Source: Escherichia coli (lineage in GTDB: Bacteria > Pseudomonadota > Gammaproteobacteria > Enterobacterales > Enterobacteriaceae). From it: 64,000 bases of DNA. Both the position numbers and the translations under genes were made by a program. Shown piece by piece: positions 1 through 64,000 of this stretch. How positions within the stretch are numbered: position 1 is the first letter of the stretch; every line of letters starts with the position of its first letter. The notes under the pieces were generated by a model that saw only the letters and a list, made by a program, of their open reading frames with translations, had not been told where the DNA came from and did no database searches. The DNA is taken from the NCBI RefSeq assembly GCF_003018235.1, contig NZ_CP027437.1; one strand, written 5' to 3'.

Positions 1-306
1 TTATCCATCGGTGAGCAAATCACCATGCTGTTGATCCTGATGTTGACCTCGAAAGGAATGGCTGGCGTACCACGCGCCTCAATGGTGGTTATCGCCGCCA
101 CGCTCAACCAGTTCAATATTCCGGAAGCGGGGCTGATCTTGCTGATGGGCGTTGATCCGTTCCTTGATATGGGGCGTTCCGCGACAAACGTCATGAGCAA
201 CGCAATGGGCGCTGCGATGGTGAGTCGGTGGGAAGGCGAACATTTCGGCGAGGGTTGTCGGGGTAAAGCATTAAAACCCAATGAATCGAACGTTGCTCTG
301 CCCTGA
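1..306 (+). CDS. DAACS-family (DctA/GltP-like) dicarboxylate/amino-acid:cation symporter, C-terminal fragment; 5' end lies outside the window
   Basis: Frame 1 is open from position 1 to a stop at 304-306. The C-terminal sequence (…GVPRASMVVIAATLNQFNIPEAGLILLMGVDPFLDMGRSATNVMSNAMGAAMVSRWE) resembles the conserved C-terminal region of GltP/DctA-type symporters as I recall them. Confidence 0.6.
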   Translation, partial: LSIGEQITMLLILMLTSKGMAGVPRASMVVIAATLNQFNIPEAGLILLMGVDPFLDMGRSATNVMSNAMGAAMVSRWEGEHFGEGCRGKALKPNESNVALP

Positions 307-413
307 GGGGGATCTTAAGCAATCAGAAGCCAATGACTACGCATTTTTATAAGCCGGATCATGAAGTTAGACGGCAATTAAGTAACACTAACGTTTAAGG
401 TGAAAAGTGAAAT

Positions 414-1610
414 ATGTCCAAACCATTTATCTGGCAAGAACCGTTTCTACAAAATAAAGACGGTACAGAATATACATTAATTAGCGATCAACATATTACA
501 GTAACGGAATTAGACGGCGAAGAAGTGATAAAAATCGCTCCTGAAGCATTAACGCTGCTTGCCCGGCAGGCATTTTATGAAGCCTCTTTTTTCTTACGTT
601 CCGCTCATTTGCAACAGGTCGCCAGCATTCTTAACGATCCGCAGGCCAGTAGTAATGATAAATACGTTGCGTTGCAGTTATTACGTAATGCTGAAGTCTC
701 AGCAAAAGGGGTATTACCCAACTGTCAGGATACCGGCACCGCAACTATTGTTGCCAGTAAAGGGCAACAGATATGGACGGGAGGTAACGACGCTGAAGCC
801 TTAAGCAAAGGCATTTACAGTACTTTCCAGGAAAATAATCTGCGCTTTTCACAAAATGCGCCGCTGGATATGTATACCGAAGTCAATACGCAAACCAATC
901 TCCCGGCGCAGATTGATATCAGCGCTGTCGCTGGTAATGAGTACCATTTTCTCTGTGTTAATAAAGGGGGCGGCTCCGCCAATAAAGCCGCACTTTATCA
1001 GGAAACCAAATCCTTATTGCAACCAGAAAAACTGACCGCATTTTTAATCGAAAAAATGAAATCGCTGGGCACCGCTGCCTGCCCGCCTTACCACATCGCC
1101 TTTGTCGTCGGAGGGCTTTCAGCCGATCAAACCTTAAAAGTTGCCAAGCTGGCCTCTACGAAATATTACGACAATTTGCCCACCAGCGGAAACGAGCAGG
1201 GACAAGCATTCCGTGATATTGAGCTGGAAAAAGTGTTGCTCGAGGTCAGTCAGCAATTTGGTATTGGTGCGCAATTTGGGGGTAAATATTTCGCTCATGA
1301 TATTCGCGTCATTCGTCTGCCGCGTCACGGTGGCTCTTGCCCGATAGCTATGGCGCTCTCCTGTTCTGCCGATCGCAATATCAAAGCAAAAATTAACAAG
1401 CACGGTATCTGGCTGGAAAAACTCGAACACAATCCGGGGCAATATATTCCAGCCTCACTGCGGGAAGAAAATCACGCGCAACATGTACAACTGGATCTAA
1501 ACCGTCCGTTGCGTGACGTGATGCAGGATCTCGCCAGATTACCGGTAGGCACCCGCGTGTCGTTAAGTGGTCCCATCGTAGTGGCACGCGATATCGCCAC
1601 GCCAAAATAA
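414..1610 (+). CDS. Class I (Fe-S) fumarate hydratase / L(+)-tartrate dehydratase family protein, N-terminal 398 aa; reading frame interrupted relative to full-length FumA-type enzymes
   Basis: 398-aa ORF whose sequence aligns, from memory, with FumA/TtdA. The C-terminal domain continues in the -1 frame (next feature). Confidence 0.75.
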
Positions 1611-1636
1611 AAGCGCGGCTGGATAACGCCGAACCG

Positions 1637-2065
1637 ATGCCGGATTACCTGAAGCATCATATTGTCTATTACGCTGGCTCGGCGAAAACACCGGAGAACA
1701 TGGCCTGCGGTTCACTGGGTCCAACCACGGGCGGTCGAATGGACGGTTATGTCGATACCTTCCAGGCGGCTGGCGGCAGTCTGGTGATGTTATCGAAAGG
1801 TAACCGCAGCCAGCAGGTCACCGATGCCTGTCACAAACATGGTGGCTTCAATCTGGGTAGTATTGGCGGTGCAGCTGCGTTACTGGCGCAAGAATATGTC
1901 AAAAGTCTGCGTTGCCTGGAATACCCGGAGCTGGGTATGGAAGCGGTGTGGATGATGGAAGTGGAAAATCTGCCCGCATTCATCCTGGTAGATGATAAAG
2001 GCAATAATTTCTTTAGTCAGTTTGAGCAGCAACACCGCTGCGCCAGTTGCCCTGCGGGACATTAA
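1637..2065 (+). CDS. Class I fumarate hydratase family, C-terminal (beta-type) domain fragment; probable continuation of the 414-1610 ORF after a frameshift
   Basis: 142-aa ORF ([12 protein letters not shown]…[12 protein letters not shown]…[12 protein letters not shown]) matching my recollection of the FumA C-terminal domain. The same frame read upstream (…[21 protein letters not shown]) matches the FumA linker. Confidence 0.7.
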
Positions 2066-2074
2066 GGAAAATGA

Positions 2075-2677
2075 ATGGAAGCGCGAATTTCAACTGAACG
2101 GCATGTGCAGCGCCAGCAGAAATTGAAGGAACAGGTCGATACGCGCATCGCGGCGGCGATAGAGAAAAAAGGGATTTTGATTGTTTTCACCGGCAATGGC
2201 AAAGGGAAATCCACTGCCGCGTTTGGTACTGTGACGCGCGCGGTGGGTCATGGCAAAACGGTGGGGGTTGCGCAGTACATCAAGGGGCAATGGGACAACG
2301 GCGAATACAACCTTCTCCAGCCGCTGGGGGTTGAGTTTCATATTATGGGAACCGGTTTTACCTGGGAGACACAGAACCGGCAAGCGGATATCGACGCGGC
2401 GAAAGAGGTCTGGTCGGAAAGCAAACGGATGCTGGCTGACAAGCGTTACGACTTAGTGGTGCTTGATGAGCTGACCTATATGCTGGCTTACCATTATCTG
2501 GATACCGAAGAAGTGATCGCTTCTCTGCAAAACCGCCCGGCACAACAAAGTGTCATTGTCACCGGACGCGGTTGCCACAGTCAGATATTAAAAATGGCGG
2601 ATACGGTCAGCGAAATCCGCCCCGTCAAACATGCTTTTGATAACGGCATTCAGGCCCAGCCGGGTATCGACTGGTAA
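2075..2677 (+). CDS. Cob(I)yrinic acid a,c-diamide / cob(I)alamin adenosyltransferase family protein (CobA/CobO/BtuR-like P-loop ATPase), a paralog rather than btuR itself
   Basis: 200-aa ORF with a P-loop (IVFTGNGKGKSTAAFG) and overall similarity to BtuR as recalled (…VLDELTYM…VIVTGRG…VSEIRPVKHAF). RBS AAGGA lies 6 nt upstream and the start is 10 nt past the fumarase stop, so the genes look co-transcribed. Confidence 0.75.
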   Translation: MEARISTERHVQRQQKLKEQVDTRIAAAIEKKGILIVFTGNGKGKSTAAFGTVTRAVGHGKTVGVAQYIKGQWDNGEYNLLQPLGVEFHIMGTGFTWETQNRQADIDAAKEVWSESKRMLADKRYDLVVLDELTYMLAYHYLDTEEVIASLQNRPAQQSVIVTGRGCHSQILKMADTVSEIRPVKHAFDNGIQAQPGIDW

Positions 2678-2680
2678 TAA

Positions 2681-2713
2681 CTGCGCCTGGCATCCCGCCA
2701 GGCGCAGGTTTTA
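2681..2713. terminator. Probable bidirectional intrinsic terminator between the convergent CobA-like and LysR genes
   Basis: Perfect 11-bp inverted repeat ctgcgcctggc / gccaggcgcag with a 5-nt loop (2681-2707), followed by gtttta. Confidence 0.5.
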
Positions 2714-3616
2714 CATCTCCTGCGGTACAACCGATTTCGCCAGCAACCATTCACGAAATTGCTGCAAGTGCGGTGAGTCAGACTTCTCTTCCTGCCACGT
2801 CATAATAAAACGATTACCGGTACGAATAGGCACATCACAGGGGATCACCATATCGCCACTATCCAAATCATGTTGAATAGCGAAACGTGGTAACAGCGCC
2901 ACGCCGAGATTAGAGCGCACGGCGGCAATCAGCATTGAAAGCAAATCGAAACGTGGTCCGTTGTTGACCAGCGGACTGCTAACGCCAGATAAGGCAAACC
3001 ACTCTTCCCAGCCAGTAATACGGGTACTTTGATGCAGAAGTGGTAACTCTGTAAGCAGTTCTGCCACTGACAGTTTTTGATCGGACATTGCAAGCAAACT
3101 GCCGCTGCATACCGGCAAAATCTCCTCATCAAAGAGATATTCTACTTCCGCCCAGGGCGCGCAAAAATTTTCGCGCATAATGACAGCATCGTACTCCCGA
3201 TTAAGAAAATCGCCGTTATTAGCTAAAGAGTGAATATTAACAATAATATCGGGATGTAACTTTGTGAATTCATGTAAATTTGGGATTAACCAGTGGGTAC
3301 TAAACGTAGGATTCACGGCAAGTTCAATAACCTGAACCGTAGGCTGCCAGGTCATAATGGTATTGGTATCGCGTTCCAGCTTATTTAATGTTTCTTTTAC
3401 TATCCCCAGGTAATACTTCCCTGCATCATTAAGAAAAATACGTTTTTTAGAGTGTGAAAATAACGGAGTATGTAAAAATTCCTCCAGCGCACTCACTTGT
3501 CTGAATACTGCACTTTGGGTCAACGCTAACTCCTCTGCCGCTTTGGTATAACTTTCATGACGTGCGACGACCTCAAAAGTCACCAGCAGCTCCGTTTTAG
3601 GTATTTTTCCTCGCAT
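2711..3616 (-). CDS. LysR-family transcriptional regulator
   Basis: 301-aa ORF with an N-terminal HTH (…YTKAAEELALTQSAVFRQVSALEEFL…) and LysR-type substrate-binding domain architecture. AT-rich upstream region at 3617-3900. Confidence 0.8.
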   Translation of the reverse strand: MRGKIPKTELLVTFEVVARHESYTKAAEELALTQSAVFRQVSALEEFLHTPLFSHSKKRIFLNDAGKYYLGIVKETLNKLERDTNTIMTWQPTVQVIELAVNPTFSTHWLIPNLHEFTKLHPDIIVNIHSLANNGDFLNREYDAVIMRENFCAPWAEVEYLFDEEILPVCSGSLLAMSDQKLSVAELLTELPLLHQSTRITGWEEWFALSGVSSPLVNNGPRFDLLSMLIAAVRSNLGVALLPRFAIQHDLDSGDMVIPCDVPIRTGNRFIMTWQEEKSDSPHLQQFREWLLAKSVVPQEM

Positions 3617-4180
3617 AATGCCGTCCCTTAAAAATAGTTTAAACCATCAAAAATACATTACTTATTACGAAGTAATGGTAACCAAAGCAGCAATAAATAA
3701 TTTATAAGAATCATGATTGACATTTATAACCCAGTAAGCCTGGCGTGACAAATATCTTAATCAGATAATAATAATCCGAAAAGCACAGCGCCTTTCGAAT
3801 TATCCGGAATCACATTAAGTGAAAATTATTAAATTGATATCATTTATCATATCTGTGGATATTATGATAAACAATCAACAAAGATTTTATTTTTGATTTA
3901 TAGCATATCCCTCTAAGAATTTTTGCGATGCTGCAATATCCGGGGTAAAGACCCGATCCTGGCTGACAAATGGCACGACTTGACGATAAGCGGTGAACAT
4001 CGCTTTTGTTGATTTACTTAACGCTACGGTCAAACGCTGGGAAGCCAGTGCATCAGGTAACGATTCGAAATTCGCCGTCGTTCTTATTCGTGGCTTGCGG
4101 TCGGTTGCGGCAATCCACAGTGGCTGTGGTCATGCAGTCAAGCCAGCGGTCAGATTTCGACCGTGGTTAACATTTAAGGC

Positions 4181-4205
4181 ATAAAAAAGGCCATCATACG
4201 ATGGC
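4181..4205 (-). terminator. Rho-independent terminator of the suc operon (and 3' end of sdhX)
   Basis: On the minus strand: hairpin GGCCATCGTATGATGGCC followed by TTTTTT. Confidence 0.7.
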
Positions 4206-4281
4206 CAACCATGTCGAAACCGACAGCCCTTCGCCATTCCTGTAGAGGGAAGCGGCGAGGGCTATTTCTTATTACAGATAT
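4182..4281 (-). ncRNA. sdhX: SdhX (RybD) sRNA derived from the sucD 3' UTR
   Basis: A ~100-nt segment between the sucD stop and the intrinsic terminator, at the position where sdhX is described in E. coli K-12. Assigned by position and terminator only; I cannot verify the seed sequence from memory. Confidence 0.5.
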
Positions 4282-5151
4282 TTATTTCAGAACAGTTTTC
4301 AGTGCTTCACCGATATCCGCCAGGCTGCGAACGGTTTTCACGCCTGCGGCTTCCAGAGCAGCGAATTTCTCATCCGCAGTCCCTTTACCACCGGCAATGA
4401 TGGCACCCGCGTGGCCCATACGTTTGCCTTTCGGCGCAGTCACACCAGCGATGTAACCCACAACAGGCTTGGTAACGTGCTCTTTGATGTACGCAGCCGC
4501 TTCTTCTTCAGCGCTACCGCCGATCTCACCGATCATCACGATCGCTTCGGTCTGCGGATCTTTTTCGAACATTTCGAGGATGTCGATAAAGTTAGAGCCA
4601 GGGATCGGGTCGCCGCCGATACCGACACAGGTCGACTGACCGAAACCGTAATCCGTGGTCTGTTTAACCGCTTCATAGGTCAGTGTACCGGAACGGGAAA
4701 CGATACCCACTTTACCCGGTTTGTGAATGTGACCAGGCTGGATACCGATTTTGCATTCACCCGGAGTGATAACGCCTGGGCAGTTCGGGCCGATCATACG
4801 AACGCCAGCTTCGTCCAGTTTCACTTTCACAGTCAGCATATCCAGCGTCGGGATGCCTTCAGTGATGGTGATAATCAGTTTGATGCCTGCATCAATAGCT
4901 TCCAGAATGGAGTCTTTGCAGAACGGTGCTGGTACGTAGATAACAGAAGCGGTAGCGCCAGTAGCAGCAACAGCTTCACGCACGGTGTTGAACACCGGCA
5001 GGCCGAGGTGGGTGGTGCCGCCTTTACCTGGGGTTACGCCGCCAACCATTTTAGTGCCGTATGCAATGGCCTGTTCTGAGTGGAAAGTCCCCTGGCTACC
5101 GGTAAAGCCCTGGCAGATAACCTTGGTGTTTTTATCAATTAAAATGGACAT
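4282..5151 (-). CDS. sucD: Succinyl-CoA synthetase alpha subunit
   Basis: 289-aa ORF, recognised from memory as SucD ([24 protein letters not shown]…). Confidence 0.97.
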
Positions 5152-6317
5152 TATTTCCCCTCCACTGCGGCAACAACCTGCTGAGCTGCATCCGTCAGAC
5201 CTTTTGCTGCAATAATATTCAGGCCGCTGTCAGCCAGTTTCTTCGCGCCGAGTTCGGCGTTGTTACCTTCCAGACGTACCACGACCGGTACGTTAACACC
5301 CACTTCCGCTACCGCGCCGATGATACCGTCAGCGATCAGGTCGCAACGAACGATACCGCCGAAGATGTTAACCAGAACGGCTTTCACTTTGTCGTCAGAG
5401 AGGATGATTTTGAACGCTTCGGTTACACGTTCTTTGGTTGCGCCGCCGCCAACGTCAAGGAAGTTAGCTGGTTCGCCGCCGTGCAGTTTAACGATGTCCA
5501 TCGTACCCATCGCCAGACCTGCGCCGTTAACCATACAACCGATGTTACCGTCCAGCGCAACGTAGTTCAGTTCCCACTGTGCAGCCTGTGCTTCACGTGG
5601 ATCTTCCTGCGACTGGTCACGCATTTCGCGCAGATCAGGCTGGCGGAACAGTGCGTTGCCATCAGCGCCCAGTTTGCCGTCGAGGCAAATCAGATCGCCC
5701 TGTTTGGTGATGACCAGCGGGTTGATTTCGATCAGCGCCAGGTCGCGCTCCAGGAAAATGGTCGCCAGGCCCATGAAGATTTTGGTGAACTGCTGAACCA
5801 GTTTACCTTCCAGACCCAGTTTGAACGCCAGCTCGCGTCCCTGATACGGCATCGGGCCAGTCAGCGGATCAAGCGCAACTTTGTGGATCAGGTGCGGAGT
5901 TTCTTCCGCCACTTTTTCGATTTCCACGCCGCCTTCGGTGGAGGCCATAAAGACCACACGACGGGAACTACGGTCAACAACGGCACCGAGATACAGCTCT
6001 TTAGCGATATCGGTCGCTGCTTCAACCAGAATCTGGTTAACCGGTTGGCCATTGGCATCTGTTTGATACGTTACCAGACGCTTGCCCAGCCAGTTTTCTG
6101 CAAAAGCACGGATGTCTTCTTTGCTGTTTACAACTTTCACACCGCCCGCTTTACCGCGGCCACCAGCGTGAACCTGACATTTCACTACCCACGGACCGGC
6201 ACCGATTTTTGAAGCGGCTTCTTCTGCTTCGCGCGGAGTAGTACAGGCATAACCCACCGGTGCTGGTAAGCCATAGCGGGCAAAAAGTTGTTTTGCCTGA
6301 TATTCATGTAAGTTCAT
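5151..6317 (-). CDS. sucC: Succinyl-CoA synthetase beta subunit
   Basis: 388-aa ORF ([18 protein letters not shown]…); ATGA overlap with sucD. Confidence 0.97.
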
Positions 6318-6410
6318 GTGTTCTGTCCATCCTTCAGTAATCGTTATCTTTTAAACCGTAGACCGACACCCTATCCACGTCGGTCTACAGTGCAGGTGAA
6401 GCTTAAACTA

Positions 6411-7628
6411 CTACACGTCCAGCAGCAGACGCGTCGGATCTTCCAGCAACTCTTTGATCGTTACCAGGAAGCCCACGGATTCGCGACCATCGATCAGACG
6501 GTGATCGTAGGACAGCGCCAGGTACATCATCGGCAGGATCTCAACCTGACCATTCACCGCCATCGGACGATCTTTGATAGCGTGCATACCCAGAATTGCG
6601 CTCTGCGGCGGGTTGATGATCGGCGTAGACATCAGGGAACCGAACACACCACCGTTGGTGATGGTGAAGTTACCACCGGTCAGATCTTCAACCGTCAGCT
6701 TGCCGTCACGGCCTTTAACTGCCAGCTCTTTGATTTTCTTCTCGATGTCTGCCATGCCTAGGGTATCGACATCACGCAGTACCGGCGTCACCAGGCCGCG
6801 CGGCGTAGAAACCGCCATGCTGACGTCGAAATAGTTGTGGTAAACCACATCATCGCCGTCGATAGACGCGTTCACTTCCGGGTAACGTTTCAGGGCTTCA
6901 ACCACCGCTTTCACGTAGAAGGACATAAAGCCCAGACGAATACCGTGACGTTTTTCAAACGCTTCACCGTACTGCTTACGCAGATCCATAATCGGCTTCA
7001 TGTTGACTTCGTTGAACGTGGTCAGCATAGCGGTGGAGTTTTTCGCTTCCAGCAGACGCTCTGCCACACGCTTACGCAGGCGAGTCATCGGCACACGTTT
7101 TTCGCTACGTGCAGCCAGAGCCGGTTGCGCCGCCGGAGCAGCCGCTGCCGGAGCAGACTCTTTCGCCGGGGCTTTCGCCAGATGTTTTTCCACATCTTCA
7201 CGAGTCAGACGACCACCCACACCGGTGCCTTTAATGGCGCTGGCGTCGAGGTTGTGTTCAGCCAGCAGGCGACGGATCGCCGGGCTTAACGCATCGTTGT
7301 TTTGCTCTTCCAGAGACGCCTGCTGGCGTTGCGCCGGAGTGGACGCTTTCTCTTCAGATTTGGCGCTGGTTTCTTTACCGGCGCTGTTGCCTTCACGCAG
7401 GCGACCAAGGATCTGACGAGACGTTACCGTTGTACCTTCATCTTCCAGAACCGCATCCAGAATGCCGTCTGCTGATGCCGGTACTTCCAGTACCACTTTG
7501 TCAGTTTCGATTTCTACCAGCACTTCATCACGTACGACTGCGTCGCCGGGTTTTTTATGCCAGGTTGCGACGGTGGCATCGGCTACGGATTCAGGCAGGT
7601 CAGGGACCAGAATATCTACGCTACTCAT
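6411..7628 (-). CDS. sucB: 2-oxoglutarate dehydrogenase E2 (dihydrolipoyl succinyltransferase)
   Basis: 405-aa ORF with a lipoyl domain (…[12 protein letters not shown]…) and a catalytic domain ending …DPTRLLLDV. Confidence 0.97.
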
Positions 7629-7642
7629 TGTGTATCCTTTAT

Positions 7643-10444
7643 TTATTCGACGTTCAGCGCGTCATTAACCAGATCTTGTTGCTGTTTCTGGTGAACGGAC
7701 ATATACCCTACCGCCGGAGAGGCGGAGGCCGGGCGGCCTGCATAACGCAGAGAAGCCCCAAACGGAATCACTTCACGGAAATGATGCTGGCTGCAGTACC
7801 ATGCGCCCTGGTTGAGCGGCTCTTCCTGGCACCAGACAAAATCCTTGACGTGAGCAAACTGCTGCAACACTTCCTGCATCGCTTTATGCGGGAACGGGTA
7901 GAGTTGCTCGATACGCACAATGGCGACATCGTGTTGATTGTTCTTACGACGCTGTTCCAGCAGGTCGTAATAAACCTTACCAGAACACATCACTACACGC
8001 TTAACGCCCTTCGGATCAAGCTCGTCGATTTCACCGATGGCTGGCAGGAAGGTGCCGTTCGCCAGTTCTTCGAGGCTGGAAACCGCCAGCGGATGACGCA
8101 GCAGGGATTTCGGCGACATCACGACCAGCGGACGACGCATCCCGCGCAGCGCCTGACGACGCAGCATGTGGTAAACCTGTGCCGGGGTAGAAGGTACGCA
8201 AACCTGCATGTTTTGCTCAGCACAAAGTTGCAGATAACGTTCCAGACGCGCGGAGGAGTGCTCCGGCCCCTGCCCTTCGTAACCGTGCGGCAGCAACATC
8301 ACCAGACCACACATCCGGCCCCATTTCTGTTCGCCAGAGGAGATGAACTGGTCGATAACCACCTGAGCACCGTTAGCGAAGTCACCGAACTGCGCTTCCC
8401 AGATAGTCAGAGTGCGTGGTTCTGCGGTGGCATAACCATATTCAAACGCCAGCACTGCTTCTTCAGACAGTACGGAGTCCCAGACACGGAACGCGCCCTG
8501 GCCGTTATGGATGTGTTGCAGCGGCGTGTAAGTGGAACCGTTAGACTGGTTGTGGATCACCGCGTGGCGGTGGAAGAAGGTACCGCGACCGGAGTCTTCA
8601 CCCGACAGGCGAACCGGAATGCCTTCGTCAACCAGCGTGGCGTAAGCGAGGTTTTCCGCGCCGCCCCAGTCGAACAGTTTCTCACCAGCTGCCATCGCCT
8701 GGCGATCGCCATAAATCTTGGCAACGCGAGACTGCATTTCAACTGCTTCCGGCACCGTGCTGATGCGTTTAGCCAGTTCCTGCAGGCGCTTCATCTCAAC
8801 TTTGTTCGGGTACTCTTCGTCCCATTCGTGGTTGAGGTACGGCGACCAGGTGAAAGAGTGCATGTTCATCGGACGCCACTCTGCTACCACGCAATCGCCA
8901 GCATCCAGCGCATCGCGGTACAGGTTAACCATCTCGGTGGCATCTTCCAGCGTCGCGACTTTTTCCTGCTCCAGCTTGTCAGCGTAGATTTTGCGCGGCG
9001 TCGGATGTTTTTTGATTTTCTGATACATCAGCGGCTGGGTTGCGCTCGGCTCGTCGGCTTCGTTGTGGCCGTGACGGCGGTAGCATACCAGGTCGATAAA
9101 GACATCACGTTTAAAGGTGTTACGGAAATCGAGCGCCAGACGGGTCACAAAGGCAACGGCTTCCGGATCGTCCGCGTTAACGTGGAAAATCGGGGCCTGA
9201 ACCATCTTACCGATATCAGTACAGTACGGTGTAGAACGAGCATCCAGCGGATTAGAGGTGGTGAAGCCAACCTGGTTGTTGATAACGATACGTACCGTAC
9301 CGCCAACTTCATAACCACGCGCTTTCGACATGTTCAGGGTTTCCTGAACCACGCCCTGCCCGGTCACTGCGGCGTCACCGTGGATGGTAATTGGCAGCAC
9401 TTTGTTGCTGCTCGGCTCATCAAGTCTGTCCAGACGGGCACGAACAGAACCGATAACTACCGGGCTGACAATCTCAAGGTGAGACGGGTTAAACGCCAGC
9501 GCCAGGTGCACCAGGCCGCCATCGGTCTGGAAGTCAGACGAGAAGCCCATGTGGTATTTCACGTCGCCTGTGCCAAGGTGTTCTTTATGTTTACCGGCGA
9601 ACTCGTCGAACAAGTCTTGCGGTTTTTTACCCAGCACGTTCACCAACACGTTCAGACGACCACGGTGCGCCATTCCGAGAACCACTTCGCGGGTGCCGCT
9701 GTTGCCAGCGTGGCGGATCATCTCTTTAAGCATCGGGATTAACGCGTCACCGCCTTCCAGCGAGAAGCGTTTTGCGCCAGGGAATTTTGCGCCGAGGTAA
9801 CGTTCAAGGCCTTCAGCGGCGGTCAGTTCGCTTAAGAAGCGTTTTTTCTCTTCGCTATTGAAAGTCGCGCGACCAGACTCGATACGCTGTTGGATCCAGC
9901 GTTTTTCTTCAGTGCTGGTAATGTGCATATACTCGGCACCAATCGGGCCGCAGTAGGTTTGCTTGAGGGCTTCCAGCAGCTCGCCGAGTTTCATGGTTTC
10001 TTTGCCGCTGGCAAATGAACCGACGTTGAAGGTCTCCTGGAAGTCTGCTTCGGTCAGATCGTGGAAAGACGGATCCAGATCGGCCACTTTATCTTGCTGC
10101 CACAGTCCCAGCGGATCGAGATTCGCATGCTGGTGACCACGGAAGCGGTATGCGTTAATGAGCTGCAGGACTTTAACCTGCTTCACATTGGTGTCAGGGT
10201 CGGAGATCGTTGAAGAGTAACGTGAAGCGTCTTTCGCCAGGCGGCGGAAATATTCACGCGTTTGAGAGTGGAATTGATCCGGTTTGACTCCCGTACCAGG
10301 TAACTGCTGGAACGTCGAACGCCAGTTAGCGTCAACCGAGTCAGGATCGGTTAAGAAGTCTTCATAGAGCTGTTCTATCCAGCTCTGGTTTGCGCCAGAG
10401 AGGTAAGAAGAGTCCAACCAGGCTTTCAAAGCGCTGTTCTGCAT
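7643..10444 (-). CDS. sucA: 2-oxoglutarate dehydrogenase E1 component
   Basis: 933-aa ORF ([30 protein letters not shown]…). Confidence 0.97.
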
Positions 10445-10644
10445 CGTGATCCCTTAAGCATCTTTTTTATGCTTACTTCGCCGTGGATACTACCACGCAC
10501 AGTGATGTGCGTGCCGGGGTTCACTTGCGAGCTCTTGTCTACGTAGTGGCTCGCGAAGGAACCTTTAAAAACTGTCTTAGTGTCAGGGGCAGTTTTTAAA
10601 GATTTCCTGAATAGCCGGGGGATTTCCCCGGCATCAACATTTAA

Positions 10645-11361
10645 TTACGCATTACGTTGCAACAACATCGACTTGATATGGCCGATGGCGCGCGTCGGGT
10701 TCAGTCCCTTCGGACATACACTGACGCAGTTCATGATGCTGTGACAGCGGAATACGCTGAATGCATCGCTCAAACCGTCGAGGCGGCTGTCAGTCTCGGT
10801 ATCACGGCTATCGATCAGGAAACGATATGCCGCTAACAAGCCTGCCGGGCCGATAAACTTATCGGGATTCCACCAGAAAGACGGACAAGAGGTTGAACAA
10901 CATGCGCAGAGAATACATTCATACAGCCCGTCGAGTTTTTCGCGCTGCTCTGGCATCTGTAAATGCTCGCGAGCTGGCGGATTTTGTCCATTATTCAACA
11001 GGTAAGGCTTAATTTTCTCATATTGCGCATAGAATTGTCCCATGTCTACCACCAAATCGCGGATCACCGGTAAACCTGGCAGCGGGCGAATCACAATCTT
11101 CTTGCCCGGCTGGTTGAGTGCCGAAATCGGGGTAATACAGGCCAGACCATTCTTGCCGTTCATGTTCAGACCGTCGGAACCGCACACACCTTCACGGCAG
11201 GAGCGACGGAACGACAGGCTGGGATCTTTCTCTTTCAGCTGGATAAGCGCATCCAGCAGCATCATGTCACGACCTTCTTCCGCTTCCAGGGTGTAATCCT
11301 GCATACGCGGAGCATCATCAACATCCGGGTTATAGCGATAAATTGAAAACTCGAGTCTCAT
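10645..11361 (-). CDS. sdhB: Succinate dehydrogenase iron-sulfur subunit
   Basis: 238-aa ORF with Cys clusters typical of SdhB. Confidence 0.97.
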   Translation of the reverse strand: MRLEFSIYRYNPDVDDAPRMQDYTLEAEEGRDMMLLDALIQLKEKDPSLSFRRSCREGVCGSDGLNMNGKNGLACITPISALNQPGKKIVIRPLPGLPVIRDLVVDMGQFYAQYEKIKPYLLNNGQNPPAREHLQMPEQREKLDGLYECILCACCSTSCPSFWWNPDKFIGPAGLLAAYRFLIDSRDTETDSRLDGLSDAFSVFRCHSIMNCVSVCPKGLNPTRAIGHIKSMLLQRNA

Positions 11362-11376
11362 TTTCCTGTCTCCGCA

Positions 11377-23891: not shown

Positions 23892-24813
23892 TGTGCAGCC
23901 GCCACGCTAATTGTTCGAAATAACGTTGTTGATCTTGCCGCGCTTTCAGTGCCTCTTCCAGTGAACACTGGACAAAATGAATCGGCTGACCGAGCGGAAT
24001 TTGCGCCAGATGGTACATATCAGCCTCAATGATACAGGCAATACGCGGATAACCACCGGTGGTCTGTGCGTCGTTCATCAATACAATCGGCTGGCCGTTA
24101 TGCGGCACTTGCACCACACCCGGCAACAAACCGTGAGATAACAGTTCGCGATCGGTGGTGCGTTTTAAAATTTGCCCCTGTAAGCGATAGCCCATTCGGT
24201 TACTTTGCGAGCTAAGCTGCCAGGGCGAACGCCAGAATGCATCCTGCGAGGCGCGATCGAACTCATGATATTCCGGCCCCGGCAAGGCGCGAATGCGGTT
24301 GCCCCACAGCAGCTGTTTAACGCCCTGCGCTTCCATAAAATCACGCTTCGCTTTGCCAATCGGGAGTCGGTCACCATCCTTCAGTAAACGGCCTTCCAGC
24401 CCGCCAATCCCCACTTTGAGATCGGTGCTGCATGACCCCATTACCGGCGGAACATCAATACCACCCGCGACCGCCAGATAACTGCGCATCCCGTGCTGCG
24501 GGCGTTTAAGCGTTAAACGCTGGCCTGCTTTCATCGGCAATCGCCAGCCAGTCCAGACGGCGTTATCATCCAGCCGCGCTTCGCAACCGGCCCCCGTCAG
24601 AGCAAACCACCCATCAGTTTCGAACTCAACCGTTAACTGGCCGAGCGTGATCTCCAGCGCGGGGGCATTGGCGTCATTACCCACCAGTAGGTTAGCAATG
24701 CGTAACGCGGGCATATCCAGTGCGCCGCAGTGGCTGATACCCGACTGGCGAAAACCGTGACGACCGCCATCCTGCACAGTGGTATACATGCCCGCACGAA
24801 TAATCTTCAGCAT
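23881..24813 (-). CDS. pxpC: 5-oxoprolinase subunit C (allophanate hydrolase subunit 2-like)
   Basis: 310-aa ORF recognised as YbgK. Confidence 0.9.
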
Positions 24814-25463
24814 ACTCCCTCCTTCTGCGGTACAAAGCGCACGCTGTCTCCCGGTCGTAATAAGATGGGTTCGTCACGCGCCGGATCAAACAGGCTGAGT
24901 GAGGTATGACCAATCAACTGCCAGCCACCCGGCGTTGCCAGCGGATAAATACCAGTCTGCGGCCCGCCGATCCCGACAGAACCTGCCGGAACGAGCAAGC
25001 GCGGTTCAGCGCGCCGTGGCGTGTGTAGTTGTTCCGGCAAACTCCCGAGATACGGGAAGCCCGGTTGAAAACCTAAAAACCAGACCACGTATTCCACGGA
25101 GGAGTGCAATTCAACAACCTGTTTTTCGCTCAACCCACAATGCGCCGCGACCACCGCCAAATCCGGTCCGCCTGCGCCACCGTAAACCACCGGAATTTCA
25201 ATAAAACGAGACTCCGGCTCCAGCGCCTCACTCTCCTCCCACCAGCGTTGCAAACGCTCTATGGCATCCAGCGCCAGCGACTCAGGATTACGTAAAATCA
25301 CCGTGATATTGTTCATGCCGGGAATGGCTTCAACCACATTCGGCATATCCACCAGACGCTGCGCCAGTCGCCAGATCCGTTTCTGGCTAGCCAGCGTCAC
25401 CGGCGGTTCCAGCTCCAGCACTACCGCCGTTTCACCTATCAGATAACAACGCGCTCGTTGCAC
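24807..25463 (-). CDS. pxpB: 5-oxoprolinase subunit B (allophanate hydrolase subunit 1-like)
   Basis: 218-aa ORF recognised as YbgJ. Confidence 0.9.
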
Positions 25464-25485
25464 TTTCGATCCCTCTGATTATTCG

Positions 25486-26229
25486 TTATGCAGGATTAGG
25501 AATATCAATAAAGGTCACATCAAGATCGGTATTTTCATTCAGCCACTCGCTCAACGCGCGAATACCACCGCGTTCAGTGGCATGGTGACCCGCAGCATAA
25601 AAATGCAATCCCTGCTCGCGGGCTGAATGAATGGTCTGTTCAGAAACTTCGCCAGTAATAAAAGCATCCACGCCAAAACGCGCGGCGCTATCGATAAAAC
25701 TTTGCCCGCCCCCCGTGCACCAGGCGACGCGCTGGACCACCTCAGGTCCGGTATCGCCACACCATAACGGCTTACGTCCCAGACGCGCTTCAATCCAGGA
25801 AGCCAGCTCCAGTCCCGGCACAGGCATGGTCAGTTCGCCCCACGGCACCAACGGCTCAATTTCGCCCATGACCGTGATCCCCAGTAACGCCGCCAGCTGT
25901 GCGTTATTGCCCAGCTCAGGATGTGCGTCAAGCGGCAAATGCCAGCCATACAGGTTGATATCATTCGCCAGCAACGTTTTTAAACGGTTACGCTTCATGC
26001 CGCGAATGACCGGAGATTCGCCTTTCCAGAAGTAGCCATGATGCACAATGACCGCATCCGCGCCCAGACGCACTGCCTCATCGAGCAAAGCCTGGCTGGC
26101 AGTGACACCGGTAACAATTTTTTGCACCGTCTCTTTGCCTTCCACCTGCAAACCATTCGGCGCGTAATCACTAATCGCCGCGCTGTTCAGTTTTTCGTTA
26201 ATCAGTTGTTCCAGTTCGGTGTTTTTCAT
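25486..26229 (-). CDS. ybgI: GTP cyclohydrolase 1 type 2 / NIF3-family metal-binding protein
   Basis: 247-aa ORF recognised as YbgI. Confidence 0.93.
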   Translation of the reverse strand: MKNTELEQLINEKLNSAAISDYAPNGLQVEGKETVQKIVTGVTASQALLDEAVRLGADAVIVHHGYFWKGESPVIRGMKRNRLKTLLANDINLYGWHLPLDAHPELGNNAQLAALLGITVMGEIEPLVPWGELTMPVPGLELASWIEARLGRKPLWCGDTGPEVVQRVAWCTGGGQSFIDSAARFGVDAFITGEVSEQTIHSAREQGLHFYAAGHHATERGGIRALSEWLNENTDLDVTFIDIPNPA

Positions 26230-26316
26230 CTTCGCGCCTTCCGTATTCTGATAGCTACACCGTTAACATAGCGTTACCTCGCCTGTTCGTCGATAGCCAA
26301 TCTTTTGACATATTAA

Positions 26317-27981
<1,665 letters not shown>

Positions 27982-28022
27982 CAGGCCAGCACCATGCCTG
28001 ATAAAACGCTCGCTGCGTTTTA

Positions 28023-29441
28023 TCAGGCTCCTTTCCTCGCTTCTTCGTACGCTGCCAGCGTTCGCAGCCTTGCCTCTTTGTGATCAACTATCGGTTGCGG
28101 ATAATCCAGCGTCACACCTGCTTTCTGCGCCCACTTCCACGGCTCATGCACCACTTTCCCTGGCACATCGCGCAGTTCCGGTAGCCACTGGCGGATAAAC
28201 TCGCCTTCGCGGTCAAATTTCTCGCCCTGGGTTGTCGGGTTAAAAATACGAAAATACGGCGCTGCATCGGTTCCGGTTGAAGCGGCCCACTGCCAGCCAC
28301 CGTTATTAGCTGCCAAATCACCATCAATCAGCTGCGACATGAAATATCGCTCACCTTCGCGCCAGTCGATCAATAAATCTTTCACCAAAAAACTGGCTGT
28401 AATCATCCGTAGCCGGTTATGCATCCAGCCAGTGGTGTTAAGCTGACGCATGGCAGCATCAACAATCGGGTATCCCGTTTTGCCTTCCTGCCAGGCCTTT
28501 AAATGCGCGGAATTGCTCTGCCACTGCACGCGGTCGGTCCAGACAATAAACGGACGATGTTTACACAGCGAGGGGTAATACGTTATCAGATGACGGTAAA
28601 ACTCGCGCCAGATCAGCTCATTAAGCCAGATACTACCGGCCCCACCGTCCAGCGCCTGCGGCTGTTCCGCCAACAAGCGATGCAGACACTGGCGAGGCGA
28701 TAACCCGCCCGTTGCCAGGCTGGCGGACAAACGACTGGTGCCTTCCACTGCCGGAAAATCTCGTTGTTGCTCATATTCTCCGGCACCGTTCTGGCAAAAC
28801 TGGCGTAATTGCGCAATCGCAGCTTTTTCTTCCACCGGGAAATGCGCAGTATCGAAAGGCTGACGAGGATAATTCAGCGTAATGGATGGCGCGGGATCTA
28901 TCGATCCACTACTACGTACTTTTGGCGCAGCGACGCACTCCGGCATCCCTTCCCGCAGCCGTTTCAGCCAGGCGTTTTTAAATGGCGTAAAGACTTTGTA
29001 CATCTCATGATTGCCAGTCATCACCGCCCCCGGCGGCAGGATCACGCTGTCGTCAAATCCTTCACACACCACGTTACGCAGCGTTCTCTCAACCTGCGCA
29101 TCCCGCGCCCGCTCATTCACCTCATACTGATAGTTATAAAACAGATGGGTAACACGATTTTCCGCGCACACCTGTTTAACTATTTCGACGCTGGCAGCAA
29201 AGTCATCCACTTCATGAAACAGCAAAGGAATGCCTTTTTCCGCCAGCGCGATTTGTAGCCCATTCAGTTGAGCATTGATAAGTTCAGCCTGACGCGGCGA
29301 CACATTATGCGCCGCCCACTGGCGTGGTGTAGCGATATACAACGCCAGCACGCGTGCAGACGAATAGCGGCAAGCGGCAGCCAGCGCGAGATTATCGTGC
29401 TGACGTAAATCCTGGCGAAACCAGACCAGATGGGTAGTCAT
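28023..29441 (-). CDS. phr: Deoxyribodipyrimidine photolyase
   Basis: 472-aa ORF (MTTHLVWFRQDLRQHDNLALAAA…). Confidence 0.95.
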   Translation of the reverse strand: MTTHLVWFRQDLRQHDNLALAAACRYSSARVLALYIATPRQWAAHNVSPRQAELINAQLNGLQIALAEKGIPLLFHEVDDFAASVEIVKQVCAENRVTHLFYNYQYEVNERARDAQVERTLRNVVCEGFDDSVILPPGAVMTGNHEMYKVFTPFKNAWLKRLREGMPECVAAPKVRSSGSIDPAPSITLNYPRQPFDTAHFPVEEKAAIAQLRQFCQNGAGEYEQQRDFPAVEGTSRLSASLATGGLSPRQCLHRLLAEQPQALDGGAGSIWLNELIWREFYRHLITYYPSLCKHRPFIVWTDRVQWQSNSAHLKAWQEGKTGYPIVDAAMRQLNTTGWMHNRLRMITASFLVKDLLIDWREGERYFMSQLIDGDLAANNGGWQWAASTGTDAAPYFRIFNPTTQGEKFDREGEFIRQWLPELRDVPGKVVHEPWKWAQKAGVTLDYPQPIVDHKEARLRTLAAYEEARKGA

Positions 29442-29947
29442 AAAACTCCTGAATGGCGCAAGTTAATCACATGCGGCCAAAGTTCGAAATAACGCTGCCC
29501 TGAAAGCCAGGCGTTAGGATAAAGCGCCATATAGTGTTTGATACGCATCAGCGGCGCAAGAAGCGGTTGCTCGCCACGGCGATAACTGTCGATAAGCGCC
29601 GCCAGCTGCTGGCGTTCTGTGGAATAAATATGCGGGCGAAAATACCCCTGAACGTGCATCAAAACGTTGGTGTGATCGCGCGGGTTGGCGGGATGAGAAA
29701 GCAAAACAATTACGCGTTGACGGTACTGGCTGTAAAAATCATCCAGATTTTGCCACTGATGAATATCAGCCACAAACGGGCCAAGTTTGCGGTATTCCGG
29801 CTGAGAATGAGCCAGAAAGACGAGTTTATAGCGGCTGTGATAATCGAGAAGCGCCCCGCGCGTTAAGCCATGTTCTTTCAGTCGATATAGCTCATAAATC
29901 GCGAAGATGCGGATTAGGGTGCTTTCATCAAATCGTTGCTGATTCAT
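29438..29947 (-). CDS. ybgA: DUF1722-family protein
   Basis: 169-aa ORF; 4-nt overlap with the phr start. Confidence 0.9.
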   Translation of the reverse strand: MNQQRFDESTLIRIFAIYELYRLKEHGLTRGALLDYHSRYKLVFLAHSQPEYRKLGPFVADIHQWQNLDDFYSQYRQRVIVLLSHPANPRDHTNVLMHVQGYFRPHIYSTERQQLAALIDSYRRGEQPLLAPLMRIKHYMALYPNAWLSGQRYFELWPHVINLRHSGVL

Positions 29948-30856
29948 TACTGCTCCTGAGATATTAACAGGAGTAAGTGTAGACGTTGGGAAATGATGTT
30001 TGTGAAGTTAATCCTGTTGTAGCAGGGCAAAATTACGAAAGCACGCTCCCCGCAAGGACTGACGCCAGATAGTTTCTGTCCATGGCTGCCCTTTCCATTC
30101 AAACGTGAAATCAATAAGTTCATCAGGGACATCGCAAACAATATGAAGTCAGATTTCTTCTCTGCCGTGACTCTTTTCACTCATTGCGTAACTGTCATGC
30201 TCTGGATTATTTAATTCTTTCAGTGGAATTTTTTCCTCAAAGGCTTTATTTAGCCGCCCCTGATTTCCTTTTACAGCGAATAAATAATCACCTCCCTGTT
30301 TTTGTATCTTCTCTGCAATATCTTTCTGGCAACCCATCGCATCAGTTGTGATAATTTTTCCTTTAATATCCAACATGTTAAGAAGTTCAGGGGTAACTCT
30401 AATCTCATTGGATTTCTCATCCGTCTTGATCTGTCCGATGACCAGACTGTGCATTGTTCAGAACGCACTAATGACATGAATCGCTCCCCTGCGGCGACTC
30501 TTGTCATAAGAGTGCCGGAGCGTTTTTCCATCAATTGCAATGACGCCTTTATCATCTGAAGAATGGCAGTCACGCATCCAGTTAATAAAGCACTCGTGAA
30601 ATTTTGCAGGACTGATACAGGATACAACTCTGGCAATGGTATCGTGAACAGGAATACCATTTTCAAAATCACCATATTGTTTTAAAAAATCGAGATGTGT
30701 TTCCCCAAAATCCTCTATATCTTCCCAGCCTTCTGCACCAGAAATAACGGCACAAATAGTCAACAGTAGAATATCCGACAATTTATGTTCCACTTTCCAG
30801 GCTTGTCTGTAATCGGGAATAATAGAAATATGTTCCATCAGTTTTTTAAGTTCCAT
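29947..30856 (-). mobile_element. ISAs1-family (H-repeat-associated) transposase gene, disrupted (in-frame TGA at 30458-30460 and a downstream frameshift)
   Basis: Three consecutive minus-strand ORFs (30458-30856, 30149-30454, 29947-30180) which I recognise as pieces of an H-rpt/ISAs1-type transposase ([32 protein letters not shown]… / …[28 protein letters not shown]…). Confidence 0.75.
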
Positions 30857-31020
30857 TTTGTGCTCCTTAATTATGTAAGGAGTATTTGATCATGTATAAG
30901 CAATAAAAAACAGCTTCAGGTAATGAGGAATATCTCAATTTTTAAACATAAAATGCGAATTATTTAGCACAAAAAAGCAGCGTTACGTGATCTTTCCCTG
31001 GTGATAAACGAGAAATAAAT

Positions 31021-31053
31021 AAAAGGGGCGAGGCTGATTTCGCCCCCTTTTAT
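31021..31053. terminator. Probable intrinsic terminator downstream of the orphan immunity gene
   Basis: Hairpin aggggcga…tcgcccc flanked by A/T runs on both strands. Confidence 0.5.
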
Positions 31054-31056
31054 TAT

Positions 31057-31422
31057 TTAACAATATTTAACTTCATATTTCCCTATAATATCGAACACAT
31101 GGTCATAAGTACTGATAATTATGTGCTGAACTCCATCTCTTTGGATATCCTCTACTAAATCGAAACTTGATTTAGTATATTGTTCAAAAGGATAATCATC
31201 AACTTTGTATATAGATAACTTTTCAATTTTGCTAATAAAAAACTCGAGACTAATATCATAAGCATCTTTAATAGCAGGTTTGCAGGCAGACAACGATAAG
31301 GAAGCTTTGATGGTAAAGTTAAATGGATACAGATTTAACTCTGTCCCAGTTAAAATCAACGCATCTCGACCATATATTTGACCATATTTTGTTTCTAGTG
31401 CTTTTACAATCATATTAGCCAC
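31057..31422 (-). CDS. Putative immunity protein paired with the orphan Rhs C-terminal toxin
   Basis: 121-aa AT-rich ORF whose start (GTG 31422 or ATG 31413) abuts or overlaps the stop of the upstream orphan toxin frame, the usual toxin/immunity arrangement. No recognisable family. Confidence 0.55.
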   Translation of the reverse strand: MANMIVKALETKYGQIYGRDALILTGTELNLYPFNFTIKASLSLSACKPAIKDAYDISLEFFISKIEKLSIYKVDDYPFEQYTKSSFDLVEDIQRDGVQHIIISTYDHVFDIIGKYEVKYC

Positions 31423-31882
31423 AACCTCTTGTCCTCACTGTTCTGCCGCCATTTTGAGTTGAAAATCTTCGATCTAAATTAATTTTTGACAATTCCTCTG
31501 GAGTAGCCCATCTCGAAGGAATCTTCGATACACCGGCTGCTTTGGCAGCATAAAGTCGTCTGTTATCTAAAGTAAAGACTGAATCTTTATGAGCACCTTG
31601 TGATAACAATCTCTCTTGAACATTTACAGGTAAATCCCGCATTCTAACTTTTCTAATAGGTTCAACGTGATTTATATATGACGGGTCATTTATAAGTCTG
31701 TGAATAAGTCCATTAACATTTCTTCCGTCTTCAAAAACACCATTCATACTATCTTGTGAGAATAGAATTGTTTTAGGACTTACTGGTGATAATCCAAGAG
31801 GATCTATCCATGATAACGGGTTTGGAACATAACTATAGAGGTTTAATCCCCCCTCCAGCCCTATCGGGTCAGGATGCGCAAT
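31415..31882 (-). pseudogene. Orphan Rhs C-terminal toxin module (start-less fragment retaining only the DPxGL end of the Rhs core)
   Basis: Minus-strand frame reads …DPIGLEGGLNLYSYVPNPLSWIDPLGL followed by a ~125-aa unique domain (…MNGVFEDGRNVNGLIHRLIND…TLDNRRLYAAKAAGVSKIP…). The frame opens after a stop at 31883-31885 with no in-frame start until M at 31747. Confidence 0.7.
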
Positions 31883-32006
31883 CTACCTATCTGAACGATC
31901 GTACCATCAACTTCGTATATAAATTATCAAGACTGTAACGTCATAGCGCCATGACTTACTGTTATGATTTCATAAACAGGGAAGATATAATTCCTTACCC
32001 GATATA

Positions 32007-32435
32007 TTATTGGTGCTTCGATTTAAAAAACTCCCAATACTTTGGAGTATATCCTTTAAATGCTCTATGTTTCCCTTTTTCATAAGCTTTCAGGAAACAT
32101 TCGTAAGCCTCATCGTTTTCACCTAATTCTAGACAAACACCCCCTAAGTTAATCAGTTCAGATGTGGAATATAGTGGAATTTCACACTTAAAAATTTCAA
32201 CTGCCCAGTATTTTGCCTCATTATATTTTTTAAGGTCAAAATACACACCATAAATGCAACGAATCAACCATGCAGAAACTCCATCACCAAAAGAATATTT
32301 CGGCTCAGGTAAACTATCCCACAAAGAAAGATAAAGTTTTAAAGCACCATAGGCATCTCCTTGATCTTCAAGAACGTTACCATCTTCGATTTGCTTTACT
32401 ATGCTTTCTTCAAGCACTGGTCTGGTACTACTCAT
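32007..32435 (-). CDS. Putative cognate immunity protein for the main Rhs C-terminal toxin
   Basis: 142-aa AT-rich ORF 73 nt downstream of the Rhs stop on the same strand. No recognisable family. Confidence 0.55.
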   Translation of the reverse strand: MSSTRPVLEESIVKQIEDGNVLEDQGDAYGALKLYLSLWDSLPEPKYSFGDGVSAWLIRCIYGVYFDLKKYNEAKYWAVEIFKCEIPLYSTSELINLGGVCLELGENDEAYECFLKAYEKGKHRAFKGYTPKYWEFFKSKHQ

Positions 32436-32508
32436 TGCAAGCTACTCCATATGTATAAAATGAAAATTCACATAGTTCTAACTAGCTAATATATAACAAC
32501 CGATTTCT

Positions 32509-35500
32509 CTATTTTATGATTGGCGGTACAATTGGAGGTGTCACTGGTGGTAAGTATACTTGACCAAGTTTAGCCCCAGCAGAACGGTTAAGAGAATAAT
32601 GATCCAAATAATAATTTTTTGAATCCAGCATCCAATCCCTGACAGGTTTAGACTTCGGCCCCAAAAATCTACCAGTATTATTCCACCATGTAACGGCATC
32701 TGTCTTATGAGACATATCTGCTTCACTTAATGGATGCCAGACACCTTCAGAATCTTTAAACTCCATCCGGGAACCTGTCCCTCTAATTTTTCCATCATTT
32801 CTCATCCGAGCAATAACCTCACGGCCTGTTCGGCTATTCTTCCCTGGGGTTCTTCCTAAGAAATCACAACGTTTTGACAGCCCTAATGGGTCAATCCACC
32901 CCAGCGGATTAGGCGCATAAGCATACAGGTTCAGCCCGCCCGCCAGCCCTATCGGGTCCGTTACCATGAACCGCCCGACATCCGGATCATAGTACCTGTG
33001 CAGATTGTAATGCAGCCCCGTTTCCCTGTCGAGGTACTGTCCCTGGTAGCGCAGGTTCTGCTCCACCCCGCCGTGGTCCTTCTCCTGTATCGTGTTACCC
33101 CAGACCTGATACCCCGTCTCCCACACGATTTTCCCGTCGCTGTCCGTCATCTCTTCCGGCGCGCCGTTCACATCCGTGTGAAAATACAGTATCCGGTTCG
33201 GGCCCTCTTTACCCACCTTATCCACCCGCGCCAGCGGTTCATAACTCCCCGGGTCGCTGTAGATATACAGGCTGCTTATTCCCTCCGGCCTGCTCTCCTG
33301 CGCCAGCCGCATTCCGTCCCATAAAAATGTCGTCCGGTTGTACGGTTTACCGTCAGGGCTGATGTGCTGTTTTTCCGTCCGCCTCCCCAGCGCATCGTAC
33401 ACATACCGGTACGTTCCCCGCGCTGTCGTCACTTCCACCATCCGGTGTTCCGCATCATAACGGTAACTCTGCGTGCCGCTCCGGCCCTCCTTTTCCACCG
33501 CACGGCCAAATTCGTCGTAACGGTAGTGCACACCACGGTAAGACATCAGCCGGTTGAACGGCACCACGCTGTTTTCTGCCGTGGCCCTTTCCCCCGCGCG
33601 CCGCGCCAGCAGGTTTCCCGCCGCGTCGTACTCCCAGCTCGCCAGATACCCCTCATCCTCCGAGCGGCACGCCGTGATGCGCCCCGTGGGGTCGTAGAAG
33701 TAATCCGTTTCCCCCCGCCGGCTGTGCCGCGTCTTCAGCAGTTCATCCTCGCCGCTGTAGCTGTACTGCCGGTCCGTGAACGTCTCCGGTACCACCCCGC
33801 GCATCCCGCTGTATGTCTCCCTGCGCTTCAGCCGCCCGGCGGGGTCATAAAGCTGCCGCGTGCTCAGTCGCCCCTGACTTCTGAGCACTTCCCGGTGCAG
33901 GGCGTCACGTGTGAACTCGCTGATGACCTCCCGGTCCAGATTTATCTGCTGGAGATGGCCGCTGCCGTAGTACAGATGACGCTGCGTTCTGCCGTCCGGA
34001 AAGGAGGTGGCTGTCCGGTTGCTGAGTTCATCGTACTGATGGGTCAGGACGCCCTGCGCCGTCTCCTCAGTCAGCATCCGCCCCAGTCTGTCGTAACTGA
34101 AGCGGATAATCTCCGGTGCGTCCATTTCCCCGGCATCCGACCGTCGGCGGCGGATTTCCAGTAGCTGGTCTGCCGCATCATGGACGTATTCCGTACGGCT
34201 ATCGGCTGTCTCCTTTGCCGTGAGCCGGCCCGCCGCATCACGTGCCAGCCGGTGGCGGATTTCACCGCCCCGGTCCCCTGTGAACACCACTTCCGTGACC
34301 GCGTTCAGCACGTTGTAACGGTACGTCTGGCGGCAGCCGTCCGGATTTATCTGCTCCGCCAGACGGTCCAGCACATCATGGCGGAACCGGTAGTTTTCTC
34401 CGTTCTCGTTCGTGAGCGTGACCAGACGCCCGTAAGCATCGTACCCGAACGCCGTCCTGCGCCCCGTCGCGTCTGTCCGGCTGCGCACCCGGCCCTGCCC
34501 GTCCCGCTGCCAGCGCGTTATCCTCCCCATCGGGCTGGTGTACTTCACGAGCCTGCCCGCCGCGTCCGACTGGTAATTCACCGTGCGGCCGTCCGCCAGT
34601 ATCACCTCCGTCAGGTGGCCGCTGTCGTCATACCCGTAGCGCGTGCTGTGGCTCTGCGCGTCTGTCATCCGTATCAGCCGCGTGCGTTCGTCGTAGAACC
34701 AGGCCGTCTGCGAGCCGGAACAGTCCGTGTGCCGCATGAGCTGTCCGTCTTCGTTCCACTGAAGGTATTTATTCCCCCCGCGCGCATCCGTTATCTGCAC
34801 CACCTGACCGTGGCGGTCATACTGATACCGGGTGTTCTGCTGCAGCGGGTCGGTCACCGCAAGAAGATTGCCGCGTTCATCGTACTCACAGCACCAGCTG
34901 TTCCCCGCCGCGTCCACCTCCGTTTCCGGCTGGTGCCACACCGGGTGCCACTGTGTCTGTGCCACCCGCCCCAGCGGGTCGTGCGTCTCCGTGATATGCC
35001 CCTGCCGGTCATACACATAGCGCCATTTGCCGCCCTGCGCATCGGTCATTCCCAGTAACAGCCGTTCTTCGTCGCTCCAGCGGAACGTCGTCACCTGCCC
35101 GGCTTCGTCCTGGTACGCCGTCACCTGGTTCTGCGCGTCCCACTGATGATAACGCGTGCGCCCCAGCCCGTCCGTCACGCACAGCCTGCGTGCCGCGAGG
35201 CTCCACGCCAGCCGGTACTGTTCACCGCTGTCCGTGTGGTGCCCCGTCACCCGCCACGCTGCGTCATCCGGGCCTTCATACCAGCCCCACTGGTAATAAT
35301 ACCCTTCGCCGCCCGGCTGGCGGTGCAGGGTCATGCAGTGGTTTTCGTCGTAAGCAAACTCGCGCAGCAGGTGCCCCGTGCTGTCGTACACGCCGTTCAG
35401 GTCGCCGGCCTCGTCATAGCGGTAACGACGCAGCAGTAAAGGAGCCGTCTCAGGGAAATGCTGATAAATCTGTGTCACCCGCCGGGGATGCGCCGCCAGT

Positions 35501-37188
35501 TCATAATGCAGACGGATGCACGGACGCTGCTGTTCACCGCTGATTTGCGTGATGCGCCCCAGCTCGTCGTAGTACAGATTCAGACAGTTGCTGTTGCGGT
35601 CGCCCAGCATTTTCAGCCGCTGGTGCTGCGGGTGATGCGGGTCGGCTTCAAACAGAAAAAACTGCCCGTCATCGCTGCTGATAAGCCAGTGCCCCTGCTC
35701 ACCCCGCCGTACTGCCAGTCCTTCGCCGGGGCTGTAAAACCCGCTCCCCGGCAGCACAGCCTCCATATCCAGGCGTCGTCCCATGCCCGACACAAAGGTC
35801 ATACAGTTTTCGTCAGCAGTACCCGGCGTGCGCACGAGGCTGACTTCATACATCACGCTCCAGCCCTGCCCGAACATCCCTTCCGTGCGGTCGTCACGAC
35901 TGCTGTACACGCGCTGCCAGTCCAGCGGAAAGTGGCCCGGCAGACTGAAGTCAAAATCATCGTCATCGGCCAGATATTTGGCTCCGGTGGCGGCATTGAC
36001 CGGATGCGGAAGGGCACTGATGGCCTTCTGCGTCATCACCCCCATCCCGACACTGGCAGCAAAACAGGCGATTTTAGAAAGCATTTTGCCCGGGCGAAGA
36101 AACATCAGCGCCACGGTTGCCACCAGGGTTATCTGCGACCTGCCGCTTCTGATATCCCTGACCACCAGTAACGGACCGCCAATGCGGACATCCGGTGACA
36201 CAAACGCCCCGTTCCCCGGCTCATTCACCACCCTGGCCTCGCAGGTGCAGCGTGCCCCGCTGCGTGCCGCCGGCTGGCTGTTGATACGCACATCCCGCGC
36301 GCCTTCCGCGATATATTCCGCTGCGGGCGGTTCATCATCGCCTTTGAACAGATTACTGATGCTGCCAATAACCGCATTCACTCCCTGAAAGGCGGTTTCC
36401 AGCATACCGCCCGGACTCAGCAGGTTAAGGGCCGTTCCCAGGGGGTCATCCAGAAAGGCGGCTTTTTTTTGTGCGAGAAACTGCGTCAGTGAGGAGGGAT
36501 GTTTATGGCAGTCGATTTTATCGTCAGGGGTCGGGGTGGAGCCCGGGGCCGCACTGGCCACGGTGGGCTGCCATAGTTCCGACACAAAATGTGTCACGCC
36601 ATCCACCATTTCAGAACGCCCTTCTTCCGTACTGAGCTGGTCATGCAGCGCCCGGGACATCAGCACAGGCCCTGTCACCGGGTTAACCGCCAGGGCTATG
36701 GCCCCCGCCATTTCCAGATATTCCCCGGCCACATCCAGGAACGTTCTGGCGTCCTCCTGACGCTGCGCTTCTTCCTGTTCCGCCTTCGCCTGCGCCTCCT
36801 GCGCCTCAATGTCCTGCCGCGATGCCGCAGTCGCCGCGGCCCGCGCGGCAGGTTTGCTGTTGATCCATGTGTCGCCAGAGCCGGTGAGGATGTAACCTTC
36901 AATCTGAGGCGGGAAAAGCATATTTGCGAGGTCTGAACAGACTTCGCTGACCTTTTCTGTCACGCCGGTGTACACCATCGCCACACCCGCCACAAAACCG
37001 GTCAGCACGACGGCCGTGCACCCCATAGTGATCCCCGCTGACGTCGCCAGTAACGAGGTTGTGCCGACAATGAGGGCATCAATAACGACATTTGCGGCCA
37101 CCTCCAGCACCGCCCCCAGCACATCTGCCATAAACGACGTATGCAGCAGGGCATCACCCTGCCTTGCCGCCCAGAATGCCTCTTCCAT
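32509..37188 (-). CDS. Rhs-family polymorphic toxin with N-terminal prePAAR motif, transmembrane segments, PAAR-like motifs, YD-repeat core and variable C-terminal toxin domain (putative T6SS-delivered effector)
   Basis: 1559-aa ORF. N-terminus [16 protein letters not shown] matches AARxxDxxxH; hydrophobic stretches follow; PAAR-like motifs (…WINSKPAAR…, …[11 protein letters not shown]…); many YD repeats; core ends [27 protein letters not shown], then a ~120-aa tip. Core is very GC-rich, tip AT-rich. Confidence 0.85.
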   Translation of the reverse strand: [1559 protein letters not shown]

Positions 37189-37206
37189 GTCCCGTTCCCT
37201 GTGTGA

Positions 37207-37436
37207 TTAATTCGTCCCGGCTTCCTGCCGCATCCTGAAGCGCAGATTCTTTTTAATTTCAGCCCAGCGCGTCATATCTGCCGGGGTCAGCGGTGTGGTT
37301 CTGGCGTAGGTGAAGGCCATCATGACCCGCTCACCCGGCAATACAAATGCCACCTGACACTGGTACACCTGCTCGTTACCCCGGAGAAACTGGCTCTGTA
37401 TTTGCAAACCGCCTCATTGAGATAATATTCCGTCAT
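37207..37436 (-). pseudogene. Possible remnant of an Eag/DUF1795-like chaperone gene immediately upstream of rhs
   Basis: ATG at 37436 with an AGGA RBS gives MTEYYLNEAV… then terminates; the +1 frame continues as …QIQSQFLRGNEQVYQCQVAFVLPGERVMMAFTYARTTPLTPADMTRWAEIKKNLRFRMRQ, ending 19 nt before the rhs start. Family assignment is from memory and weak. Confidence 0.35.
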
Positions 37437-38190
37437 AATAGAAGTCGTCCTTTTTAATAAATGAATTATTTATTGACAGGTTCTGTTTTTTAATCATGAA
37501 TGTAATGTCTATCACCGCTTTACAGCACTCTTTATCTTTCAAGCGGTAATCACTAATAACATTAAGCAATTACCCATATTTACAATGACCGGAACTGATA
37601 TGCCGTTATGTATTTAACAATCCCAACATATTCACCATACCAATAAAATCACGAGTAACAAACACGCTACCGCCTCCATATAAAAAATGGACAGCTTATA
37701 AAATTGCATCTTGCATAGAAAGGGCTGAGATATCGAGTGTATTTTAATTATCAACTATAAATCTTGAATATTTTCATTAACAGAAACACATCTTATCCCA
37801 TTAGATATGTTAACAATCAATTATTCTTAACATATCACTAAAGTATATATTACTCTCTTTACTATCTGTTTTTATTGCGGTAGCGATATTAATAGCAAAA
37901 TTCGGAATTTATTTAGATGCTGGAATAAGAAAAAATGATGACGGCTTTCTTACCTTACCCTGAAGTTTCAGGAAAGTGTGTAAGGAAGGATGCAACCTAA
38001 CTGGAGATTTCTGAGGATCTAGTTGCTTAGAGCGACAATGAAGGTGAACGCATCCAGAGTAGTCCTATGAAAGGATACTATTGAAAATTGATGCTAAAAC
38101 AGTGATTAAATGAACAACACCATGGAACCCGTTGATTCAAAACGCCTAAACCAGCCCCCTGATACGAGGCTGGCTTAAACGCGCAGGCAA

Positions 38191-38397
38191 TCAGTAAAAA
38201 TCACCAGTTGCCTTTTCTGCCTGATCCATCCACACCGGTTTCTCGCTGGTTTTCGACCAGACGCGGTGCAGGTAGCTGTAAAAGCGGGCGCGGTCTTTCC
38301 AGAAAAGCATGAAAGGCAGCGCCAGAACGCCCGCTGCAACCGCATAAGTACGGCGTAAAAAGATAAGCCATGCAGGATATTCTCTGTAGAGTTCCAT
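38191..38397 (-). CDS. ybfA: DUF2517-family small protein
   Basis: 68-aa ORF ([40 protein letters not shown]…). Confidence 0.9.
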
Positions 38398-38604
38398 ACT
38401 TTTCTCCCCCTTTTGTATCTACCCGGTGAATGGCACCGGAAAAATGAATTTGTTTATCTGATGAAAATAGTACCGCCTTTTGTGTAATTTTACTACTCAT
38501 CCGACCACTTATTTTTGCTTATTGATGGTTTATTTACATTCATACCGTAATTAAGTTACACAAAGGTTAAATTAATACTAAACATTAGTTAAATCATGGC
38601 TTTT

Positions 38605-38709
38605 GCCATTTTTATACTTTTTTTACACCCCGCCCGCAGATTTTTGCGAAATCTTTGCAGCCAGAATTCTACCCTTCCGGTATCACTTTTAGGCCACTGG
38701 AGGTGCACT
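38605..38709 (+). promoter_or_regulatory. kdpFABC promoter region with a KdpE-binding T-rich repeat
   Basis: TTTTTATACTTTTTTTACA at ~38609-38629, immediately upstream of kdpF; resembles the KdpE operator as I recall it. Confidence 0.55.
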
Positions 38710-38799
38710 GTGAGTGCAGGCGTGATAGCCGGCGTGTTGCTGGTGTTTTTATTACTGGGTTATCTGGTTTATGCCCTGATCAATGCGGAGGCGTTCTGA
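38710..38799 (+). CDS. kdpF: K+-transporting ATPase small subunit F
   Basis: 29-codon ORF starting at [32 protein letters not shown]. Its stop overlaps the kdpA ATG. Confidence 0.85.
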
Positions 38800-40472
38800 T
38801 GGCTGCGCAAGGGTTCTTACTGATCGCCACGTTTTTACTGGTGTTAATGGTGCTGGCACGTCCTTTAGGCAGCGGGCTGGCGCGGCTGATTAACGACATA
38901 CCTCTTCCCGGTACAGCGGGCGTTGAACGTATACTCTTTCGTTTACCTGGCGTCTCTGACAGTGAGATGAACTGGAAGCAGTATCTCTGTGCCATTCTCG
39001 GCCTGAACATGCTGGGGCTGGCGGTGCTGTTTTTTATGTTGCTCGGTCAGCACTATCTGCCGCTTAATCCACAGCAGTTGCCAGGGCTGTCGTGGGATCT
39101 GGCGCTGAATACCGCCGTCAGCTTTGTCACCAATACCAACTGGCAATCTTATAGCGGTGAAACCACGTTGAGCTATTTCAGCCAGATGGCGGGCTTAACG
39201 GTACAAAACTTTCTTTCTGCCGCCAGCGGGATTGCGGTGATTTTTGCCCTCATTCGTGCGTTTACCCGCCAGAGCATGAGCACACTCGGGAATGCCTGGG
39301 TCGATCTGTTACGTATCACGTTATGGGTGCTAGTCCCTGTGGCGTTGTTGATCGCACTGTTTTTTATTCAACAAGGTGCACTGCAAAACTTTCTGCCCTA
39401 TCAGGCGGTGAATACCGTTGAAGGAGCGAAACAGCTGTTACCCATGGGTCCGGTGGCTTCTCAGGAAGCGATAAAGATGCTCGGCACTAACGGCGGTGGC
39501 TTCTTTAATGCCAACTCGTCGCATCCGTTTGAAAACCCAACCGCACTGACCAACTTCGTGCAGATGCTGACGATCTTCTTGATCCCAACGGCACTGTGCT
39601 TTGCCTTTGGCGAAGTGGCGGGCGATCGCCGTCAGGGGCGCATGTTGCTGTGGGCGATGTCAGTGATTTTTGTCATCTGCGTAGGCGTGGTGATGTGGGC
39701 AGAAGTTCAGGGTAATCCTCATCTGCTGGCGCTGGGTGCGGACAGCAGCATCAATATGGAAGGTAAAGAGAGCCGTTTCGGCGTGCTGGTCAGTAGCCTG
39801 TTTGCGGTCGTGACTACGGCGGCTTCCTGTGGCGCGGTGATTGCGATGCATGATTCGTTTACCGCTCTCGGTGGCATGGTGCCGATGTGGCTGATGCAAA
39901 TTGGTGAAGTGGTATTCGGCGGTGTCGGTTCTGGTCTTTACGGCATGATGCTGTTTGTTCTGCTGGCGGTGTTTATTGCCGGGCTGATGATTGGTCGTAC
40001 ACCGGAATATCTGGGTAAAAAAATCGACGTACGTGAGATGAAACTGACCGCGCTGGCGATTCTGGTCACCCCGACGCTGGTGCTGATGGGCGCGGCGCTG
40101 GCAATGATGACCGACGCCGGACGTAGCGCCATGCTCAACCCTGGCCCGCATGGTTTTAGCGAAGTGCTGTACGCCGTGTCATCCGCCGCTAACAACAACG
40201 GCAGCGCCTTTGCCGGATTAAGCGCCAACTCTCCGTTCTGGAACTGTTTACTGGCGTTCTGCATGTTTGTCGGTCGCTTCGGGGTGATTATCCCGGTGAT
40301 GGCAATTGCCGGTTCGCTGGTGAGTAAAAAGAGCCAACCCGCCAGCTCCGGCACATTGCCAACGCACGGCCCGCTGTTTGTTGGCCTGTTAATCGGCACC
40401 GTGTTGCTGGTTGGCGCACTGACCTTTATCCCTGCCCTGGCGCTTGGTCCGGTGGCGGAATATCTCTCCTGA
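38799..40472 (+). CDS. kdpA: K+-transporting ATPase subunit A
   Basis: 557 aa from [30 protein letters not shown]. The ORF track extends upstream, but the start is set by the kdpF overlap. Confidence 0.95.
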
Positions 40473-40494
40473 TGATATTGAGTGAGCACTGAAT

Positions 40495-42543
40495 ATGAGT
40501 CGTAAACAACTGGCGCTATTCGAACCAACACTTGTCCTTCAGGCGCTGAAAGAAGCGGTGAAAAAATTAAACCCGCAGGCGCAATGGCGCAATCCGGTGA
40601 TGTTTATCGTCTGGATCGGCAGTCTGCTGACCACCTGTATTAGCATCGCGATGGCAAGCGGTGTGATGCCTGGCAATGCGCTGTTTAGCGCGGTAATTAG
40701 CGGCTGGCTGTGGGTCACCGTACTGTTCGCTAATTTCGCCGAGGCGTTGGCAGAAGGCCGCAGTAAAGCGCAGGCCAACAGTCTGAAAGGGGTGAAAAAA
40801 ACTGCCTTTGCCCGCAAGCTGCGTGAGCCGAAATATGGCGCTGCGGCGGACAAAGTTCCCGCCGATCAACTGCGTAAAGGCGATATCGTACTGGTGGAAG
40901 CTGGCGATATTATCCCCTGCGATGGTGAAGTCATTGAAGGGGGCGCATCGGTCGATGAAAGCGCCATCACCGGGGAATCGGCACCGGTGATCCGTGAATC
41001 CGGCGGCGATTTTGCCTCCGTCACTGGCGGCACGCGTATTCTTTCTGACTGGCTGGTGATTGAGTGCAGCGTTAACCCCGGCGAGACATTTCTGGATCGG
41101 ATGATCGCGATGGTGGAAGGCGCGCAGCGACGCAAAACGCCGAACGAGATTGCCCTGACCATCCTGCTGATTGCCCTGACTATCGTCTTTTTACTGGCAA
41201 CCGCCACGCTGTGGCCGTTTTCCGCGTGGGGCGGTAATGCAGTCAGCGTAACGGTACTGGTGGCGCTGCTGGTCTGTCTGATCCCAACGACCATTGGCGG
41301 TCTGTTGTCAGCGATCGGCGTCGCCGGGATGAGTCGGATGCTGGGCGCGAATGTGATTGCCACCAGCGGACGTGCAGTTGAAGCGGCGGGTGACGTTGAC
41401 GTCCTGCTGCTGGATAAAACCGGCACCATCACACTCGGTAACCGTCAGGCGTCGGAGTTTATCCCCGCGCAGGGCGTGGATGAAAAAATGCTGGCTGACG
41501 CCGCACAACTGGCTTCGCTGGCTGATGAAACGCCGGAAGGCCGCAGTATTGTGATCCTCGCCAAGCAGCGTTTTAACCTGCGCGAGCGCGATGTGCAGTC
41601 GCTCCATGCCACCTTTGTACCGTTTACTGCGCAAAGCCGGATGAGCGGGATCAACATCGACAACCGCATGATCCGTAAAGGTTCTGTCGATGCCATTCGC
41701 CGCCATGTTGAGGCTAATGGTGGTCACTTCCCAGCCGATGTTGATCAAAAAGTCGATCAGGTTGCGCGTCAGGGGGCCACGCCGCTGGTGGTGGTGGAAG
41801 GTTCCCGTGTGCTGGGCGTTATTGCGCTGAAAGATATCGTCAAAGGCGGTATTAAAGAGCGCTTCGCCCAGCTGCGCAAAATGGGCATTAAAACGGTGAT
41901 GATTACCGGCGATAACCGTCTGACTGCCGCCGCCATTGCTGCGGAAGCGGGCGTCGATGATTTTCTCGCCGAAGCGACACCGGAGGCCAAGCTGGCATTG
42001 ATTCGTCAGTATCAGGCGGAAGGCCGTTTGGTGGCGATGACCGGCGACGGCACCAATGATGCTCCGGCGCTGGCGCAGGCAGATGTCGCGGTAGCGATGA
42101 ACTCCGGTACTCAGGCGGCGAAAGAAGCGGGCAATATGGTGGATCTCGACTCTAACCCGACCAAGTTGATCGAGGTGGTGCACATTGGCAAACAGATGCT
42201 GATGACCCGTGGCTCGCTGACCACCTTCAGCATTGCCAACGATGTGGCGAAATACTTCGCCATTATTCCGGCGGCGTTCGCGGCAACATATCCACAGTTA
42301 AATGCGCTGAACATCATGCGCCTGCATTCGCCCGACTCCGCAATCCTCAGTGCGGTCATTTTCAACGCCTTGATTATCGTCTTTTTGATTCCCCTGGCGT
42401 TAAAAGGCGTGAGTTATAAACCGCTTACCGCTTCTGCCATGTTGCGCCGTAACTTATGGATTTACGGTCTGGGTGGGCTGCTGGTGCCGTTTATTGGTAT
42501 CAAAGTCATTGATTTACTGCTGACCGTTTGCGGTCTGGTGTGA
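40495..42543 (+). CDS. kdpB: K+-transporting P-type ATPase subunit B
   Basis: 682-aa ORF with P-type ATPase motifs ([21 protein letters not shown]). Confidence 0.97.
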
Positions 42544-42551
42544 GGTTTACC

Positions 42552-43124
42552 ATGCGTGGATTACGTCCGGCATTATCGACATTTATCTTTCTGTTATTGA
42601 TTACTGGCGGCGTTTACCCGCTGCTAACCACCGCGCTGGGGCAATGGTGGTTTCCCTGGCAGGCCAACGGTTCGTTGATCCGTGAAGGTGATACGGTGCG
42701 CGGTTCGGCATTAATCGGGCAGAATTTTACCGGCAACGGCTATTTTCATGGTCGCCCGTCGGCAACGGCAGAAATGCCCTATAATCCACAGGCTTCTGGC
42801 GGGAGCAATCTGGCGGTCAGTAACCCTGAGCTGGATAAACTAATAGCCGCACGCGTTGCTGCATTACGGGCCGCTAACCCTGATGCCAGCGCGAACGTTC
42901 CGGTTGAACTGGTGACGGCATCGGCAAGCGGGCTGGACAATAACATCACCCCGCAAGCGGCAGCCTGGCAGATCCCACGCGTGGCGAAAGCGCGTAATCT
43001 CAGCGTTGAACAGCTCACGCAACTGATCGCAAAATACAGCCAACAACCGCTGGTGAAATATATCGGCCAGCCGGTCGTCAACATTGTCGAACTCAATCTG
43101 GCGCTGGATAAGCTTGATGAATAA
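42552..43124 (+). CDS. kdpC: K+-transporting ATPase subunit C
   Basis: Start at the ATG giving [25 protein letters not shown] (190 aa). Confidence 0.93.
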
Positions 43125-45801
43125 CGAACCCTTACGTCCCGACCCCGATCGTCTGCTGGAACAAACTGCCGCGCCGCATCGGGGGAAGCTGAAAGTTTTC
43201 TTCGGTGCCTGCGCAGGCGTCGGGAAGACCTGGGCGATGCTGGCAGAAGCCCAGCGACTGCGGGCGCAAGGGCTGGATATTGTGGTTGGCGTGGTAGAAA
43301 CCCACGGGCGGAAAGATACCGCCGCAATGCTGGAAGGGCTGGCTGTTCTGCCGTTAAAACGCCAGGCGTACCGTGGGCGGCACATCAGCGAGTTTGATCT
43401 CGATGCCGCCCTCGCCCGCCGTCCGGCACTGATCTTAATGGACGAACTGGCGCACAGTAATGCGCCAGGTTCTCGTCATCCTAAACGCTGGCAGGACATC
43501 GAAGAGCTGCTGGAAGCTGGCATTGATGTTTTCACAACCGTCAACGTTCAGCATCTGGAAAGTCTGAATGATGTGGTCAGCGGCGTCACCGGAATTCAGG
43601 TACGGGAAACCGTGCCCGATCCTTTTTTCGATGCCGCCGACGACGTGGTGCTGGTGGACTTGCCCCCGGACGATCTGCGTCAACGGCTGAAAGAAGGTAA
43701 AGTCTATATTGCCGGGCAGGCGGAACGCGCCATTGAACATTTTTTTCGCAAAGGCAATCTGATCGCCCTGCGCGAACTGGCACTGCGCCGTACTGCCGAT
43801 CGCGTAGATGAGCAAATGCGCGCCTGGCGGGGGCATCCTGGCGAAGAGAAAGTCTGGCACACGCGCGACGCGATCCTTTTATGCATCGGGCATAACACCG
43901 GCAGCGAAAAACTGGTCCGCGCGGCGGCGCGGCTGGCGTCACGGCTGGGTAGCGTCTGGCACGCGGTGTATGTTGAAACCCCTGCCCTGCATCGCTTACC
44001 GGAGAAAAAACGTCGGGCAATTCTCAGCGCCTTACGTCTGGCGCAGGAGCTGGGCGCAGAGACGGCAACACTTTCTGATCCAGCGGAAGAGAAAGCGGTA
44101 GTGCGTTATGCCCGTGAACATAATCTTGGCAAGATTATTCTCGGTCGCCCGGCCTCGCGCCGCTGGTGGCGTCGGGAAACGTTTGCTGACCGACTGGCGC
44201 GCATCGCCCCCGATCTCGATCAGGTGCTGGTCGCGCTTGATGAACCACCCGCCCGCACGATAAACAACGCGCCGGATAGCCGCTCTTTTAAAGACAAGTG
44301 GCGGGTACAGATTCAGGGATGCGTGGTTGCCGCCGCGTTATGCGCCGTTATCACCTTAATTGCCATGCAGTGGCTGATGGCGTTTGATGCCGCCAACCTG
44401 GTGATGCTGTATCTACTTGGCGTGGTGGTGGTGGCGCTATTTTATGGGCGCTGGCCTTCGGTGGTTGCTACCGTCATTAATGTGGTGAGTTTCGATCTCT
44501 TTTTTATCGCCCCACGCGGCACGCTCGCCGTCTCTGATGTGCAATATCTGCTGACCTTCGCGGTGATGTTAACCGTCGGGCTGGTGATCGGGAACCTTAC
44601 TGCTGGCGTTCGTTATCAGGCGCGGGTAGCCCGTTACCGCGAGCAACGCACACGGCACTTATATGAAATGTCGAAAGCTCTGGCGGTGGGCCGCAGTCCG
44701 CAGGACATCGCCGCCACCAGCGAACAATTTATTGCCTCCACGTTTCATGCCCGCAGTCAGGTGTTGTTGCCCGATGACAACGGTAAATTGCAGCCGTTAA
44801 CACATCCGCAAGGAATGACGCCGTGGGACGATGCCATCGCGCAGTGGAGTTTTGATAAAGGCCTGCCTGCGGGCGCGGGCACCGACACGTTACCCGGTGT
44901 ACCGTACCAGATTTTGCCGCTAAAAAGCGGCGAGAAAACCTACGGGCTGGTGGTGGTGGAACCGGGGAATCTGCGCCAGTTGATGATCCCGGAACAGCAA
45001 CGCCTGCTGGAGACGTTTACGCTGTTAGTCGCCAATGCCCTTGAGCGGCTGACACTGACCGCCAGCGAAGAACAGGCGCGGATGGCAAGCGAACGAGAAC
45101 AGATCCGCAACGCCCTGCTGGCGGCGCTTTCGCATGATTTACGCACGCCGCTTACGGTGCTGTTCGGTCAGGCAGAAATCTTAACGCTCGATCTGGCGAG
45201 CGAAGGATCGCCCCACGCCCGCCAGGCCAGCGAGATTCGTCAGCATGTGCTGAACACGACCCGACTGGTGAATAATCTACTGGATATGGCGCGAATTCAG
45301 TCCGGCGGCTTTAATTTGAAGAAAGAGTGGTTAACGCTGGAAGAAGTGGTCGGCAGCGCGCTGCAAATGCTGGAACCGGGTTTATCGTCGCCCATCAATC
45401 TTTCTCTGCCAGAACCGCTGACCTTAATCCACGTTGACGGGCCACTCTTTGAACGGGTGCTGATTAATCTGCTGGAGAACGCGGTGAAATACGCGGGTGC
45501 GCAGGCCGAAATTGGTATCGATGCCCACGTTGAGGGCGAAAATCTACAACTGGATGTCTGGGATAATGGCCCCGGTCTTCCGCCAGGCCAGGAGCAGACG
45601 ATATTTGATAAGTTTGCTCGCGGGAATAAAGAGTCGGCGGTACCGGGTGTAGGGCTTGGGCTGGCAATTTGTCGGGCGATTGTGGATGTACACGGCGGCA
45701 CCATTACCGCGTTCAACCGACCGGAAGGTGGTGCCTGTTTTCGTGTTACACTTCCCCAGCAAACTGCCCCTGAACTTGAAGAATTTCATGAGGATATGTG
45801 A
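43117..45801 (+). CDS. kdpD: Sensor histidine kinase KdpD
   Basis: Start at the ATG giving [41 protein letters not shown] (894 aa); 8-nt overlap with kdpC. Confidence 0.95.
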
Positions 45802-46475
45802 CAAACGTTCTGATTGTTGAAGATGAACAGGCTATTCGTCGCTTTCTGCGCACGGCGCTGGAGGGCGATAGGATGCGCGTCTTTGAGGCCGAAACGCTGC
45901 AACGCGGCTTGCTGGAAGCGGCTACCCGTAAGCCAGATTTGATTATTCTCGATCTCGGCCTGCCCGATGGTGATGGGATTGAGTTTATCCGCGACCTGCG
46001 CCAGTGGAGCGCAGTGCCGGTGATTGTGCTTTCCGCACGTAGCGAAGAGAGCGACAAAATCGCCGCGCTGGATGCCGGAGCGGATGATTATCTGAGTAAG
46101 CCGTTTGGCATTGGCGAATTGCAGGCCCGTCTGCGCGTCGCATTACGCCGCCACTCTGCCACCACCACGCCCGATCCGCTGGTGAAATTTTCCAATGTTA
46201 CCGTCGATTTAGCGGCTCGAGTGATCCATCGCGGTGAGGAAGAGGTGCATCTCACCCCGATTGAGTTCCGCCTGCTGGCGGTGTTGCTTAATAATGCGGG
46301 AAAAGTGCTCACCCAGCGCCAGCTCCTTAACCAGGTGTGGGGGCCAAACGCGGTCGAACACAGTCATTATTTGCGTATTTATATGGGGCATCTGCGACAA
46401 AAACTGGAACAGGATCCCGCCCGCCCACGCCATTTCATTACTGAAACCGGTATTGGGTATCGGTTTATGCTTTGA
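45798..46475 (+). CDS. kdpE: Response regulator KdpE (OmpR family)
   Basis: 225-aa ORF ([37 protein letters not shown]…). Confidence 0.95.
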   Translation: MTNVLIVEDEQAIRRFLRTALEGDRMRVFEAETLQRGLLEAATRKPDLIILDLGLPDGDGIEFIRDLRQWSAVPVIVLSARSEESDKIAALDAGADDYLSKPFGIGELQARLRVALRRHSATTTPDPLVKFSNVTVDLAARVIHRGEEEVHLTPIEFRLLAVLLNNAGKVLTQRQLLNQVWGPNAVEHSHYLRIYMGHLRQKLEQDPARPRHFITETGIGYRFML

Positions 46476-46749
46476 ATTGTTATTCAATAAATTCGCTTTA
46501 ATAGTGATTAATTTATTATTAAACCTGCTCCAAATATTATTATTTGGCAGGTTTAATTTCTTAACGCAAATATAAAACACGAAATTACAACATTTAAGTA
46601 ACAAAACAGCATCTAATATAGCAATATTCATAATTAATGATTTATTATCTGGGGTATGATCGTTTTTTTTTGATCTTCTTCACAGATTATAGCCATTTCA
46701 TGGATAGAATAACTCTACCTTCAACTGACACAGCAAGAGGTAAAGGTAA

Positions 46750-46854
46750 ATGGAAAATAATAACCGCTTAATGCCTCATATAAGGCGGACAACCCATATC
46801 ATGAAGTTTGCCCATCGTAATAGTTTTGACTTTCATTTCTTTAATGCCCGCTAG
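46750..46854 (+). CDS. speFL: speF leader / ornithine-sensing ribosome-arrest peptide
   Basis: 34-codon ORF MENNNRLMPHIRRTTHIMKFAHRNSFDFHFFNAR, ~310 nt upstream of speF. Not in the ORF track (below its length cutoff). The HIRRTTHIMKFAHRNSFDFHFFNAR portion matches SpeFL as I recall it. Confidence 0.75.
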   Translation: MENNNRLMPHIRRTTHIMKFAHRNSFDFHFFNAR

Positions 46855-47164
46855 TCTTCTGACTAAAGGGCACCCCAACGTACAGGTCTCCCTGACTTTA
46901 AGCATTACAGGTTAATACCTGTATCCTTCGGTGCTCATATACTGCTAACCCTTTTAAACTCTAAATAATTCGAGTCGCAGCACTTGCAACTTGAGGTATG
47001 ACGAGTATAGCCAGTTACCGGGCTGGTCTGGGTTATTGCATCTACAAAAAGCAAACTACTGATTTATTTATCAGCGGTGGGGTTTTGCTTTTTTTCCGGC
47101 GTGATCGATTTCTCCTTTGAGAAATTGAGGACCTGCTATTACCTGAAATAAAGAGATGAACAAA

Positions 47165-49363
47165 ATGTCAGAATTAAAAATTGCCGTTAGTCGTTCTTGC
47201 CCGGATTGTTTTTCAACTCATCGCACATGCGTGAATATTGACGAAAGTAATTATATTGACGTTGCCGCCATTATTTTATCGGTCAATGATGTGGAACGTG
47301 GAAAACTCGATGAAATAGACGCTACTGGCTATGGCATTCCTGTTTTTATTGCAACGGAAAATGAAGAACGTGTACCCGCAGAATATCTGCCACGTATTTC
47401 TGGTGTCTTCGAACATTGCGAATCACGTAAAGAGTTTTATGGACGTCAGTTAGAAACCGCTGCAAGCCATTATGAAACGCAACTGCGCCCGCCCTTCTTC
47501 CGCGCACTGGTCGATTATGTTAATCAGGGCAATAGTGCTTTTGACTGCCCTGGTCATCAGGGGGGTGAGTTTTTCCGTCGCCATCCGGCAGGCAATCAGT
47601 TCGTGGAATACTTTGGTGAGGCGCTGTTCCGTGCTGACTTGTGCAACGCCGACGTAGCGATGGGCGATCTGCTGATTCACGAAGGCGCGCCATGCATTGC
47701 ACAGCAACATGCGGCTAAAGTCTTTAATGCCGATAAAACCTATTTCGTTTTAAACGGTACTTCATCTTCTAATAAAGTGGTCTTAAACGCATTGCTGACG
47801 CCGGGCGATCTGGTGTTGTTTGACCGCAATAACCATAAATCTAACCACCACGGTGCGTTGCTACAGGCTGGCGCGACACCGGTTTATCTGGAAACCGCAC
47901 GTAACCCGTATGGTTTTATCGGTGGTATTGACGCTCACTGTTTTGAAGAAAGTTACCTGCGTGAGCTGATTATAGAAGTTGCACCGCAGCGGGCAAAAGA
48001 GGCTCGTCCTTTCCGCCTCGCCGTTATTCAGCTAGGCACTTACGACGGTACGATTTATAACGCCCGTCAGGTGGTGGATAAAATTGGTCATCTGTGTGAC
48101 TACATCCTCTTTGACTCCGCATGGGTCGGCTATGAGCAGTTTATCCCGATGATGGCGGACTGTTCACCACTGTTGCTGGATCTTAATGAGAACGATCCGG
48201 GTATTCTGGTTACGCAATCCGTACATAAACAGCAGGCTGGTTTTTCTCAAACTTCACAAATCCATAAAAAAGACAGCCACATCAAAGGGCAACAGCGTTA
48301 TGTACCGCACAAACGCATGAACAACGCCTTTATGATGCACGCCTCCACCAGCCCGTTCTATCCGCTGTTTGCCGCACTGGATATCAACGCCAAAATGCAT
48401 GAAGGTGTCAGCGGTCGTAATATGTGGATGGATTGTGTGGTAAATGGCATTAATGCCCGCAAACTGATCCTCGATAACTGTCAGCATATTCGTCCGTTCG
48501 TACCTGAACTGGTGGATGGTAAACCCTGGCAGTCGTATGAAACAGCGCAAATTGCGGTTGATCTGCGCTTCTTCCAGTTTGTACCAGGGGAACACTGGCA
48601 TTCTTTTGAAGGCTATGCAGAGAATCAATACTTTGTTGATCCGTGCAAACTGTTGCTGACAACCCCAGGTATTGATGCACGTAACGGCGAATATGAAGCG
48701 TTCGGTGTACCCGCGACGATTCTTGCTAATTTCCTGCGCGAAAATGGCGTAGTGCCGGAAAAATGCGATCTTAACTCCATCCTCTTCCTGCTGACTCCAG
48801 CAGAAGATATGGCCAAACTTCAGCAACTTGTTGCCCTGCTGGTACGCTTCGAAAAACTGCTGGAATCTGATGCGCCGCTGGCGGAAGTGCTACCTTCCAT
48901 CTACAAACAGCATGAAGAGCGCTACGCCGGTTATACGCTTCGTCAGTTGTGCCAGGAAATGCATGATTTGTATGCCCGCCACAACGTGAAACAACTGCAA
49001 AAAGAGATGTTCCGTAAGGAACACTTCCCACGCGTCAGCATGAATCCGCAAGAAGCTAACTACGCCTATTTACGCGGTGAAGTGGAGCTGGTTCGTCTGC
49101 CGGATGCAGAAGGCCGTATCGCTGCCGAAGGTGCGCTTCCTTATCCTCCGGGTGTGCTGTGTGTTGTTCCGGGTGAAATCTGGGGTGGTGCTGTTTTGCG
49201 TTACTTCAGCGCTCTGGAAGAAGGGATCAACCTGCTGCCAGGTTTTGCACCGGAGCTGCAGGGTGTCTATATCGAAGAACATGATGGTCGTAAGCAAGTT
49301 TGGTGCTATGTCATCAAGCCTCGTGATGCGCAAAGCACCCTGTTGAAAGGGGAAAAATTATGA
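47165..49363 (+). CDS. speF: Inducible ornithine decarboxylase
   Basis: Start at the ATG giving MSELKIAVS… (732 aa). Confidence 0.95.
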   Translation: MSELKIAVSRSCPDCFSTHRTCVNIDESNYIDVAAIILSVNDVERGKLDEIDATGYGIPVFIATENEERVPAEYLPRISGVFEHCESRKEFYGRQLETAASHYETQLRPPFFRALVDYVNQGNSAFDCPGHQGGEFFRRHPAGNQFVEYFGEALFRADLCNADVAMGDLLIHEGAPCIAQQHAAKVFNADKTYFVLNGTSSSNKVVLNALLTPGDLVLFDRNNHKSNHHGALLQAGATPVYLETARNPYGFIGGIDAHCFEESYLRELIIEVAPQRAKEARPFRLAVIQLGTYDGTIYNARQVVDKIGHLCDYILFDSAWVGYEQFIPMMADCSPLLLDLNENDPGILVTQSVHKQQAGFSQTSQIHKKDSHIKGQQRYVPHKRMNNAFMMHASTSPFYPLFAALDINAKMHEGVSGRNMWMDCVVNGINARKLILDNCQHIRPFVPELVDGKPWQSYETAQIAVDLRFFQFVPGEHWHSFEGYAENQYFVDPCKLLLTTPGIDARNGEYEAFGVPATILANFLRENGVVPEKCDLNSILFLLTPAEDMAKLQQLVALLVRFEKLLESDAPLAEVLPSIYKQHEERYAGYTLRQLCQEMHDLYARHNVKQLQKEMFRKEHFPRVSMNPQEANYAYLRGEVELVRLPDAEGRIAAEGALPYPPGVLCVVPGEIWGGAVLRYFSALEEGINLLPGFAPELQGVYIEEHDGRKQVWCYVIKPRDAQSTLLKGEKL

Positions 49364-50679
49364 GTCAGGCTAAATCGAACAAAATGGGCGTCGTTCAGTT
49401 AACCATACTGACGATGGTCAACATGATGGGCTCCGGTATCATCATGCTGCCGACAAAGCTTGCCGAAGTTGGGACAATTTCAATTATCTCCTGGCTGGTG
49501 ACAGCCGTAGGCTCAATGGCACTGGCATGGGCATTCGCAAAATGCGGTATGTTCAGCCGTAAATCAGGCGGTATGGGCGGTTATGCGGAGTATGCTTTCG
49601 GTAAATCCGGGAACTTTATGGCGAACTATACCTACGGCGTCTCACTGCTAATTGCTAACGTCGCGATTGCTATTTCGGCGGTTGGTTACGGCACCGAACT
49701 GCTCGGCGCGAGTTTGTCGCCAGTGCAGATTGGTCTTGCGACCATCGGGGTGCTGTGGATTTGTACCGTGGCTAACTTTGGTGGTGCGCGCATTACCGGG
49801 CAAATCAGTAGCATTACCGTGTGGGGGGTCATTATTCCGGTGGTAGGCCTGTGCGTTATCGGCTGGTTCTGGTTTAGCCCGACGCTTTACGTTGATTCCT
49901 GGAATCCGCATCATGCACCGTTCTTCAGTGCGGTAGGTTCTTCCATCGCTATGACGCTGTGGGCTTTTCTTGGTCTGGAGTCTGCGTGTGCGAATACTGA
50001 TGTAGTGGAAAACCCGGAACGTAATGTGCCAATCGCGGTACTCGGCGGTACGTTAGGTGCGGCGGTGATTTATATCGTCTCCACCAACGTGATTGCAGGG
50101 ATTGTGCCTAATATGGAGCTGGCAAATTCAACGGCACCATTTGGCCTGGCCTTCGCACAGATGTTCACGCCAGAAGTGGGTAAAGTCATTATGGCGCTGA
50201 TGGTGATGTCCTGCTGCGGTTCGCTGCTTGGCTGGCAGTTCACCATTGCCCAGGTGTTTAAATCTTCATCTGATGAAGGCTACTTCCCTAAAATTTTCTC
50301 CCGTGTAACCAAAGTGGATGCACCGGTGCAGGGAATGTTGACCATTGTGATTATCCAGAGCGGGTTGGCGCTGATGACGATTAGCCCGTCGCTAAACAGT
50401 CAGTTCAACGTGCTGGTTAACCTAGCCGTGGTGACCAATATCATTCCGTATATTCTGTCAATGGCGGCATTAGTCATTATTCAGAAGGTCGCTAATGTGC
50501 CCCCCTCAAAAGCGAAAGTTGCAAACTTTGTTGCTTTTGTTGGCGCGATGTACAGCTTTTATGCGCTGTACTCATCCGGGGAAGAAGCCATGCTATACGG
50601 TTCCATCGTGACCTTCCTCGGTTGGACACTGTATGGTCTGGTCTCACCACGCTTTGAACTGAAAAATAAACACGGTTAA
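49360..50679 (+). CDS. potE: Putrescine/ornithine antiporter
   Basis: 439-aa ORF; 4-nt overlap with the speF stop. Confidence 0.95.
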   Translation: MSQAKSNKMGVVQLTILTMVNMMGSGIIMLPTKLAEVGTISIISWLVTAVGSMALAWAFAKCGMFSRKSGGMGGYAEYAFGKSGNFMANYTYGVSLLIANVAIAISAVGYGTELLGASLSPVQIGLATIGVLWICTVANFGGARITGQISSITVWGVIIPVVGLCVIGWFWFSPTLYVDSWNPHHAPFFSAVGSSIAMTLWAFLGLESACANTDVVENPERNVPIAVLGGTLGAAVIYIVSTNVIAGIVPNMELANSTAPFGLAFAQMFTPEVGKVIMALMVMSCCGSLLGWQFTIAQVFKSSSDEGYFPKIFSRVTKVDAPVQGMLTIVIIQSGLALMTISPSLNSQFNVLVNLAVVTNIIPYILSMAALVIIQKVANVPPSKAKVANFVAFVGAMYSFYALYSSGEEAMLYGSIVTFLGWTLYGLVSPRFELKNKHG

Positions 50680-50689
50680 TTAAGCAAAG

Positions 50690-50722
50690 CAAAAAAGGGC
50701 GATCTTCCGACCGCCCTTTTTC
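50690..50722. terminator. Bidirectional intrinsic terminator between convergent potE and pgm
   Basis: aaaaaagggcgatcttccgaccgccctttttctt: a GC hairpin flanked by A- and T-runs. Confidence 0.6.
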
Positions 50723-50735
50723 TTATTTAATGTGT

Positions 50736-52376
50736 TTACGCGTTTTTCAGAACTTCGCTAACAATCTCAACCGCTTCTTTCTCGATCTGCTTGCGATGCT
50801 CTTCACCGAGGAAGCTTTCGCAATAAATCTTGTACGCGTCTTCCGTGCCTGACGGACGCGCGGCGAACCAGCCGTTGTCAGTCATCACTTTCAGACCGCC
50901 AATAGAAGCACCGTTGCCCGGAGCAGCAGTCAGGCGTGCGGTGATCGGGTCACCTGCCAGGGTGCTGGCGCTCACCATTTCCGGAGACAGCTTAGACAGC
51001 GCCGCTTTTTGTGCGGAAGTCGCAGCTGCCTGCAAACGGTTGTAGCTCGGCGCACCAAAGCGTTTTGCCAGTTCGTTGTAGTGTTCCTGCGGGTTCTTAC
51101 CGGTGACAGCGGTGATTTCCGCCGCCAGCAGACACATGATGATGCCGTCTTTGTCGGTGGACCACGGCGTGCCGTCGAAACGCAGGAAGGAAGCCCCCGC
51201 ACTCTCTTCGCCGCCAAAGCCGAAGCTGCCGTCAAACAGACCATCAACAAACCATTTGAAACCTACCGGGACTTCTACCAGTTTACGGCCCAAATCGTTG
51301 ACCACACGGTCGATCATCGCAGAAGAAACCAGCGTTTTACCGACAGCAACATCTTTGCCCCACTGCGGACGGTGCTGGAACAGGTAGTTGATCGCCACCG
51401 CCAGGTAGTGGTTCGGATTCATCAAACCTGCCGGAGTGACGATACCGTGACGGTCATAATCCGGGTCGTTAGCAAACGCCAGATCGAACTTATCACGCAG
51501 TGCCAGCAGACCCGCCATCGCACACTCGGAGGAGCAGTCCATACGGATCGCACCGTCTTTATCTAGGTGCATAAAGCGGAAGGTTTGATCGACCTGATCG
51601 TTAACGATGGTCAGGTTGAGGTTGTAATACTCGCCAATGCGCTTCCAGTATTCGATACCGGAACCACCCAGCGGATCAACGCCCAGCGTCAGGCCCGCTT
51701 TCTGAATCGCCGCCATATCAACGATATCGGCCAGCCCTTCCACAAACGGCTGCACCAGATCCTGCTCTTTCACATGACCGGATGCCATCGCTTCGTCGAG
51801 GGAGATACGCTTCACGCCTTTCAGGCCATCGGCCATCAGTGCGTTGGCCCTGTCTTCCACCACTTTGGTGACGTTAGTATCAGCCGGGCCACCATTTGGC
51901 GGATTGTACTTGATACCACCATCTTCCGGCGGGTTATGGGACGGTGTAATCACGATACCGTCTGCCAGCGGGCCACCTTTTTTATTGTGAACCAGAATGG
52001 CATTGGAAATGGCAGGTGTCGGAGTGAAGCCATTGTTTTCCTGCACAATGACATCAACGCCGTTCGCTGCCAGCACTTCCAGAACGGAAATGAACGCAGG
52101 CTCGGACAGGGCGTGAGTATCTTTACCCACATAGCAAGGGCCAGTGATGCCGTTTTTCGCACGTTCTTCAGCAATTGCCTGAGCGATCGCCAGAATGTGC
52201 GGCTCGTTAAAGCTGTGGCGCGCTGCACTGCCACGGTGACCGGAAGTACCGAATTTCACCGCGTGCTCCGCATTCCCTGCTTCTGGTTTCAGTACATAAT
52301 ATTGCGCCGTTAGTTGGGCGACGTTAATCAAATCACTCTGTTGTGCAGGTTGGCCTGCACGATTGTGGATTGCCAT
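50736..52376 (-). CDS. pgm: Phosphoglucomutase
   Basis: Start at the ATG giving [27 protein letters not shown] (546 aa); active-site TPSHNP present. Confidence 0.95.
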
Positions 52377-52401
52377 TGCTTTGTCCTTTGTCTGCAACGT
52401 T

Positions 52402-52947
52402 TTAGATAGTTCCGCAAACCTTCTCAATCAATTCCGCCGGGAATTGCATCGACTGCATGATGTGTTCGATCATGCTGCATTTACGGCCGGTGTTGGTGTT
52501 GGTGATCACCCAATACGGCGTGCCAGGCACATGTTTCGGCTTGGTCTGATTACCATTTTTCAGCAGCGTTTGTTCATCTGCCGCAAAGTAAACGCGTGTA
52601 CGACCGTGCAACGATTCCGTTGCTTCGGCAAACGCCTGGGCGTCAAGAGAATATAGTGTAGACAACAGCAGCATAAAGCGATTGACCGCTCGCTTTTGCT
52701 CTGCGTATTCATCCGAAAGCAGAAGTTCACGCATTGCGCGAACCTTGTCTTTAATCGTTTTGACCGGCTTCGCTTCGACGATAGCAGGTGACGCAACGCG
52801 AACCTCTTTCGTCACCGGAGCAGCAGGCTGTGATGCGGCGGAAAATTTCAACATACGCCGTAAAATGTCGGATGCGCTCTCGCCGATATGCTTAGTGTGG
52901 CTGGCAATATAGCTGTAGAGTTCATCATCAACTTCAATCGTTTTCAT
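52402..52947 (-). CDS. seqA: Negative regulator of replication initiation SeqA
   Basis: Start at the ATG giving [33 protein letters not shown] (181 aa). Confidence 0.95.
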
Positions 52948-53131
52948 CTTAATCCAGTGCAGTGTCTTAGCTGAATACAAGTCGCCAGGAGTATATGAAT
53001 AAATCCCGGCAGCGGATAGCGTCAAGCCTGGCTTGCAGAAAAACTCGGAATAAACCTTATTTGTTGCAGCCCTGTGGCACAATGGTCAACATAATACCCT
53101 AACCCGACAACGCGAAAAAAAGAACTTTGCC

Positions 53132-53896
53132 ATGAAATTGAATATCCGCGCGCAAACTGCACAAAACCAGCACAATAATTCTCCCATCGTTCTTGTCCAT
53201 GGTCTGTTTGGCAGTCTCGACAACCTTGGCGTACTGGCTCGCGATCTGGTAAACGATCACAATATCATCCAGGTTGATATGCGTAACCACGGTCTTTCAC
53301 CGAGAGATCCAGTGATGAATTACCCGGCGATGGCGCAGGATCTTGTTGATACCCTGGATGCACTGCAGATCGACAAAGCAACATTTATCGGTCACTCCAT
53401 GGGCGGTAAAGCGGTAATGGCACTTACTGCACTGACCCCCGATCGGATTGACAAGCTGGTGGCAATTGATATTGCTCCGGTCAATTATCACGTTCGCCGG
53501 CATGATGAGATTTTCGCGGCCATCAACGCAGTCAGTGAATCGGACGCACAAACTCGCCAGCAAGCAGCAGCAATAATGCGCCAGCATCTTAATGAAGAAG
53601 GGGTGATTCAGTTTCTGCTGAAATCTTTTGTTGATGGGGAGTGGCGCTTTAACGTGCCGGTATTGTGGGATCAGTATCCGCATATTGTGGGTTGGGAGAA
53701 AATCCCGGCATGGGATCACCCTGCCCTGTTTATCCCTGGCGGCAATTCTCCGTATGTTAGCGAGCAGTACCGCGATGATTTACTGGCACAATTTCCACAG
53801 GCACGGGCGCATGTGATTGCAGGCGCGGGTCACTGGGTCCATGCTGAAAAACCGGATGCGGTATTACGCGCTATCCGTCGCTATCTCAATGATTAA
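53132..53896 (+). CDS. ybfF: Alpha/beta-hydrolase-fold esterase
   Basis: 254-aa ORF with a GHSMGG nucleophile motif. Confidence 0.92.
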   Translation: MKLNIRAQTAQNQHNNSPIVLVHGLFGSLDNLGVLARDLVNDHNIIQVDMRNHGLSPRDPVMNYPAMAQDLVDTLDALQIDKATFIGHSMGGKAVMALTALTPDRIDKLVAIDIAPVNYHVRRHDEIFAAINAVSESDAQTRQQAAAIMRQHLNEEGVIQFLLKSFVDGEWRFNVPVLWDQYPHIVGWEKIPAWDHPALFIPGGNSPYVSEQYRDDLLAQFPQARAHVIAGAGHWVHAEKPDAVLRAIRRYLND

Positions 53897-54035
53897 CGCA
53901 ACTGATTAAAAACCCAGCGCCCGCGTCGCTTTCCGCGCGCGGGCGTTGGCGTGACTCATCGCGCTGATGTATTATGGCGCGCTATCCATCCGGGCAGAGG
54001 CCTGGCTGATTGTTTCCCCCGAAGTCACCAAAATC

Positions 54036-54329
54036 ATGGCCAAAGAACAAACGGACCGTACGACATTAGATCTGTTCGCGCACGAGCGTCGACCGGGACG
54101 ACCGAAAACTAATCCGCTTTCGCGCGATGAACAGCTGCGTATTAATAAACGCAACCAGCTAAAACGCGACAAAGTACGTGGCCTTAAGCGTGTCGAACTG
54201 AAGCTGAACGCGGAAGCTGTCGAGGCGCTGAACGAGCTGGCGGAATCGCGCAATATGAGCCGTAGCGAACTGATCGAAGAGATGTTAATGCAGCAACTGG
54301 CGGCGCTGCGTAGTCAGGGCATCGTTTAA
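54036..54329 (+). CDS. ybfE: CopG-family small protein YbfE
   Basis: Start at the ATG giving [41 protein letters not shown]… (97 aa). Confidence 0.85.
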
Positions 54330-54468
54330 ATTTCCACTTTCATGTAGCACAGTGTGCAGTCCTGCTCGTTTGCTGATTCCGCAAGACTGCCTGTTCTGCT
54401 ATGATTGCCTTTATCCGTGGGCAATTTTCCACCCCCATTTCAATAAGTTTCAAGAGGTTATTTCACTC

Positions 54469-54999
54469 ATGGCTATCACTGGCATCTTTTTCGGCAGCGA
54501 CACCGGTAATACCGAAAATATCGCAAAAATGATTCAAAAACAGCTTGGTAAAGACGTTGCCGATGTCCATGACATTGCAAAAAGCAGCAAAGAAGATCTG
54601 GAAGCATATGACATTCTGCTGCTGGGCATCCCAACCTGGTATTACGGCGAAGCGCAGTGTGACTGGGATGACTTCTTCCCGACTCTCGAAGAGATTGATT
54701 TCAATGGCAAACTGGTTGCGCTGTTTGGCTGTGGTGACCAGGAAGATTACGCTGAATACTTCTGTGACGCATTGGGCACCATCCGCGACATCATTGAACC
54801 GCGCGGTGCAACCATTGTTGGTCACTGGCCAACTGCGGGCTACCATTTCGAAGCGTCAAAAGGTCTGGCAGATGACGACCACTTTGTCGGTCTGGCTATC
54901 GACGAAGACCGTCAGCCGGAACTGACCGCTGAACGTGTAGAAAAATGGGTTAAACAGATTTCTGAAGAGTTGCATCTCGACGAAATTCTCAATGCCTGA
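54469..54999 (+). CDS. fldA: Flavodoxin 1
   Basis: Start at the ATG giving [27 protein letters not shown] (176 aa). Confidence 0.95.
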
Positions 55000-55208
55000 T
55001 GTGATGCGGCGTAGACTCATGTCTACGCCGTATTAATAGATAATGCCAATCAAAATAATTGCTACAAATTTGTAACTTTTGCTGTTGTACCTGTACAATG
55101 TCCCGGTGTTCAAGTGGCCTTGCCGTTGTAAATGTAAGCTGTGCCACGTTTTTATTAACAATATTTGCCAGGGACTTGTGGTTTTCATTTAGGCGTGGCA
55201 ACTCTATA

Positions 55209-55295
55209 ATGATACGCATTATCTCAAGAGCAAATTCTGTCACTTCTCCTAATGAAGTGAACCGCTTAGTAACAGGACAGATTCCGCATGACTGA
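55209..55295 (+). CDS. uof: Upstream ORF of fur (leader peptide coupled to fur translation)
   Basis: 28-codon ORF MIRIISRANSVTSPNEVNRLVTGQIPHD whose stop overlaps the fur start by 8 nt. Confidence 0.7.
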   Translation: MIRIISRANSVTSPNEVNRLVTGQIPHD

Positions 55296-55734
55296 TAACA
55301 ATACCGCCCTAAAGAAAGCTGGCCTGAAAGTAACGCTTCCTCGTTTAAAAATCCTGGAAGTTCTTCAGGAGCCGGACAACCATCACGTCAGTGCGGAAGA
55401 TTTATACAAACGTCTGATCGATATGGGTGAAGAAATTGGTCTGGCTACGGTATATCGCGTACTGAACCAGTTTGACGATGCTGGTATCGTCACCCGCCAC
55501 AATTTTGAAGGCGGTAAATCCGTATTTGAACTGACACAGCAACATCACCACGATCACCTGATCTGCCTCGACTGCGGCAAGGTTATCGAATTTAGTGATG
55601 ATTCCATCGAAGCGCGTCAGCGTGAAATTGCCGCAAAACATGGCATTCGCCTGACTAACCACAGTCTCTATCTTTACGGTCACTGTGCCGAAGGCGATTG
55701 CCGCGAAGATGAGCACGCGCACGAAGGCAAATAA
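55288..55734 (+). CDS. fur: Ferric uptake regulator
   Basis: 148-aa ORF (MTDNNTALKKAGLKVTLPRLKILEVLQEPDNHHVSAEDLYKRL…). Confidence 0.97.
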   Translation: MTDNNTALKKAGLKVTLPRLKILEVLQEPDNHHVSAEDLYKRLIDMGEEIGLATVYRVLNQFDDAGIVTRHNFEGGKSVFELTQQHHHDHLICLDCGKVIEFSDDSIEARQREIAAKHGIRLTNHSLYLYGHCAEGDCREDEHAHEGK

Positions 55735-55817
55735 GCCAGCCGGAACGAGAAAAGCCAACCTGCGGGTTGGCTTTTTTATACACGGGAAATAAGAAAAGCG
55801 AGAGTTACAGCTCTCAC

Positions 55818-56144
55818 TTATTTGTTATTACTGCGAATTTCCTGCCAGACCTTATCACAATCGGCTTTCACCGCCTGATCATTACCGGTTTGCGTTGCGC
55901 GCAGACACTGCTGATAATCCAGTACGCGTACACTTTCCTGGTCGGCAAACTGCTGATGTTGTTTCTCTTTCTTCAGCACGTTTAACACGCTCTGGCAGGC
56001 TTCAATTTTTTCTGGCGAACCTTGTGCGGTGTTGATACAGGCGCTGTATGCCTCTTTCAGACGACTGTCTTCCTGTGGCGCGGTTGATTGCGCACAAGCT
56101 ACCAGCCCCGATGCCATTATGGCGATGAGAATCAGTTTTTTCAT
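55818..56144 (-). CDS. chiQ: Chitooligosaccharide-related lipoprotein ChiQ
   Basis: 108-aa ORF with lipoprotein signal MKKLILIAIMASGLVAC, downstream of chiP on the same strand. Confidence 0.85.
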   Translation of the reverse strand: MKKLILIAIMASGLVACAQSTAPQEDSRLKEAYSACINTAQGSPEKIEACQSVLNVLKKEKQHQQFADQESVRVLDYQQCLRATQTGNDQAVKADCDKVWQEIRSNNK

Positions 56145-56193
56145 AGCAAATTCCTCAAACGTGCGGCAGGCACAAAACCTGCCGCGTCGGGCA

Positions 56194-57600
56194 TCAGAAG
56201 ATGGTGAATGGTGCGATTACCATAAATTTCACGTCACGCTCATCCTGGAAAATGTTGCCGTAACCACCGCCCCAGCTTGGGATGTCGGAGTGGTTGTCGT
56301 ATTCGGTGAAGTGCAGTTTGAACATCGTGCCTTTGGCGCGACCGTCCTGAATGGTGTAGACCGCATCCAGGCTGTAGGCAGACTCTTCAATAGTCCGGTT
56401 TTTGTCGTAGTACGCATCCGGATTGCTCTGCCAGGTAGCGGGTTTAGCATCCCATGCGTAAACGTAGGAAGCGCCGATGGCGAAGCCTGGAAGATTCCAG
56501 TTTTTCAAGTCATACATCGCACCGAAGAAGACCGCTTTTTCGCCGTTGGCGTTGAAGTCAGAACGGTTATCCCACCAGATATCCAGGCGACCGTTGGAGG
56601 AAGCGTAGGTTGGAGTCATACGTTGCAGGAAGTATCCCTGCTGACCGTCGGCTTTAACCCAGGTGCCTTCCAGACGCAAATCCACTACATCAGCCGCCCG
56701 GTAACCAAAGGTCAATGCTTGCAGCCAGGCAGTGCCGTCGTAAAGGTCGTTGACGCTGCGATCGTCAACTTTATCGCGCGTACCGTAGAACTGGTAGCTG
56801 GTGGTTAACGGGCTACCGGCGATATCAAATTTGTAGCTGGCTTTGGCAAAGTATTGATCGATATACCCTTCCGCCTGACCAAATGCTGCTTCCAGTACGA
56901 AGTTATTTTTGAAGTCGTATTTCGCACCGATGGAGTGCAGATAATCAACTTTGGTGGTTTTATCGTTCTGATAAAACTCATCCATTTCCAGATGCCACGG
57001 TGCTTTGTATTCGTTGGTCCACATGTAGGAGAAACTCAACGCACCAGCATCGCCGTAATCAAAATTCGCCCCGGCTTCCGCCCCCTGATAAGTACCCGGC
57101 ATAAAGCTCCAGTGCGGCGCTAACAGCGTTTGACCAGTTGGCTGAATGTAACCTGCCCTCGCCCAAACCGGACCGTATTTAAATTTGGCCGCTGCTTTAT
57201 ACAGGCTTATACCGCTTTTATCGCCGGACCAGTCTTCGTCATAGGCTTTATTACTTTTTGAAAACGCGATTTCGTTCGGGTGAGAGCTGTCACCGTTTTC
57301 CGCCATTTCAATCGCCGTAAACGCGGCAATATCAAGGCCGAACATATCAGCAGCATAACCGGACTGAAAATCGAGGTTGGCGTTCCAGGTGGAGTGAGAA
57401 AGGTTGGTTTTGTATTTGTCGCCGTCGGTAACATCTTTACGGTCGCGTTCACGCTGCCAGTAATAGATACCGCCGGTTAAGGTTGAATCGTCGATGAATC
57501 CTTCGGCGCGAGCCTCCGGCATTGCCATAAAGCCCGACATTGCTGTAACACCGGCGATAGCCAGCGCCAGCGTACTACGTTTGCCACTAAACGTACGCAT
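56194..57600 (-). CDS. chiP: Chitoporin (OprD-family outer-membrane porin)
   Basis: 468-aa ORF with signal peptide and C-terminal …[12 protein letters not shown] beta-barrel terminus. Confidence 0.93.
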
Positions 57601-57953
57601 GGGTTAATCCTCTTTGACGTATAAATTGCTGCACCAAAGGTGAACAGCGAAAAAAATAAAAATTAAAAAAGTAGCGTTGAGAAAAGTCTCGCTGACTACA
57701 GGAACAGACTATTTTTCGCGACGCGAATTATCAATCTCTTTCTGTAACCAGAATGTAAGAACATGAGCAACCGCACATATTTTGATGATTTTTGTTACAA
57801 GGCTTAAGTTTGCAGTTGAAAGGCTTGCAGAAGAATAAAAACGTGAAATTCCAGCAAGATGAAAGCGGTTACATTTTATTTAATTATGTTTTGTGATTTT
57901 AAATTTATTTTATGGATAAATTGCGAAGCGGAATTAATTCGCGAAGAAAAGCA

Positions 57954-57984
57954 GAAAAAAACGCCGCAGAGCGCGGCATTTTGA
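57954..57984 (-). terminator. Probable glnS intrinsic terminator
   Basis: On the minus strand: GCCGCGCTCTGCGGC hairpin followed by T7, ~65 nt after the glnS stop. Confidence 0.55.
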
Positions 57985-58002
57985 ATTGTTTGCATGTTTC
58001 AT

Positions 58003-64000: not shown

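Follow-up and report, generated by a model that had tools for sequence, protein, structure and literature searches.

The four genes that flank sucD at the left end of the window, the 64,000-nucleotide stretch of Escherichia coli DNA analyzed here, are the final part of the known O157-type glutamate-breakdown island, whose pathway and FumD enzyme have already been published. We are highly confident that positions 1-4178 form the right-hand end of this enterobacterial methylaspartate-pathway ("glutamate fermentation") island. Several details are new: fumD is a predicted pseudogene in the window's lineage, through the loss of one C, it also carries a P423S change, and positions 3887-4078 hold the remains of a hutH-like gene. 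The preliminary description had presented the region as an uncharacterised module. Since the cluster, the pathway and the enzyme have been published, with FumD purified (Kronen and Berg, 2015; PMC4682846), the island has little value as a discovery.

Gene calls in the window confirmed the positions of the four genes and placed sucD at 4282-5151 on the minus strand, and profile searches together with precomputed Pfam annotation agreed with the families initially proposed for them. The features are collected in Table 1. As stated in the preliminary description, mngR-mngAB adjoins sucD in the K-12 genome, in the island's place; in about one fifth of E. coli, mngR-mngAB is replaced by the island between sucD and cydA. 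Of 5426 complete E. coli genomes, 1119 (~21%) contain the full 4.3 kb, and the cluster is thus accessory and not core, as had been suspected. The blastn alignment to K-12 begins at 4179, and K-12-like genomes match from 4175 onward. The reported AT-richness is real but modest (47.4% GC at 1-4178 vs. 51.6% in the rest of the window), and only lysR (44.8%) and the spacer at 3617-4178 (38.4%) are clearly low in GC.

Table 1. Features at the left end of the window.
Feature	Position	Strand	Basis
DAACS (SDF, PF00375) transporter, last 101 codons and stop of 426 aa	1..306	+	ECs0758 orthologue
TM8 substrate-site motif L-D-M-G-R; Asp 166-168, Arg 175-177	163..177	+	alignment
fumD, class I Fe-S fumarase homologue, mesaconase/fumarase D; predicted frameshifted pseudogene	414..2065	+	primers, alignments, NF011921
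fumD ORF1, 398 aa; native residues 1-395, then T-P-K and stop	414..1610	+	ORF call, alignment
1-base deletion, GCCCAC to GCCAC, at ~1597	1596..1599	+	alignments to L001 and L002
fumD ORF2, 142 aa; residues 409-550, C-terminal (TtdB-like) domain	1637..2065	+	profile match
cobA/cobO, predicted ATP:cob(I)alamin adenosyltransferase; second copy besides housekeeping btuR	2075..2677	+	profiles, 1G5R
GC-rich hairpin, 11 pairs, then T's; between convergent cobA and lysR	2681..2707	+	pattern match only
LysR-type transcriptional regulator (LTTR), ECs0755 orthologue	2711..3616	-	identity, domains
AT-rich spacer upstream of lysR	3617..3886	.	38% GC over 3617-4178
Degraded HAL/PAL/TAL-family (hutH-like) ammonia-lyase remnant	3887..4078	-	tblastn
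Right island border; K-12-shared sequence from 4179	4179..4281	-	sucD 3' untranslated region
Terminator hairpin in sucD 3' untranslated region	4189-4206	-	hairpin search

The region had been described as a four-gene cluster, which is refuted by its surroundings. The window edge falls inside an island of ~13 kb and ~12 genes, with eight further genes upstream of the window start. These lie outside the window, and we inferred them from the near-identical independent assembly L014, which represents the window's own lineage (1 mismatch in 11,610 bases). The gene order there is glmS-glmL-glmE, the methylaspartate ammonia-lyase gene, the genes for an AtuA and a DUF4387 protein, transporter, fumD, cobA and the convergent lysR gene. 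The same order was found in strains 272, GF60 and Sakai, and it is the published one: the Sakai cluster ECs0755-0767 was drawn with GltP, FumD, CobA and LTTR beside glutamate mutase and methylaspartase (Kronen and Berg, 2015, Figure 5; PMC4682846). GlmS, GlmE, GlmL and Mal of Sakai all score above their NCBIfam equivalog cut-offs. In L014, glutamate mutase S/E, the GlmL chaperone and methylaspartate ammonia-lyase are full length; indeed, all island genes except fumD keep their full length in this lineage, and the window proteins are 98.4-100% identical to those of Sakai (FumD after one-base repair). ECs0760 and ECs0759 match PDB entries 9ERQ and 9EVF, "Citramalate lyase subunit A/B," at 1e-291 and 5e-57, and CmlA is ~92% identical, by eye, to the PDB subunit A. 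By the 9ERQ match, the AtuA and DUF4387 proteins supply the citramalate-cleaving enzyme of the methylaspartate pathway, an activity that is taken from the depositors' PDB names and a preprint. The synteny comparison suggested in the preliminary description, which included Salmonella, showed that Salmonella, Enterobacter and Citrobacter (one contig each, three contigs) have the genes in the same order, and two of these three clusters contain a glutaminase gene.

In the proposed pathway, the DAACS carrier would import glutamate, which GlmS/GlmE, with the GlmL chaperone and adenosylcobalamin, would convert to (2S,3S)-3-methylaspartate. Methylaspartate ammonia-lyase would then yield mesaconate and ammonia, FumD would turn mesaconate into (S)-citramalate, as the 98%-identical O157 enzyme does in vitro, and CmlA/CmlB (the AtuA and DUF4387 proteins) would cleave citramalate to pyruvate and acetate. 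CobA would adenosylate imported corrinoid and so provide the mutase with its cofactor, a role comparable to that of EutT and PduO in the eut and pdu operons. The physiological substrate had been called unpredictable from sequence. It is predictable. The FumD ortholog prefers mesaconate, and the substrates originally suggested for growth experiments already included mesaconate and citramalate, which are what the hydro-lyase actually uses and forms.

The combination of a CobA-like protein with an Fe-S hydro-lyase had been read as an unusual functional pair. The two almost certainly do not work as a pair; the combination looks odd because the B12-dependent mutase is encoded just outside the window. 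Island CobA is predicted to be a bona fide CobA-type adenosyltransferase: it scores above the cut-offs of TIGR00708 (246.6 vs. 167.75) and NF004637 (296 vs. 185), and Salmonella CobA (1G5R) aligns to it at 3e-88, the P-loop GNGKGKS and the Phe/Trp pair of GFTW being conserved. In Salmonella CobA this pair, F91/W93, closes over the corrinoid. The protein is identical to ECs0756 at 199 of 200 positions and 67% identical to K-12 BtuR/CobO. Across Citrobacter, Enterobacter and Salmonella, the 200-aa island form shows 83-87% identity, and the orthologues there are always clustered with glutamate mutase (three contigs). From sequence and synteny, the AdoCbl-dependent glutamate mutase just beyond the left edge of the window fits as the likely CobA client. 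One could instead imagine that the four genes are an uncharacterised organic-acid module of their own, with the CobA-like P-loop protein serving the hydro-lyase, e.g., in its maturation, given that fumD and cobA are co-oriented and 9 bases apart and that no other gene inside the window accounts for cobA. This is almost certainly wrong. The operon is cut by the window, and all genomes examined have the B12-dependent mutase upstream; island CobA passes its equivalog and retains the P-loop and the corrinoid-site Phe/Trp; and ordinary Fe2+/thiol reactivation, in the absence of CobA, was enough to make FumD active (Kronen and Berg, 2015; PMC4682846). A GC-rich hairpin between cobA and lysR is, as a pattern match, probably the operon terminator.

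The transporter gene, of which the window holds the tail, encodes 101 residues that are all identical to ECs0758, whose product was labeled "GltP, glutamate transporter" (Kronen and Berg, 2015; PMC4682846). The SDF domain covers the whole length of the protein (PF00375 on the identical-lineage protein), and ~400 residues match GltPh-type structures. Full-length GF60 transporter falls below the NCBIfam cut-offs for both DctA (312 vs. 513) and GltP (302 vs. 638), and identity is 40% to K-12 GltP and 34% to DctA; judged by these scores, the island transporter is a branch separate from both equivalogs. In the TM8 alignment the island protein reads LDMGR, GltP LDMAR and DctA MSEAR, with LDMAR at the same place in the PDB aspartate transporter 9BGZ. 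The Asp/Arg pair thus follows GltP, i.e., the glutamate/aspartate carriers, and not the DctA pattern. In GltPh the Asp reportedly contacts the amino group of the substrate, and the Arg its distal carboxylate. Together with synteny, the motif points to glutamate as the probable substrate.

The preliminary description missed the frameshift at ~1597 in the hydro-lyase gene, which leaves two ORFs. That this gene is fumD is supported by identity, locus, neighbors and primers: after restoring one C the 550-aa product is identical to the characterized ECs0757 at 541 of 550 positions, and both published primers for the cloning of fumD have exact matches, at 414-435 and 2048-2065. The NF011921 equivalog (FumD/mesaconase type) expects a single polypeptide of ~550 aa and has a cut-off of 1060 bits. 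Intact GF60 FumD passes it with 1279.6, and the two ORFs of the window fail with 901.6 (profile 1-396) and 331.5 (profile 409-550); ORF2 covers positions 39-168 of the TIGR00723 profile. Intact FumD stays below the FumA cut-off of NCBIfam (924 vs. 1105). In an alignment to Leishmania fumarate hydratase (5L2R), the cluster-ligand cysteines C104, C223 and C317 and the ARD arginine R392 all fall in ORF1, and the three cysteines align with those of [15 protein letters not shown] and SCSADR. We take C133, C252 and C346 to be the [4Fe-4S] cluster ligands of Leishmania FH-2. A second change, T1679, causes P423S within the YYAGPAKTP motif of ORF2, which is conserved in 5L2R.

The split might be a sequencing or assembly error in a gene that is intact in the organism, as only one base is missing, from a short run of C, and none of the 1068 complete genomes carrying the stretch matches the deletion exactly. 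We consider this very unlikely. The exact 398-aa truncated product turns up on 17 independent contigs of public assemblies, which shows that the frameshift is real; the independent Logan assembly L014 also carries the deletion and agrees with the window over 11.6 kb except for 1 mismatch, and P423S is a second private change 83 bases away (T1679 is shared by 0 of 1071 complete genomes). We conclude that the truncation is a real trait of the lineage.

Purified FumD (ECs0757) shows a kcat/Km of 2e6 for mesaconate vs. 7.5e5 for fumarate (Kronen and Berg, 2015; PMC4682846), a mesaconate hydratase activity demonstrated for the O157 enzyme only. Through the frameshift, the window's lineage lacks an intact mesaconase gene for the methylaspartate pathway. 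It is extremely doubtful that the two pieces are both produced and come together as a working two-chain mesaconase, in the manner of clostridial MesA/MesB. Natural alpha/beta class I hydro-lyases do exist, the ATG of ORF2 lies 26 bases past the ORF1 stop, and the motifs are divided, with the three Cys ligands in ORF1 and GPTTGGRMD and KGNRS in ORF2. The break, however, lies 23-37 residues inside the beta-type domain and off the natural boundary (the alignment of 7XKY_B begins at residue 370), the split costs thirteen conserved residues ([13 protein letters not shown]), sequence inspection gave no clear ribosome-binding site before 1637, and the conserved Pro is altered as well. There is likewise only a slim chance that the translated and reassembled fragments form a natural class I fumarase/mesaconase with a non-canonical split of the C-terminal domain; a milder alternative is a natural fumD-null whose island would work with FumA or FumB as mesaconase. 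With mesaconate, FumA and FumB reach 4% and 19% of the efficiency they have with fumarate, and with fumD a predicted pseudogene any remaining flux would depend on this promiscuous activity.

In E. coli, Salmonella, Enterobacter and Citrobacter alike, the regulator gene occupies the 3' end of the cluster in convergent orientation; a divergent arrangement is usual for such regulators. Its product is identical to ECs0755 at 297 of 301 positions and carries an N-terminal HTH_1 (PF00126) and a LysR_substrate (PF03466) domain. Many LTTR models match it, the nearest in NCBIfam being GcvA, below cut-off (221 vs. 288). It is presumed to be the island regulator, with putative targets suggested by sequence and synteny. 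A search for a shared LysR operator motif found none, and promoter motifs in the spacer upstream of lysR were not enriched over shuffled sequence. The ammonia-lyase remnant beyond this spacer gave weak NCBIfam matches to the histidine ammonia-lyase C-terminus. With the S1-IND-02-A protein, tblastn aligned residues 511-556 at 3890-4027 (89% identical) and 378-397 at 4019-4078 (90% identical). At the same spot S1-IND-02-A has an intact hutH-like gene with hutG, hutI, hutD, a permease and hutU. Intact hut genes occur in 145 genomes, and their location at this spot was seen in the one genome examined.

E. coli O157:H7 ATCC 700728 neither grew on glutamate nor showed methylaspartase activity, with or without cobalamins (Kronen and Berg, 2015; PMC4682846). 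Following an idea of these authors, the island might not be catabolic in E. coli, and mesaconate and citramalate might be made as secreted or virulence-related metabolites; the missing growth on glutamate, the missing expression in vitro and the description of carriers as (opportunistic) pathogens are in line with this. We nevertheless regard it as unlikely. The island encodes a citramalate lyase, and therefore the route continues to pyruvate and acetate; moreover, the glutaminase gene in two genera and the adjoining hut cluster in some E. coli would supply glutamate. Other decayed copies of the island were also seen, including one in S1-IND-02-A with a frameshifted glmE, one truncated by IS1 and the hut remnant. 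Taken together, the fumD pseudogene and these copies suggest that selection on the island is often weak in E. coli, which agrees with the reported failure to find expression conditions. Such natural mutants could help to test the purpose of the pathway in the gut. For scans of sequence windows, a caution follows: a combination of genes that looks odd at the edge of a window may be explained by genes that lie just beyond it.

The island of the window shares locus (sucD-cydA), order and orientation with Sakai ECs0755-ECs0767 (PLoS One 10:e0145098), and relative to Sakai the window lineage alone has the fumD 1-base deletion and P423S. This lineage is a mosaic, with 99.9% identity to GF60 over 1-4226, 98.4% in the upstream island genes and 98.3-99.3% in the suc/sdh genes. 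The clostridial cluster of C. tetanomorphum and C. tetani (glmS-mutL-glmE-mal-mesAB-citDEF) has the same chemistry from glutamate to pyruvate and acetate, and both encode the same mutase, chaperone and ammonia-lyase as well as a mesaconase of the class I fumarase type. The clostridial cluster has a two-subunit mesaconase and a citrate-lyase-type (CitDEF) citramalate lyase. In the enterobacterial island, FumD is a single chain, citramalate cleavage is assigned to CmlAB, an unrelated AtuA/DUF4387 lyase, and CobA, DAACS carrier and LysR regulator are encoded in the cluster itself. FumA and FumB share fold, cluster ligands and mesaconate hydration with FumD, which prefers mesaconate 2- to 3-fold over fumarate and belongs to an equivalog, NF011921, separate from FumA. 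Housekeeping CobA/BtuR (Salmonella 1G5R/4HUT; K-12 btuR) shares family, equivalog, length, P-loop and Phe/Trp pair with island CobA, yet K-12 BtuR is only 67% identical to it. The eut and pdu operons follow the same logic as the island, in that operons for AdoCbl enzymes bring their own ATP:cob(I)alamin adenosyltransferase, EutT and PduO, respectively. These belong to other, unrelated adenosyltransferase families, whereas the extra copy of the island is of the CobA type.

At its left end, the window carries the sucD-proximal part of the methylaspartate-pathway island already known from pathogenic as well as other E. coli strains. Gene positions were taken from a six-frame ORF listing and family calls were backed by NCBIfam scans (see table). 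A preliminary description had reported an accessory four-gene cluster beside sucD. This observation was largely correct; however, the cluster is cut off by the window edge, and a frameshift in the fumarase-like gene had been overlooked. The reported AT-richness is true yet mild, with a GC content of 47.4% in 1-4178 vs. 51.6% across the remaining window.

Features at the left end of the window and residue identities of the encoded proteins to O157:H7 Sakai
Feature	Position	Strand	Remark	Identity to Sakai
Transporter gene	1-306	+	last 101 codons	101/101
Class I fumarase-like ORF1	414-1610	+	398 aa; frame differs from ORF2	541/550 (FumD, one base restored)
Class I fumarase-like ORF2	1637-2065	+	142 aa; consecutive to ORF1
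CobA/CobO gene	2075-2677	+	200 aa	199/200
LysR-type gene	2711-3616	-	301 aa; convergent	297/301
AT-rich spacer	between lysR and sucD		560 bases
HAL/PAL/TAL-family (hutH-like) ammonia-lyase remnant	3887-4078	-	degraded; in lysR-sucD spacer
sucD	4282-5151	-	followed by sucCBA and sdh genes

Annotated neighborhoods of strains 272, GF60 and O157:H7 Sakai revealed that the four genes do not form a cluster of their own, but are the terminal part of a larger island lying between cydA and sucD. It comprises, in this order, two hypothetical genes, glmS, glmL and glmE (methylaspartate mutase, alias glutamate mutase), methylaspartate ammonia-lyase, an AtuA-family gene, a DUF4387 gene, the transporter, the fumarase homologue, cobO and the opposite-strand LysR gene. 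The two hypothetical genes at the cydA end are co-oriented and encode 140 and 314 aa (ECs0766 and ECs0767, L006 15712-17160 in Sakai; L014 228-1675 in an independent assembly of the window's own lineage); their proteins had no NCBIfam or Pfam match.

A megablast search of 5426 complete E. coli genomes confirmed the accessory status, with the whole 4.3 kb present in 1119 of them (~21%). In K-12-like genomes the match begins only at ~4175 and mngR is found there instead. As the preliminary description had stated, mngR-mngA-mngB occupy the same site in K-12; in GF60 cydA directly adjoins the island, which hence takes the place of the mng genes. The right island junction lies at window position 4179, just past the sucD terminator hairpin at 4189-4206. 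A search for an mngR remnant in 3600-4300 (tblastn and blastn vs. K-12) found none, and common sequence was seen only from 4179 on. Strain 23CRST031 (NZ_AP045800.1) matched the window in 3024-4300 only, and an IS1A element underlies the match; this looks like an IS1-associated truncation that kept part of lysR while the rest of the island is gone.

The view of an uncharacterised module with unpredictable substrate is not supported, since the cluster has been named and its FumD purified (Kronen and Berg, PLoS One 2015, PMC4682846). These authors found glutamate mutase and methylaspartase genes in 26.5% of E. coli and in 90.6% of O157:H7 strains, in every case alongside a fourth class I fumarase, named FumD. 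In their Fig 5 the neighbors are labeled GltP (glutamate transporter), FumD, CobA and LTTR. Purified FumD (ECs0757) was an oxygen-sensitive mesaconase/fumarase with a kcat/Km of 2e6 M-1 s-1 for mesaconate vs. 7.5e5 M-1 s-1 for fumarate (PMC4682846). The published fumD gene-specific primers match window 414-435 and 2048-2065 exactly.

No citramalate lyase was found by Kronen and Berg in 2015 (PMC4682846). We observed that ECs0760 (AtuA-family) and ECs0759 (DUF4387) match PDB 9ERQ and 9EVF (E = 1e-291 and 5e-57), whose chains were named by the depositors "Citramalate lyase, subunit A (cmlA)" and "subunit B (cmlB)". CmlA is ~92% identical to the PDB chain, as judged by eye. A literature search for a description of CmlAB or later fumD work in E. 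coli returned only a preprint using the enzyme. With the citramalate lyase step added, the island would encode the full route from glutamate via 3-methylaspartate, mesaconate and (S)-citramalate to pyruvate and acetate.

The full-length sequence of the transporter was obtained from a 99.9%-identical genome. It belongs to the DAACS proteins, and its NCBIfam scores fall short of the cut-offs for both DctA and GltP. Its TM8 substrate-site motif lies inside the window (163-177) and reads LDMGR. This resembles the LDMAR of GltP and likewise of an aspartate transporter of known structure, whereas DctA reads MSEAR. In GltPh this Asp serves to bind the amino group of the substrate, and the Arg its distal carboxylate. 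From the conserved residues we therefore predict that the substrate is an acidic amino acid, namely glutamate or possibly methylaspartate, and not a plain dicarboxylate.

In the window fumD is broken. Compared with GF60 and strain 272 one C is absent at ~1597 (GCCCAC to GCCAC). ORF1 runs to native residue 395 and ends with three foreign residues, T-P-K; ORF2 restarts at Met409, and thirteen conserved residues are missing. The break falls within the TtdB-like C-terminal domain (start near residue 372), away from the natural two-subunit boundary. T1679 is a further private change and replaces the conserved Pro of YYAGPAKTP by Ser. Neither the deletion nor T1679 was found in any of the ~1070 complete genomes carrying the gene. 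A sequencing or read error was weighed as the cause of the frameshift but rejected, because 17 contigs from public assemblies encode exactly this truncated 398-aa product. Among them, L014 agrees with the window across 11,610 bases except for a single mismatch, and every other island gene on it has the Sakai length. FumA and FumB hydrate mesaconate with 4% and 19% of their fumarate efficiency, respectively (PMC4682846), and the loss of fumD may therefore be partly buffered. Decay of the island has also occurred independently in strain S1-IND-02-A, whose gene for the glutamate mutase E subunit carries a frameshift annotation (L015 3492-4936).

Comparison of window 1-13300 and of L014 589-9600 with GF60 revealed that the island is a mosaic. 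Identity to GF60 was 99.9% over window 1-4226, 98.4% over the upstream island genes (L014 589-9600) and 98.3-99.3% over the suc and sdh flank; window 4300-29000 was 98.9% identical to the best complete genome. The four-gene stretch seems to have a recombination breakpoint close to each of its ends. The sucA-sdhB spacer (window ~10612-10644) is ~150 bases shorter than that of GF60, where the extra sequence looks like repeated REP-type palindromic units.

In strain S1-IND-02-A an intact counterpart of the ammonia-lyase remnant occupies this position, followed by hutG, hutI, hutD, a permease gene and hutU (L015 12888-20629 for the whole set). These hut genes are carried by 145 of the 5426 complete genomes. 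Histidine catabolism ends in glutamate, and this suggests that the ancestral island coupled breakdown of histidine (and, in other genera, also of glutamine) to the methylaspartate route, leading from histidine via glutamate to pyruvate. A 63-aa plus-strand ORF at 3993-4184 had no family match and was dismissed as a gene.

The LysR protein matches many LTTR models (NCBIfam). An operator search, using T-N11-A dyads and 10-mers common to the glmS and lysR upstream regions, gave nothing usable (one trivial dyad and two chance 10-mers), and a promoter scan showed no enrichment over shuffles. Window 4179-4281 (minus strand) covers the conserved 3' untranslated region of sucD, terminator included; in E. 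coli the SdhX sRNA is processed from this part. Rfam returned no match in 1-4600 (E up to 0.1) or in the whole window (gathering thresholds), this region included.

The preliminary description considered the pairing of a CobA-like protein with an Fe-S hydro-lyase unusual. The island CobA passes the NCBIfam equivalog model (246.6 vs. 167.75 bits), and GlmS, GlmE, GlmL and Mal of Sakai all score above theirs. It aligns full-length with Salmonella CobA (1G5R, E = 3e-88), retains the P-loop and the Phe/Trp pair and is 67% identical to K-12 BtuR, and is hence a true CobA-type paralogue. Citrobacter, Enterobacter and Salmonella have its nearest relatives, which are likewise 200 aa long and 83-87% identical. 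In one contig per genus the order is kept: mutase, ammonia-lyase, AtuA, DUF4387, SDF carrier, fumD, cobA and opposite-strand lysR. A glutaminase gene additionally lies between transporter and fumD in Salmonella enterica and Enterobacter cloacae (L011 7244-8245 and L012 7255-8256), and in the Salmonella version the lysR-sucD interval also holds genes for a TP_methylase, a PocR-type regulator and an Asp/Glu racemase. Glutamate mutase requires adenosylcobalamin. The most straightforward interpretation is that CobA provides the island's own mutase with this cofactor and has no specific tie to FumD. Such a role would parallel that of EutT and PduO, the adenosyltransferases of the eut and pdu operons.

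Follow-up and report, generated by a model that had tools for sequence, protein, structure and literature searches.

A recent one-base deletion very probably inactivated the accessory fumarase gene fumD in one Escherichia coli lineage

The fumD locus and its genomic island

The window, by which we mean the whole 64,000-nucleotide stretch of Escherichia coli DNA under analysis, begins on its plus strand with the 3' end of a gene encoding a GltP-like dicarboxylate/amino acid:cation symporter (1..306), which is truncated by the left window edge. An ORF was listed there at 25..306, the orthologous coding sequence is annotated in three of the related records, and the identity of the symporter is given by a Pfam SDF match in a contig belonging to the window's lineage. 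Next comes fumD (414..2065, plus strand), a class I (4Fe-4S) fumarate hydratase paralog of the mesaconase/fumarase type, which spans 1652 nt here versus 1653 nt in its intact form. It is divided into an N-terminal fragment ORF of 398 aa (414..1610) and a C-terminal remnant ORF of 142 aa (1637..2065) equivalent to FumD residues 409-550, both on the plus strand and both delimited from the ORF list and by Pfam and NCBIfam matches. An intact cobO gene, encoding cob(I)yrinic acid a,c-diamide adenosyltransferase, starts 9 nt past fumD on the same strand (2075..2677), and an intact gene for the LysR-family regulator of the island lies on the minus strand (2711..3616; ORF list and ortholog annotation). 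No promoter-like site was detected on the plus strand between positions 250 and 2750, a range in which an internal promoter serving the C-terminal ORF or cobO would lie, and the first notable terminator-like hairpin (plus strand, 2681..2707; 11 pairs, of which 9 are G-C) is located 3' of cobO. Since no plus-strand promoter was found inside fumD and the first hairpin occurs only after cobO, this gene is probably co-transcribed with fumD, and the premature fumD stop might, via polarity, lower cobO expression. An Rfam scan of the whole window returned zero families at gathering score.

The gene order of the island was read from the nearest complete genome and from a contig of the window's lineage. 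Beside sucD, it comprises glmS, glmL, glmE, the methylaspartate ammonia-lyase gene (mal), AtuA/DUF1446, DUF4387, the symporter, fumD, cobO, and a divergent LysR gene. In the same-lineage contig, matches to B12-binding, MutL, Met_asp_mut_E, MAAL, AtuA, DUF4387, SDF, two fumD fragments, and CobO were identified. This clustering of fumD with the glutamate mutase genes (glmS/glmE and glmL) and the methylaspartate ammonia-lyase gene agrees with the legend to Fig 5 of PMC4682846. When the lineage contig was compared with the reference genome, the products of glmS, glmL, glmE, mal, AtuA, DUF4387, the symporter gene, cobO, and the LysR gene all had full ortholog lengths, and fumD was the sole damaged gene of the island in the window's lineage.

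Both ORFs fit contiguous parts of a single NCBIfam equivalog model of 550 positions, NF011921, with the 398-aa ORF covering profile positions 1-396 (E = 1.6e-271, 901.6 bits) and the 142-aa ORF covering positions 409-550 (E = 8.9e-99, 331.5 bits), each scoring below the cut-off of 1060. Reconstruction of the gene by addition of one C yielded a protein of 550 aa that spans the profile from 1 to 550 with 1278 bits, above that cut-off. This fit of two ORFs to one model means that the resemblance to class I fumarate hydratases does not arise by chance, and the locus is a member of NF011921 (FumD-type) by descent, not an intact member. The sequence-only reading of this DNA had likened the motif at the break to FumA: the class I fumarate hydratase assignment held, but the gene proved to be the FumD paralog, as the reconstruction reached 921 bits on the FumA model NF011919, under its cut-off of 1105. 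The gene is thus fumD, which in E. coli O157:H7 encodes a fourth class I fumarase. Between the reconstructed protein and an O157:H7 copy there are 9 differences in 550 residues, and the copy of strain Z1323HEC0462 differs by a single one. The O157:H7 gene (ECs0757) is an ortholog occupying the same slot between the symporter gene and cobO and matching the same model, from which the window copy is set apart by the 1-bp deletion at codon 396 and by the substitution P423S; as encoded, the window copy cannot yield a 60-kDa enzyme of the O157:H7 FumD type. E. coli FumA and FumB share with it the fold, the order Fumerase plus Fumerase_C, and the motifs ARDIAH and YYAGPAKTP, whereas fumD is a separate paralog in a different genomic context.

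The fumarase homolog of the glutamate mutase/methylaspartase cluster was named FumD by Kronen & Berg 2015 (PLoS One, PMC4682846), who gave the frequency of the cluster among E. coli as 26.5%. They characterized the O157:H7 protein (ECs0757) as an oxygen-sensitive mesaconase/fumarase whose kcat/Km is 2x10^6 with mesaconate and 7.5x10^5 with fumarate, and reported that mesaconate hydration by FumA and FumB amounts to 4% and 19%, respectively, of their own kcat/Km for fumarate. According to the same work (PMC4682846), neither growth on glutamate nor expression of the island could be demonstrated in the laboratory, and what becomes of citramalate in E. coli is not known.

The deletion and its distribution

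Intact orthologs read ATCGCCCACGCC, whereas the window reads ATCGCCACGCC, with CC at 1597-1598 on the plus strand. Alignment to three intact E. coli orthologs (strains GF60, O157:H7 2571, and O7:H15 ST70) revealed a single gap in the window, GATATCG-CCACGCC versus GATATCGCCCACGCC, which is also present in the blastn gap list, and the base lost is one C of a CCC run. The codons GCC CAC GCC AAA ATA AAA are thereby turned into GCC ACG CCA AAA TAA, so that A395 is kept, H396T and A397P are introduced, and K398 is kept before the stop; in other words, T396-P397-K398 replaces H-A-K at the tail of the 398-aa ORF. The 550-codon gene terminates after codon 398 at the TAA created by the frameshift (1608..1610, plus strand; sequence and ORF list), and ten residues of FumD, 399-408, are encoded in neither ORF. 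The sequence-only reading had described a 398-aa ORF that ends in ARDIATPK at this TAA, a -1 frame that carries on the protein, and an ATG at 1637 opening the C-terminal part; the first is confirmed in the sequence and the ORF list, the second by translation from 1541, and the third does open the 142-aa ORF ending at 2065. Its placement of the missing C in atcgcc(c)acgcc was exact. The deletion probably arose by replication slippage in the CCC run.

A two-ORF layout shared by orthologs, which the same reading had proposed to look for, was not observed among those inspected: each has a single CDS of 1653 nt and 550 aa annotated as 'class I fumarate hydratase', and the frameshift stands. By megablast, the query of 2401 bases (window 300-2700) aligned to 2402 subject bases in every record listed, which indicates that there is no compensating indel.

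With this query, the fumD locus was detected in 1,121 of 5,426 complete RefSeq E. coli genomes (20.7%). A 46-mer centered on the deletion, which cannot seed on the CCC allele (the longest shared word is 24 bases, less than the 28 required by megablast), matched none of the 5,426, and the corresponding CCC 47-mer, used as a positive control, matched 1,074 of them. The control shows that the 46-mer test works and that the deletion allele is absent from the complete set. The 46-mer likewise had no exact match among the GTDB species representatives. Outside these collections, the exact 398-aa product was retrieved on 15-17 contigs and the exact 142-aa product on 18-20 contigs, which include one NCBI contig and Logan assemblies of public runs. 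Across 6.7 kb, the Logan contig of SRR2102939 matches the window with 100% identity, and the contig of SRR22548703, common to two samples, has the same deletion and one SNP in 12 kb. The deletion-bearing evidence examined thus comprises the two named runs and one further sample, 0-1 SNP apart, a spread at which the contigs could be one clone, possibly one strain sequenced repeatedly.

These assemblies bear on whether the strain truly carries CCC and an intact fumD, the deletion being an error of sequencing or assembly, as the sequence-only reading had allowed. A one-base change in a short homopolymer is a classic type of error, the window's genome is absent from the RefSeq complete set (where its best match is 99.1% over 25 kb), and the window has a second private 1-bp deletion, in ybgQ. 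The frameshifted ybgQ product was absent from other assemblies on exact look-up, in which the start codon chosen may differ from that of the gene caller. Nevertheless, runs of three bases are not error-prone on short-read platforms, the remaining indels of the window relative to its nearest relative, besides those in fumD and ybgQ, fall outside annotated coding sequences, and the allele or its products recur in assemblies of other runs (SRR2102939 and SRR22548703) and on 17-20 contigs. Since de novo assemblies of separate runs agree, an error confined to a single assembly is very unlikely, and we give an artefact next to no credence. The gene is broken where its orthologs are intact, and the break is no assembly artefact, as defines a frameshifted pseudogene; the deletion is recent and confined to this lineage.

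A second lesion was found downstream of the deletion, where a C>T change at 1679 (plus strand) makes residue 423 a serine (TCG). This residue is proline in 4 of 4 orthologs examined and in Leishmania major FH-2, within the motif YYAGPAKTP. A 57-mer centered on 1679 gave hits in 1,121 records, of which not one was an exact match, which makes P423S private to the lineage; the same substitution was evident in the ortholog alignment. Compared with GF60, which has the closest fumD allele, the window lineage has the deletion, P423S, and zero synonymous changes; the two also differ at residue 314, through a change confined to GF60.

Other lineages have damaged fumD in other ways. In strain XJ5.2, fumD is interrupted by IS1 and the symporter gene contains an internal stop, and two further, unrelated assemblies (one from SRR16777146, the other a metagenome contig of 3x coverage) share a different deletion, AAAA>AAA, 8 nt downstream and leading to the same TAA; this allele was found in 0 of 5,426 complete genomes. 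The proximity of the two deletions was considered as a sign of a mutational hotspot or phase-variable site, and this was rejected as a look-up artefact. Both assemblies were retrieved through the exact 142-aa ORF, which is called only if the break falls between GTG 1581, the last in-frame start codon before it, and ATG 1637; breaks farther upstream give longer calls, such as a 161-aa product beginning MARDIAH from another, more divergent sequence. The window copy resembles ordinary frameshift pseudogenes of E. coli accessory islands in combining a lineage-private 1-base deletion in a homopolymer with another damaging substitution, other lineages having broken fumD by IS1 or by a different deletion, and no feature sets it apart from them.

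Position of the break and fate of the two fragments

In intact FumD, the Pfam domains are Fumerase (residues 50-325) and Fumerase_C (residues 331-536). Of these, the 398-aa fragment retains the complete Fumerase domain and the first ~65 residues of Fumerase_C, covering positions 1-62 of the 205-position Fumerase_C profile, while the 142-aa ORF covers positions 76-204. The motif ARDIAH, which the sequence-only reading had taken for a linker, lies instead inside this catalytic domain, at about profile position 62 of 205. Structures of two-subunit relatives delimit the natural parts: the alpha chain 7xky_A aligns to FumD 53-325, and 7xky_B, 5dni_A, and 2isb_A, which are beta chains, match FumD 352-370 onward, starting at their own residue 9-10. 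On the beta-subunit models PRK06842 and PRK06043 (185 and 192 positions), the 142-aa ORF begins at about position 51, on TIGR00723 it begins at position 39 of 169, and the TtdB model PRK08228 aligns to this ORF only from model position 71. Because beta chains and models start upstream of ARDIAH, the motif belongs to the beta part and the cut in the window falls ~50 residues inside it.

The stretches VARDIAHAKIK and YYAGPAKTPE are conserved between L. major FH-2 (PDB 5l2r) and the E. coli enzyme, with VARDIAHAKIK and YYAGPAKTP identical in the two. In an alignment to 5l2r, whose chain numbers are 36 higher than the native ones, FumD C104, C223, and C309 align with C133, C252, and C346 of FH-2, which we take to be the ligands of the 4Fe-4S cluster. 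FumD R392 corresponds to FH-2 R421, and T438, T439, R442, and K462 to FH-2 T467, T468, R471, and K491, presumably all substrate-binding or active-site residues; a T467A variant in 6up9 is consistent with these assumed roles. The cluster cysteines and substrate-binding residues of a class I fumarate hydratase are therefore all found in the alignment, divided between the two ORFs. Taken together, the residue positions and the domain map indicate that the frameshift parts one active site within a single domain.

Two routes by which the locus could still provide a working enzyme were weighed against inactivation. One is that the 398-aa and 142-aa products form an active two-subunit enzyme, as do TtdA/TtdB or the clostridial MesA/MesB, a split into two polypeptides having been an option of the sequence-only reading. 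Two-subunit class I hydratases exist (PMC4682846; PDB 7xky A/B, 5dni, and 2isb), the ATG lies 27 nt past the stop, and the two pieces jointly keep all the residues assigned above to the active site of FH-2. The window fumD shares with TtdA/TtdB, MesA/MesB, and the archaeal FumA/FumB (7xky, 5dni, 2isb) the encoding of the enzyme in two adjacent ORFs, but those enzymes are split at the domain boundary (~330/345-360), with the natural alpha ending at about FumD 326-330 and the natural beta starting at about 343-361 with ARDxAH, whereas the window gene is cut at 396/409 with the loss of 10 residues. The 142-aa ORF consequently lacks the N-terminal part of a beta subunit, residues 396-397 are altered in the other fragment, no GGAG-like or otherwise evident Shine-Dalgarno sequence precedes ATG 1637, and P423S is an added damage. 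Neither a boundary split with a complete beta subunit nor an arrangement conserved among orthologs was observed, the two-ORF layout occurring in no ortholog of an intact lineage. A break inside a domain and away from the natural subunit boundary makes a functional split exceedingly improbable.

The other route is recoding, in which a -1 slip at the 'shifty stop' A_AAA_UAA (1604-1610) would restore a protein of the full 550 aa bearing H396T and A397P. At this site, tRNA-Lys could shift back by one base and pair perfectly with A AAA while the stop codon occupies the A site, and the product would be of normal length. Slippery runs beside stop codons are reported to leak (Weiss et al. 1987). Against this, the site reads G CCA AAA UAA, which is not a canonical heptamer of the X XXY YYZ type, the upstream sequence shows no SD-like stimulator, and folding of the following 90 nt gives a minimum free energy of -21.6 kcal/mol, equal to the shuffle mean of -21.6 (z = 0.00). 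Furthermore, AAAATAAAA consists of plain in-frame K-I-K codons in intact orthologs, which means that nothing here evolved for recoding; the heptamer and stimulator, conserved in orthologs, that characterize programmed -1 frameshifting were not found. The product would also lose the histidine of ARDIAH, conserved from E. coli to Leishmania, and retain P423S, and we regard recoding as scarcely believable. Overall, there is a slim chance that residual active enzyme is made, either by slippage at A_AAA_UAA (H396T/A397P/P423S) or if the 398-aa and 142-aa products complement each other non-covalently. If it were, the residual activity would be that of a natural class I Fe-S hydro-lyase tolerating a cut inside its C-terminal domain.

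Probable loss of fumD function and its selective context

It is highly probable that a recent, lineage-private 1-bp deletion inactivated fumD and left it a pseudogene. The recent pseudogenising mutation listed among the options of the sequence-only reading is the one that prevailed, with an allele found in none of the complete genomes, present in other runs, and causing a break inside a domain. In the mechanism that we propose, slippage in the CCC run would have led to the 1-bp deletion and translation would halt after codon 398. The resulting 398-aa product would keep the N-terminal domain, C104/C223/C309, and R392 and be left without residues 399-550, including T438, T439, R442, and K462, and the 142-aa ORF would be an incomplete piece of the C-terminal domain that is unlikely to be efficiently translated or to fold. 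Intact FumD is the accessory class I [4Fe-4S] hydratase of the glutamate mutase/methylaspartate island, converting mesaconate to (S)-citramalate, and from the sequence we infer that this activity has been lost in the lineage.

The loss appears to have been selectively neutral. The deletion is most likely tolerated, and a dispensable gene may have come under relaxed selection, given that mesaconate is also a substrate of FumA and FumB and that the island stays silent in laboratory culture, where growth on glutamate could not be shown either. The combination of an otherwise intact island with a private P423S in a conserved motif fits relaxed selection on fumD. Alternatively, inactivation of fumD could have been selected, for example through accumulation or export of mesaconate or by sparing a costly Fe-S enzyme. 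This would be in line with fumD alone being damaged among eight other intact island genes and with its independent breakage in other lineages. Yet FumA and FumB would go on hydrating mesaconate, the allele is limited to one near-clonal lineage, and the 1,121 complete genomes with the locus gave zero signal of frequency or convergence. In addition, the symporter gene of XJ5.2 is also a pseudogene, which looks like general decay, and the nearby alleles lacking one A are explained by look-up bias. Adaptive loss is therefore very unlikely, and neutral loss under relaxed selection is the reading that we retain.

The fumD of the window is very probably an ordinary pseudogene of a known, characterized gene; the practical consequences are small and no new biological question is raised. 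For annotation, the two ORFs are best recorded together as a single fumD pseudogene with a frameshift, and the label of 'fumarate hydratase' subunits should be avoided. The lineage keeps glutamate mutase, methylaspartase, and the adenosyltransferase but would be without a dedicated mesaconase, and any flux from glutamate to citramalate would rest on promiscuous FumA/FumB. Beside the IS1 insertion and the other 1-bp deletion, this locus adds one more case for the dispensability and repeated decay of fumD, a pattern in keeping with the published work, in which no conditions for expression of the island could be identified.

Decay of fumD in other lineages

The class I fumarase/mesaconase gene fumD was also found to be damaged outside the lineage of the window. 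An assembly from SRR16777146 (L009) carries a 1-bp deletion (AAAA>AAA, at 2969-2971 of that contig) located 8 nt downstream of the lesion in the window, and the same site is affected in L010, a metagenome contig of 3x coverage. This allele yields a product ending in ...ARDIAHAK* followed by a 142-aa remnant corresponding to that of the window, in which residue 423 is Pro in these contigs. It was absent from all 5,426 complete genomes searched. The frameshift shared by L009 and L010 arose separately from the fumD lesion of the window. In E. coli XJ5.2 (NZ_CP074354.1, 3153852-3157629), an IS1A element lies inside fumD and the adjoining symporter gene is annotated with an internal stop, which represents an independent decay of the island.

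Several short-read Logan contigs from other samples (L012-L014) start within fumD, at positions equivalent to 1597-1635 of the window. These starts probably derive from assembly graphs broken in mixed-strain samples by a cluster of SNPs at fumD codons 405-411 (N/S, A/G, and D/E).

Conserved AtuA/DUF1446 and DUF4387 genes

Genes encoding AtuA/DUF1446 and DUF4387 proteins are located upstream of the window (5545-7229 of L007, the contig of its own lineage), and all copies of the island have them at this place, flanked by the genes for methylaspartase and the symporter. The two proteins are candidates for the step that would consume (S)-citramalate in E. coli, the product of mesaconate hydration by FumD (PMC4682846).

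Lineage of the window and a frameshift in ybgQ

The best match to positions 1-25000 among RefSeq complete E. coli genomes had 99.1% identity over 25 kb. The lineage of the window is without a representative in that set, and none was found among the GTDB species representatives. Compared with the nearest genome, the window has a further 1-bp deletion at position 19133 (TCCCTCCCC to TCCC-CCCC), in the fimbrial usher gene ybgQ (16872-19211). It places approximately the last 26 codons out of frame, so that the gene ends at 19211 versus about 19331 in the nearest genome, and the product has 779 aa versus 819 aa. The 47-mer spanning this deletion had no match in complete E. coli genomes, in a search run without a positive control, and the exact shortened product is not on record among the proteins searched.

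Segments that differ from the nearest reference

An Rfam scan of the entire 64 kb returned no family at gathering score. The 8.2-kb segment at 29985-38187 is missing from the nearest reference, in which ybgA and ybfA adjoin. It encodes a 1559-aa Rhs protein (32509-37188, minus strand) with PAAR, DUF6531, RHS-repeat, and RHS core domains, followed downstream by small ORFs, one of them with weak TPR matches, and looks like an Rhs toxin/immunity element. In the nearest reference a hypothetical gene stands between kdpE and pgm, where the window has a 4.2-kb segment (46473-50687) with genes for an Orn/Lys/Arg decarboxylase of 735 aa and an amino-acid permease of 439 aa, a pair that looks like speF-potE.

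What the first reader, a model, noticed from the sequence alone, without database searches (positions are those of the whole stretch)
4182..4281. Candidate SdhX sRNA in the sucD 3' UTR
A ~100-nt segment between the sucD stop and a strong intrinsic terminator occupies the position where the SdhX/RybD sRNA is described in E. coli. The assignment is by position and terminator only; I cannot confirm the seed sequence from memory.
Basis: partly seen in the sequence, partly recalled or inferred. Interest (0 to 1): 0.3.

Follow-up and report, generated by a model that had tools for sequence, protein, structure and literature searches.

The report
Known SdhX small RNA gene

Summary
Confirmed, and already known. 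The window is E. coli. sucD lies on the minus strand (4282..5151) as the last gene of sdhCDAB-sucABCD. The 101 nt after its stop codon (4281..4181, minus strand) match 100 of 101 positions of the annotated K-12 ncRNA sdhX (b4764). The one difference is position 100, after the U-run.

Every published functional element is present:
- the seed UUCGACAUGGU (4218..4208);
- residues C34 and G62;
- the 7-bp GC-rich terminator hairpin (4206..4189) with its U6 tail (4188..4183);
- the Escherichia-specific 5' hairpin that carries the katG-pairing site.

The published pairings with ackA, fdoG and katG are reproduced. The 50-nt K-12 segments spanning these target sites match at 99% identity or more in almost all of 5,426 complete E. 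coli genomes.

In 86 distinct sucD 3' ends, almost all from named Enterobacteriaceae, the stretch between the stop codon and the seed varies in length and sequence. The flanks of the seed are near-invariant, and the inner terminator stem co-varies.

Expression, RNase E processing and Hfq binding in this strain are inferred from K-12 and Salmonella experiments and were not tested here. The only local peculiarity is that the DNA right after the terminator is a methylaspartate-pathway island rather than mngR.

The parts
4282..5151 (-). sucD (succinyl-CoA synthetase alpha subunit), the last CDS of the operon. Its stop codon is at 4284..4282.
   Evidence: 289-aa ORF. Pfam CoA_binding 3.5e-32 and Ligase_CoA 2.5e-27. 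Annotated sucD in matching E. coli genomes.
4181..4281 (-). sdhX gene: the full-length (~101 nt) SdhX/RybD sRNA, which is the sucD 3' UTR.
   Evidence: 100/101 identical to K-12 ncRNA sdhX b4764; the only mismatch is position 100, G->A. Fold -41.3 kcal/mol, z -4.67.
4225..4263 (-). 5' hairpin (RNA nt 19-57), the variable, Escherichia-type part of SdhX.
   Evidence: Folds alone at -22 kcal/mol, z -4.1. In the cross-species set this sequence occurs only in five loci. Four are labelled Escherichia or Citrobacter (E. albertii L013, E. coli L038, E. whittamii L076, and L066, a MAG labelled Citrobacter sp.). The record title of the fifth, L097, was not shown.
4240..4253 (-). katG-pairing site (RNA nt 29-42, GCUUCCCUCUACAG; includes C34).
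   Evidence: 14-bp helix (13 Watson-Crick plus 1 G-U) with K-12 katG -20..-7, covering its Shine-Dalgarno. Equalled or beaten by 8 of 1000 shuffles. Restricted duplex -28.2 kcal/mol. [quoted passage not shown]
4208..4218 (-). Conserved seed UUCGACAUGGU (RNA nt 64-74); core CGACAU is at 4216..4211.
   Evidence: Exact match to the seed quoted in PMC6393394. Single-stranded in the 38-nt form. Pairs over 9 Watson-Crick bp (nt 65-73) with ackA -2..+7, which includes the AUG.
4211..4220 (-). fdoG-pairing site (RNA nt 62-71, GUUUCGACAU; includes G62).
   Evidence: 10-bp Watson-Crick helix with K-12 fdoG -22..-13, including G62:C-13. Equalled or beaten by 8 of 1000 shuffles. This is the pair validated by compensatory mutation in PMC6393394.
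4183..4206 (-). Rho-independent terminator: stem-loop GGCCAUCGUAUGAUGGCC (4206..4189) plus U6 (4188..4183). It is also the presumed Hfq-binding 3' module.
   Evidence: Terminator scan and folds. In 86 distinct sucD 3' ends from the genome scan, stem pairs 1-4 are almost invariant. Pairs 5-7 change by compensatory substitutions: 83-85 of 86 canonical, against a maximum of 72-76 in 2000 partner shuffles.
4183..4220 (-). Approximate extent of the short (~38 nt) processed form (SdhX2-like). The 5' end is inferred, not measured.
   Evidence: The review PMC9438474 gives ~101-nt and ~38-nt forms made by successive RNase E cleavages. The Salmonella processing site is at the UUU before the seed. The UU before UCGACAUGG is conserved in 71-84 of 86 sequences.
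4282..13888 (-). Parental operon sdhCDAB-sucABCD: sdhC 13484..13888, sdhD 13143..13490, sdhA about 11377..13143, sdhB 10645..11361, sucA 7643..10444, sucB 6411..7628, sucC 5151..6317, sucD 4282..5151. gltA is divergent at 14582..15865 (+).
   Evidence: ORFs. Annotation of the closest genome, NZ_CP148331.1, 99.3% identical over 16 kb.

Best explanation
Window 4281..4181 (minus strand) is the sdhX gene. The sequence doubles as the 3' UTR and terminator of the sdhCDAB-sucABCD operon.

Shown here, by sequence:
- It is identical to the K-12 sRNA over every functional nucleotide.
- It carries the conserved seed, the terminator with its U-tail, and the Escherichia-specific katG site.
- It is complementary to the translation-initiation regions of ackA, fdoG and katG, exactly as published.

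Inferred from published K-12 and Salmonella experiments, not tested here:
- The ~10-kb operon transcript ends at this terminator.
- RNase E releases a ~101-nt RNA and then a ~38-nt RNA.
- Hfq binds the U-rich 3' end and internal uridines.
- The seed pairs across the ackA start codon and blocks translation, lowering acetate kinase but not Pta. High TCA-operon transcription is thereby coupled to reduced AckA synthesis and a shifted acetyl-phosphate balance.
- In E. coli, the same seed extended to G62 represses fdoG, and the upstream hairpin loop represses katG.
For: - Identity: K-12 annotates ncRNA sdhX at 765050-765150, directly after sucD. The window matches it at 100 of 101 positions; the only difference is nt 100, after the U-run.
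- Functional residues: seed at nt 64-74, with C34 and G62 present (definitions from PMC6393394).
- Pairing: ackA 9 bp Watson-Crick over -2..+7. fdoG 10 bp including G62:C-13. katG 14 bp.
- Target conservation: the 50-nt K-12 segments spanning the pairing sites match at 99% identity or more in 5421, 5425 and 5406 complete E. coli genomes.
- Terminator and folds.
- Operon context.
- Distribution: the element is present in 5,424 of 5,426 E. coli genomes.
- Cross-species set of 86 distinct sucD 3' ends: variable 5' part of 35-65 nt, near-invariant UU-seed-UUGGCC, covarying terminator stem, and a run of at least 5 T, mostly 6 to 9.
- Natural E. coli variants (U36C, U46G, G83U) avoid the seed and the terminator stem.
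- Literature for biogenesis and function: PMC6393394, PMC9438474, and Hfq-CLASH recovery of SdhX-ackA and SdhX-katG chimeras in E. coli, PMC7213987.
Against: - Nothing in the sequence argues against it.
- No expression, processing or Hfq data exist for this particular strain.
- The rest of the genome, including its own ackA, katG and fdoG, is not in the window.
- The E. coli primary paper (De Mets et al. 2019) was not available to read. E. coli-specific 5' ends are therefore taken from a review and from the K-12 annotation.
- Rfam 15 gave no match at this locus, so there is no independent covariance-model hit.
- The cross-species set was retrieved with a pattern that required the 9-nt seed core. 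It cannot measure how often the seed is absent.
Confidence: 0.97

Rival explanations
1. It is only the operon's 3' UTR and intrinsic terminator. It ends transcription and stabilises sucD mRNA but has no trans-acting role in this strain.
For: The terminator is real. PMC6393394 reports that deleting the whole 3' UTR lowers SucD protein, so the region does have a cis role. No expression data exist for this strain.
Against: The sequence is identical to an RNA with experimentally validated trans targets. The seed is conserved well beyond what a terminator needs: UU-UCGACAUGG-UU next to a 5' part that varies in length and sequence. The target sites are conserved species-wide. The cis and trans roles are not mutually exclusive.
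Confidence: 0.02
2. SdhX is made here from its own promoter inside sucD (MicL-like) rather than by RNase E processing of the operon mRNA.
For: One weak sigma-70-like match lies on the minus strand inside sucD (4727..4700, 9 of 12). PMC6393394 noted that SucD and SdhX accumulate incongruently.
Against: Promoter-like sites in the region are no more frequent than in shuffles (3 found, 2.4 expected). That site is about 420 nt upstream of the RNA. In Salmonella, both SdhX species drop in an rne-ts strain, and no TSS or conserved promoter precedes their 5' ends.
Confidence: 0.02
3. The segment encodes a small protein: the minus-strand 35-aa ORF 4237..4130, or the plus-strand ORFs 3993..4184 and 4211..4456.
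For: These ORFs exist mechanically. AGGA lies directly before the AUG at nt 45.
Against: The 35-aa ORF runs through the terminator, so a terminated transcript would lack its stop codon. Its 3' half lies in DNA that differs completely from K-12. The AGGA-AUG spacing is zero. The 63-aa plus-strand ORF has no Pfam match and no similarity to MngR. The 81-aa ORF is antisense to conserved sucD codons.
Confidence: 0.005

Closest known systems
SdhX (formerly RybD), E. coli K-12 b4764, NC_000913.3 765050-765150
   Same: Position directly after the sucD stop. 100/101 nt identity. Same seed, C34, G62, 5' hairpin, terminator and U6. Same predicted pairings with ackA, fdoG and katG.
   Different: Nucleotide 100 is A instead of G, after the U-run and probably at or beyond the RNA 3' end. 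The DNA after the terminator is unrelated. K-12 has the convergent mngR stop 2 nt downstream. The window has a ~565-nt spacer and then a co-directional LysR-type gene of a methylaspartate-pathway island.
Salmonella SdhX1 (87 nt) and SdhX2 (38 nt), PMC6393394
   Same: Same locus, same seed core, same arrangement of seed, UU, GC hairpin and U-tail. ackA is the shared target. Processed from the operon mRNA by RNase E.
   Different: The Salmonella 5' part is shorter and unrelated in sequence: 39 nt from the stop codon to the seed core in S. enterica arizonae (L051), against 64 nt here. It lacks the katG site and has U where E. coli has G62, so it targets fumB and yfbV instead of fdoG and katG.
Other RNase E-processed, Hfq-dependent 3' UTR sRNAs (CpxQ, SroC, NarS, MalH, GlnZ)
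   Same: Same principle: the operon terminator serves as the Hfq module, a seed lies just upstream, and RNase E releases the RNA.
   Different: Different parental genes, seeds and targets. SdhX is unusual in how little is conserved outside the short seed and the terminator.

Membership tests
SdhX/RybD sRNA | Encoded directly 3' of the sucD stop codon, at the end of sdhCDAB-sucABCD. | tested here: met
   The sucD stop is at 4284..4282 and the RNA starts at 4281. The full operon lies upstream on the same strand.
SdhX/RybD sRNA | Sequence homology to the type member (K-12 b4764). | tested here: met
   100/101 identical; the only mismatch is at nt 100.
SdhX/RybD sRNA | Conserved seed (UUCGACAUGGU, core CGACAU) immediately upstream of the terminator and accessible. 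| tested here: met
   Exact seed at nt 64-74. Fully unpaired in the 38-nt form. In the 101-nt form, CGAC is predicted to sit in a weak 4-bp hairpin.
SdhX/RybD sRNA | Rho-independent terminator with a 3' U-tract (the Hfq-binding module). | tested here: met
   7-bp stem, 4-nt loop, U6. The stem co-varies across 86 distinct sucD 3' ends.
SdhX/RybD sRNA | Seed complementarity to the ackA start-codon region. | tested here: met
   9 Watson-Crick bp, SdhX 65-73 with ackA -2..+7. The 50-nt K-12 segment spanning the ackA site matches at 99% identity or more in 5421 of 5424 genomes. This strain's own ackA is not available.
SdhX/RybD sRNA | Escherichia-specific pairings: fdoG via G62 and katG via the C34 region. 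| tested here: met
   10 bp including G62:C-13 for fdoG. 14 bp including C34 for katG. The 50-nt segments spanning both target sites match at 99% identity or more in almost all genomes.
SdhX/RybD sRNA | Generated by RNase E processing of the operon mRNA, with no promoter of its own. | not testable with these tools
   Indirect only. No above-chance promoter match, and UU is conserved at the published cleavage position. The experimental evidence is from Salmonella.
SdhX/RybD sRNA | Hfq-bound, stably accumulating RNA. | not testable with these tools
   Published for K-12 and Salmonella: Hfq co-IP, CLIP, RIL-seq and CLASH. No data for this strain.
Rfam-curated RNA family | A match to a covariance model at or above its gathering score. 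| tested here: not met
   No gathering-level hit anywhere in the 64-kb window. At E<=10 the only hit on the segment matches nothing but the terminator hairpin and U-tail (isrD, 17.3 bits against a gathering score of 37). A 7.2-bit tmRNA hit also overlaps the segment. No SdhX model matched, so this does not count against membership in SdhX.

The most novel reading that the evidence does not exclude
In the Escherichia-type long form, the 5' half of the seed (CGAC, nt 66-69) is predicted to pair with GUCG (nt 58-61); unpaired probability is below 0.1. In the ~38-nt form the seed is completely free. RNase E cleavage at the UU just before the seed could therefore be an activating step that unmasks the ackA/fdoG seed. 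The long form would then mainly present the katG site in its hairpin loop, so the two isoforms would have partly different target sets. A second, weaker idea concerns lineages in which the terminator is followed by a co-directional LysR gene instead of the convergent mngR. There, terminator read-through could link TCA-operon transcription to the methylaspartate island.
Probability: 0.1. Interest if true: 0.25.

Novelty: already known. Interest (0 to 1): 0.05.

Why it matters
It matters little as a discovery. SdhX has been known since 2003 as RybD. It was characterised in 2018-2019 and is annotated in the K-12 reference. The practical points are about annotation. The 20 E. coli RefSeq records whose annotation was inspected at this position, apart from K-12, all showed no feature there. 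Rfam 15 returned no SdhX match, so automated pipelines appear to miss it. The survey of 86 distinct sucD 3' ends supports the published picture of a minimal, evolvable 3' UTR sRNA: a fixed seed and terminator joined to a free-running 5' extension. It would be enough to seed a covariance model.

Tried and rejected
- Rfam. The gathering-threshold scan of the whole window gave 0 hits. The permissive scan of 3600-4700 gave only sub-threshold chance matches. The isrD hit covers just the terminator hairpin and U-tail. Rfam cannot confirm or refute the assignment.
- Whole-length RNAduplex of the 101-nt RNA against 90-nt target windows. It produced unrealistic end-to-end duplexes no better than shuffles (98, 27 and 75 of 300 shuffles as good). 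I replaced it with longest-helix and region-restricted tests.
- De Mets et al. 2019 (PNAS), tried by DOI and by PMC id. It is not held. E. coli-specific biogenesis is therefore cited second-hand.
- Whether the convergent plus-strand ORF 3993..4184 is an mngR remnant. There is no similarity (E = 4.1) and no Pfam domain, so I rejected this.
- Small-ORF readings of the segment. Rejected (see rival explanations).
- Count of terminator-like sites in the region. Not above shuffles, so the terminator was validated by cross-species covariation instead.
- The genome contigs pattern scan returned 100 stretches. Thirteen, 11 of them with listed titles from unrelated taxa such as Nocardioides and Clostridia, lacked a sucD-type C-terminus (stop 3-5 codons after ALK) and were discarded as chance hits.
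- A protein-anchored, unbiased scan was not run, to save shared compute.

Full report
**Observation**

The window is Escherichia coli. An 801-nt query around the finding matches 5,425 of 5,426 complete genomes, some at 100%.

sucD is the 289-aa minus-strand ORF 4282..5151. It carries the CoA_binding and Ligase_CoA domains and is annotated sucD in matching genomes. Its stop codon is at 4284..4282.

Read on the minus strand, 4281 to 4181 is AUAUCUGUAAUAAGAAAUAGCCCUCGCCGCUUCCCUCUACAGGAAUGGCGAAGGGCUGUCGGUUUCGACAUGGUUGGCCAUCGUAUGAUGGCCUUUUUUAU.

The count of terminator-like sites in the region is not above shuffles (2 found, 2.1 expected). The 101-nt RNA nevertheless folds at -41.3 kcal/mol, z = -4.67.

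It needs three notes: the strand is minus, the terminator is part of the segment, and the annotated 3' end is 4181 rather than 4182.

**Identification**

The K-12 reference annotates 'ncRNA sdhX, b4764, small regulatory RNA SdhX' at 765050-765150, starting at the first base after the sucD stop. The window matches it at 100 of 101 positions. The single difference is position 100 (G in K-12, A here), which lies after the U-run.

Homology with K-12 stops abruptly right after that.

The 101-nt query is found in 5,424 of 5,426 complete E. coli genomes. It is normally single-copy, and 4,225 records match at 99% identity or more.

**Defining features from the literature**

Miyakoshi et al. (PMC6393394) define several features:
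- the seed, UUCGACAUGGU, with core CGACAU, directly before the terminator;
- G62, needed for fdoG repression and restored by fdoG C-13G;
- C34, in the katG-pairing region, which is specific to Escherichia and Shigella.

In the window the seed is at RNA nt 64-74 (4218..4208). Position 34 is C and position 62 is G.

I recomputed the pairings against the K-12 target 5' regions.

| Target | SdhX nt | Target positions | Helix | Shuffles as good |
|---|---|---|---|---|
| ackA | 65-73 | -2..+7, includes the AUG | 9 Watson-Crick bp | 21 of 1000 |
| fdoG | 62-71 | -22..-13, includes G62:C-13 | 10 Watson-Crick bp | 8 of 1000 |
| katG | 29-42 | -20..-7, covers the Shine-Dalgarno | 14 bp with one G-U, -28.2 kcal/mol | 8 of 1000 |

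The strain's own targets are outside the window. As a substitute I searched 50-nt K-12 segments spanning each site against all complete E. coli genomes. They match at 99% identity or more in 5421 of 5424 (ackA), 5425 of 5425 (katG) and 5406 of 5414 (fdoG) matching records.

**Context**

The complete sdhCDAB-sucABCD operon lies upstream on the same strand, from sdhC at 13888 down to sucD at 4282. gltA is divergent.

No promoter-like site above chance precedes the RNA.

**Evidence from other species**

I ran one plain DNA-pattern scan of the 100,044-species genome collection. The pattern was anchored on the codons for the SucD C-terminal motif IG[E/D]ALK plus the 9-nt seed core 50-80 nt downstream. 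It returned 100 stretches.

Of these, 87 have a sucD-type C-terminus, giving 86 distinct sequences. Almost all of the listed titles are Enterobacteriaceae. The genera include Escherichia, Salmonella, Citrobacter, Klebsiella, Raoultella, Enterobacter, Kosakonia, Kluyvera, Cedecea, Buttiauxella and Mangrovibacter. The other 13 were chance hits, 11 of them with listed titles from unrelated taxa, and I discarded them.

The pattern required the seed core, so this set cannot measure how often the seed is lost. It does show what else is constrained:
- The stretch from the stop codon to the seed core varies from 35 to 65 nt and is unrelated between genera.
- The two bases before the seed core are U (71 and 84 of 86).
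- The six bases after it are UUGGCC (83-86 of 86).
- A hairpin and a run of at least 5 T (mostly 6 to 9) always follow.
- Stem pairs 1-4 are nearly invariant.
- Stem pairs 5-7 switch among A-U, G-C, G-U and C-G while staying canonical in 85, 85 and 83 of 86 sequences. In 2000 shuffles of the partners the means were 65-70 and the maxima 72-76.

The E. coli-type 5' hairpin with the katG site occurs only in five loci: E. albertii (L013), E. coli (L038), E. whittamii (L076), L066 (a MAG labelled Citrobacter sp.) and L097, whose title was not listed. This agrees with the published statement that the katG duplex is confined to the Escherichia/Shigella clade.

Within E. coli, the variant allele seen in strains Rb-23 and 884 has three changes. 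U36C is in the centre of the katG duplex, U46G is in the 5' hairpin, and G83U is in the terminator loop. None touches the seed or the terminator stem.

**Mechanism**

Shown here is that every sequence determinant of the characterised RNA is intact.

The following steps are inferred from published work:
- The operon transcript terminates at 4183-4181.
- RNase E releases a ~101-nt and then a ~38-nt species.
- Hfq binds the 3' U-tail and internal uridines.
- The seed pairs over the ackA start codon and represses AckA but not Pta. TCA-operon expression is thereby linked to acetate and acetyl-phosphate metabolism.
- In E. coli, fdoG and katG are additional targets. SdhX-ackA and SdhX-katG chimeras were recovered by Hfq-CLASH.

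One structural detail emerged from my folds. In the long form, CGAC of the seed is predicted to pair with GUCG at nt 58-61, with unpaired probability below 0.1. In the 38-nt form the seed is entirely single-stranded. Processing could therefore unmask the seed.

This is speculative. In Salmonella, a cleavage-site mutant still regulated its target when overexpressed.

**Rivals**

- *Terminator only, no trans function.* This does not explain the seed conservation or the validated targets.
- *An internal promoter inside sucD.* The scan gives it no support, and Salmonella rne-ts data argue against it.
- *Small ORFs in the segment.* They run through the terminator or lack any homology.

**Novelty and verdict**

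This is already known. It is the sdhX gene, essentially identical to the reference allele. Interest is low.

The only local peculiarity is what follows the terminator: a methylaspartate-pathway island instead of mngR-mngAB. About 15-20% of complete E. coli genomes share this arrangement.

Noticed in passing
window 1..4180 (continues beyond the window start): Right after the sdhX terminator the window departs from K-12. mngR and mngA are absent. Instead there is a ~565-nt AT-rich spacer, then a LysR-type regulator (3616..2711, minus), cobO (2075..2677, plus), a class I fumarate-hydratase-like gene (414..2066, plus) and the end of a dicarboxylate symporter. In the closest genome, NZ_CP148331.1, this continues into methylaspartate mutase (glmS, glmL, E subunit) and methylaspartate ammonia-lyase, up to cydAB. 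Between 835 and 1,119 of 5,426 complete E. coli genomes carry parts of it. Nearly the same post-terminator flank (one C-to-T difference) appears in E. whittamii (L076), L066 and L097.
   Followed up: partly
window 1596-1597 (gene 414..2066, + strand): A 1-bp deletion (CCC to CC) relative to NZ_CP148331.1 frameshifts the class I fumarate-hydratase-like gene into two ORFs, 414..1610 and 1637..2065. None of the 1,119 complete genomes that carry the gene has this allele; the best match is 98.8%, which is the gap itself. It is either a strain-specific pseudogene or a sequencing error in a short homopolymer.
   Followed up: partly
L006 (E. coli FDAARGOS_944, NZ_CP065613.1), locus ~2573-3330: An IS1 element is inserted inside sdhX after nt 73, between the seed and the terminator. 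This should separate the seed from its Hfq/terminator module, making the strain a natural sdhX disruption.
   Followed up: partly
L007 and L008 (E. coli Rb-23 and 884), sdhX nt 36, 46, 83: This natural sdhX allele carries U36C, which puts a C:A mismatch in the centre of the 14-bp katG duplex, together with U46G and G83U in the terminator loop. The seed and the terminator stem are untouched. It may weaken katG control specifically.
   Followed up: no
window 4181..4281 and the same position in other E. coli records: K-12 annotates sdhX. The 20 other RefSeq E. coli records whose annotation was inspected at this position show no feature there. Rfam 15 returned no SdhX match at any threshold tried. 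Standard pipelines therefore appear to miss this sRNA.
   Followed up: yes
L002 (E. coli Ch1, NZ_CP127316.1), locus 4869-5327; corresponds to window ~2677-2711: Strain Ch1 has an IS200/IS605 tnpA between the LysR gene and cobO. The window has only a 33-nt gap there.
   Followed up: no
window 3887..4141 (- strand): Some RefSeq genomes (for example 118UI) annotate an 85-aa hypothetical protein in the spacer between the sdhX terminator and the LysR gene. In the window the matching frame is open for only 48 aa (3887..4033). No function is evident.
   Followed up: no
window 1..64000: There are no tRNA or tmRNA genes and no Rfam gathering-level RNA family anywhere in the 64-kb window.
   Followed up: yes

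Follow-up and report, generated by a model that had tools for sequence, protein, structure and literature searches.

The window analysed here, a stretch of 64,000 nucleotides from Escherichia coli (NCBI RefSeq assembly GCF_003018235.1, contig NZ_CP027437.1), very likely carries a non-functional fossil of ISEc1, the Rhs-associated H-repeat (H-rpt) of the ISAs1 family, at the ybgA-proximal end of the ybfA-ybgA Rhs island, where it is the ortholog of K-12 ybfD. Lying on the minus strand, the element is 978 bp long, keeps both of its terminal inverted repeats, and has been disabled by an internal deletion and two nonsense codons. The element is already known, and related genomes carry a RefSeq pseudogene annotation of the same locus. 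As a textbook Rhs-associated H-repeat remnant it has little biological weight, and its value is corrective: the locus should be annotated as a defective ISEc1 of 978 bp (31000-30023) that has lost 313 bp internally and carries two nonsense codons, and the ORF that apparently runs into ybgA should stay uncalled. Today, this copy would have no role beyond marking the edge of the island and supplying homology for recombination.

The original description of H-rpt is reportedly that of Zhao et al. in J Bacteriol in 1993; Hill and co-workers are said to have first described H-rpt in 1993 and to have reported tandem defective copies at RhsC. We take the window copy, with K-12 ybfD, to be the copy that older literature on RhsC names H-rptC3. 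According to a genome study, H-rpt copies bear insertion-sequence annotations even though transposition has not been observed for them; the same study lists the RhsC island as b0699-b0706 (PMC3032704). In the rhs study of Jackson et al. 2009, H-repeats are unmentioned.

Identity and limits of the element

When the pieces of the transposase were joined into one conceptual frame, this frame matched NCBIfam NF033564 (ISAs1 transposase) with E=3.8e-84 and 282 bits (cut-off 70) over profile positions 1-229 of 314. In Pfam, it matched PF13808 (DDE_Tnp_1_assoc) and PF01609 (DDE_Tnp_1), the latter covered from position 3 to 116 of 200. The separate ORF pieces 1 and 2 also gave Pfam matches, to DDE_Tnp_1_assoc (E=1.1e-34) and DDE_Tnp_1 (E=1e-10). 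Given the E-values of the transposase pieces for NF033564 and the Pfam families, the assignment to the ISAs1 family is well beyond chance. The description of this gene as a decayed ISAs1/H-repeat transposase in the first-pass annotation, which was made from the sequence, was thereby borne out. With the same profiles, K-12 YhhI covered NF033564 from 1 to 314 and PF01609 from 3 to 200.

As for membership of the ISAs1 family, the element showed the transposase-model match and imperfect inverted repeats at both ends, and it lacked a full-length single ORF with a complete DDE domain. Because it is 978 bp long with 313 bp missing, has stops at codons 133 and 236, and covers only positions 3-116 of the 200 in the DDE profile, we regard it as a defective derivative rather than an active ISAs1 member.

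For the anatomy of the element, we aligned the window copy with K-12 ybfD and with the two intact H-rpt copies of K-12, yhhI (H-rptB, beside rhsB) and ydcC (H-rptE, beside rhsE). An intact ISEc1 is 1,291 bp long, runs from CAGGGAAAGATCA to TTGCCCTG, and contains one 378-codon ORF. In a blastn comparison of the intact 1,291-bp H-rptB with the whole window, its positions 1-913 corresponded to 31000-30088 (95.9%) and its positions 1225-1291 to 30089-30023 (97%). This was the only H-rpt copy that the intact element detected within the 64-kb window. Together, the alignment and the blastn matches set the limits given in Table 1. The coordinates assigned previously, 29947-30856, were correct as to the transposase start at 30856, but they omitted the 144-nt leader and left repeat (30857-31000) and included 76 nt that do not belong to the element (29947-30022).

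Terminal inverted repeats, which had been suggested as a thing to look for, were found at both the 31000 and the 30023 ends. An automated repeat search returned no terminal repeats, these being short and imperfect, so the ends were compared directly instead. They pair imperfectly, with matches at 10 of 13 and 14 of 18 positions, and the intact K-12 copies show the same pattern in direct comparison. The native stop codon (TAA, 30035-30033) lies inside the right repeat and is now out of frame. No direct repeat that could represent a target-site duplication was found in the 15 nt on either side of the element; none is visible at the two intact K-12 copies either, so this result is non-discriminating. 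A promoter scan gave consensus-level matches only, which did not outnumber those in shuffled sequence; the 75-bp spacer before ybgA contained none. An Rfam scan of 29000-32600 gave no match.

Table 1. Features of the defective ISEc1 copy and its immediate surroundings (window coordinates).
Feature	Coordinates	Strand	Evidence
Whole defective ISEc1/H-rpt element, 978 bp	30023..31000	-	blastn against intact H-rptB; end motifs
Left terminal inverted repeat CAGGGAAAGATCA	30988..31000	-	Same sequence as at the left ends of yhhI and ydcC
Right terminal inverted repeat TAATTTTGCCCTG	30023..30035	-	Aligns with intact right ends ...CGTAATCTTGCCCTG
5' leader with promoter-like site (30898-30870) upstream of the transposase ATG	30857..30987	-	Alignment with intact copies
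Transposase codons 1-132, N-terminal DDE_Tnp_1_assoc	30461..30856	-	ORF list; PF13808 E=1.1e-34
Nonsense codon 133, TGA (intact: TCA Ser)	30458..30460	-	Alignment; translation
Transposase codons 134-235, first part of DDE domain	30152..30457	-	PF01609 profile positions 47-116 of 200; frame-0 translation
Nonsense codon 236, TGA (intact: CGT Arg)	30149..30151	-	Alignment; translation
Junction of the 313-bp deletion (intact nt 914-1226, codons 257-361)	30087..30088	-	blastn; alignment; profile coverage loss
Island DNA, 37 bp, from element right end to island/core boundary	29986..30022	-	Comparisons with Ecol_276 and ST70
77-codon chance ORF, frame +1	29947..30180	-	Frame comparison; no family match
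ybgA (DUF1722), first core gene past the island	29438..29947	-	PF08349 E=1.5e-34; RefSeq orthologous loci
Terminator-like hairpin, 11-bp stem followed by a T run, just upstream of element left end	31021..31050	-	Sequence scan

Lesions in the transposase frame

The main lesion is the 313-bp internal deletion, whose junction (30088/30087) shows a 2-nt GC microhomology. It takes out nt 914-1226 of the intact element, which are codons 257-361 and include HWHVENKLHWRLD, and it costs the C-terminal 84 of the 200 Pfam DDE profile positions. The native C-terminal codons that follow are left in frame +2. In IS4-like DDE transposases, the C-terminal part of the domain carries the catalytic glutamate. 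Profile coverage, together with general knowledge of IS4-like DDE motifs, suggests that this third catalytic acidic residue was lost with the deleted segment. Since the deletion would have removed it, an active transposase could not be produced from this copy.

Upstream of the junction, the frame is broken by stops. ORF 1 has 132 codons, starts at 30856 and ends with the TGA at 30460-30458, and ORF 2 has 101 codons in the same frame (30454-30149). An in-frame TGA at 30458-30460 had been reported before, and both the translation and the intact copies, which have TCA (Ser133), agree with it; in fact, every copy compared other than the window has TCA at codon 133. A frameshift had also been placed near 30150-30180, and this did not hold up: the alignment with intact copies is gapless there, and the real interruption is an in-frame TGA (30151-30149) at codon 236, where intact copies have CGT (Arg). 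From the start codon to the deletion junction, the alignment contains no insertion or deletion at all, and the transposase frame spans 255 codons. Taken as the full set of lesions, one stop and one frameshift also missed the 313-bp deletion, which is the sole lesion common to every sampled ybfD-site copy.

The first-pass annotation had left room for the possibility that the interrupted positions are the natural domain boundaries of separate genes. In alignment with the window copy, intact ISAs1 copies read through both positions as one 378-codon ORF. Because these copies read straight through both, we treat positions 133 and 236 as lesions, not as gene boundaries.

Distribution and order of the lesions

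The stretch matched nearly every complete E. coli genome, and beneath the matches lay ybfD (as 'ISAs1 family transposase') and ybgA. Annotations of K-12 and of thousands of complete E. coli genomes show the ybfD-ybgA-phr-dtpD neighbourhood, and PGAP describes ybfD there as an ISAs1 pseudogene whose C-terminus is missing and which, in some strains, also has an internal stop. A query for the ybfD-type junction with the core DNA upstream of ybgA was covered by at least 80% in approximately 3,891 of the 5,426 genomes, leaving about 1,500 without this junction. A separate 151-bp query for the deletion junction gave no clean genome-wide count, as the flanks of intact copies merge into one 'place', and nine loci were inspected base by base instead.

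These nine ybfD-site copies came from the window, AF40, AST215, NRZ14408, 2012C-4502, CT30, strain 53, 4621 and K-12. The 313-bp gap occupied the same alignment columns in all nine. The other lesions were distributed differently. NRZ14408 has a TAA at codon 16; the TGA at codon 133 occurs in the window only; the TGA at codon 236 is present in the window, AF40 and AST215; and a TAG at codon 254 is present in K-12, CT30 and strain 53, with an additional +1 insertion near codon 200 in CT30. No lesion precedes the deletion junction in 2012C-4502 or 4621. Since the deletion is common to all nine copies and the stops are rare and differ by lineage, the deletion predates the secondary lesions, the stops having arisen recently and within particular lineages. 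The deletion would have arisen once, in an ancestor of the sampled lineages, after which the copies would have drifted, different lineages gathering different stops and frameshifts. The shared deletion and the lineage-specific secondary lesions thus document, on a small scale, the sequence in which changes took place at the RhsC locus.

We also counted the two stop alleles with 41-mers centred on each site. By megablast, the TGA133 allele was found in none of the 5,426 complete E. coli genomes and the TGA236 allele in two of them, AF40 and AST215; these counts need an exact 28-mer, and alleles with a second nearby difference would be missed. TGA236 therefore ties the window sequence to a lineage that is rare among complete genomes. 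As a single-base singleton with no exact counterpart in those genomes, TGA133 could conceivably be a sequencing or assembly error. However, other private substitutions lie nearby (codons 153-155 and 210), as expected of a diverged lineage, and we consider an error very unlikely. Even if TGA133 were one, the verdict on the element would be unchanged, because the deletion and TGA236 are also found in independent assemblies.

Low dN/dS among dead copies

Over codons 1-255 (window 30856-30092), the pairwise dN/dS among the dead ybfD copies ranged from 0.05 to 0.24. Sites varying in at least two sequences comprised 25 synonymous and 12 nonsynonymous ones. Changes private to one ybfD-site copy, when pooled, amounted to 17 synonymous and 21 nonsynonymous. 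With a neutral nonsynonymous fraction of 0.73-0.80, the pooled private changes contained fewer nonsynonymous ones than the neutral expectation (P 0.0005-0.013), and the changes private to the window (2 synonymous and 5 nonsynonymous) fit neutrality (P about 0.5). Nonsense sites accounted for 4 of the 83 variable coding sites, with 2.8-3.5 expected if there were no selection against stops. In the four-gamete test, all four gametes were present in 607 of 1,540 pairs of informative sites. The ybfD of strain 53 was closer to the intact H-rptB of K-12 than to the other ybfD copies.

Simple neutral decay in place was rejected as the full story, as it is contradicted by the low dN/dS and the nonsynonymous shortfall, and gene conversion was added. 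We attribute the low dN/dS to gene conversion because of the four-gamete failures and the proximity of the strain 53 ybfD to H-rptB. Conversion from intact, selected H-rpt copies would import pre-filtered variation and so keep the dead copies similar, while the copy itself would be decaying neutrally. The mosaic pattern is a small but clear case of gene conversion making dead IS copies resemble selected ones.

A separate observation was made at window positions 30393-30399. Here, codons 153-155 contain three adjacent window-private second-position changes, by which TAI became RVT. These may stem from a single mutation that altered several bases at once, or from conversion by an unsampled copy over a short tract.

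Alternative explanations

Low dN/dS could also be a sign of function. The truncated transposase, with its N-terminal DNA-binding part and partial DDE domain (approximately 235-281 residues elsewhere), might have been domesticated and be under purifying selection, the window carrying a recent null allele. If this were true, truncated YbfD could, for example, inhibit or regulate ISEc1 transposition, as truncated transposases do in other IS families, or dampen Rhs-locus rearrangement in trans. The dN/dS values were obtained from copies that all bear the deletion, and the pooled private changes are short of nonsynonymous ones, as such selection would have it. Moreover, about 3,900 of the 5,426 genomes have retained the copy at this site, a frame of at least 235 codons is open in six of the nine sampled copies, and YbfD is listed as a protein in the K-12 RefSeq annotation. 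Nevertheless, stops have accumulated as fast as neutrality predicts, with about 3 expected and 4 observed, and the nine copies have undergone five independent inactivating events, of which three fall early in the frame (the stops at codons 16 and 133, and the +1 insertion near codon 200). The mosaicism and the four-gamete failures indicate that gene conversion lies behind the low dN/dS. The K-12 copy itself has accumulated 9 nonsynonymous changes of its own, with 7 falling in the stretch from codon 82 to codon 113; the element is wholly absent from many genomes; and the frame of the window copy ends at codon 133. Domestication is therefore highly improbable, and neutral decay overlaid by gene conversion is the reading that we prefer.

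A second possibility is that the 978-bp copy is a non-autonomous element that could still be mobilised in trans, by transposase from an intact ISEc1 at another site in the genome. Both of its ends are present and match those of intact copies, the median number of H-rpt places per complete E. coli genome is 5, and K-12 has two intact copies. By contrast, among the matches listed, every single-piece junction match was ybfD next to ybgA, the flanks are conserved across strains, no target-site duplication surrounds the copy (15 nt each side), and H-rpt transposition has not been observed (PMC3032704). We give mobility in trans only a very slim chance and keep to a non-functional fossil.

Finally, the head-to-tail arrangement of three ORFs (132, 101 and 77 codons) might recall natural small-gene boundaries or programmed recoding by stop read-through or frameshifting, the latter being used for the transposase in the IS1 and IS3 families, but the probability of this is practically negligible, as intact copies have an uninterrupted 378-codon ORF with Ser133 and Arg236, both TGAs are rare derived alleles (0 and 2 of the 5,426 genomes), the third ORF is in neither transposase frame and matches no family, and in every reading frame the match to the DDE profile goes no further than position 116 of 200.

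The junction with ybgA and the edge of the island

The 77-codon ORF (30180-29947) lies in frame +1, which is neither the transposase frame (0) nor that of the native C-terminal codons (+2). It had no match in Pfam or NCBIfam, and it runs on for another 75 bp after the element has ended at 30023. By its frame, the absent family match and its extent partly beyond the element, it was ruled out as the C-terminus of the transposase. Its TAA (29949-29947) and the ybgA ATG (29947-29945) have one base in common. The final stop of the transposase had been described as overlapping the ybgA start; the one-base overlap is real, but the stop is not the transposase's own, as it ends a chance ORF and lies outside the element. 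Nor does the element abut ybgA, as had been claimed, since the 75-bp spacer separates the two.

Ecol_276 has neither the Rhs island nor an H-rpt; in this genome, ybfA and ybgA are immediate neighbours, and ...CAGGAGCAGTAATGAATC is nevertheless present. Because TAATG occurs in this island-free genome, it is core DNA around the ybgA ribosome-binding site and unrelated to the transposase. Ecol_276 aligns with the window from 29985 onward only, and we therefore place the island/core boundary at 29986/29985, with the right end of the element 37 bp before it and the ybgA ATG 38 bp downstream. With the element ending at 30023 and the boundary fixed by comparison with an island-free genome, the view that the element marks the edge of the rhs island proved right. 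In ST70, which has the Rhs island without an H-rpt, the alignment with the window began at 30004. The right end, the 75-bp spacer and the ybgA ATG are colinear with K-12 and seven other genomes.

The island end itself varies in structure. In island-free genomes such as Ecol_276, the ybfA terminator is joined directly to ...CGTCTACACTTACTCC upstream of ybgA (extracted locus 3939-4045), and this junction defines, to the base, where the whole Rhs island ends on the right. Near the same position, Ec-042-T5-ESBL carries a full-length H-rpt of 1,291 bp that contains an internal stop and has a different junction (extracted locus 1778-3426). Instead of the ybfD-type junction, this H-rpt is followed by 359 bp of AT-rich DNA, and the same DNA ends the H-rpt-free island of ST70 (extracted locus 3642-4014). 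The right end of the Rhs island thus has at least three structural forms.

The Rhs neighbourhood

Leftward of the element lie, in order, the hairpin (31050-31021), a 121-codon ORF, an orphan Rhs C-terminal tip, a 142-codon ORF and a 1,559-residue PAAR-DUF6531-RHS protein. The orphan tip falls within 31057-31882 on the minus strand, with an open frame at approximately 31882-31415 and a 27-residue core-end motif. The 121-codon ORF (31422-31057) overlaps the frame of the tip by 8 nt and is followed by the hairpin. No Pfam family matched either the tip ORF or the 121-codon ORF; they are probably a displaced toxin/immunity pair.

The main Rhs gene (32007-37188, minus strand) encodes the 1,559-residue protein with PAAR, DUF6531, RHS-repeat and RHS core domains, which is longer than K-12 RhsC (4,194-bp CDS, about 1,397 residues). 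The 142-codon ORF that follows this gene gave weak, sub-threshold TPR matches and is a candidate immunity protein. A gap of approximately 1 kb (37189-38187), without an ORF of at least 120 codons, separates the rhs start codon from ybfA (about 38394-38188, minus strand); in K-12, the gap between ybfA and rhs is 243 bp.

Comparison with known copies

The intact K-12 copies yhhI and ydcC and the window copy are alike in their terminal inverted repeats, leader and start codon, and are 96% identical over positions 1-913 and 97% over 1225-1291. They differ in that yhhI and ydcC have an open 378-codon frame with full coverage of NF033564 and PF01609, whereas the window copy is without nt 914-1226 and has two stops.

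K-12 ybfD (b0706), annotated as 'H repeat-associated putative transposase', lies in the gene order rhsC - ybfB - ybfO - ybfC - ybfQ - ybfL - ybfD - ybgA - phr - dtpD. It has the same position as the window copy, the same spacer to ybgA-phr-dtpD, the same 313-bp deletion and the same right end, with 94% nucleotide identity. As regards orthology, the window copy shares with ybfD the core junction upstream of ybgA and the deletion, and it lacks the 253-codon ORF ending at TAG254. K-12 has this TAG where the window has TGG, and is itself without TGA133 and TGA236. The absent TAG254 is a lineage-specific difference and does not affect the orthology. At the other end, K-12 ybfD has lost the left inverted repeat and the first 25-30 nt or so, and joins directly onto the right end of ybfL, the H-rpt copy before it. 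Unlike it, the window copy has a complete left end and is preceded by a terminator and the orphan rhs-CT module.

The closest complete genomes were AF40 (NZ_OZ547043.1) and AST215 (NZ_AP043621.1), which are 98% identical to the window over the element and have the same deletion, the same TGA236 and a complete left end. In the dtpD-phr-ybgA block, the window shares 95-99% identity with most E. coli genomes, and with AF40 the figure is 99.3%. PGAP annotates ybfD in AF40 and AST215 with 'internal stop; missing C-terminus'. Both lack TGA133 and the private changes of the window at codons 153-155 and 210, and both differ from the window in the DNA to the left of the element, which is a partial Rhs gene in AF40 and an IS256-family transposase gene in AST215.

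Follow-up and report, generated by a model that had tools for sequence, protein, structure and literature searches.

An Escherichia coli Rhs effector with a predicted GH-E-clade nuclease tip and a predicted TPR immunity partner

The full-length Rhs protein described here is best read, with a probability of roughly four in five, as a T6SS-type effector whose exchangeable C-terminal cassette consists of a nuclease of the GH-E clade and a dedicated immunity protein of three TPR units. The cassette is a real but fairly ordinary toxin/immunity pair, of a pairing type already predicted in Salmonella, and it leaves the concept of how Rhs toxins work unchanged. What it does provide is a predicted function for an E. 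coli Rhs tip, and for its partner, that had been unannotated. The relevant features of the window, by which is meant the whole stretch of 64,000 nucleotides that was analysed, are as follows.

31021-31050: terminator-like hairpin after the orphan immunity gene
31057..31422, (-) strand: predicted immunity gene belonging to the orphan module, 118-121 aa; in strain 05-3629 it comes straight after the Rhs gene and is annotated as hypothetical
31415..31870, (-) strand: orphan (displaced) Rhs module, 28 codons of the core end and a second tip of ~124 aa, from the translation
32007..32435, (-) strand: predicted cognate immunity gene, encoding a three-TPR protein of 142 aa, from weak Pfam TPR matches, an AF2 model, Foldseek and gene position
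32436..32508, (-) strand: intergenic spacer of 73 nt between the tip and the immunity gene, from the sequence
32509..37188, (-) strand: full-length Rhs effector ORF, 1559 aa, with prePAAR, TM region, PAAR, DUF6531, YD-repeat shell, DPLGL and toxin tip
32512..32877, (-) strand: C-terminal toxin tip, 122 aa (Rhs residues 1438-1559), a predicted divergent GH-E / YqcG-CT His-Me finger (HNH/EndoVII) nuclease domain
32587..32616, (-) strand: block N88-Y-x-L-D92-H-Y-x-x-N97, including the Asn, Asp/Glu and Asn that are conserved at the predicted metal site
32707..32709, (-) strand: His57 codon of the DMSH motif, the predicted general base, at the end of the first active-site strand
32878..32892, (-) strand: DPLGL, the conserved end of the Rhs core, from the translation; aspartyl autoproteolysis site and recombination breakpoint
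37141..37170, (-) strand: prePAAR motif AARQGDALLH, residues 7-16
37207..37407, (-) strand: ORF directly upstream of rhs, a 5'-truncated remnant of an Eag/DcrB-related (DUF1795) chaperone gene

The gross anatomy of the pair is as the first-pass annotation had described it. A tip of about 120 aa had been placed after DPLGL, followed 73 nt downstream by an AT-rich ORF of 142 aa; the tip is 122 aa long, its translation agrees exactly with the peptide that was quoted, and the downstream ORF has the position and length given for it. The Rhs ORF closes with a TAG stop at 32509-32511, and a Shine-Dalgarno sequence, GGAG, stands at 32445-32448, 9 nt ahead of the ATG of the 142-aa gene. Both ORFs have database homologues and are in this regard real genes, not chance ORFs. 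The sharp switch in composition that had been remarked upon is also plain: the GC content falls from 0.618 in the Rhs core to 0.42 in the tip, and the gap and the 142-aa ORF have 0.288 and 0.357, respectively, as compared to 0.513 over the whole window. The pair lies at the ybfA-rhsC-ybgA locus of E. coli.

The N-terminal part of the protein is that of a class I prePAAR effector. Pfam searches with the first 519 aa return PAAR_motif (E 2.1e-5), DUF6531 (E 1.2e-18) and, weakly, prePAAR_I, while the RHS and YD-shell families are recorded on near-identical proteins of other E. coli. The motif AARQGDALLH, read from the translation, fits the AARxxDxxxH pattern and is followed by hydrophobic helices at about residues 20-75, again from the translation, such that the motif, a single N-terminal TM region, a PAAR domain and Rhs repeats, which together define the class (PMC7773334), are all present. 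In such an arrangement the 122-aa tip would be enclosed in the YD-repeat shell and freed by the Rhs aspartyl protease, which would cut after DPLGL (for the role of Rhs autocleavage, see PMC8636562).

The suggestion that the cassette is a displaced polymorphic-toxin module gains from comparison with E. coli strain 200164. The 98.5% identity between the two sequences ends at position 32888, inside the DPLGL codons, beyond which the tip of strain 200164 is another one and is followed by an Imm8 immunity gene. In other words, the gene downstream co-varies with the tip, a TPR gene following homologues of the present tip and an Imm8 gene following the other. The cassette would have come in by recombination at the DPxGL-coding junction, pushing the previous tip/immunity pair downstream, where it would survive as the orphan module. 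The sequence of this orphan tip (31415-31870), which has no match in Pfam or the PDB, is found as the live Rhs tip in 223 RefSeq E. coli genomes. Among 5,426 complete RefSeq E. coli genomes, DNA searches recover no copy of the present tip and immunity cassette; it is found in draft and GenBank E. coli assemblies.

Whether the effector is still delivered bears on what the pair does at present. A possible reading, though not the one we favour, treats the cassette as a relic in the genome. With its Eag gene truncated and no vgrG next to it, the Rhs protein would go undelivered, and the pair would have no present role in competition, or the immunity gene alone would still protect against other strains. 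Class I prePAAR Rhs effectors require their cognate Eag chaperone for stability and export (PMC7773334), and no intact cognate Eag (DUF1795) gene was found here, the DcrB-related/Eag gene upstream lacking its N-terminus and being represented only by a 66-codon 3' remnant; the homologous stretch in strain 200164 is annotated by PGAP as 'DcrB-related protein, incomplete, missing N-terminus'. Neither vgrG nor T6SS genes occur in the 64-kb window, and orphan copies of the TPR immunity gene, standing without the toxin, persist in other E. coli. Against this, the 1559-aa ORF is intact and retains prePAAR, PAAR, the shell, DPLGL and all the predicted catalytic residues, and several E. coli isolates carry the module at 99.4-100% identity. 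Moreover, another part of the genome, outside the window, could contain an Eag paralogue, a vgrG and a T6SS. The reading of the protein as a T6SS-type effector that would be exported is retained as the preferred one.

As to the tip itself, the first-pass annotation had regarded it as unassignable to a known toxin family, an impression that the failure of single-sequence searches explains. Taken alone, the tip finds nothing in Pfam, NCBIfam or PADLOC, hmmscan gives no GH-E match to PF14410 even at E<=10, and neither phmmer nor a profile search finds a match among PDB sequences. The assignment is made instead through its homologues, of which the database holds 49 at 48-92% identity, several of them named GH-E or HNH/ENDO VII nuclease. 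PF14410 is carried by two of these 49, is matched by 7/33 close homologues at E<=1e-3 and by 17/33 at E<=0.1, and by 22 and 62, respectively, of 135 clade representatives at the same two thresholds. Proteins that match PF14410 share 50-66% identity with the tip over ~90% of its length, and the AFDB50 matches of the tip, at 56-66% identity, bear the names 'Toxin YqcG C-terminal domain', 'GH-E family nuclease' or 'HNH endonuclease'. Judged by this transitive homology, and not by a PF14410 score of its own, the tip is a divergent member of the GH-E (YqcG-type HNH/EndoVII) nuclease toxin family, and the claim that its family could not be assigned falls away. The profile search that had been put forward as a check gave no Pfam match for the tip alone, matches of its homologues to PF14410 and weak matches of the 142-aa protein to TPR_1 and TPR_2. 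A 77% AFDB match named 'IdrD [Proteus mirabilis]' does not make the tip an IdrD toxin, IdrD-CT/RdnE being a PD-(D/E)XK nuclease (PMC12483513) and the label being the name of the Rhs locus.

The clade so defined is large. A profile built on the tip finds 627 cluster representatives, which is to say at least 627 clusters at 50% identity, of which only ~16% of the sampled members pass E<=1e-3, such that PF14410 under-detects the clade. The domain is always C-terminal and is fused to PT-HINT, PAAR-like, DUF4280, Hcp, RHS, PT-TG or eCIS modules. Against the Salmonella and Proteus copies, the tip gives a dN/dS of ~0.10 and the 142-aa gene one of 0.19-0.26, values that are to be read with dS near saturation and that indicate purifying selection on both genes.

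The spacing of His and Asn residues had been called 'vaguely HNH-like', which proves to be correct. Among 191 clade members examined, His57 is invariant (191/191), as are W65 and G101, while N66, N88 and N97 are kept in >=98% (N88 98%, N97 99%); the tip has all of these. Position 92, Asp in the tip, is divided among E (43%), D (41%) and Q (14%). The family was described by the residues 'GH, E, N, E' (Zhang 2012); E20 is present in the tip. The Gly of 'GH' is evidently not required in the clade, because Ala (99 of the 191), Ser (44) and Gly (44) all occur just before His57 (52/23/23%), the tip having Ser. In the AF2 model His57 stands at the end of a strand formed by residues 53-57. By analogy with the His-Me finger family, His57 would act as the general base, with a metal putatively held by the conserved Asn/Asp residues N88, D92 and N97. 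Outside this predicted active site there is an N-terminal extension, G-x-T-P-G-K-x-S-x-T-G-x-E-V, that is strongly conserved across the clade, and a conserved Y-x-P-P tail at the C-terminus, which is of low confidence in the AF2 model. The N-terminal GRTPGKNS was considered as a Walker A loop and set aside, the spacing G-x3-G-K-N being unfit.

In the target cell the tip would degrade nucleic acid, most probably chromosomal DNA. The alternative that the same fold, with the same immunity, acts mainly on RNA (rRNA or tRNA) and not on DNA seems unlikely, and the evidence on both sides comes largely from YqcG of Bacillus subtilis, a member of PF14410 (PMC9990079). Its C-terminal domain behaves as an RNase on expression in E. 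coli, according to those passages of PMC9990079 and PMC4436073 that cite Holberger 2012, and NucA-like His-Me active sites are often sugar-nonspecific. The full-length protein, on the other hand, destroys chromosomal DNA in vivo in B. subtilis, the chromosome being lost while RNA stays intact, and is neutralised by YqcF (PMC4436073, PMC8321402). Neither result transfers to the tip with certainty, because the tip is only distantly related to YqcG.

The 142-aa protein is, on the evidence of its model, a domain of three TPR units and a capping helix. Single-sequence searches with Pfam TPR_1 and TPR_2 give E 0.007 at best, a profile search of the PDB matches consensus TPR proteins, and the AF2 model (pLDDT 94) has seven helices, for which Foldseek gives TM values of 0.6-0.7 to the three-TPR domains of CTPR3, HOP TPR and PcrH. 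There are 13 homologues, including one 100% match in E. coli. Seven further lineages were examined, namely Salmonella, Proteus, Rhizobiaceae, Bacillus, Prevotella, an actinobacterial-type WXG100 locus and Pseudoalteromonas, which between them use several delivery systems, and in every one of them a TPR gene comes directly after the toxin homologue, the partner being a single protein of ~140 aa, two in tandem or a fused double. From this pattern the 142-aa protein is predicted to be the cognate immunity protein of the tip; in the producer it would bind the tip and block the toxin.

A TPR protein so placed might instead be a chaperone or adaptor for the toxin, after the manner of the three-TPR class II T3SS chaperones, but this is improbable. 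The fold matches do include the T3SS chaperones PcrH, IpgC and AcrH, TPR domains typically bind extended peptides, and the tip ends in the conserved Y-x-P-P tail. The TPR gene, though, stands directly downstream of the toxin under Rhs/T6SS, at PAAR loci that have their own DUF4123 adaptor and at WXG/LXG-type loci; it is often tandem-duplicated; and it occurs both in an orphan cassette among SUKH immunity genes and as an orphan in E. coli. Position regardless of the secretion system, duplication and orphan copies are hallmarks of immunity genes. That the tip might represent a toxin family not related to any that is known, as its want of a match as a single sequence in Pfam, NCBIfam, PADLOC or the PDB could imply, is refuted by its homologues, which form an unbroken chain at 50-90% identity, many of them with a GH-E / YqcG-CT annotation or score, and have the motif pattern in common. 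The 'new toxin/immunity pair' of the first-pass annotation stands as a predicted toxin/immunity pair, though not as a new one, a GH-E Rhs tip with TPR immunity having already been predicted in Salmonella (PMC11669294).

The overall emerging picture is of a nuclease clade that, in different phyla and under different secretion systems, is tightly associated with a small TPR immunity protein, a pairing that is not in the 2012 catalogue of polymorphic toxins and receives only passing mention in the 2024 Salmonella survey. Tentatively, the clade may merit a separate GH-E subfamily, marked by DM[ASG]H, by an invariant G-x-T-P-G-K-x-S-x-T-G and by two helices inserted between the active-site strands, with an obligate three-TPR immunity family that Pfam does not define; the TPR groove might then clamp the apparently disordered Y-x-P-P tail, or the N-terminal motif, instead of capping the active site. 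Were this to be so, a structure would be without precedent both for GH-E toxins and for immunity complexes of the TPR type. We know of no GH-E domain with a solved structure and of no biochemistry within the clade, the C-terminal domain of YqcG being, to our knowledge, the only GH-E member to have been studied. The pair is thus a reasonable target for biochemistry, with both DNase and RNase action reported for YqcG.

In relation to known systems, the carrier protein resembles the class I prePAAR Rhs effectors Rhs1/SciW of Salmonella, RhsA/EagR1 of P. protegens and Rhs1 of P. laumondii in AARxxDxxxH, a single N-terminal TM region, PAAR, a toxin-enclosing YD shell and aspartyl autocleavage at the core end, whereas those effectors bear other toxin tips, and here eag is truncated and no vgrG is adjacent.

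Tox-GH-E (PF14410; InterPro 'Toxin YqcG C-terminal domain') is a toxin domain with the HNH/EndoVII fold, known from polymorphic toxin systems (Zhang et al. 2011, 2012). Homologues of the tip bear the GH-E name in NCBI and UniProt. The tip shares with it a C-terminal position on Rhs, PAAR, HINT, LXG and WXG carriers and the series D-M-x-H … W-N … N-Y-x-L-[EDQ] … N-R-S-x-G, with its invariant His and Asn residues; it differs in falling below the Pfam threshold, in having Ser for the Gly of 'GH' and Asp for E, and in the N-terminal extension of its clade. In 2012 Tox-GH-E was listed with Imm-SuFu and Imm-ank as its immunity partners (and in 2011 with SUKH neighbourhoods), and not with a stand-alone TPR protein.

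With YqcG and YqcF the likeness is one of Pfam family, YqcG being toxic, neutralised by the product of the downstream gene and a mediator of contact-dependent competition. YqcG differs in being delivered by the T7SS through LXG, and its relation to the tip is known at the level of the family only. YqcF is a SuFu-type immunity protein, unlike the TPR partner here.

A further counterpart is FA1443_1959/FA1443_1960 of Salmonella Albany, a PAAR-RhsA-GH-E effector of 1,566 aa with TPR immunity in variable region 3 of the SPI-6 T6SS, itself a bioinformatic prediction (PMC11669294, 2024). Both are predicted pairs of a PAAR-Rhs-GH-E protein of ~1,560 aa and a TPR partner, the FA1443 pair lying inside a T6SS island and the present one at ybfA-rhsC-ybgA with no T6SS genes nearby. 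Salmonella homologues of the cassette, which are sited in Rhs arrays, are 77-81% identical in the tip and 71-76% in the immunity protein, and the FA1443 pair, likened here by its description, probably belongs to the same subfamily.

The C-terminal tip of the Rhs protein and the gene that follows it make up a predicted toxin and immunity pair of a known kind, belonging with the GH-E nuclease toxins (PF14410) and not to a new family, and as a pair they were correctly spotted in the first-pass annotation. All of the elements described there are present, namely the ORFs, the DPLGL motif, the 73-nt spacer and the fall in GC, from 0.618 for the Rhs core to 0.42 for the tip; the spacer stands at 0.288 and the TPR ORF at 0.357. 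The features are arranged as follows.

32509-37188, minus strand: Rhs ORF, 1559 aa
32878-32892, minus strand: DPLGL motif of Rhs
32512-32877, minus strand: tip, 122 aa, its translation exactly the peptide quoted in the first-pass annotation
32509-32511, minus strand: Rhs stop codon, TAG
Between Rhs and the TPR gene, minus strand: 73-nt spacer, with GGAG 9 nt ahead of the TPR-gene ATG
32007-32435, minus strand: TPR gene, 142-aa ORF
31057-31870, minus strand: orphan Rhs module 3' of the TPR gene, with 28 codons of core end, a second tip and a partner gene
31415-31870, minus strand: the 28 core-end codons plus the second tip of ~124 aa
31057-31422, minus strand: partner gene of the orphan module, 118-121 aa

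The locus lies on the E. coli chromosome in the minus-strand order kdp operon, ybfA, rhs, ISAs1 remnants, ybgA, phr, dtpD and ybgI, where K-12 has rhsC. Between ybfA and the end of the shared Rhs core the sequence is 98.5% identical to that of E. coli strain 200164; the match ends at 32888, inside the DPLGL codons, beyond which that strain carries a different Rhs tip and then an Imm8 gene; the 2.3-2.7 kb around the tip/immunity cassette are 99.4-100% identical in several E. coli assemblies. The ISAs1-family (H-repeat) transposase gene (30022-31001, minus strand) is broken into several ORFs and is ~313 bp shorter than the intact same-locus copy in strain 200164. Just ahead of it, a strong, bidirectional terminator-like hairpin (31021-31050; 9-11 bp stem, 6 GC pairs, T-runs on both strands) ends the rhs cassette array.

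The orphan module has the sequence of the live tip/immunity pair of the Rhs protein adjoining symE in 223 RefSeq E. coli genomes. Searches of Pfam, NCBIfam and PDB sequences gave nothing for its tip, nor did NCBIfam for its partner gene; the stretch FTLDNRRLYAAKAAGV bears what we take to be a candidate likeness to ParB/Srx-like toxins, and this toxin may be less well understood than the GH-E tip. The GH-E/TPR module, too, occurs as an orphan in other E. coli, within multi-orphan arrays (loci L002 and L003), and it is absent from the complete RefSeq E. coli genomes searched (0/5,426). The L002 array (CP177202.1, 1-12429) is long, occupies another chromosomal site and includes a full-length Rhs bearing an EndoU tip; after this come at least three orphan Rhs fragments, with a small gene and an opposite-strand symE-family gene behind each one; its GH-E/TPR orphan has no gene call.

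From its sequence the Rhs protein is assigned as a class I prePAAR effector, since its N-terminus combines AARQGDALLH, hydrophobic helices, a PAAR motif and DUF6531. Effectors of this class require an Eag chaperone and VgrG (PMC7773334), and the toxin would be expected to be caged within the YD shell and freed by aspartyl autocleavage (PMC8636562). Of the Eag/DcrB-related (DUF1795) chaperone gene there is only a 66-codon 3' remnant directly upstream of rhs (37207-37407, minus strand), the homologous stretch being labelled by PGAP as an N-terminally truncated DcrB-related pseudogene, and no vgrG or T6SS genes lie within the 64-kb window. Between the remnant and ybfA (37410-38190) the sequence is rich in AT and holds no credible gene. 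With the 5' part of the chaperone gene missing, the Rhs protein may no longer be exportable, and one of the main rival explanations is that this copy of the cassette is a relic or is not exported.

As a single sequence, the tip has no match in Pfam, NCBIfam, PADLOC or PDB sequences. When its homologues are scanned one by one, PF14410 is the sole recurrent toxin family (7/33 at E<=1e-3, 17/33 at E<=0.1). A search of 5.8 billion proteins gave 49 homologues at 48-92% identity, distributed over Salmonella, Proteus, Pectobacterium, Rhizobiaceae, Pseudoalteromonas, Bacillus, Prevotella and actinobacteria. Names such as 'GH-E family nuclease' or 'HNH/ENDO VII family nuclease' are attached to several of them, and PF14410 is present in two, which argues against the new toxin family first considered. 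A profile search with the tip domain picked up 627 cluster representatives (clusters at 50% identity), of which 242 score E<=1e-30, with the domain C-terminal in every case. PF14410 is matched by 22 of 135 representatives at E<=1e-3 and by 62 at E<=0.1, their N-terminal modules being PT-HINT, PAAR-like, DUF4280, Hcp, RHS, PT-TG or eCIS; such a C-terminal position behind varied N-terminal modules is, at the level of sequence, the signature of a polymorphic-toxin domain.

Among 191 clade members H57, W65 and G101 of the tip are invariant, and D54, N66, N88 and N97 are conserved at >=98%. The position before His57 (S56 in the tip) is A in 52%, S in 23% and G in 23%, and position 92 (Asp in the tip) is E in 43%, D in 41% and Q in 14%. 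The 'SH' and 'D' of the tip thus appear to be normal variants inside the clade, which goes part of the way to explaining why PF14410, a model that takes its name from G, H and E, detects too few of its members. Residues 8-27 (32796-32856, minus strand) form a near-invariant clade motif, G-x-T-P-G-K-x-S-x-T-G-x-E-V-x-x-R-M, which falls outside the classical HNH core; it resembles a phosphate-binding (Walker A) loop, but the spacing is not that of Walker A.

In the definition of Zhang and colleagues, GH-E is a toxin of the HNH/EndoVII fold whose active site resembles that of NucA (PMC3113570, PMC3482391). The tip is most likely a metal-dependent His-Me finger nuclease, which the TPR protein would neutralise through stoichiometric binding. 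B. subtilis YqcG, the one member of the family to have been studied, destroys the chromosome in vivo (PMC4436073, PMC8321402). That the tip targets RNA is a live alternative, because the YqcG C-terminal domain is reported, according to papers citing the work (PMC9990079, PMC4436073), as an RNase in E. coli.

For the 142-aa protein the decisive evidence of its predicted role is gene order.

Genes immediately following homologues of the tip
Salmonella Rhs array: 143-aa TPR protein
Proteus Rhs orphan array: 143 aa
Rhizobiaceae PAAR-DUF4123 effector cassette: 156 aa and 141 aa
Bacillus mycoides cassette among SUKH immunity genes: 138 aa and 138 aa
Prevotella: 147 aa and 144 aa
WXG100-linked actinobacterial-type locus: 296-aa fused double
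Pseudoalteromonas: 141 aa and 139 aa

Outside Enterobacteria, two tandem TPR genes of ~140 aa each, or one fused double-length gene, are more usual after the tip homologue than a single gene (L012 3561-4453; L013 3560-4404; L014 3055-3925; L016 3064-3954; L018 574-1415), an arrangement that could reflect either stacking of immunity genes or an immunity protein that is a heterodimer. The other main rival explanation, that the TPR protein serves as a chaperone, is less likely, because the gene lies downstream of the toxin in every delivery system, is tandemly duplicated and has orphan copies. The protein has 13 homologues, among them an identical E. coli protein on 32 contigs; its Pfam matches to TPR are weak. 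Its profile also matches generic TPR proteins, which means that repeat consensus contributes to the signal, although a non-TPR C-terminal motif (F126, Y133, F136, K138) is shared as well. The confident AF2 model (pLDDT 94) has seven helices and superposes on three-TPR domains, among them those of CTPR3, HOP TPR1/2A and PcrH/IpgC. Against the Salmonella and Proteus copies, dN/dS is ~0.10 for the tip and 0.19-0.26 for the TPR gene.

There is no GH-E structure in the PDB. The immunity partners of Tox-GH-E in the 2012 catalogue are Imm-SuFu and Imm-ank, whereas the partner here is a TPR protein. A 2024 genomic survey of Chilean Salmonella lists a PAAR-RhsA-GH-E effector of 1,566 aa whose immunity gene encodes a TPR protein (PMC11669294); the Salmonella homologues of the present pair, 77-81% identical in the tip and 71-76% in the immunity protein, probably belong, as matched by description, to that same group.

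Follow-up and report, generated by a model that had tools for sequence, protein, structure and literature searches.

An internally deleted eagR pseudogene upstream of an intact prePAAR rhs gene in Escherichia coli, probably replaced in trans by a paralogue at the ansP locus

A gene for a DUF1795/DcrB-type Eag chaperone normally stands directly upstream of a prePAAR rhs gene such as the one contained in the 64-kb stretch of E. coli DNA analysed here (the window, 64,000 nucleotides). In the window this position is taken by a short, disrupted reading frame. This raises the question whether the short frame is what is left of an eag gene and, if so, how the effector encoded behind it could do without its chaperone. 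An earlier note, made from the letters of this DNA, had proposed a decayed Eag-like gene that starts at an ATG preceded by a ribosome-binding site (RBS) and continues in a second frame, and had considered that the effector may be unstable or non-deliverable or may use a chaperone encoded elsewhere. The gene order around the locus is kdpFABCD (38.6-45.8 kb, plus strand), ybfA (38397-38191), the remnant (37436-37207) and rhs (37188-32509), followed by a candidate immunity ORF of 142 aa, an orphan ORF pair, ISAs1-type transposase fragments, ybgA, phrB and dtpD. All features of the eag remnant and of rhs lie on the minus strand (Table 1).

Table 1. Coordinates of the eag remnant, the rhs gene and adjoining features in the window.
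Feature	Position	Strand	Evidence
eag upstream region, retained	37437..37493	-	AGGA 37451-37448 and one weak sigma-70-like site 37493-37465
eag 5' end, retained: ATG and codons 2-10	37407..37436	-	pairwise alignment and tblastn
deletion junction, gene nt 30 fused to nt 254	37406..37407	-	alignment
eag 3' 200 nt, retained (gene nt 254-453, residues ~85-150, TAA 37209-37207)	37207..37406	-	
38-aa ORF from the native ATG, nonsense peptide	37320..37436	-	frameshifted past codon 10
66-codon ORF from a TTG made by the junction, Eag C-terminal fragment	37207..37407	-	
eag-rhs spacer, 18 nt, rhs ribosome-binding region (GGGAACGGGAC)	37189..37206	-	
class I-type prePAAR Rhs effector gene, intact, 1559 aa	32509..37188	-	clean ORF and Pfam
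142-aa candidate immunity ORF, directly downstream of rhs	32007..32435	-	position only

Comparison of orthologous rhs loci, which the earlier note had recommended, yielded an intact counterpart at the identical position. In strains M1 and 100416 a 453-nt gene (150 aa), annotated as 'DcrB-related protein', lies between ybfA and rhs and ends 18 nt before rhs. With an intact allele (L004:6041-6493) as reference, affine-gap pairwise alignment showed that the window lacks 223 nt, gene nt 31-253, corresponding to codons 11-84 plus one base. The junction was taken from this alignment, as a MAFFT alignment of four eag regions put the 5' flank in the wrong place. Over 218 nt, the remnant differs from intact alleles at 1-4 positions. 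Concordantly, a tblastn search of the whole 64-kb window with the intact 150-aa orthologue recovered residues 84-150 at 97% identity (E 1e-41) and, as a second piece, the start of the gene (residues 1-17 at 37436-37386, with the first ~10 residues aligned at the ATG), and revealed no other eag within the window. Since 223 is not divisible by three, the deletion alone causes the frameshift and a second lesion is not needed; the internal deletion suggested earlier is thus borne out, while the separate frameshift suggested along with it is not. A two-event origin, consisting of an in-frame 222-nt deletion between TGAA microhomologies followed by loss of 1 nt, was considered and set aside, because one deletion of 223 nt (nt 31-253) is enough to account for the length and because the differences in the left flank fit the general upstream divergence of ~15-20%.

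As a consequence of the deletion, the retained 3' part is out of frame relative to the native start codon. The frame opened by the ATG at 37436 reads MTEYYLNEAVCKYRASFSGVTSRCTSVRWHLYCRVSGS and stops at 37322-37320 after 38 aa, and the frame one base over reads LQIQSQFLRGNEQVYQCQVAFVLPGERVMMAFTYARTTPLTPADMTRWAEIKKNLRFRMRQEAGTN, 66 codons from 37407 to the stop at 37207. The frame disruption that had been described therefore holds, as does the RBS-preceded ATG (37436-37434), which follows AGGA (37451-37448) at a spacing of 11 nt in an arrangement that is the same in intact alleles. The retained start of the protein is MTEYYLNEAV, compared to MTEYYLNETV in intact alleles. Two lengths needed correction by one unit each: the repaired product, rightly called short against ~150 aa, comprises 76 rather than ~77 aa, and the remnant, rightly placed close upstream of rhs, ends 18 and not 19 nt before the rhs ATG at 37188. 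The intact loci have the same 18-nt spacer.

Family membership was assessed by the profile search of the repaired product that had been proposed as a check, and by the corresponding searches with the single frames and the intact orthologue. The 66-aa frame matched Pfam DcrB (PF08786, formerly DUF1795) with 25.3 bits (E 1.8e-5) over profile positions 77-126 of 127, and the repaired 76-aa product scored 26.3 bits. Both values are just under the gathering score of 27.2 bits for DcrB, as would be expected of a domain fragment. The intact orthologue reached 69.6 bits. For the 38-aa frame the sole Pfam match was ADAMTS_C at chance level (E 0.032). Through the intact 150-aa orthologue the remnant is also related to structurally solved Eag chaperones: residues 19-124 matched Salmonella SciW (6XRB, 6XRR, 9MVG) with E ~7e-4, and EagT6 was weakly matched (E 0.28). 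We regard homology of the remnant to DcrB/DUF1795 as established at the level of sequence. Together with the intact orthologue at the same locus, this supports the assignment as a decayed Eag-like gene made in the earlier note.

No single ORF of the remnant contains a complete DcrB domain of ~130-150 aa. The region aligned to SciW falls mostly within the part deleted in the window, and the deletion removes, by position, the region with the majority of the EagT6 contacts listed in PMC7773334. A product lacking most of the surface that grips the transmembrane (TM) helices cannot act as an Eag chaperone, and we infer that the remnant has no Eag function. Alternatively, the remnant might still be useful, either as a 66-aa fragment translated from the TTG at the junction or as a 76-aa fusion produced by ribosomal frameshifting, and might serve as a mini-chaperone or as partner or modulator of a full-length Eag dimer. 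A GAGG motif lies 4 nt upstream of the junction TTG, Eag proteins form domain-swapped dimers, and the 66-codon frame is open in 13 of 13 inspected alleles. However, an open 66-codon frame is expected without selection in alleles that are ~98-100% identical, and the substitutions in this frame, 4 synonymous and 4 non-synonymous, are too few at eight to be informative. Moreover, the native ATG lies in a different frame that ends after 38 codons, reading of the junction sequence revealed no slippery site, and profile positions 1-76 of 127 are gone along with most of the named contact residues. We consider a useful remnant highly improbable. As judged from these comparisons, the remnant represents a dead eagR, the gene of the DUF1795/DcrB chaperone normally found upstream of this prePAAR Rhs.

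A base-calling error, which the earlier note had wished to see excluded by re-sequencing, is ruled out by the distribution of the allele. A 50-nt query spanning the junction was found in 96 of 5,426 complete E. coli genomes, at one place in each, with 100% identity in 77 genomes and 94-98% identity in 19 more. The carriers come from many laboratories, hosts and countries, and all truncated alleles inspected are exactly 230 nt long (13/13). A metagenome scan with a 22-nt upstream signature matched only two independent contigs, both with the same truncated allele and junction. Furthermore, a loss of 223 nt is not the type of change that base-calling errors produce. This excludes a sequencing artefact, and we regard a sequencing or assembly artefact in the genome of the window as practically inconceivable. 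The uniform length and junction of the alleles indicate a single origin.

The occurrence of the same short ORF at orthologous loci as a conserved intact gene had been named as a finding that would speak against decay. The short ORF does recur, in 96 genomes, but these copies are recent relatives with ~98-100% identity and are annotated as pseudogenes, and therefore give no evidence for a conserved short gene. The RefSeq/PGAP label is pseudogene, 'DcrB-related protein (or hypothetical protein); incomplete; missing N-terminus'. PGAP thus reads an N-terminal truncation. This is not quite correct, as the alignment shows an internal 223-nt deletion with the RBS, the start codon and the first 10 codons still in place. 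Internally deleted eagR pseudogene would be a better label for the remnant than 'missing N-terminus'. Public annotation already flags this pseudogene, which is an ordinary one from a well-described family of chaperones and is common within a minority lineage set of E. coli.

The two sides of the junction differ in their relationship to the intact ybfA haplotype. To the right (37207-37406) the window is ~99-100% identical to it, and to the left (37407-37690, ~280 nt including the 30 retained nt) identity is ~80-85%. The right side of the junction and the rhs core diverge by ~1% from the copies at a second chromosomal locus, beside ansP, compared to ~5% from intact ybfA-locus copies, and the C-terminus of the remnant, AGTN, is that of the ansP Eag. 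The junction may therefore be a recombination seam at which an ansP-type eag'-rhs segment was imported or converted into the ybfA locus. An intact parent allele with the left flank of the window type was absent from the E. coli matches listed and from the metagenome scan with the upstream signature, in which both contigs were truncated; hence, the exact breakpoints and the recombination origin stay inferred.

Within this upstream flank, the promoter scan found one sigma-70-like site against 3.3 expected by chance, and the promoter/terminator scan detected no terminator upstream of the remnant. Transcription of the remnant and rhs is presumed to be driven from the retained upstream region. Between 29.5 and 38.8 kb, a scan with Rfam gave no credible match, the best being IS128 with 22.6 bits (gathering score 80). 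In strain M1, where eag is intact, an ISEc1 (ISAs1-like) element lies inside the ybfA-eag intergenic region (L003 4633-5769), which marks the AT-rich spacer of ~750 nt between ybfA and eag as an insertion target.

The earlier description of the downstream gene as a prePAAR effector was confirmed. The prePAAR motif AARxxDxxxH is present as AARQGDALLH at residues 7-16 of Rhs, and Pfam detected a PAAR_motif (33.9 bits, cut-off 27), DUF6531 (68.9 bits), RHS_repeat (256.8 bits over 12 stretches) and RHS core (54.3 bits). Kyte-Doolittle hydropathy calculation indicated a single N-terminal TM region: the protein is hydrophobic at about residues 18-77, and within the first 420 residues windows of 19 residues with values of at least 1.6 are centred at 27-44 and 60-68 only. 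The remnant thus lies directly upstream of a prePAAR effector gene and in the same orientation. The C-terminal tip of Rhs (~120 aa, 32509-32880) had no Pfam match, and for the 142-aa candidate immunity protein Pfam gave only sub-threshold TPR matches.

At other loci with the truncated allele, rhs is annotated as intact in 13 of 16 cases and is disrupted in strains 13P477T, A36 and 2014C-3338. All ten C-terminal tips compared behind truncated eag were different, and the immunity genes following them differ as well, including Imm26, MafI, Imm8 and several hypotheticals. These differences imply that toxin/immunity cassettes kept turning over behind the dead eag. Such turnover, read from the sequences of present-day loci, appears hard to reconcile with a locus that has been dead since the loss of eag.

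Several features at the far end of the island were recorded in addition. An overlapping ORF pair on the minus strand at 31057-31747, encoding 110 aa (31415-31747) and 121 aa (31057-31422), stands where related loci have orphan rhs toxin-tip/immunity modules; Pfam matched neither of the two. A transposase at 30149-30856 (minus strand), which from recognition of its sequence and from neighbouring annotations we take to be ISAs1-like (H-repeat), is split into at least two ORFs of 132 aa and 101 aa and is probably a frameshifted pseudogene. ISAs1/ISEc1 transposases are annotated at the same rhs-island end in related loci. In most related rhs islands at ybfA and ansP, the last gene encodes a SymE-family toxin and lies in opposite orientation (comparison loci L003, L004, L005, L009-L013, L015, L018, L019 and L025). 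Within the window, neither symE (tblastn) nor vgrG was found.

Intact copies of eag appear to be present in most genomes with the truncated allele. A 228-nt query representing the deleted middle segment was found in 204 genomes, and any part of the eag region in 212. By subtraction, the truncated copy stands alone in up to ~8 genomes, and at least ~88 of the 96 carriers also possess an intact copy. In all five carriers inspected at this locus (GPEC996, 2009C-3133, R32_14_1F, 20Ec-P-124 and LCP30S3_I5), an island at ansP/yncE, which we take to be the rhsE position of K-12, comprises vgrG, an intact eag (150 aa), rhs, an immunity gene and symE. The Eag encoded there is the identical protein WP_000141612.1 in four of the five genomes and shares 147 of 150 residues (98%) with the intact ybfA-locus Eag. 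LCP30S3_I5, which also has the truncated allele at ybfA, carries the ansP eag 18 nt upstream of an rhs whose product is identical to the window Rhs over residues 1-130. This strain and MEI003 are the closest relatives of the window in flanking core genes (99.1% and 99.4% identity, respectively), and both carry the truncated allele.

The ansP island itself is not uniform. In GPEC996 (L005 12445-16755) and 2009C-3133 (L010 7445-11755) the ansP rhs is a frameshifted pseudogene next to an intact vgrG and an intact eag. At ybfA the situation is reversed, eag being dead and rhs intact, so that one working set is split over two loci. The TM region of Rhs (window 36909-37113, minus strand, rhs nt 76-280) occurs in two cassette forms, A and B, with 96 differences in 205 nt, inside rhs 5' ends that are otherwise near-identical. 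Both cassettes were found behind truncated eag as well as in cis with intact WP_000141612.1 (comparison loci L005, L006, L009-L013, L015 and L017-L019).

PrePAAR effectors and Eag genes co-occur at the genome level, and effector stability and delivery require Eag (Ahmad et al., PMC7773334). High Eag specificity has been reported in the same study, for chaperones that are only 25% identical to each other (PMC7773334). A paralogue with 98% identity that is already paired with an identical Rhs N-terminus is thus a credible chaperone substitute. Furthermore, because the ybfA locus has no vgrG of its own, the window Rhs relies on factors encoded elsewhere in any case. Supply of the chaperone to the window Rhs in trans appears most likely on this evidence; as the ansP locus of the window strain lies outside the 64 kb, trans supply is extrapolated from relatives.

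The opposite outcome would be a stranded effector, with no usable substitute chaperone, an Rhs that is unstable or not loaded onto the T6SS spike, and a locus in early decay. This reading draws on the requirement for Eag in stability and delivery and on the possibility that chaperones are effector-specific (PMC7773334), on a window devoid of another eag or a vgrG, on the disruption of rhs in 3 of 16 loci with the truncated allele, and on the carriers, ~8 at most, in which subtraction leaves no intact copy of the deleted segment. Against it stand the clean 1559 codons of rhs in the window and the intact gene at the other 13 loci, the ten different tips with matching immunity genes, which imply upkeep after the deletion, and the near-identical Eag in all five inspected carriers, in cis with an identical Rhs N-terminus. 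An intact rhs is in itself no proof of a working chaperone, since among three carriers that show one eag-like place only, rhs is intact in two and disrupted in one, and the loss may be recent. We consider a stranded effector unlikely, though clearly less so than a functional remnant. Of the two outcomes raised in the earlier note, the population data favour a chaperone encoded elsewhere over a non-deliverable effector.

Altogether, eagR was inactivated by deletion, and we think it probable that its loss is tolerated through the ansP paralogue acting in trans. A single net 223-nt deletion joined codon 10 to the +1 frame, leaving a 38-aa nonsense peptide, and the last 66 codons survive only as an out-of-frame fragment representing the last ~40% of the domain. 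According to this account, the loss would be tolerated since the second module, vgrG-eag-rhs beside ansP, supplies a near-identical Eag, and this Eag and the VgrG encoded beside it would stabilise and load the window Rhs. The remnant itself would persist mainly as 5' leader and promoter region of rhs. On balance, we lean slightly towards the further proposal that the ansP Eag and the adjacent VgrG form a shared hub for Rhs proteins encoded at two distant loci and for both TM cassettes.

If the hub exists, the deletion allele represents a natural, population-scale experiment on a class I prePAAR effector without a cis chaperone, in which the effector stays functional and swaps toxin tips over the long term. 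If trans supply is real, the carriers offer a natural system for studying the specificity of Eag toward effector TM helices and for asking if rhs loci far apart rely on one vgrG-eag hub. Strains with the allele, among them the mouse commensal MP1, are available. For annotation, a broken upstream gene is an insufficient reason to score rhs as dead. The relevance of the locus lies mainly in annotation and in judging the weaponry of a strain, as no new kind of system is involved, and a single vgrG-eag hub probably serving two rhs loci is its only, mildly interesting, aspect.

Among known systems, the intact gene belongs with the Eag family, represented by Salmonella SciW, P. protegens EagR1, Serratia EagR1/2 and the E. 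coli EagR of vgrG-eagR-rhs islands. With EagR-type chaperones the window copy shares the PF08786 family and the position 18 nt upstream of a prePAAR-TMD-PAAR-Rhs gene; unlike them, it lacks codons 11-84, is frameshifted and is a pseudogene. E. coli EagR has been described beside vgrG and rhs (PMC7216683), and the ybfA locus differs from such vgrG-eagR-rhs islands by having no vgrG of its own. The RefSeq pseudogenes ACU5SI_RS15925, AM456_RS03615 and MJ49_RS03805 represent the same allele, with 230 nt, the same junction and 98-100% identity. In the ansP island, the last 64 residues of the remnant recur identically in WP_000141612.1, including AGTN, and the 5' end and core of rhs are ~99% identical to those of the window. 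This island differs from the ybfA locus in its chromosomal position, its own vgrG, its intact eag and an rhs that is a pseudogene in two of five genomes.

What the first reader, a model, noticed from the sequence alone, without database searches (positions are those of the whole stretch)
37437..38190. ~750-bp strongly AT-rich non-coding leader between the rhs locus and ybfA
The stretch has no convincing ORF and is much more AT-rich than the flanking core genes, with repeated A/T tracts. This fits a horizontally acquired, probably H-NS-bound regulatory region controlling the eag-rhs unit. It could also hide a small RNA or decayed genes.
Basis: seen in the sequence. Interest (0 to 1): 0.25.

Follow-up and report, generated by a model that had tools for sequence, protein, structure and literature searches.

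The report
AT-rich spacer upstream of an Rhs island
The 754 bases are real AT-rich non-coding DNA at the edge of a rare, horizontally acquired Rhs toxin island in E. coli; they are a patchwork of a gene terminator, a spacer with a few conserved blocks that probably regulate the toxin genes, and a scrap of an old vgrG gene, so the finding is ordinary apart from those unexplained blocks.

Summary
Window 37437-38190 has GC 0.345 against 0.513 for the whole window, no credible ORF, no Pfam hit and no Rfam hit.

The interval has three parts:
- **38131-38190:** core DNA, the ybfA terminator hairpin.
- **About 37517-38130:** an AT-rich spacer. It is single-copy, never annotated, and found in 198 of 5426 complete E. 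coli genomes.
- **37437 to about 37516:** the last bases of a vgrG gene plus the vgrG-eag spacer. They came along when an eag-rhs module was copied out of a vgrG-eag-rhs island.

Across seven alleles (80-96% identity) the spacer diverges about as fast as synonymous sites in kdpA. Three invariant runs of 30, 22 and 25 nt stand out (permutation p <= 0.0004). A 33-bp palindrome and a 15-codon hydrophobic ORF open in all alleles are also present.

My best reading is an acquired promoter, operator and 5' UTR region for eag-rhs, probably silenced by H-NS. H-NS binding is inferred from base composition only, and A/T tracts and the H-NS motif are not enriched beyond composition. I found no evidence of a small RNA. 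The eag gene next to the interval is itself a pseudogene. Interest is low.

The parts
38131..38190 (-). Core DNA: the ybfA 3' flank with an intrinsic-terminator-like hairpin. The 17-bp stem spans about 38142-38182 and is followed by GUUUUGAAUC.
   Evidence: It is shared with the K-12/O157-type rhsC locus, and homology ends at about 38131. The fold is -31 kcal/mol with z = -4.5. GC is 0.53.
37517..38130 (-). AT-rich non-coding spacer specific to this locus, and the main body of the finding. It is single-copy and accessory.
   Evidence: GC is 0.30-0.41. It is in 198 of 5426 genomes and never annotated. There are no matches in the plasmid or phage collections apart from one mislabelled chromosome. 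It has no Pfam or Rfam hits. Seven alleles are 80-96% identical.
37806..37931 (-). Conserved core of the spacer, containing invariant runs 37891-37920 (30 nt) and 37842-37863 (22 nt). This is a candidate promoter and operator region.
   Evidence: It has 8-10 variable columns per 50, against 15-25 in the rest of the spacer (second conserved block aside). For the longest run, permutation p = 0.0004; three runs of 19 or more were never reached in 5000 permutations. The sigma-70 candidates are weak but conserved: TTGATT-19-TAAGAT with its -10 ending at 37790, and TTAATG-15-TATAGT ending at 37754.
37804..37836 (.). A 33-bp near-perfect palindrome, GATATGTTAACAAT-caatt-ATTCTTAACATATC. It could be a binding site for a dimeric protein or form a hairpin.
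   Evidence: The arms are 14 nt and 93% complementary. Folding gives z = -3.4 on the minus strand and -4.4 on the plus strand. It is kept in 6 of 7 alleles. In the most distant allele one pair changes on both sides and stays paired, one becomes a wobble pair and one is broken.
37662..37686 (-). Invariant 25-nt block TTTTTATATGGAGGCGGTAGCGTGT. It holds a GGAGG and the start of two overlapping tiny ORFs.
   Evidence: It is invariant in all 7 alleles. Its GCGGTAGCG is perfectly complementary to CGCTACCGC at 37877-37885 in the conserved core, but the long-range duplex is not better than in shuffles.
37632..37679 (-). Candidate tiny ORF of 15 codons plus a stop, MEAVACLLLVILLVW. This is unproven.
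   Evidence: It is open with the same start and stop in all 7 alleles. The first 10 codons carry only synonymous changes (5 of them) and the last 5 codons carry non-synonymous changes. It ranks at the top of a six-frame scan but is not significant after multiple testing. No Shine-Dalgarno sequence precedes its ATG.
37437..37516 (-). Stub of a vgrG 3' end (about 37486-37516, reading ..AVIDITFMIKK) plus the former vgrG-eag spacer (about 37437-37485), which carries the eag ribosome-binding site AAGGA.
   Evidence: It is homologous to the vgrG-eag junctions in L009 (79% over 104 nt, E = 1e-20) and L017 (76% over 107 nt, E = 2e-15). tblastn against the VgrG C-terminus gives 47% over 17 aa, E = 0.05. 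Full eag copies sit behind vgrG in the same genomes, and homology starts 68-73 nt upstream of the eag ATG.
37207..37436 (-). The eag (DUF1795, 'DcrB-related') pseudogene, with a 223-nt internal deletion and a frameshift. It lies outside the finding but is its downstream partner.
   Evidence: Aligned with the intact 453-nt eag genes of D6 and L017. RefSeq marks the same gene 'incomplete' in L001 and L004.
32509..37188 (-). The Rhs toxin gene (1559 aa) that the spacer precedes. Its membrane-spanning, PAAR-type N-terminal class is my reading of the sequence, not a tested result.
   Evidence: ORF listed. It is 95.8% identical over 4511 nt to the rhs linked to vgrG in L017.
38191..38397 (-). ybfA, a core gene on the same strand, upstream of the spacer.
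   Evidence: It is 97-100% identical across loci.

Best explanation
The interval is the non-coding left junction of an accessory Rhs toxin island that occupies the ybfA-ybgA hotspot in about 3.6% of E. coli genomes.

**Shown: anatomy, read in the direction of transcription (minus strand)**
1. The core ybfA terminator.
2. About 610 bp of AT-rich, single-copy spacer specific to this locus.
3. About 80 bp that are the tail of a vgrG gene plus the vgrG-eag spacer. These were carried along when an eag-rhs module was copied out of a vgrG-eag-rhs operon.

**Inferred: function**
- The copied module came from inside an operon, so it brought no promoter of its own.
- Transcription of eag-rhs must therefore start in the AT-rich spacer, or read through the ybfA terminator.
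- Most of the spacer drifts at roughly the neutral rate. A roughly 125-bp core (37806-37931, with a 33-bp palindrome) and a 25-nt block (37662-37686) are held constant.
- I read these as the promoter and operator, and as an element of a long 5' UTR, possibly a tiny upstream ORF.
- At 70% A+T over more than 500 bp, the spacer is the kind of DNA that H-NS coats and silences. The unit is therefore probably off under laboratory conditions.
For: **Boundaries and distribution**
- Core and island meet at about 38131, and the terminator hairpin is confirmed.
- The spacer is in 198 of 5426 genomes, single-copy, with no annotated feature under any listed match.
- The alternative K-12-type rhs leader is in 3885 of 5426 genomes.

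**Origin of the eag-proximal end**
- The vgrG stub and the origin of the module rest.

**No hidden gene detected**
- There are no protein or RNA family hits.

**Rate of change**
- Spacer identity to the window is 80.5% in L011, where four-fold sites of kdpA are 80.4% identical. In D6 the figures are 88.9% and 90.2%.
- Three invariant runs of 30, 22 and 25 nt exceed permutation expectation, p <= 0.0004.
- The palindrome is supported.
- Weak sigma-70 candidates, conserved across alleles, lie just downstream of the palindrome.

**Context from the literature**
- K-12 has a silenced, protein-occupied domain in and around rhsC at this chromosomal position (PMC8282354).
- The neighbouring kdpF-ybfA spacer is listed as an H-NS site (PMC3946193).
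- In Salmonella, full-length rhs is not transcribed in culture and the adjacent SPI-6 is silenced by H-NS (PMC7043789).
- That AT-rich acquired DNA is an H-NS target is established knowledge, which I recall rather than tested here.
Against: - No promoter scores well. The tool scan found 1 promoter-like site against 4.0 +/- 1.7 in shuffles, and the position-weight-matrix candidates reach only 5-10 bits.
- The H-NS high-affinity motif and A-tracts are not enriched beyond composition.
- There are no expression or occupancy data for this allele.
- The invariant blocks could reflect recombination history or mutational cold spots rather than selection.
- In this window eag is a pseudogene, so the 'unit' may be decaying. 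Any regulatory function could be vestigial here.
- In about 50 genomes ISEc1 splits the spacer between the conserved core and the 25-nt block. Those strains tolerate the break, although the insertion may also rewire expression.
Confidence: 0.6

Rival explanations
1. The spacer is inert junk. It is left over from the insertion and recombination events that built the island, and has no regulatory role. The conserved blocks would be accidents of shared ancestry or recombination.
For: - Average divergence equals that of neutral sites.
- There are indels of 10, 11 and 27 nt, and a 1.3-kb IS insertion is tolerated.
- No strong promoter, motif or structure signal was found.
- The eag gene is decayed in the window allele.
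Against: - Three invariant runs of 22-30 nt among alleles that otherwise differ at 35% of columns are very unlikely under a uniform rate, p <= 0.0004.
- They persist in the 80%-identical allele L011.
- The module was copied from inside an operon and needs a promoter from somewhere.
Confidence: 0.22
2. The spacer hides a small unannotated gene. One option is the 15-codon hydrophobic ORF (37632-37679, minus strand), acting as a leader peptide or as a small membrane peptide of the type I toxin kind. The other is a small RNA made from the conserved core.
For: - The ORF is open with the same start and stop in all 7 alleles, and its first 10 codons carry only synonymous changes.
- Its start lies in a 25-nt invariant block.
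- That block is complementary over 9 nt to the conserved core.
- Stable local folds lie in 37717-37916, with z about -3.
Against: - The ratio of synonymous to non-synonymous changes is not significant after correcting for about 300 windows and frames.
- No Shine-Dalgarno sequence precedes the ATG. The overlapping GTG frame, which does follow GGAGG, changes almost only non-synonymously.
- Fifteen residues are short for a membrane span.
- There is no Rfam match to any type I antitoxin or small RNA family.
- There is no canonical terminator inside the spacer.
- The covariation term is +1.31, which means no support.
- The long-range duplex is matched by 10% of shuffles.
Confidence: 0.12
3. The whole spacer is a heavily decayed gene, for example the rest of vgrG or another island gene.
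For: The end nearest eag really is a vgrG stub. Weak similarity to vgrG may extend about 40 nt further upstream.
Against: - tblastn with a full VgrG finds nothing beyond the last 17 residues.
- Six-frame pieces have no Pfam hit.
- GC of 0.30 contrasts with about 0.50 for vgrG.
- Indels are not multiples of three.
- No frame stays open beyond about 50 codons.
Confidence: 0.05

Closest known systems
AT-rich, H-NS-silenced regulatory regions of horizontally acquired islands (xenogeneic silencing), such as Salmonella SPI-6 T6SS/rhs and the silenced domain around K-12 rhsC
   Same: - It is accessory DNA about 18 points lower in GC than its surroundings.
- It lies upstream of a T6SS-type Rhs toxin unit.
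- The same chromosomal position in K-12 is a protein-occupied, transcriptionally silent domain (PMC8282354).
- In Salmonella, full-length rhs is not expressed in culture, and the adjacent SPI-6 is reported as H-NS-silenced (PMC7043789).
   Different: - No occupancy or expression data exist for this sequence.
- The H-NS nucleation motif is not enriched.
- The sequence is unrelated to the K-12 rhsA/B/C leader.
Canonical vgrG-eag-rhs operons, such as the E. coli vgrG island next to ansP/yncE (L017) and Escherichia sp. E1V33 (L009)
   Same: The eag-rhs part is a close paralogue: rhs is 95.8% identical and eag 97-99%. The last roughly 80 bases of the finding are the same vgrG-eag junction.
   Different: Here vgrG is gone apart from about 30 nt, and about 610 bp of unrelated AT-rich DNA takes its place. 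The module has lost its operon promoter and its dedicated VgrG. In this window eag is also broken.
Upstream leader-peptide ORFs and type I toxin small ORFs (Ibs/Sib, Ldr/Rdl and others; recalled from knowledge)
   Same: A very short hydrophobic ORF lies in a conserved block of a long putative 5' UTR. Potential long-range pairing covers its start region.
   Different: - It has only 15 codons.
- There is no Shine-Dalgarno sequence.
- No antisense RNA is evident.
- There is no Rfam hit.
- It is single-copy.
- There is no statistical support for coding.

Membership tests
Xenogeneically silenced (H-NS-bound) acquired DNA | A+T content clearly above the genome average over several hundred bp | tested here: met
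   GC is 0.30 over 37437-37950 and 0.345 overall, against 0.513 for the window. This is the lowest 1% of 754-bp windows.
Xenogeneically silenced (H-NS-bound) acquired DNA | Accessory or horizontally acquired distribution | tested here: met
   It is in 198 of 5426 complete E. coli genomes. The core boundary is at about 38131, and most genomes carry a different rhs leader.
Xenogeneically silenced (H-NS-bound) acquired DNA | H-NS occupancy in vivo and derepression in an hns mutant | not testable with these tools
   No ChIP or RNA-seq data are available for a carrier strain. Only analogies from the literature apply.
Xenogeneically silenced (H-NS-bound) acquired DNA | Enrichment of the high-affinity nucleation motif TCGATAAATT (motif recalled from knowledge) | tested here: not met
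   There are 2 matches with up to 2 mismatches, against 1.7 +/- 1.3 in shuffles. The region ranks 57th of 168 windows. This feature is supportive rather than essential.
Known small RNA or cis-regulatory RNA families (Rfam 15) | Covariance-model match | tested here: not met
   Only two chance-level hits to eukaryotic families, E about 0.5, far below the gathering scores.
Structured RNA of any kind | Conserved structure with compensatory changes, or stability beyond shuffles | tested here: inconclusive
   The covariation term is +1.31, and 7 of 195 pairs show double changes. Local z is about -3 only around the palindrome. The long-range duplex is matched by 10% of shuffles.
Protein-coding gene | ORF conserved in frame across alleles with an excess of synonymous changes, or a family hit | tested here: not met
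   No ORF of 25 aa or more is conserved, indels are not multiples of three, and there are no Pfam hits. A 15-codon ORF remains inconclusive.
vgrG remnant (pseudogene stub) | Sequence homology to a vgrG 3' end in the position it holds in vgrG-eag-rhs operons | tested here: met
   DNA matches to two vgrG-eag junctions have E = 1e-20 and 2e-15. The in-frame peptide AVIDITFMIKK aligns with AIDVAFMTKK*. Only about 30 nt of vgrG remain.
K-12-type RhsA/B/C element leader | Homology to the sequence between ybfA and rhsC in K-12/O157 | tested here: not met
   Homology stops about 60 nt after ybfA, and the rest does not align.
Sigma-70 promoter | -35 and -10 hexamers with 16-18 nt spacing, close to consensus | tested here: inconclusive
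   Only one 9-of-12 match was found, at 37465-37493, and it is not conserved. The conserved candidates score 5-10 bits.
Type I toxin-antitoxin locus | Small hydrophobic toxin ORF plus an overlapping or adjacent antisense RNA | tested here: not met
   A hydrophobic 15-codon ORF exists, but there is no antisense RNA signal, no Rfam family hit and no strong promoter on the opposite strand.

The most novel reading that the evidence does not exclude
The conserved core, the palindrome and the invariant 25-nt block form an undescribed control module for an 'orphaned' eag-rhs toxin unit. In this reading an operator-controlled promoter drives a long 5' UTR. Translation of a tiny hydrophobic upstream ORF, or pairing between that ORF's start region and the core, would then gate expression of the Rhs toxin independently of any T6SS cluster promoter.
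Probability: 0.1. Interest if true: 0.45.

Novelty: new member of a known kind. Interest (0 to 1): 0.15.

Why it matters
How Rhs toxin genes are switched on is poorly understood, because most are silent in culture. This locus is a natural case in which an eag-rhs module was cut out of its vgrG operon and placed behind unrelated AT-rich DNA. The few invariant blocks in that DNA are a short list of candidate control elements to test. Otherwise the region is a routine example of AT-rich acquired DNA at an island junction. It does not change how such regions are understood.

Tried and rejected
- **Rfam:** an E-value scan of 36800-38900 gave nothing.
- **Pfam:** the ten longest stop-free six-frame pieces gave nothing.
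- **VgrG remnant beyond the stub:** tblastn of a full VgrG against the spacer matched only the last 17 residues.
- **Plasmid and phage collections:** no homologues were found, apart from one chromosome mislabelled as a plasmid.
- **Genome-contig scan with the Eag protein:** it returned only one species, Escherichia sp. E1V33. This showed the vgrG-eag junction but found no homologue of the spacer outside E. coli.
- **Metagenome scan with an invariant 22-mer:** it gave 7 contigs, all at the same ybfA locus. They were useful as extra alleles but added no new context.
- **RNA structure:**
  - The alignment fold has no covariation support.
  - The long-range helix between 37876-37920 and 37631-37675 (-27.4 kcal/mol) is matched by 10% of shuffles.
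- **Promoter scans on both strands:** they gave only weak candidates.
- **H-NS motif and A-tract enrichment:** neither is enriched.
- **Longer ORFs:**
  - The 40-aa and 51-aa minus-strand ORFs are broken by indels in other alleles.
  - A hydrophobic 49-aa stop-free stretch on the plus strand (37814-37960) has no start codon.
- **Shigella small RNA paper:** its candidate Ssr3 lies in the other spacer, between ybfA and kdpA, so it is not relevant here.

Full report
**1. Observation**

The window is an E. coli-type chromosome segment. On the plus strand kdpFABC starts at 38596. On the minus strand lie ybfA (38191-38397), a remnant of eag (37207-37436) and a 1559-aa Rhs toxin gene (32509-37188). 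The finding's coordinates are exactly the gap between the ybfA stop codon and the eag start codon.

GC is 0.345 over the 754 bp. It is 0.30 for 37437-37950, 0.41 for 37951-38130 and 0.53 for 38131-38190. The whole window is 0.513, and only 1% of 754-bp windows are as low. The longest stop-free stretch is 52 aa, below what shuffles of the same composition give (66.6 +/- 14.4).

The 'repeated A/T tracts' are not more frequent than the composition predicts: 13 runs against 11.8 +/- 2.9.

**2. Distribution and boundaries**

The spacer core (37700-38100) occurs in 198 of 5426 complete E. coli genomes. It is single-copy in all but one of them, and none of the listed matches has an annotated feature under it. 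In all six carrier genomes whose neighbourhood I fetched it lies between ybfA and an eag-rhs unit.

Most genomes (3885 of 5426) instead carry the unrelated K-12/O157-type rhs leader. Alignment with an O157 locus shows that homology ends about 60 nt after ybfA, at window position about 38131.

Those 60 nt form a 17-bp-stem hairpin (-31 kcal/mol, z = -4.5) followed by a short U run. This is the ybfA terminator and it is core DNA.

Four of the seven other alleles carry a further 27-nt insertion after the terminator that completes a perfect palindrome. The window has lost it.

**3. The end nearest eag is a vgrG stub**

A genome scan with an intact Eag protein found Escherichia sp. E1V33. There eag follows a 664-aa vgrG with a 51-nt gap.

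Window 37414-37512 aligns with that junction (79% over 104 nt, E = 1e-20). It also aligns with the junction in E. coli strain 181.1, in a vgrG island next to ansP/yncE.

In frame, the window reads ..AVIDITFMIKK where VgrG ends ..AIDVAFMTKK*. In the window allele the stop codon has been removed by a 4-nt deletion.

Most genomes with the ybfA-locus copy also have the copy linked to vgrG. Homology between the two begins 68-73 nt upstream of the eag ATG, and the rhs bodies are 95.8% identical over 4.5 kb.

The ybfA-locus eag-rhs is therefore a paralogue cut out of a vgrG-eag-rhs operon, with the break inside the last roughly 30 nt of vgrG. A full-length VgrG finds nothing else in the spacer, and six-frame pieces have no Pfam hit. 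The remaining roughly 610 bp are not recognisable gene debris.

In the window, eag itself has a 223-nt internal deletion and a frameshift.

**4. How the spacer evolves**

Four alleles from complete genomes and three more from metagenome contigs give seven classes that are 80-96% identical.

The spacer is far more diverged (85-93%) than the adjacent eag (97-99%), the rhs N-terminus (96-98%) or ybfA (97-99%). Its divergence is of the same order as four-fold degenerate sites in kdpA:

| Allele | Spacer identity to window | kdpA four-fold site identity |
|---|---|---|
| L011 | 80.5% | 80.4% |
| D6 (L002) | 88.9% | 90.2% |

On average the spacer drifts about neutrally. The high identity of eag-rhs probably reflects exchange with the paralogous copy (inference).

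The drift is not uniform. Of 694 columns, 65% are invariant. Even so, there are invariant runs of 30 nt (37891-37920), 22 nt (37842-37863) and 25 nt (37662-37686).
- For the longest run, permutation p = 0.0004.
- Three runs of 19 or more never occurred in 5000 permutations.

A roughly 125-bp core (37806-37931) has 8-10 variable columns per 50, against 15-25 in the rest of the spacer; the only other stretch that low is the block at 37631-37705. It contains a 33-bp palindrome with 14-nt arms that are 93% complementary.

**5. Searches for a hidden gene**

- *RNA families.* There is no Rfam match.
- *RNA structure.* The consensus fold has a positive covariation term, which means no support. It pairs the core with the 25-nt block, including a perfect 9-nt complement, CGCTACCGC with GCGGTAGCG. 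The best duplex (-27.4 kcal/mol) is reached by 10% of dinucleotide shuffles.
- *The 15-codon ORF.* The ORF at 37632-37679 (minus strand, MEAVACLLLVILLVW) is open in all seven alleles.
  - Its first ten codons change only synonymously, five times, mostly among Leu codons.
  - Its last five codons change non-synonymously.
  - It ranks first in a six-frame scan but is not significant after multiple testing, and it lacks a Shine-Dalgarno sequence.
- *The overlapping GTG frame.* This frame does follow GGAGG, but it changes almost only non-synonymously.
- *Longer ORFs.* They are broken by indels in other alleles.

I keep the tiny ORF as a lead, not a finding.

**6. Regulatory reading**

The module came from inside an operon, so it needs a promoter. 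Consensus scans give only weak candidates.
- The only 9-of-12 match (37465-37493) is not conserved.
- The best conserved candidates lie just downstream of the palindrome. They are TTGATT-19-TAAGAT, with its -10 ending at 37790, and TTAATG-15-TATAGT, ending at 37754.

A start site there would give a 5' UTR of about 320-350 nt containing the 25-nt block.

H-NS binding cannot be tested here.
- For it: the composition, which rests on established knowledge that I recall rather than tested.
- For it: a silenced, protein-occupied domain in and around rhsC at this position in K-12 (PMC8282354).
- For it: H-NS listed at the adjacent kdpF-ybfA spacer (PMC3946193).
- For it: silence of full-length rhs and H-NS silencing of the adjacent SPI-6 in Salmonella (PMC7043789).
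- Against a special H-NS site: the nucleation motif and A-tracts are at chance level.

**7. Verdict**

- The region is acquired and non-coding, and it probably regulates eag-rhs.
- H-NS binding is plausible but unshown.
- There is no evidence of a small RNA.
- 'Decayed genes' is true only for a vgrG stub of about 30 nt and for the neighbouring eag.

The new points are the three-part anatomy, the vgrG origin of the proximal end, and the short list of invariant blocks. This is an ordinary island junction with a few testable elements, so interest is low.

Noticed in passing
window 37207-37436 (minus strand): The eag chaperone gene (DUF1795, 'DcrB-related') in front of rhs is a pseudogene here. 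It has a 223-nt internal deletion and a frameshift. Strains D6, 14EC033, E148 and M1 have it intact (453 nt). If this Rhs is still delivered, it would need the Eag encoded at a vgrG-linked paralogous locus like the one in strain 181.1 (L017).
   Followed up: yes
L003 7709-9000 and L006 7711-9000, equivalent to window ~37684-37693: In about 50 complete genomes an ISEc1 element (ISAs1 family) is inserted in the spacer. It sits immediately next to the invariant 25-nt block, in the same orientation as eag-rhs. In L003 it comes with a roughly 100-nt deletion. It separates the conserved core from eag-rhs.
   Followed up: partly
L017 6024-12838 (E. coli 181.1, next to ansP/yncE); L009 (Escherichia sp. 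E1V33): Carrier genomes usually hold a second copy, a vgrG-eag-rhs unit whose rhs is 95.8% identical to the window's. Identity along the ybfA-locus unit is mosaic. For example, the rhs N-terminus is 90% identical to L001 but 98% to D6, while the spacer is 99.5% identical to L001. This suggests gene conversion between the copies.
   Followed up: partly
A3 columns 72-98, between window 38129 and 38130: Four of the seven alleles carry an extra 27 nt right after the ybfA terminator that completes a perfect 12-bp-stem palindrome (ACGTCTTCCATG ATAATTAA CATGGAAGACGT). It is missing from the window and from L016, apparently by slippage between TCTTCCAT and TTTCCAT. Its function is unknown.
   Followed up: partly
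window 37877-37885 and 37665-37673: There is a perfect 9-nt G+C-rich complement, CGCTACCGC with GCGGTAGCG. It links the conserved core with the GGAGG/start block, in otherwise 30%-GC DNA. Both arms are invariant or nearly so across alleles. It is not statistically exceptional as a duplex.
   Followed up: yes
window 38398-38595: The kdpF-ybfA spacer is just as AT-rich (GC 0.318) but is core DNA, 95-100% conserved. It is listed as an H-NS site with divergent promoters in K-12 (PMC3946193). A Shigella study predicted a small RNA (Ssr3) there and detected it by RT-PCR (PMC4782007).
   Followed up: no
window 30149-32435: The far end of the island holds three things: a frameshifted ISAs1 (H-repeat) transposase (30149-30856), an orphan toxin-immunity-like ORF pair (31057-31747), and the presumed Rhs immunity gene (32007-32435). 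All lie in DNA of 30-38% GC. None of these functions was tested here; they are read from ORF translations and position.
   Followed up: no
window ~3100-4080 and ~46330-47300: Two further stretches with GC below 0.38 over 754-bp windows lie elsewhere in the window. I did not examine them.
   Followed up: no
L007 5822-6000: The K-12/O157-type rhs leader occurs at a median of two places per genome in 3885 of 5426 genomes. It is part of the repeated RhsA/B/C element, unlike the single-copy leader studied here.
   Followed up: partly

What the first reader, a model, noticed from the sequence alone, without database searches (positions are those of the whole stretch)
46750..46854. speFL arrest-peptide ORF present in the speF leader
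A 34-codon ORF (MENNNRLMPHIRRTTHIMKFAHRNSFDFHFFNAR) lies in the long speF leader. It is below the ORF-track length cutoff, and its HIRRTTHIMKFAHRNSFDFHFFNAR portion corresponds to the ornithine-sensing ribosome-arrest peptide that controls speF-potE as I recall it. The N-terminal residues may differ slightly from my memory of the K-12 peptide.
Basis: partly seen in the sequence, partly recalled or inferred. Interest (0 to 1): 0.3.

Follow-up and report, generated by a model that had tools for sequence, protein, structure and literature searches.

The report
speFL leader peptide upstream of speF
The 34-codon ORF is the already known and annotated SpeFL leader peptide, the ornithine-sensing ribosome-arrest peptide that switches on the speF-potE operon, here in the commoner non-K-12 E. 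coli version; it is an ordinary, correctly identified feature.

Summary
Window 46750-46854 (+) reads MENNNRLMPHIRRTTHIMKFAHRNSFDFHFFNAR followed by TAG. It lies between kdpE and speF-potE.

It is SpeFL:
- 32/34 residues match the SpeFL chain solved on the ribosome (PDB 6TBV/6TC3, E=1.7e-18).
- It scores above Pfam's cut-off for PF10940 'SpeFL'.
- RefSeq annotates the identical peptide as 'leader peptide SpeFL'.
- Every residue the literature reports as needed for ornithine capture or arrest is present: P9, HIRRxxH at 10-16, F26/F28/F30/F31, and AGG-CGG at codons 12-13.

The only differences from K-12 are N5 and L7. These are the family's most variable positions among residues 1-13. Against K-12, 11 of the 13 differing codons are synonymous (dN/dS 0.03), so the peptide sequence itself is under selection.

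The same ORF sits upstream of speF-potE in dozens of genera. A hairpin containing the stop codon is conserved with compensatory changes. The 3' end of speFL can pair with the speF ribosome-binding site, as was shown experimentally in Salmonella.

Verdict: already known, low interest.

Side observations: E. coli carries two deeply diverged speF-leader haplotypes, the window type in about 62% of genomes and the K-12 type in about 31%. The window type contains an internally deleted ERIC repeat between speFL and speF.

The parts
46705..46710 (+). Candidate -10 hexamer TAGAAT of the speFL-speF-potE promoter (inferred). It would place the transcription start about 32 nt before the speFL ATG.
   Evidence: GGATA(A/G)AAT is almost invariant in 12 genera. 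The spacing matches the mapped Salmonella start site, where orf34 begins at +32 (PMC6386406). The simple sigma-70 scan found no full + strand promoter, so this part remains inferred.
46735..46740 (+). Shine-Dalgarno-like AAGAGG of speFL, 9 nt before the ATG
   Evidence: Read directly from the sequence. An AAAGG motif is conserved at this position in other genera.
46750..46854 (+). speFL: 34 codons plus TAG, encoding MENNNRLMPHIRRTTHIMKFAHRNSFDFHFFNAR
46777..46797 (+). Codons 10-16, the HIRRTTH ornithine-recognition motif. Codons 12-13 are AGG CGG (46783-46788), preceded by ATA.
   Evidence: Codon list. The motif and the role of the rare Arg codons come from 10.1101/604074 and PMC6386406. H10, I11, R12, R13 and H16 are invariant in 40/40 peptides from other species.
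46845..46872 (+). Hairpin that contains the speFL stop codon (UAG at 46852-54 lies in the inner stem). This is the RNA-polymerase pause hairpin of the published model.
   Evidence: Local fold of -33 kcal/mol, z=-4.4. It is present in 24 of 25 Enterobacteriaceae leaders. 91% of cells are paired against 19-38% when the partners are slid, and 4 pairs show changes on both sides.
46759..46996 (+). C-rich, G-poor stretch (C/G 1.4-1.8 in 78-nt windows) covering the 3' two-thirds of speFL and the next ~140 nt. It is the candidate rut / Rho-loading zone.
   Evidence: Composition. The overlap of rut with speFL and Rho-dependent termination about 20 nt past the stop codon are taken, not tested here.
46880..46935 (+). 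Two further conserved hairpins downstream of the stop codon: ACAGG..CCTG, and TACAGG-loop-CCTGTA. The loop of the second is where Salmonella, Citrobacter and Kluyvera carry a full ERIC.
46955..47008 (+). Internally deleted ERIC/IRU repeat ('mini-ERIC'): the left ~24 nt and right ~30 nt termini joined together. It is absent from the K-12 leader and shared with E. albertii.
   Evidence: The full 127-nt element is a dispersed repeat, with a median of 11 places per E. coli genome. The weak Rfam isrH hit at 46953-47009 coincides with this segment and is most likely caused by it (not checked against the isrH model).
47044..47127 (+). Conserved distal leader structures: an A-tract/U-tract stem enclosing CTGA-TTTATTTA-TCAG (47059-47074), and the hairpin CGATTTCTC-CTTT-GAGAAATTG (47106-47127).
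   Evidence: Predicted. The sequence blocks are nearly invariant in 27 species.
46821..46843 (+). 5' arm of the long-range helix, formed by speFL codons 24-32
   Evidence: The MFE fold of the whole leader pairs it with 47149-47176. 79% of cells are paired across 27 species against 37-51% when slid, with little covariation. The homologous helix was verified by compensatory mutations in Salmonella.
47149..47176 (+). 3' arm of the long-range helix. It covers the speF Shine-Dalgarno AAAGAG (47150-55) and the start codon ATG (47165-67).
47165..49363 (+). speF, inducible ornithine decarboxylase. The mechanical ORF starts at the in-frame ATG 47156; RefSeq and the K-12 alignment support 47165.
49360..50679 (+). 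potE, putrescine-ornithine antiporter

Best explanation
The ORF is speFL, the cis-acting leader peptide of the speFL-speF-potE transcript.

Mechanism (from K-12 and Salmonella experiments, inferred for this allele): transcription starts about 32 nt upstream of the ORF. RNA polymerase pauses at the hairpin that contains the speFL stop codon.

- Low ornithine: the ribosome terminates at UAG and leaves. The C-rich rut region that overlaps and follows speFL is exposed, and Rho terminates transcription just past the hairpin. The 3' end of speFL also stays paired with the speF Shine-Dalgarno and AUG.
- High ornithine: one L-ornithine is trapped between 23S rRNA and the N-terminal sensor hairpin (P9, R12, R13 of HIRRxxH). 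The C-terminal effector domain (the Phe core F20/F26/F28/F30/F31 and N32) compacts and blocks release factor action, with Arg34-tRNA in the P site. The stalled ribosome and the ribosomes queued behind it mask rut and hold the inhibitory helix open, so speF and potE are transcribed and translated.

The slow AGG-CGG codons at 12-13 tune ribosome spacing. In Salmonella they also link expression to arginine supply.

Shown here: the ORF, its identity, purifying selection on the peptide, conservation of every critical residue and codon, the conserved stop-codon hairpin, the C>G composition, and the pairing potential with the speF RBS. Inferred: ornithine binding, stalling and Rho dependence.
For: Identity:
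- PDB SpeFL 6TBV/6TC3, 32/34 identical, E=1.7e-18.
- Pfam PF10940 SpeFL at 27.9 bits, above the 25-bit cut-off.
- RefSeq 'leader peptide SpeFL' WP_001312672.1 has the identical sequence.
- K-12 b4803 differs only at residues 5 and 7.

Context: kdpE, then the leader, then speF-potE.

Selection: 11 synonymous against 2 non-synonymous codon differences from K-12, dN/dS 0.028.

Family conservation:
- An ORF with HIRRxxH lies upstream of speF in 51 of 80 loci found through SpeF alone.
- By tblastn, 56 loci have both potE downstream and a SpeFL-like ORF upstream.
- 14 loci with ample upstream sequence have neither potE downstream nor a SpeFL-like ORF upstream.
- M1-N4, H10-R13, H16, M18, R23, F26 and F28 are invariant in 40/40 peptides. 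Positions 5 and 7 are variable, and N5 and L7 are the commonest states.

Functional requirements quoted from 10.1101/604074 and PMC6386406 are all present in the window.

RNA:
- The stop-codon hairpin has compensatory changes.
- C/G is 1.4-1.8 over 46759-46996.
- The whole-leader fold has z=-4.3 and reproduces the speFL-3' x speF-RBS helix.
Against: - No experiment exists for this allele. All toeprinting, cryo-EM and reporter work used the K-12 or Salmonella leaders.
- This leader differs from K-12 by about 15-24% and carries a 51-nt ERIC remnant.
- NCBIfam has no model that hits the peptide.
- The simple sigma-70 scan finds no complete + strand promoter.
- The long-range helix shows pairing potential but almost no covariation, because both arms are constrained for other reasons.
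- Deletion of residues 1-7 abolishes arrest in K-12, so an effect of N5/L7 on sensitivity cannot be strictly excluded. These are, however, the commonest residues in the family.
Confidence: 0.93

Rival explanations
1. The ORF works mainly as a translation-rate (arginine-supply) sensor rather than an ornithine sensor. Ribosome speed over the AGG-CGG pair decides which of two leader conformations forms. One is RNase G-sensitive with the speF RBS sequestered; the other is stable and translatable. This is the Ben-Zvi 2019 model for Salmonella orf34. It is better seen as an additional layer on top of ornithine sensing than as a true alternative.
For: The abstract and sections of PMC6386406 describe it. 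The AGG-CGG pair, the 'downstream of stop' hairpins and the speFL-3' x speF-RBS helix are all present in the window.
Against: The same paper and 10.1101/604074 show induction by ornithine. The cryo-EM structure shows R12/R13 contacting ornithine directly, so the Arg residues, not only their codons, are required. The Salmonella 'ring' (nt 175-449) contains a full ERIC that this leader lacks. RNase G sites mapped there may therefore not transfer to this allele.
Confidence: 0.4
2. In this haplotype the mini-ERIC and the diverged promoter, leader and speF 5' end change the regulation relative to K-12. Possible changes are a different basal level, ornithine threshold or mRNA stability. On this reading the element is SpeFL, but the switch does not behave like the published one.
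For: A 51-nt ERIC remnant forms its own hairpin (-15 kcal/mol, z=-3.0) between the Rho-termination zone and the RBS-proximal structures. The leader is only about 76-85% identical to K-12, while the flanking genes are 96-98% identical. ERICs co-transcribed with genes alter mRNA stability in Yersinia (review PMC2229807).
Against: All elements assigned a function are conserved: the peptide, the stop-codon hairpin, the C-rich zone, the distal hairpins and the RBS helix. Leaders in other genera tolerate a full 127-nt ERIC, and the Salmonella one is still ornithine-regulated.
Confidence: 0.15
3. It is a chance ORF in an AT-rich spacer, not translated. The conserved feature would then be only the RNA.
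For: Many short ORFs of similar length occur mechanically in the same spacer.
Against: dN/dS is 0.028 while dS is saturated. The peptide is conserved across families of bacteria while third codon positions vary freely. A frameshifted template abolishes stalling, and AUG-to-AAA abolishes orf34-lacZ translation, in the published work.
Confidence: 0.01

Closest known systems
E. coli K-12 SpeFL (b4803; PDB 6TBV, 6TC3; Herrero del Valle et al., bioRxiv 10.1101/604074)
   Same: 34 aa, with 32/34 identical residues. Same position between kdpE and speF. It has HIRRTTH at 10-16, P9, the AGG-CGG codons, F20/F26/F28/F30/F31, N32 and the A33-R34-UAG ending. The stop-codon hairpin and the distal leader hairpins are also shared.
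   Different: N5 and L7 replace S5 and T7. There are 11 synonymous codon differences. The speFL-speF spacer is 310 nt instead of 257 nt because of a 51-nt ERIC remnant. The promoter-proximal spacer is largely unalignable upstream of about -90.
Salmonella orf34 (Ben-Zvi et al. 2019, PMC6386406)
   Same: Same leader ORF; S. diarizonae has MENNNRFMPHIRRTTHIMMF... Also shared are Rho-dependent termination just after the stop-codon hairpin and pairing of the ORF's 3' end with the speF RBS.
   Different: The Salmonella spacer is about 380 nt and has a full-length ERIC-like insert in the loop of the TACAGG/CCTGTA hairpin. The window has a deleted ERIC at a different site about 45 nt further downstream. 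Residue 19 is K here and M in Salmonella.
TnaC (tryptophan-sensing arrest peptide of tnaCAB)
   Same: It has the same logic: a leader peptide plus a free amino acid blocks release at its stop codon, the stalled ribosome masks a rut site, and Rho termination is prevented. This comparison is drawn in 10.1101/604074.
   Different: There is no sequence relationship. The ligand and the binding site in the exit tunnel are different. Not tested here.
ERIC / IRU repeats (Sharples & Lloyd 1990; Hulton et al. 1991; reviewed in PMC2229807), for the 46955-47008 segment only
   Same: Both termini align with full 127-nt copies. The segment has TA at its ends, folds as a hairpin, lies in a transcribed intergenic region, and belongs to a family dispersed through E. 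coli genomes.
   Different: It is only about 54 nt long. The central ~72 nt, including the ERIC-PCR primer region, are missing.

Membership tests
SpeFL / orf34 leader peptide | Short ORF (34 codons in Enterobacteriaceae) on the same strand, immediately upstream of speF-potE | tested here: met
   The ORF is at 46750-46854. speF starts at 47165 and potE at 49360. NCBIfam identifies both genes.
SpeFL / orf34 leader peptide | Significant sequence similarity to characterised SpeFL | tested here: met
   PDB 6TBV/6TC3 SpeFL, E=1.7e-18, 32/34 identical. Pfam PF10940 scores 27.9 bits against a gathering score of 25. NCBIfam has no hit for the peptide.
SpeFL / orf34 leader peptide | HIRRxxH ornithine-recognition loop at residues 10-16, with P9, R12 and R13 lining the pocket | tested here: met
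   The window has P9-H10-I11-R12-R13-T14-T15-H16. The requirement is stated. These positions are invariant in 40/40 peptides from other species, except P9 (31 P, 9 A).
SpeFL / orf34 leader peptide | N-terminal residues 1-7 present, since the sensor hairpin is needed for arrest | tested here: met
   MENNNRL is present. Positions 1-4 are invariant. Positions 5 and 7 are variable in the family, and the window carries the commonest states. The effect of N5/L7 on sensitivity is untested.
SpeFL / orf34 leader peptide | C-terminal effector domain: a Phe core (F20, F26, F28, F30, F31) and N32, with the ORF ending right after residue 34 | tested here: met
   All are present, and TAG follows R34.
SpeFL / orf34 leader peptide | Consecutive rare Arg codons at positions 12 and 13 | tested here: met
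   AGG CGG at 46783-46788, preceded by ATA.
SpeFL / orf34 leader peptide | Hairpin including the 3' end / stop codon of the ORF (RNAP pause site) | tested here: met
   The hairpin is at 46845-46872. 91% of cells are paired in 25 leaders, 4 pairs have changes on both sides, and slid controls give 19-38%.
SpeFL / orf34 leader peptide | rut site overlapping the ORF, and Rho-dependent termination downstream of it | not testable with these tools
   Only composition could be checked: C/G is 1.4-1.8 over 46759-46996, which is compatible with a rut site. Rho dependence is known from bicyclomycin experiments in K-12 and Salmonella.
SpeFL / orf34 leader peptide | Pairing of the ORF's 3' part with the speF ribosome-binding site | tested here: inconclusive
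   The MFE fold pairs 46821-46843 with 47149-47176. 79% of cells are paired against 37-51% when slid, but only 1 pair changes on both sides and the shuffles are not exceeded. The helix is experimentally supported only in Salmonella.
SpeFL / orf34 leader peptide | Ornithine-dependent ribosome stalling at codon 33/34 and induction of speF | not testable with these tools
   Requires toeprinting or reporter assays. It has been shown for the K-12 allele.
ERIC / IRU repeat (segment 46955-47008) | About 127-bp imperfect palindrome with conserved termini, TA at the ends, dispersed in enterobacterial intergenic regions | tested here: inconclusive
   The termini align with full copies and the segment folds as a hairpin. 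The full-length relative is dispersed, with a median of 11 places per E. coli genome. The central ~72 nt are missing, so this is a deletion derivative and not a canonical member.

The most novel reading that the evidence does not exclude
The speF regulatory region is a deep, balanced dimorphism in E. coli. The window type, which carries a mini-ERIC and resembles E. albertii, is found in about 62% of complete genomes. The K-12 type, on which all mechanistic work was done, is found in about 31%. The two are as different as alleles from different genera (speFL dS about 1.5; the first 200 nt of speF are 76% identical), while the flanks are 96-98% identical. The novel reading is that the two leaders set different ornithine, arginine or acid thresholds for putrescine production, and that the polymorphism is maintained by selection or recurrent recombination and not by drift.
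Probability: 0.12. Interest if true: 0.4.

Novelty: already known. Interest (0 to 1): 0.1.

Why it matters
SpeFL is a textbook case of a ribosome and nascent chain sensing a metabolite. Recognising it here only confirms that the window carries a normal, intact speFL-speF-potE acid- and ornithine-inducible operon. The modest added value is this: the version in the window is the majority E. coli allele, not the K-12 allele used in the structural and genetic studies, and every functionally assigned residue and RNA element is conserved in it. The published mechanism can therefore reasonably be transferred to it.

Tried and rejected
I replaced it with a genome-contig scan using SpeF, followed by a motif and tblastn search of the upstream DNA.
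- NCBIfam has no model matching the peptide.
- Rfam has no family for the enterobacterial speF leader. The only hit was a sub-threshold isrH match (17 bits against a gathering score of 45). It coincides with the ERIC remnant, which is its most likely cause (not checked against the isrH model).
- The consensus promoter scan found no + strand sigma-70 site. The proposed -10 therefore rests only on conservation and on the Salmonella start-site spacing.
- The covariation test of the long-range speFL x RBS helix was uninformative, because both arms are constrained by coding and by the SD.
- The overlapping 44-aa ORF 46637-46771, which RefSeq calls 'hypothetical protein' in some genomes, was considered and set aside. 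It has no Pfam hit. It starts upstream of the inferred transcription start. K-12 annotates no such gene.
- One hit that covered only 16% of the leader turned out to be a strain with an IS1-associated deletion of speF-potE. It is not a third allele.

Full report
**Observation**

Window 46750-46854 on the + strand translates to MENNNRLMPHIRRTTHIMKFAHRNSFDFHFFNAR followed by TAG. The mechanical ORF list shows it as a 34-aa ATG ORF. An AAGAGG Shine-Dalgarno lies 9 nt upstream.

The ORF sits in the 689-nt spacer between kdpE (45798-46475) and speF (annotated start 47165), with potE following at 49360. NCBIfam identifies all three genes far above their cut-offs. A 34-codon ORF in this AT-rich spacer is not unusual by length alone, since about ten ORFs of at least 20 aa occur there. 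The case rests on its sequence.

**Identity**

- The window is E. coli. A 99.6%-identical locus in strain CFSAN061763 carries the same ORF, annotated 'speFL: leader peptide SpeFL' (WP_001312672.1). Its translation is identical to the window peptide.
- K-12 MG1655 speFL (b4803) translates to MENNSRTMPHIRRTTHIMKFAHRNSFDFHFFNAR. The window differs only at N5 (S in K-12) and L7 (T in K-12).
- The peptide matches the SpeFL chain of the stalled-ribosome structures 6TBV/6TC3 over all 34 residues (E=1.7e-18).
- It exceeds Pfam's gathering score for PF10940 'Leader peptide SpeFL' (27.9 against 25 bits).

**Selection on the peptide**

Thirteen codons differ between the window and K-12 alleles, and eleven of those differences are synonymous. 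Nei-Gojobori estimates are dS about 1.46 (saturated), dN 0.041 and dN/dS 0.028. The binomial probability of such an excess of synonymous changes is about 3e-7. The amino-acid sequence is therefore what is conserved, which excludes a chance or purely RNA-level feature.

**Conservation elsewhere**

I scanned one genome per GTDB species for SpeF homologues without using the leader. I then searched the upstream DNA.

- An ORF with H-[ILVM]-R-R-x-x-H lies 200-500 nt upstream of speF in 51 of 80 loci. These include Escherichia, Citrobacter, Salmonella, Klebsiella-group genera, Enterobacter, Hafnia, Edwardsiella, Morganella, Serratia, Yersinia, Plesiomonas, Vibrio and Shewanella.
- tblastn adds divergent versions in Sutterella and relatives (…IRRIRHIMCF.CRSCFS…) and a Yersinia proxima variant with HIQR.
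- In total, 56 loci have both potE downstream and a SpeFL-like ORF upstream. Fourteen loci with ample upstream sequence have neither (Pseudomonas, and second copies in Yersinia and Serratia).
- In 40 peptides of the 34-aa MENN type, positions 1-4, 10-13, 16, 18, 23, 26 and 28 are invariant. Position 5 is N (33) or S (7). Position 7 is the most variable of all, with L the commonest state. The window's two differences from K-12 thus fall on tolerant positions and carry the commonest residues.

**Comparison with the published functional requirements**

Herrero del Valle et al. (bioRxiv 10.1101/604074) report the following:
- ornithine-dependent, puromycin-resistant stalling with codon 33/34 in the P site;
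- a sensor domain (residues 1-13) whose HIRRxxH loop, together with P9, R12 and R13 and the 23S rRNA, binds one L-ornithine;
- loss of arrest on mutating H10, I11, R12, R13 or H16, or on deleting residues 1-7;
- an effector domain (residues 14-34) with a Phe core (F20, F26, F28, F30, F31) and N32 displacing U2585, so that release factor cannot act;
- rare Arg codons at 12-13 that limit polysome build-up on an overlapping rut site.

Ben-Zvi et al. (PMC6386406) show in Salmonella:
- the ORF begins at +32 of the transcript;
- without its complete translation, Rho terminates about 157 nt from the start, roughly 20 nt after the stop codon;
- nt 99-125 of the ORF pair with the speF RBS, verified by compensatory mutations;
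- the Arg codons couple expression to arginine through RNase G.

Every one of these sequence features is present in the window: P9, HIRRTTH, ATA-AGG-CGG at 46780-46788, F20/F26/F28/F30/F31, N32 and A33-R34-TAG.

**RNA elements in the window**

- *Stop-codon hairpin.* 46845-46872 folds as UGCCC-GC-UAGUC-UUCU-GACUA-AA-GGGCA, with the UAG in the inner stem. The hairpin recurs in 24 of 25 Enterobacteriaceae leaders. On the alignment, 91% of cells are paired against 19-38% when the partners are slid, and four pairs change on both sides.
- *Candidate rut zone.* From 46759 to 46996, C exceeds G by 1.4-1.8-fold. This is compatible with a rut site. Rho dependence itself cannot be tested here.
- *Long-range helix.* The whole leader folds more stably than shuffles (z=-4.3). 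It reproduces a helix between speFL codons 24-32 (46821-46843) and the speF SD and AUG (47149-47176). Pairing potential is conserved (79% against 37-51% slid), but there is essentially no covariation. The comparative evidence is therefore inconclusive, and the helix rests on the Salmonella experiment.
- *Promoter.* A nearly invariant GGATA(A/G)AAT (-10 candidate TAGAAT, 46705-46710) would place the start about 32 nt before the ATG, as in Salmonella. The simple sigma-70 scan found no full promoter.

**Conclusion on the finding**

The element is already known, structurally characterised and routinely annotated. What cannot be shown with these tools is ornithine-dependent stalling and Rho dependence for this particular allele.

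**Side observation 1: two deeply diverged leader haplotypes**

The window's leader matches 3,351 of 5,426 complete E. coli genomes by megablast. The K-12 leader matches 1,709. The two sets together cover 93% of genomes.

Identity between the window and K-12, segment by segment:

| Segment | Identity |
|---|---|
| kdpD | 98.3% |
| kdpE | 96.5% |
| kdpE-speFL spacer | about 76%, only partly alignable |
| speFL | 85.7% |
| speFL-speF spacer | 77-85% |
| speF | 93.5% |
| potE | 98.0% |

Within speF, divergence is concentrated in the first 400 nt, with 76% identity in the first 200 nt. The window type is nearer to E. albertii. The K-12 type is not close to any sampled species.

**Side observation 2: an ERIC remnant in the leader**

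The 51 nt that the window and E. albertii have, and K-12 lacks, are the two termini of an ERIC/IRU repeat joined together (46955-47008). The segment folds as its own hairpin.

Salmonella diarizonae, a Citrobacter and two Kluyvera species carry a full ERIC of about 127 nt at a different site in the same leader, in the loop of the TACAGG/CCTGTA hairpin. That element is a dispersed repeat, with a median of 11 places per E. coli genome. Its properties are reviewed in PMC2229807.

The speF leader has thus been hit independently by this mobile repeat. Whether that alters regulation is open. I give it a low probability, because all elements with an assigned function are intact.

Noticed in passing
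window 46476-47600 (kdpE-speF spacer and speF 5' end), compared with L003 (K-12): E. coli has two deeply diverged haplotypes of the speF regulatory region. The window type is in 3,351 of 5,426 complete genomes and the K-12 type in 1,709. Identity falls from 96-98% in kdpD, kdpE and potE to about 76-86% in the leader, speFL and the first 200-400 nt of speF (speFL dS about 1.5). The window type is closer to E. albertii.
   Followed up: partly
window 46955-47008: An internally deleted ERIC/IRU repeat (both termini present, about 72 nt of the core missing) lies inside the transcribed speF leader. It is shared with E. albertii and absent from K-12. It forms a hairpin of -15 kcal/mol. The sub-threshold Rfam isrH hit coincides with it and is most likely caused by it.
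   Followed up: yes
L007:2180-2310, L005:2178-2305, L013:2170-2295, L018:2214-2340: Full-length ERIC elements of about 127 nt are inserted in the loop of the second downstream hairpin of the speF leader in Salmonella diarizonae, Citrobacter sp. On2M and two Kluyvera species. This is an independent insertion at a different site from the E. coli one. The Salmonella 'ring-like structure' studied by Ben-Zvi et al. appears to include this repeat, and the paper does not mention ERIC (0 occurrences).
   Followed up: partly
window 46637-46771 (+): A 44-aa ORF overlaps the speFL start. RefSeq annotates it as 'hypothetical protein' WP_001299172.1 in window-type genomes. It has no Pfam hit, starts upstream of the inferred transcription start, and is not annotated in K-12. 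It is probably a spurious gene call.
   Followed up: partly
L003 (K-12) 2722-2871, i.e. downstream of potE; window kdpE 46332-46475: In K-12 the pseudogene ybfI, just after potE, is a 144-nt copy (91% identical) of the 3' end of kdpE. It is followed by ybfG and ybfP, which the window lacks; in the window pgm follows potE directly. This suggests an old rearrangement or cassette-like exchange of the kdpE-speF-potE segment in the K-12-type haplotype.
   Followed up: no
L002 (strain LAM_HS) 5113-5900: In one laboratory strain, speFL-speF-potE is missing. An IS1A element sits 112 nt after kdpE, indicating an IS1-associated deletion of the operon.
   Followed up: no
L055, L060, L061, L068, L069, L073, L080 (Sutterella/Burkholderiaceae MAGs) and L037 (Yersinia proxima): Divergent SpeFL-like leader ORFs (…[IL]RR[IT]RHIMCF.CRSCFS…) lie upstream of speF in beta-proteobacterial gut Sutterella, outside the gamma-proteobacteria named in the original paper. 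A Yersinia proxima copy has HIQR instead of the strictly required HIRR.
   Followed up: no
window 46657-46685: Upstream of the candidate -10 there are strongly conserved motifs: TGATC, then N8-9, then TTGATC, then N3-4, then TTCACAG. They are invariant or nearly so in 12 genera. They could be the binding site of the unknown activator of the acid-inducible speF promoter.
   Followed up: no
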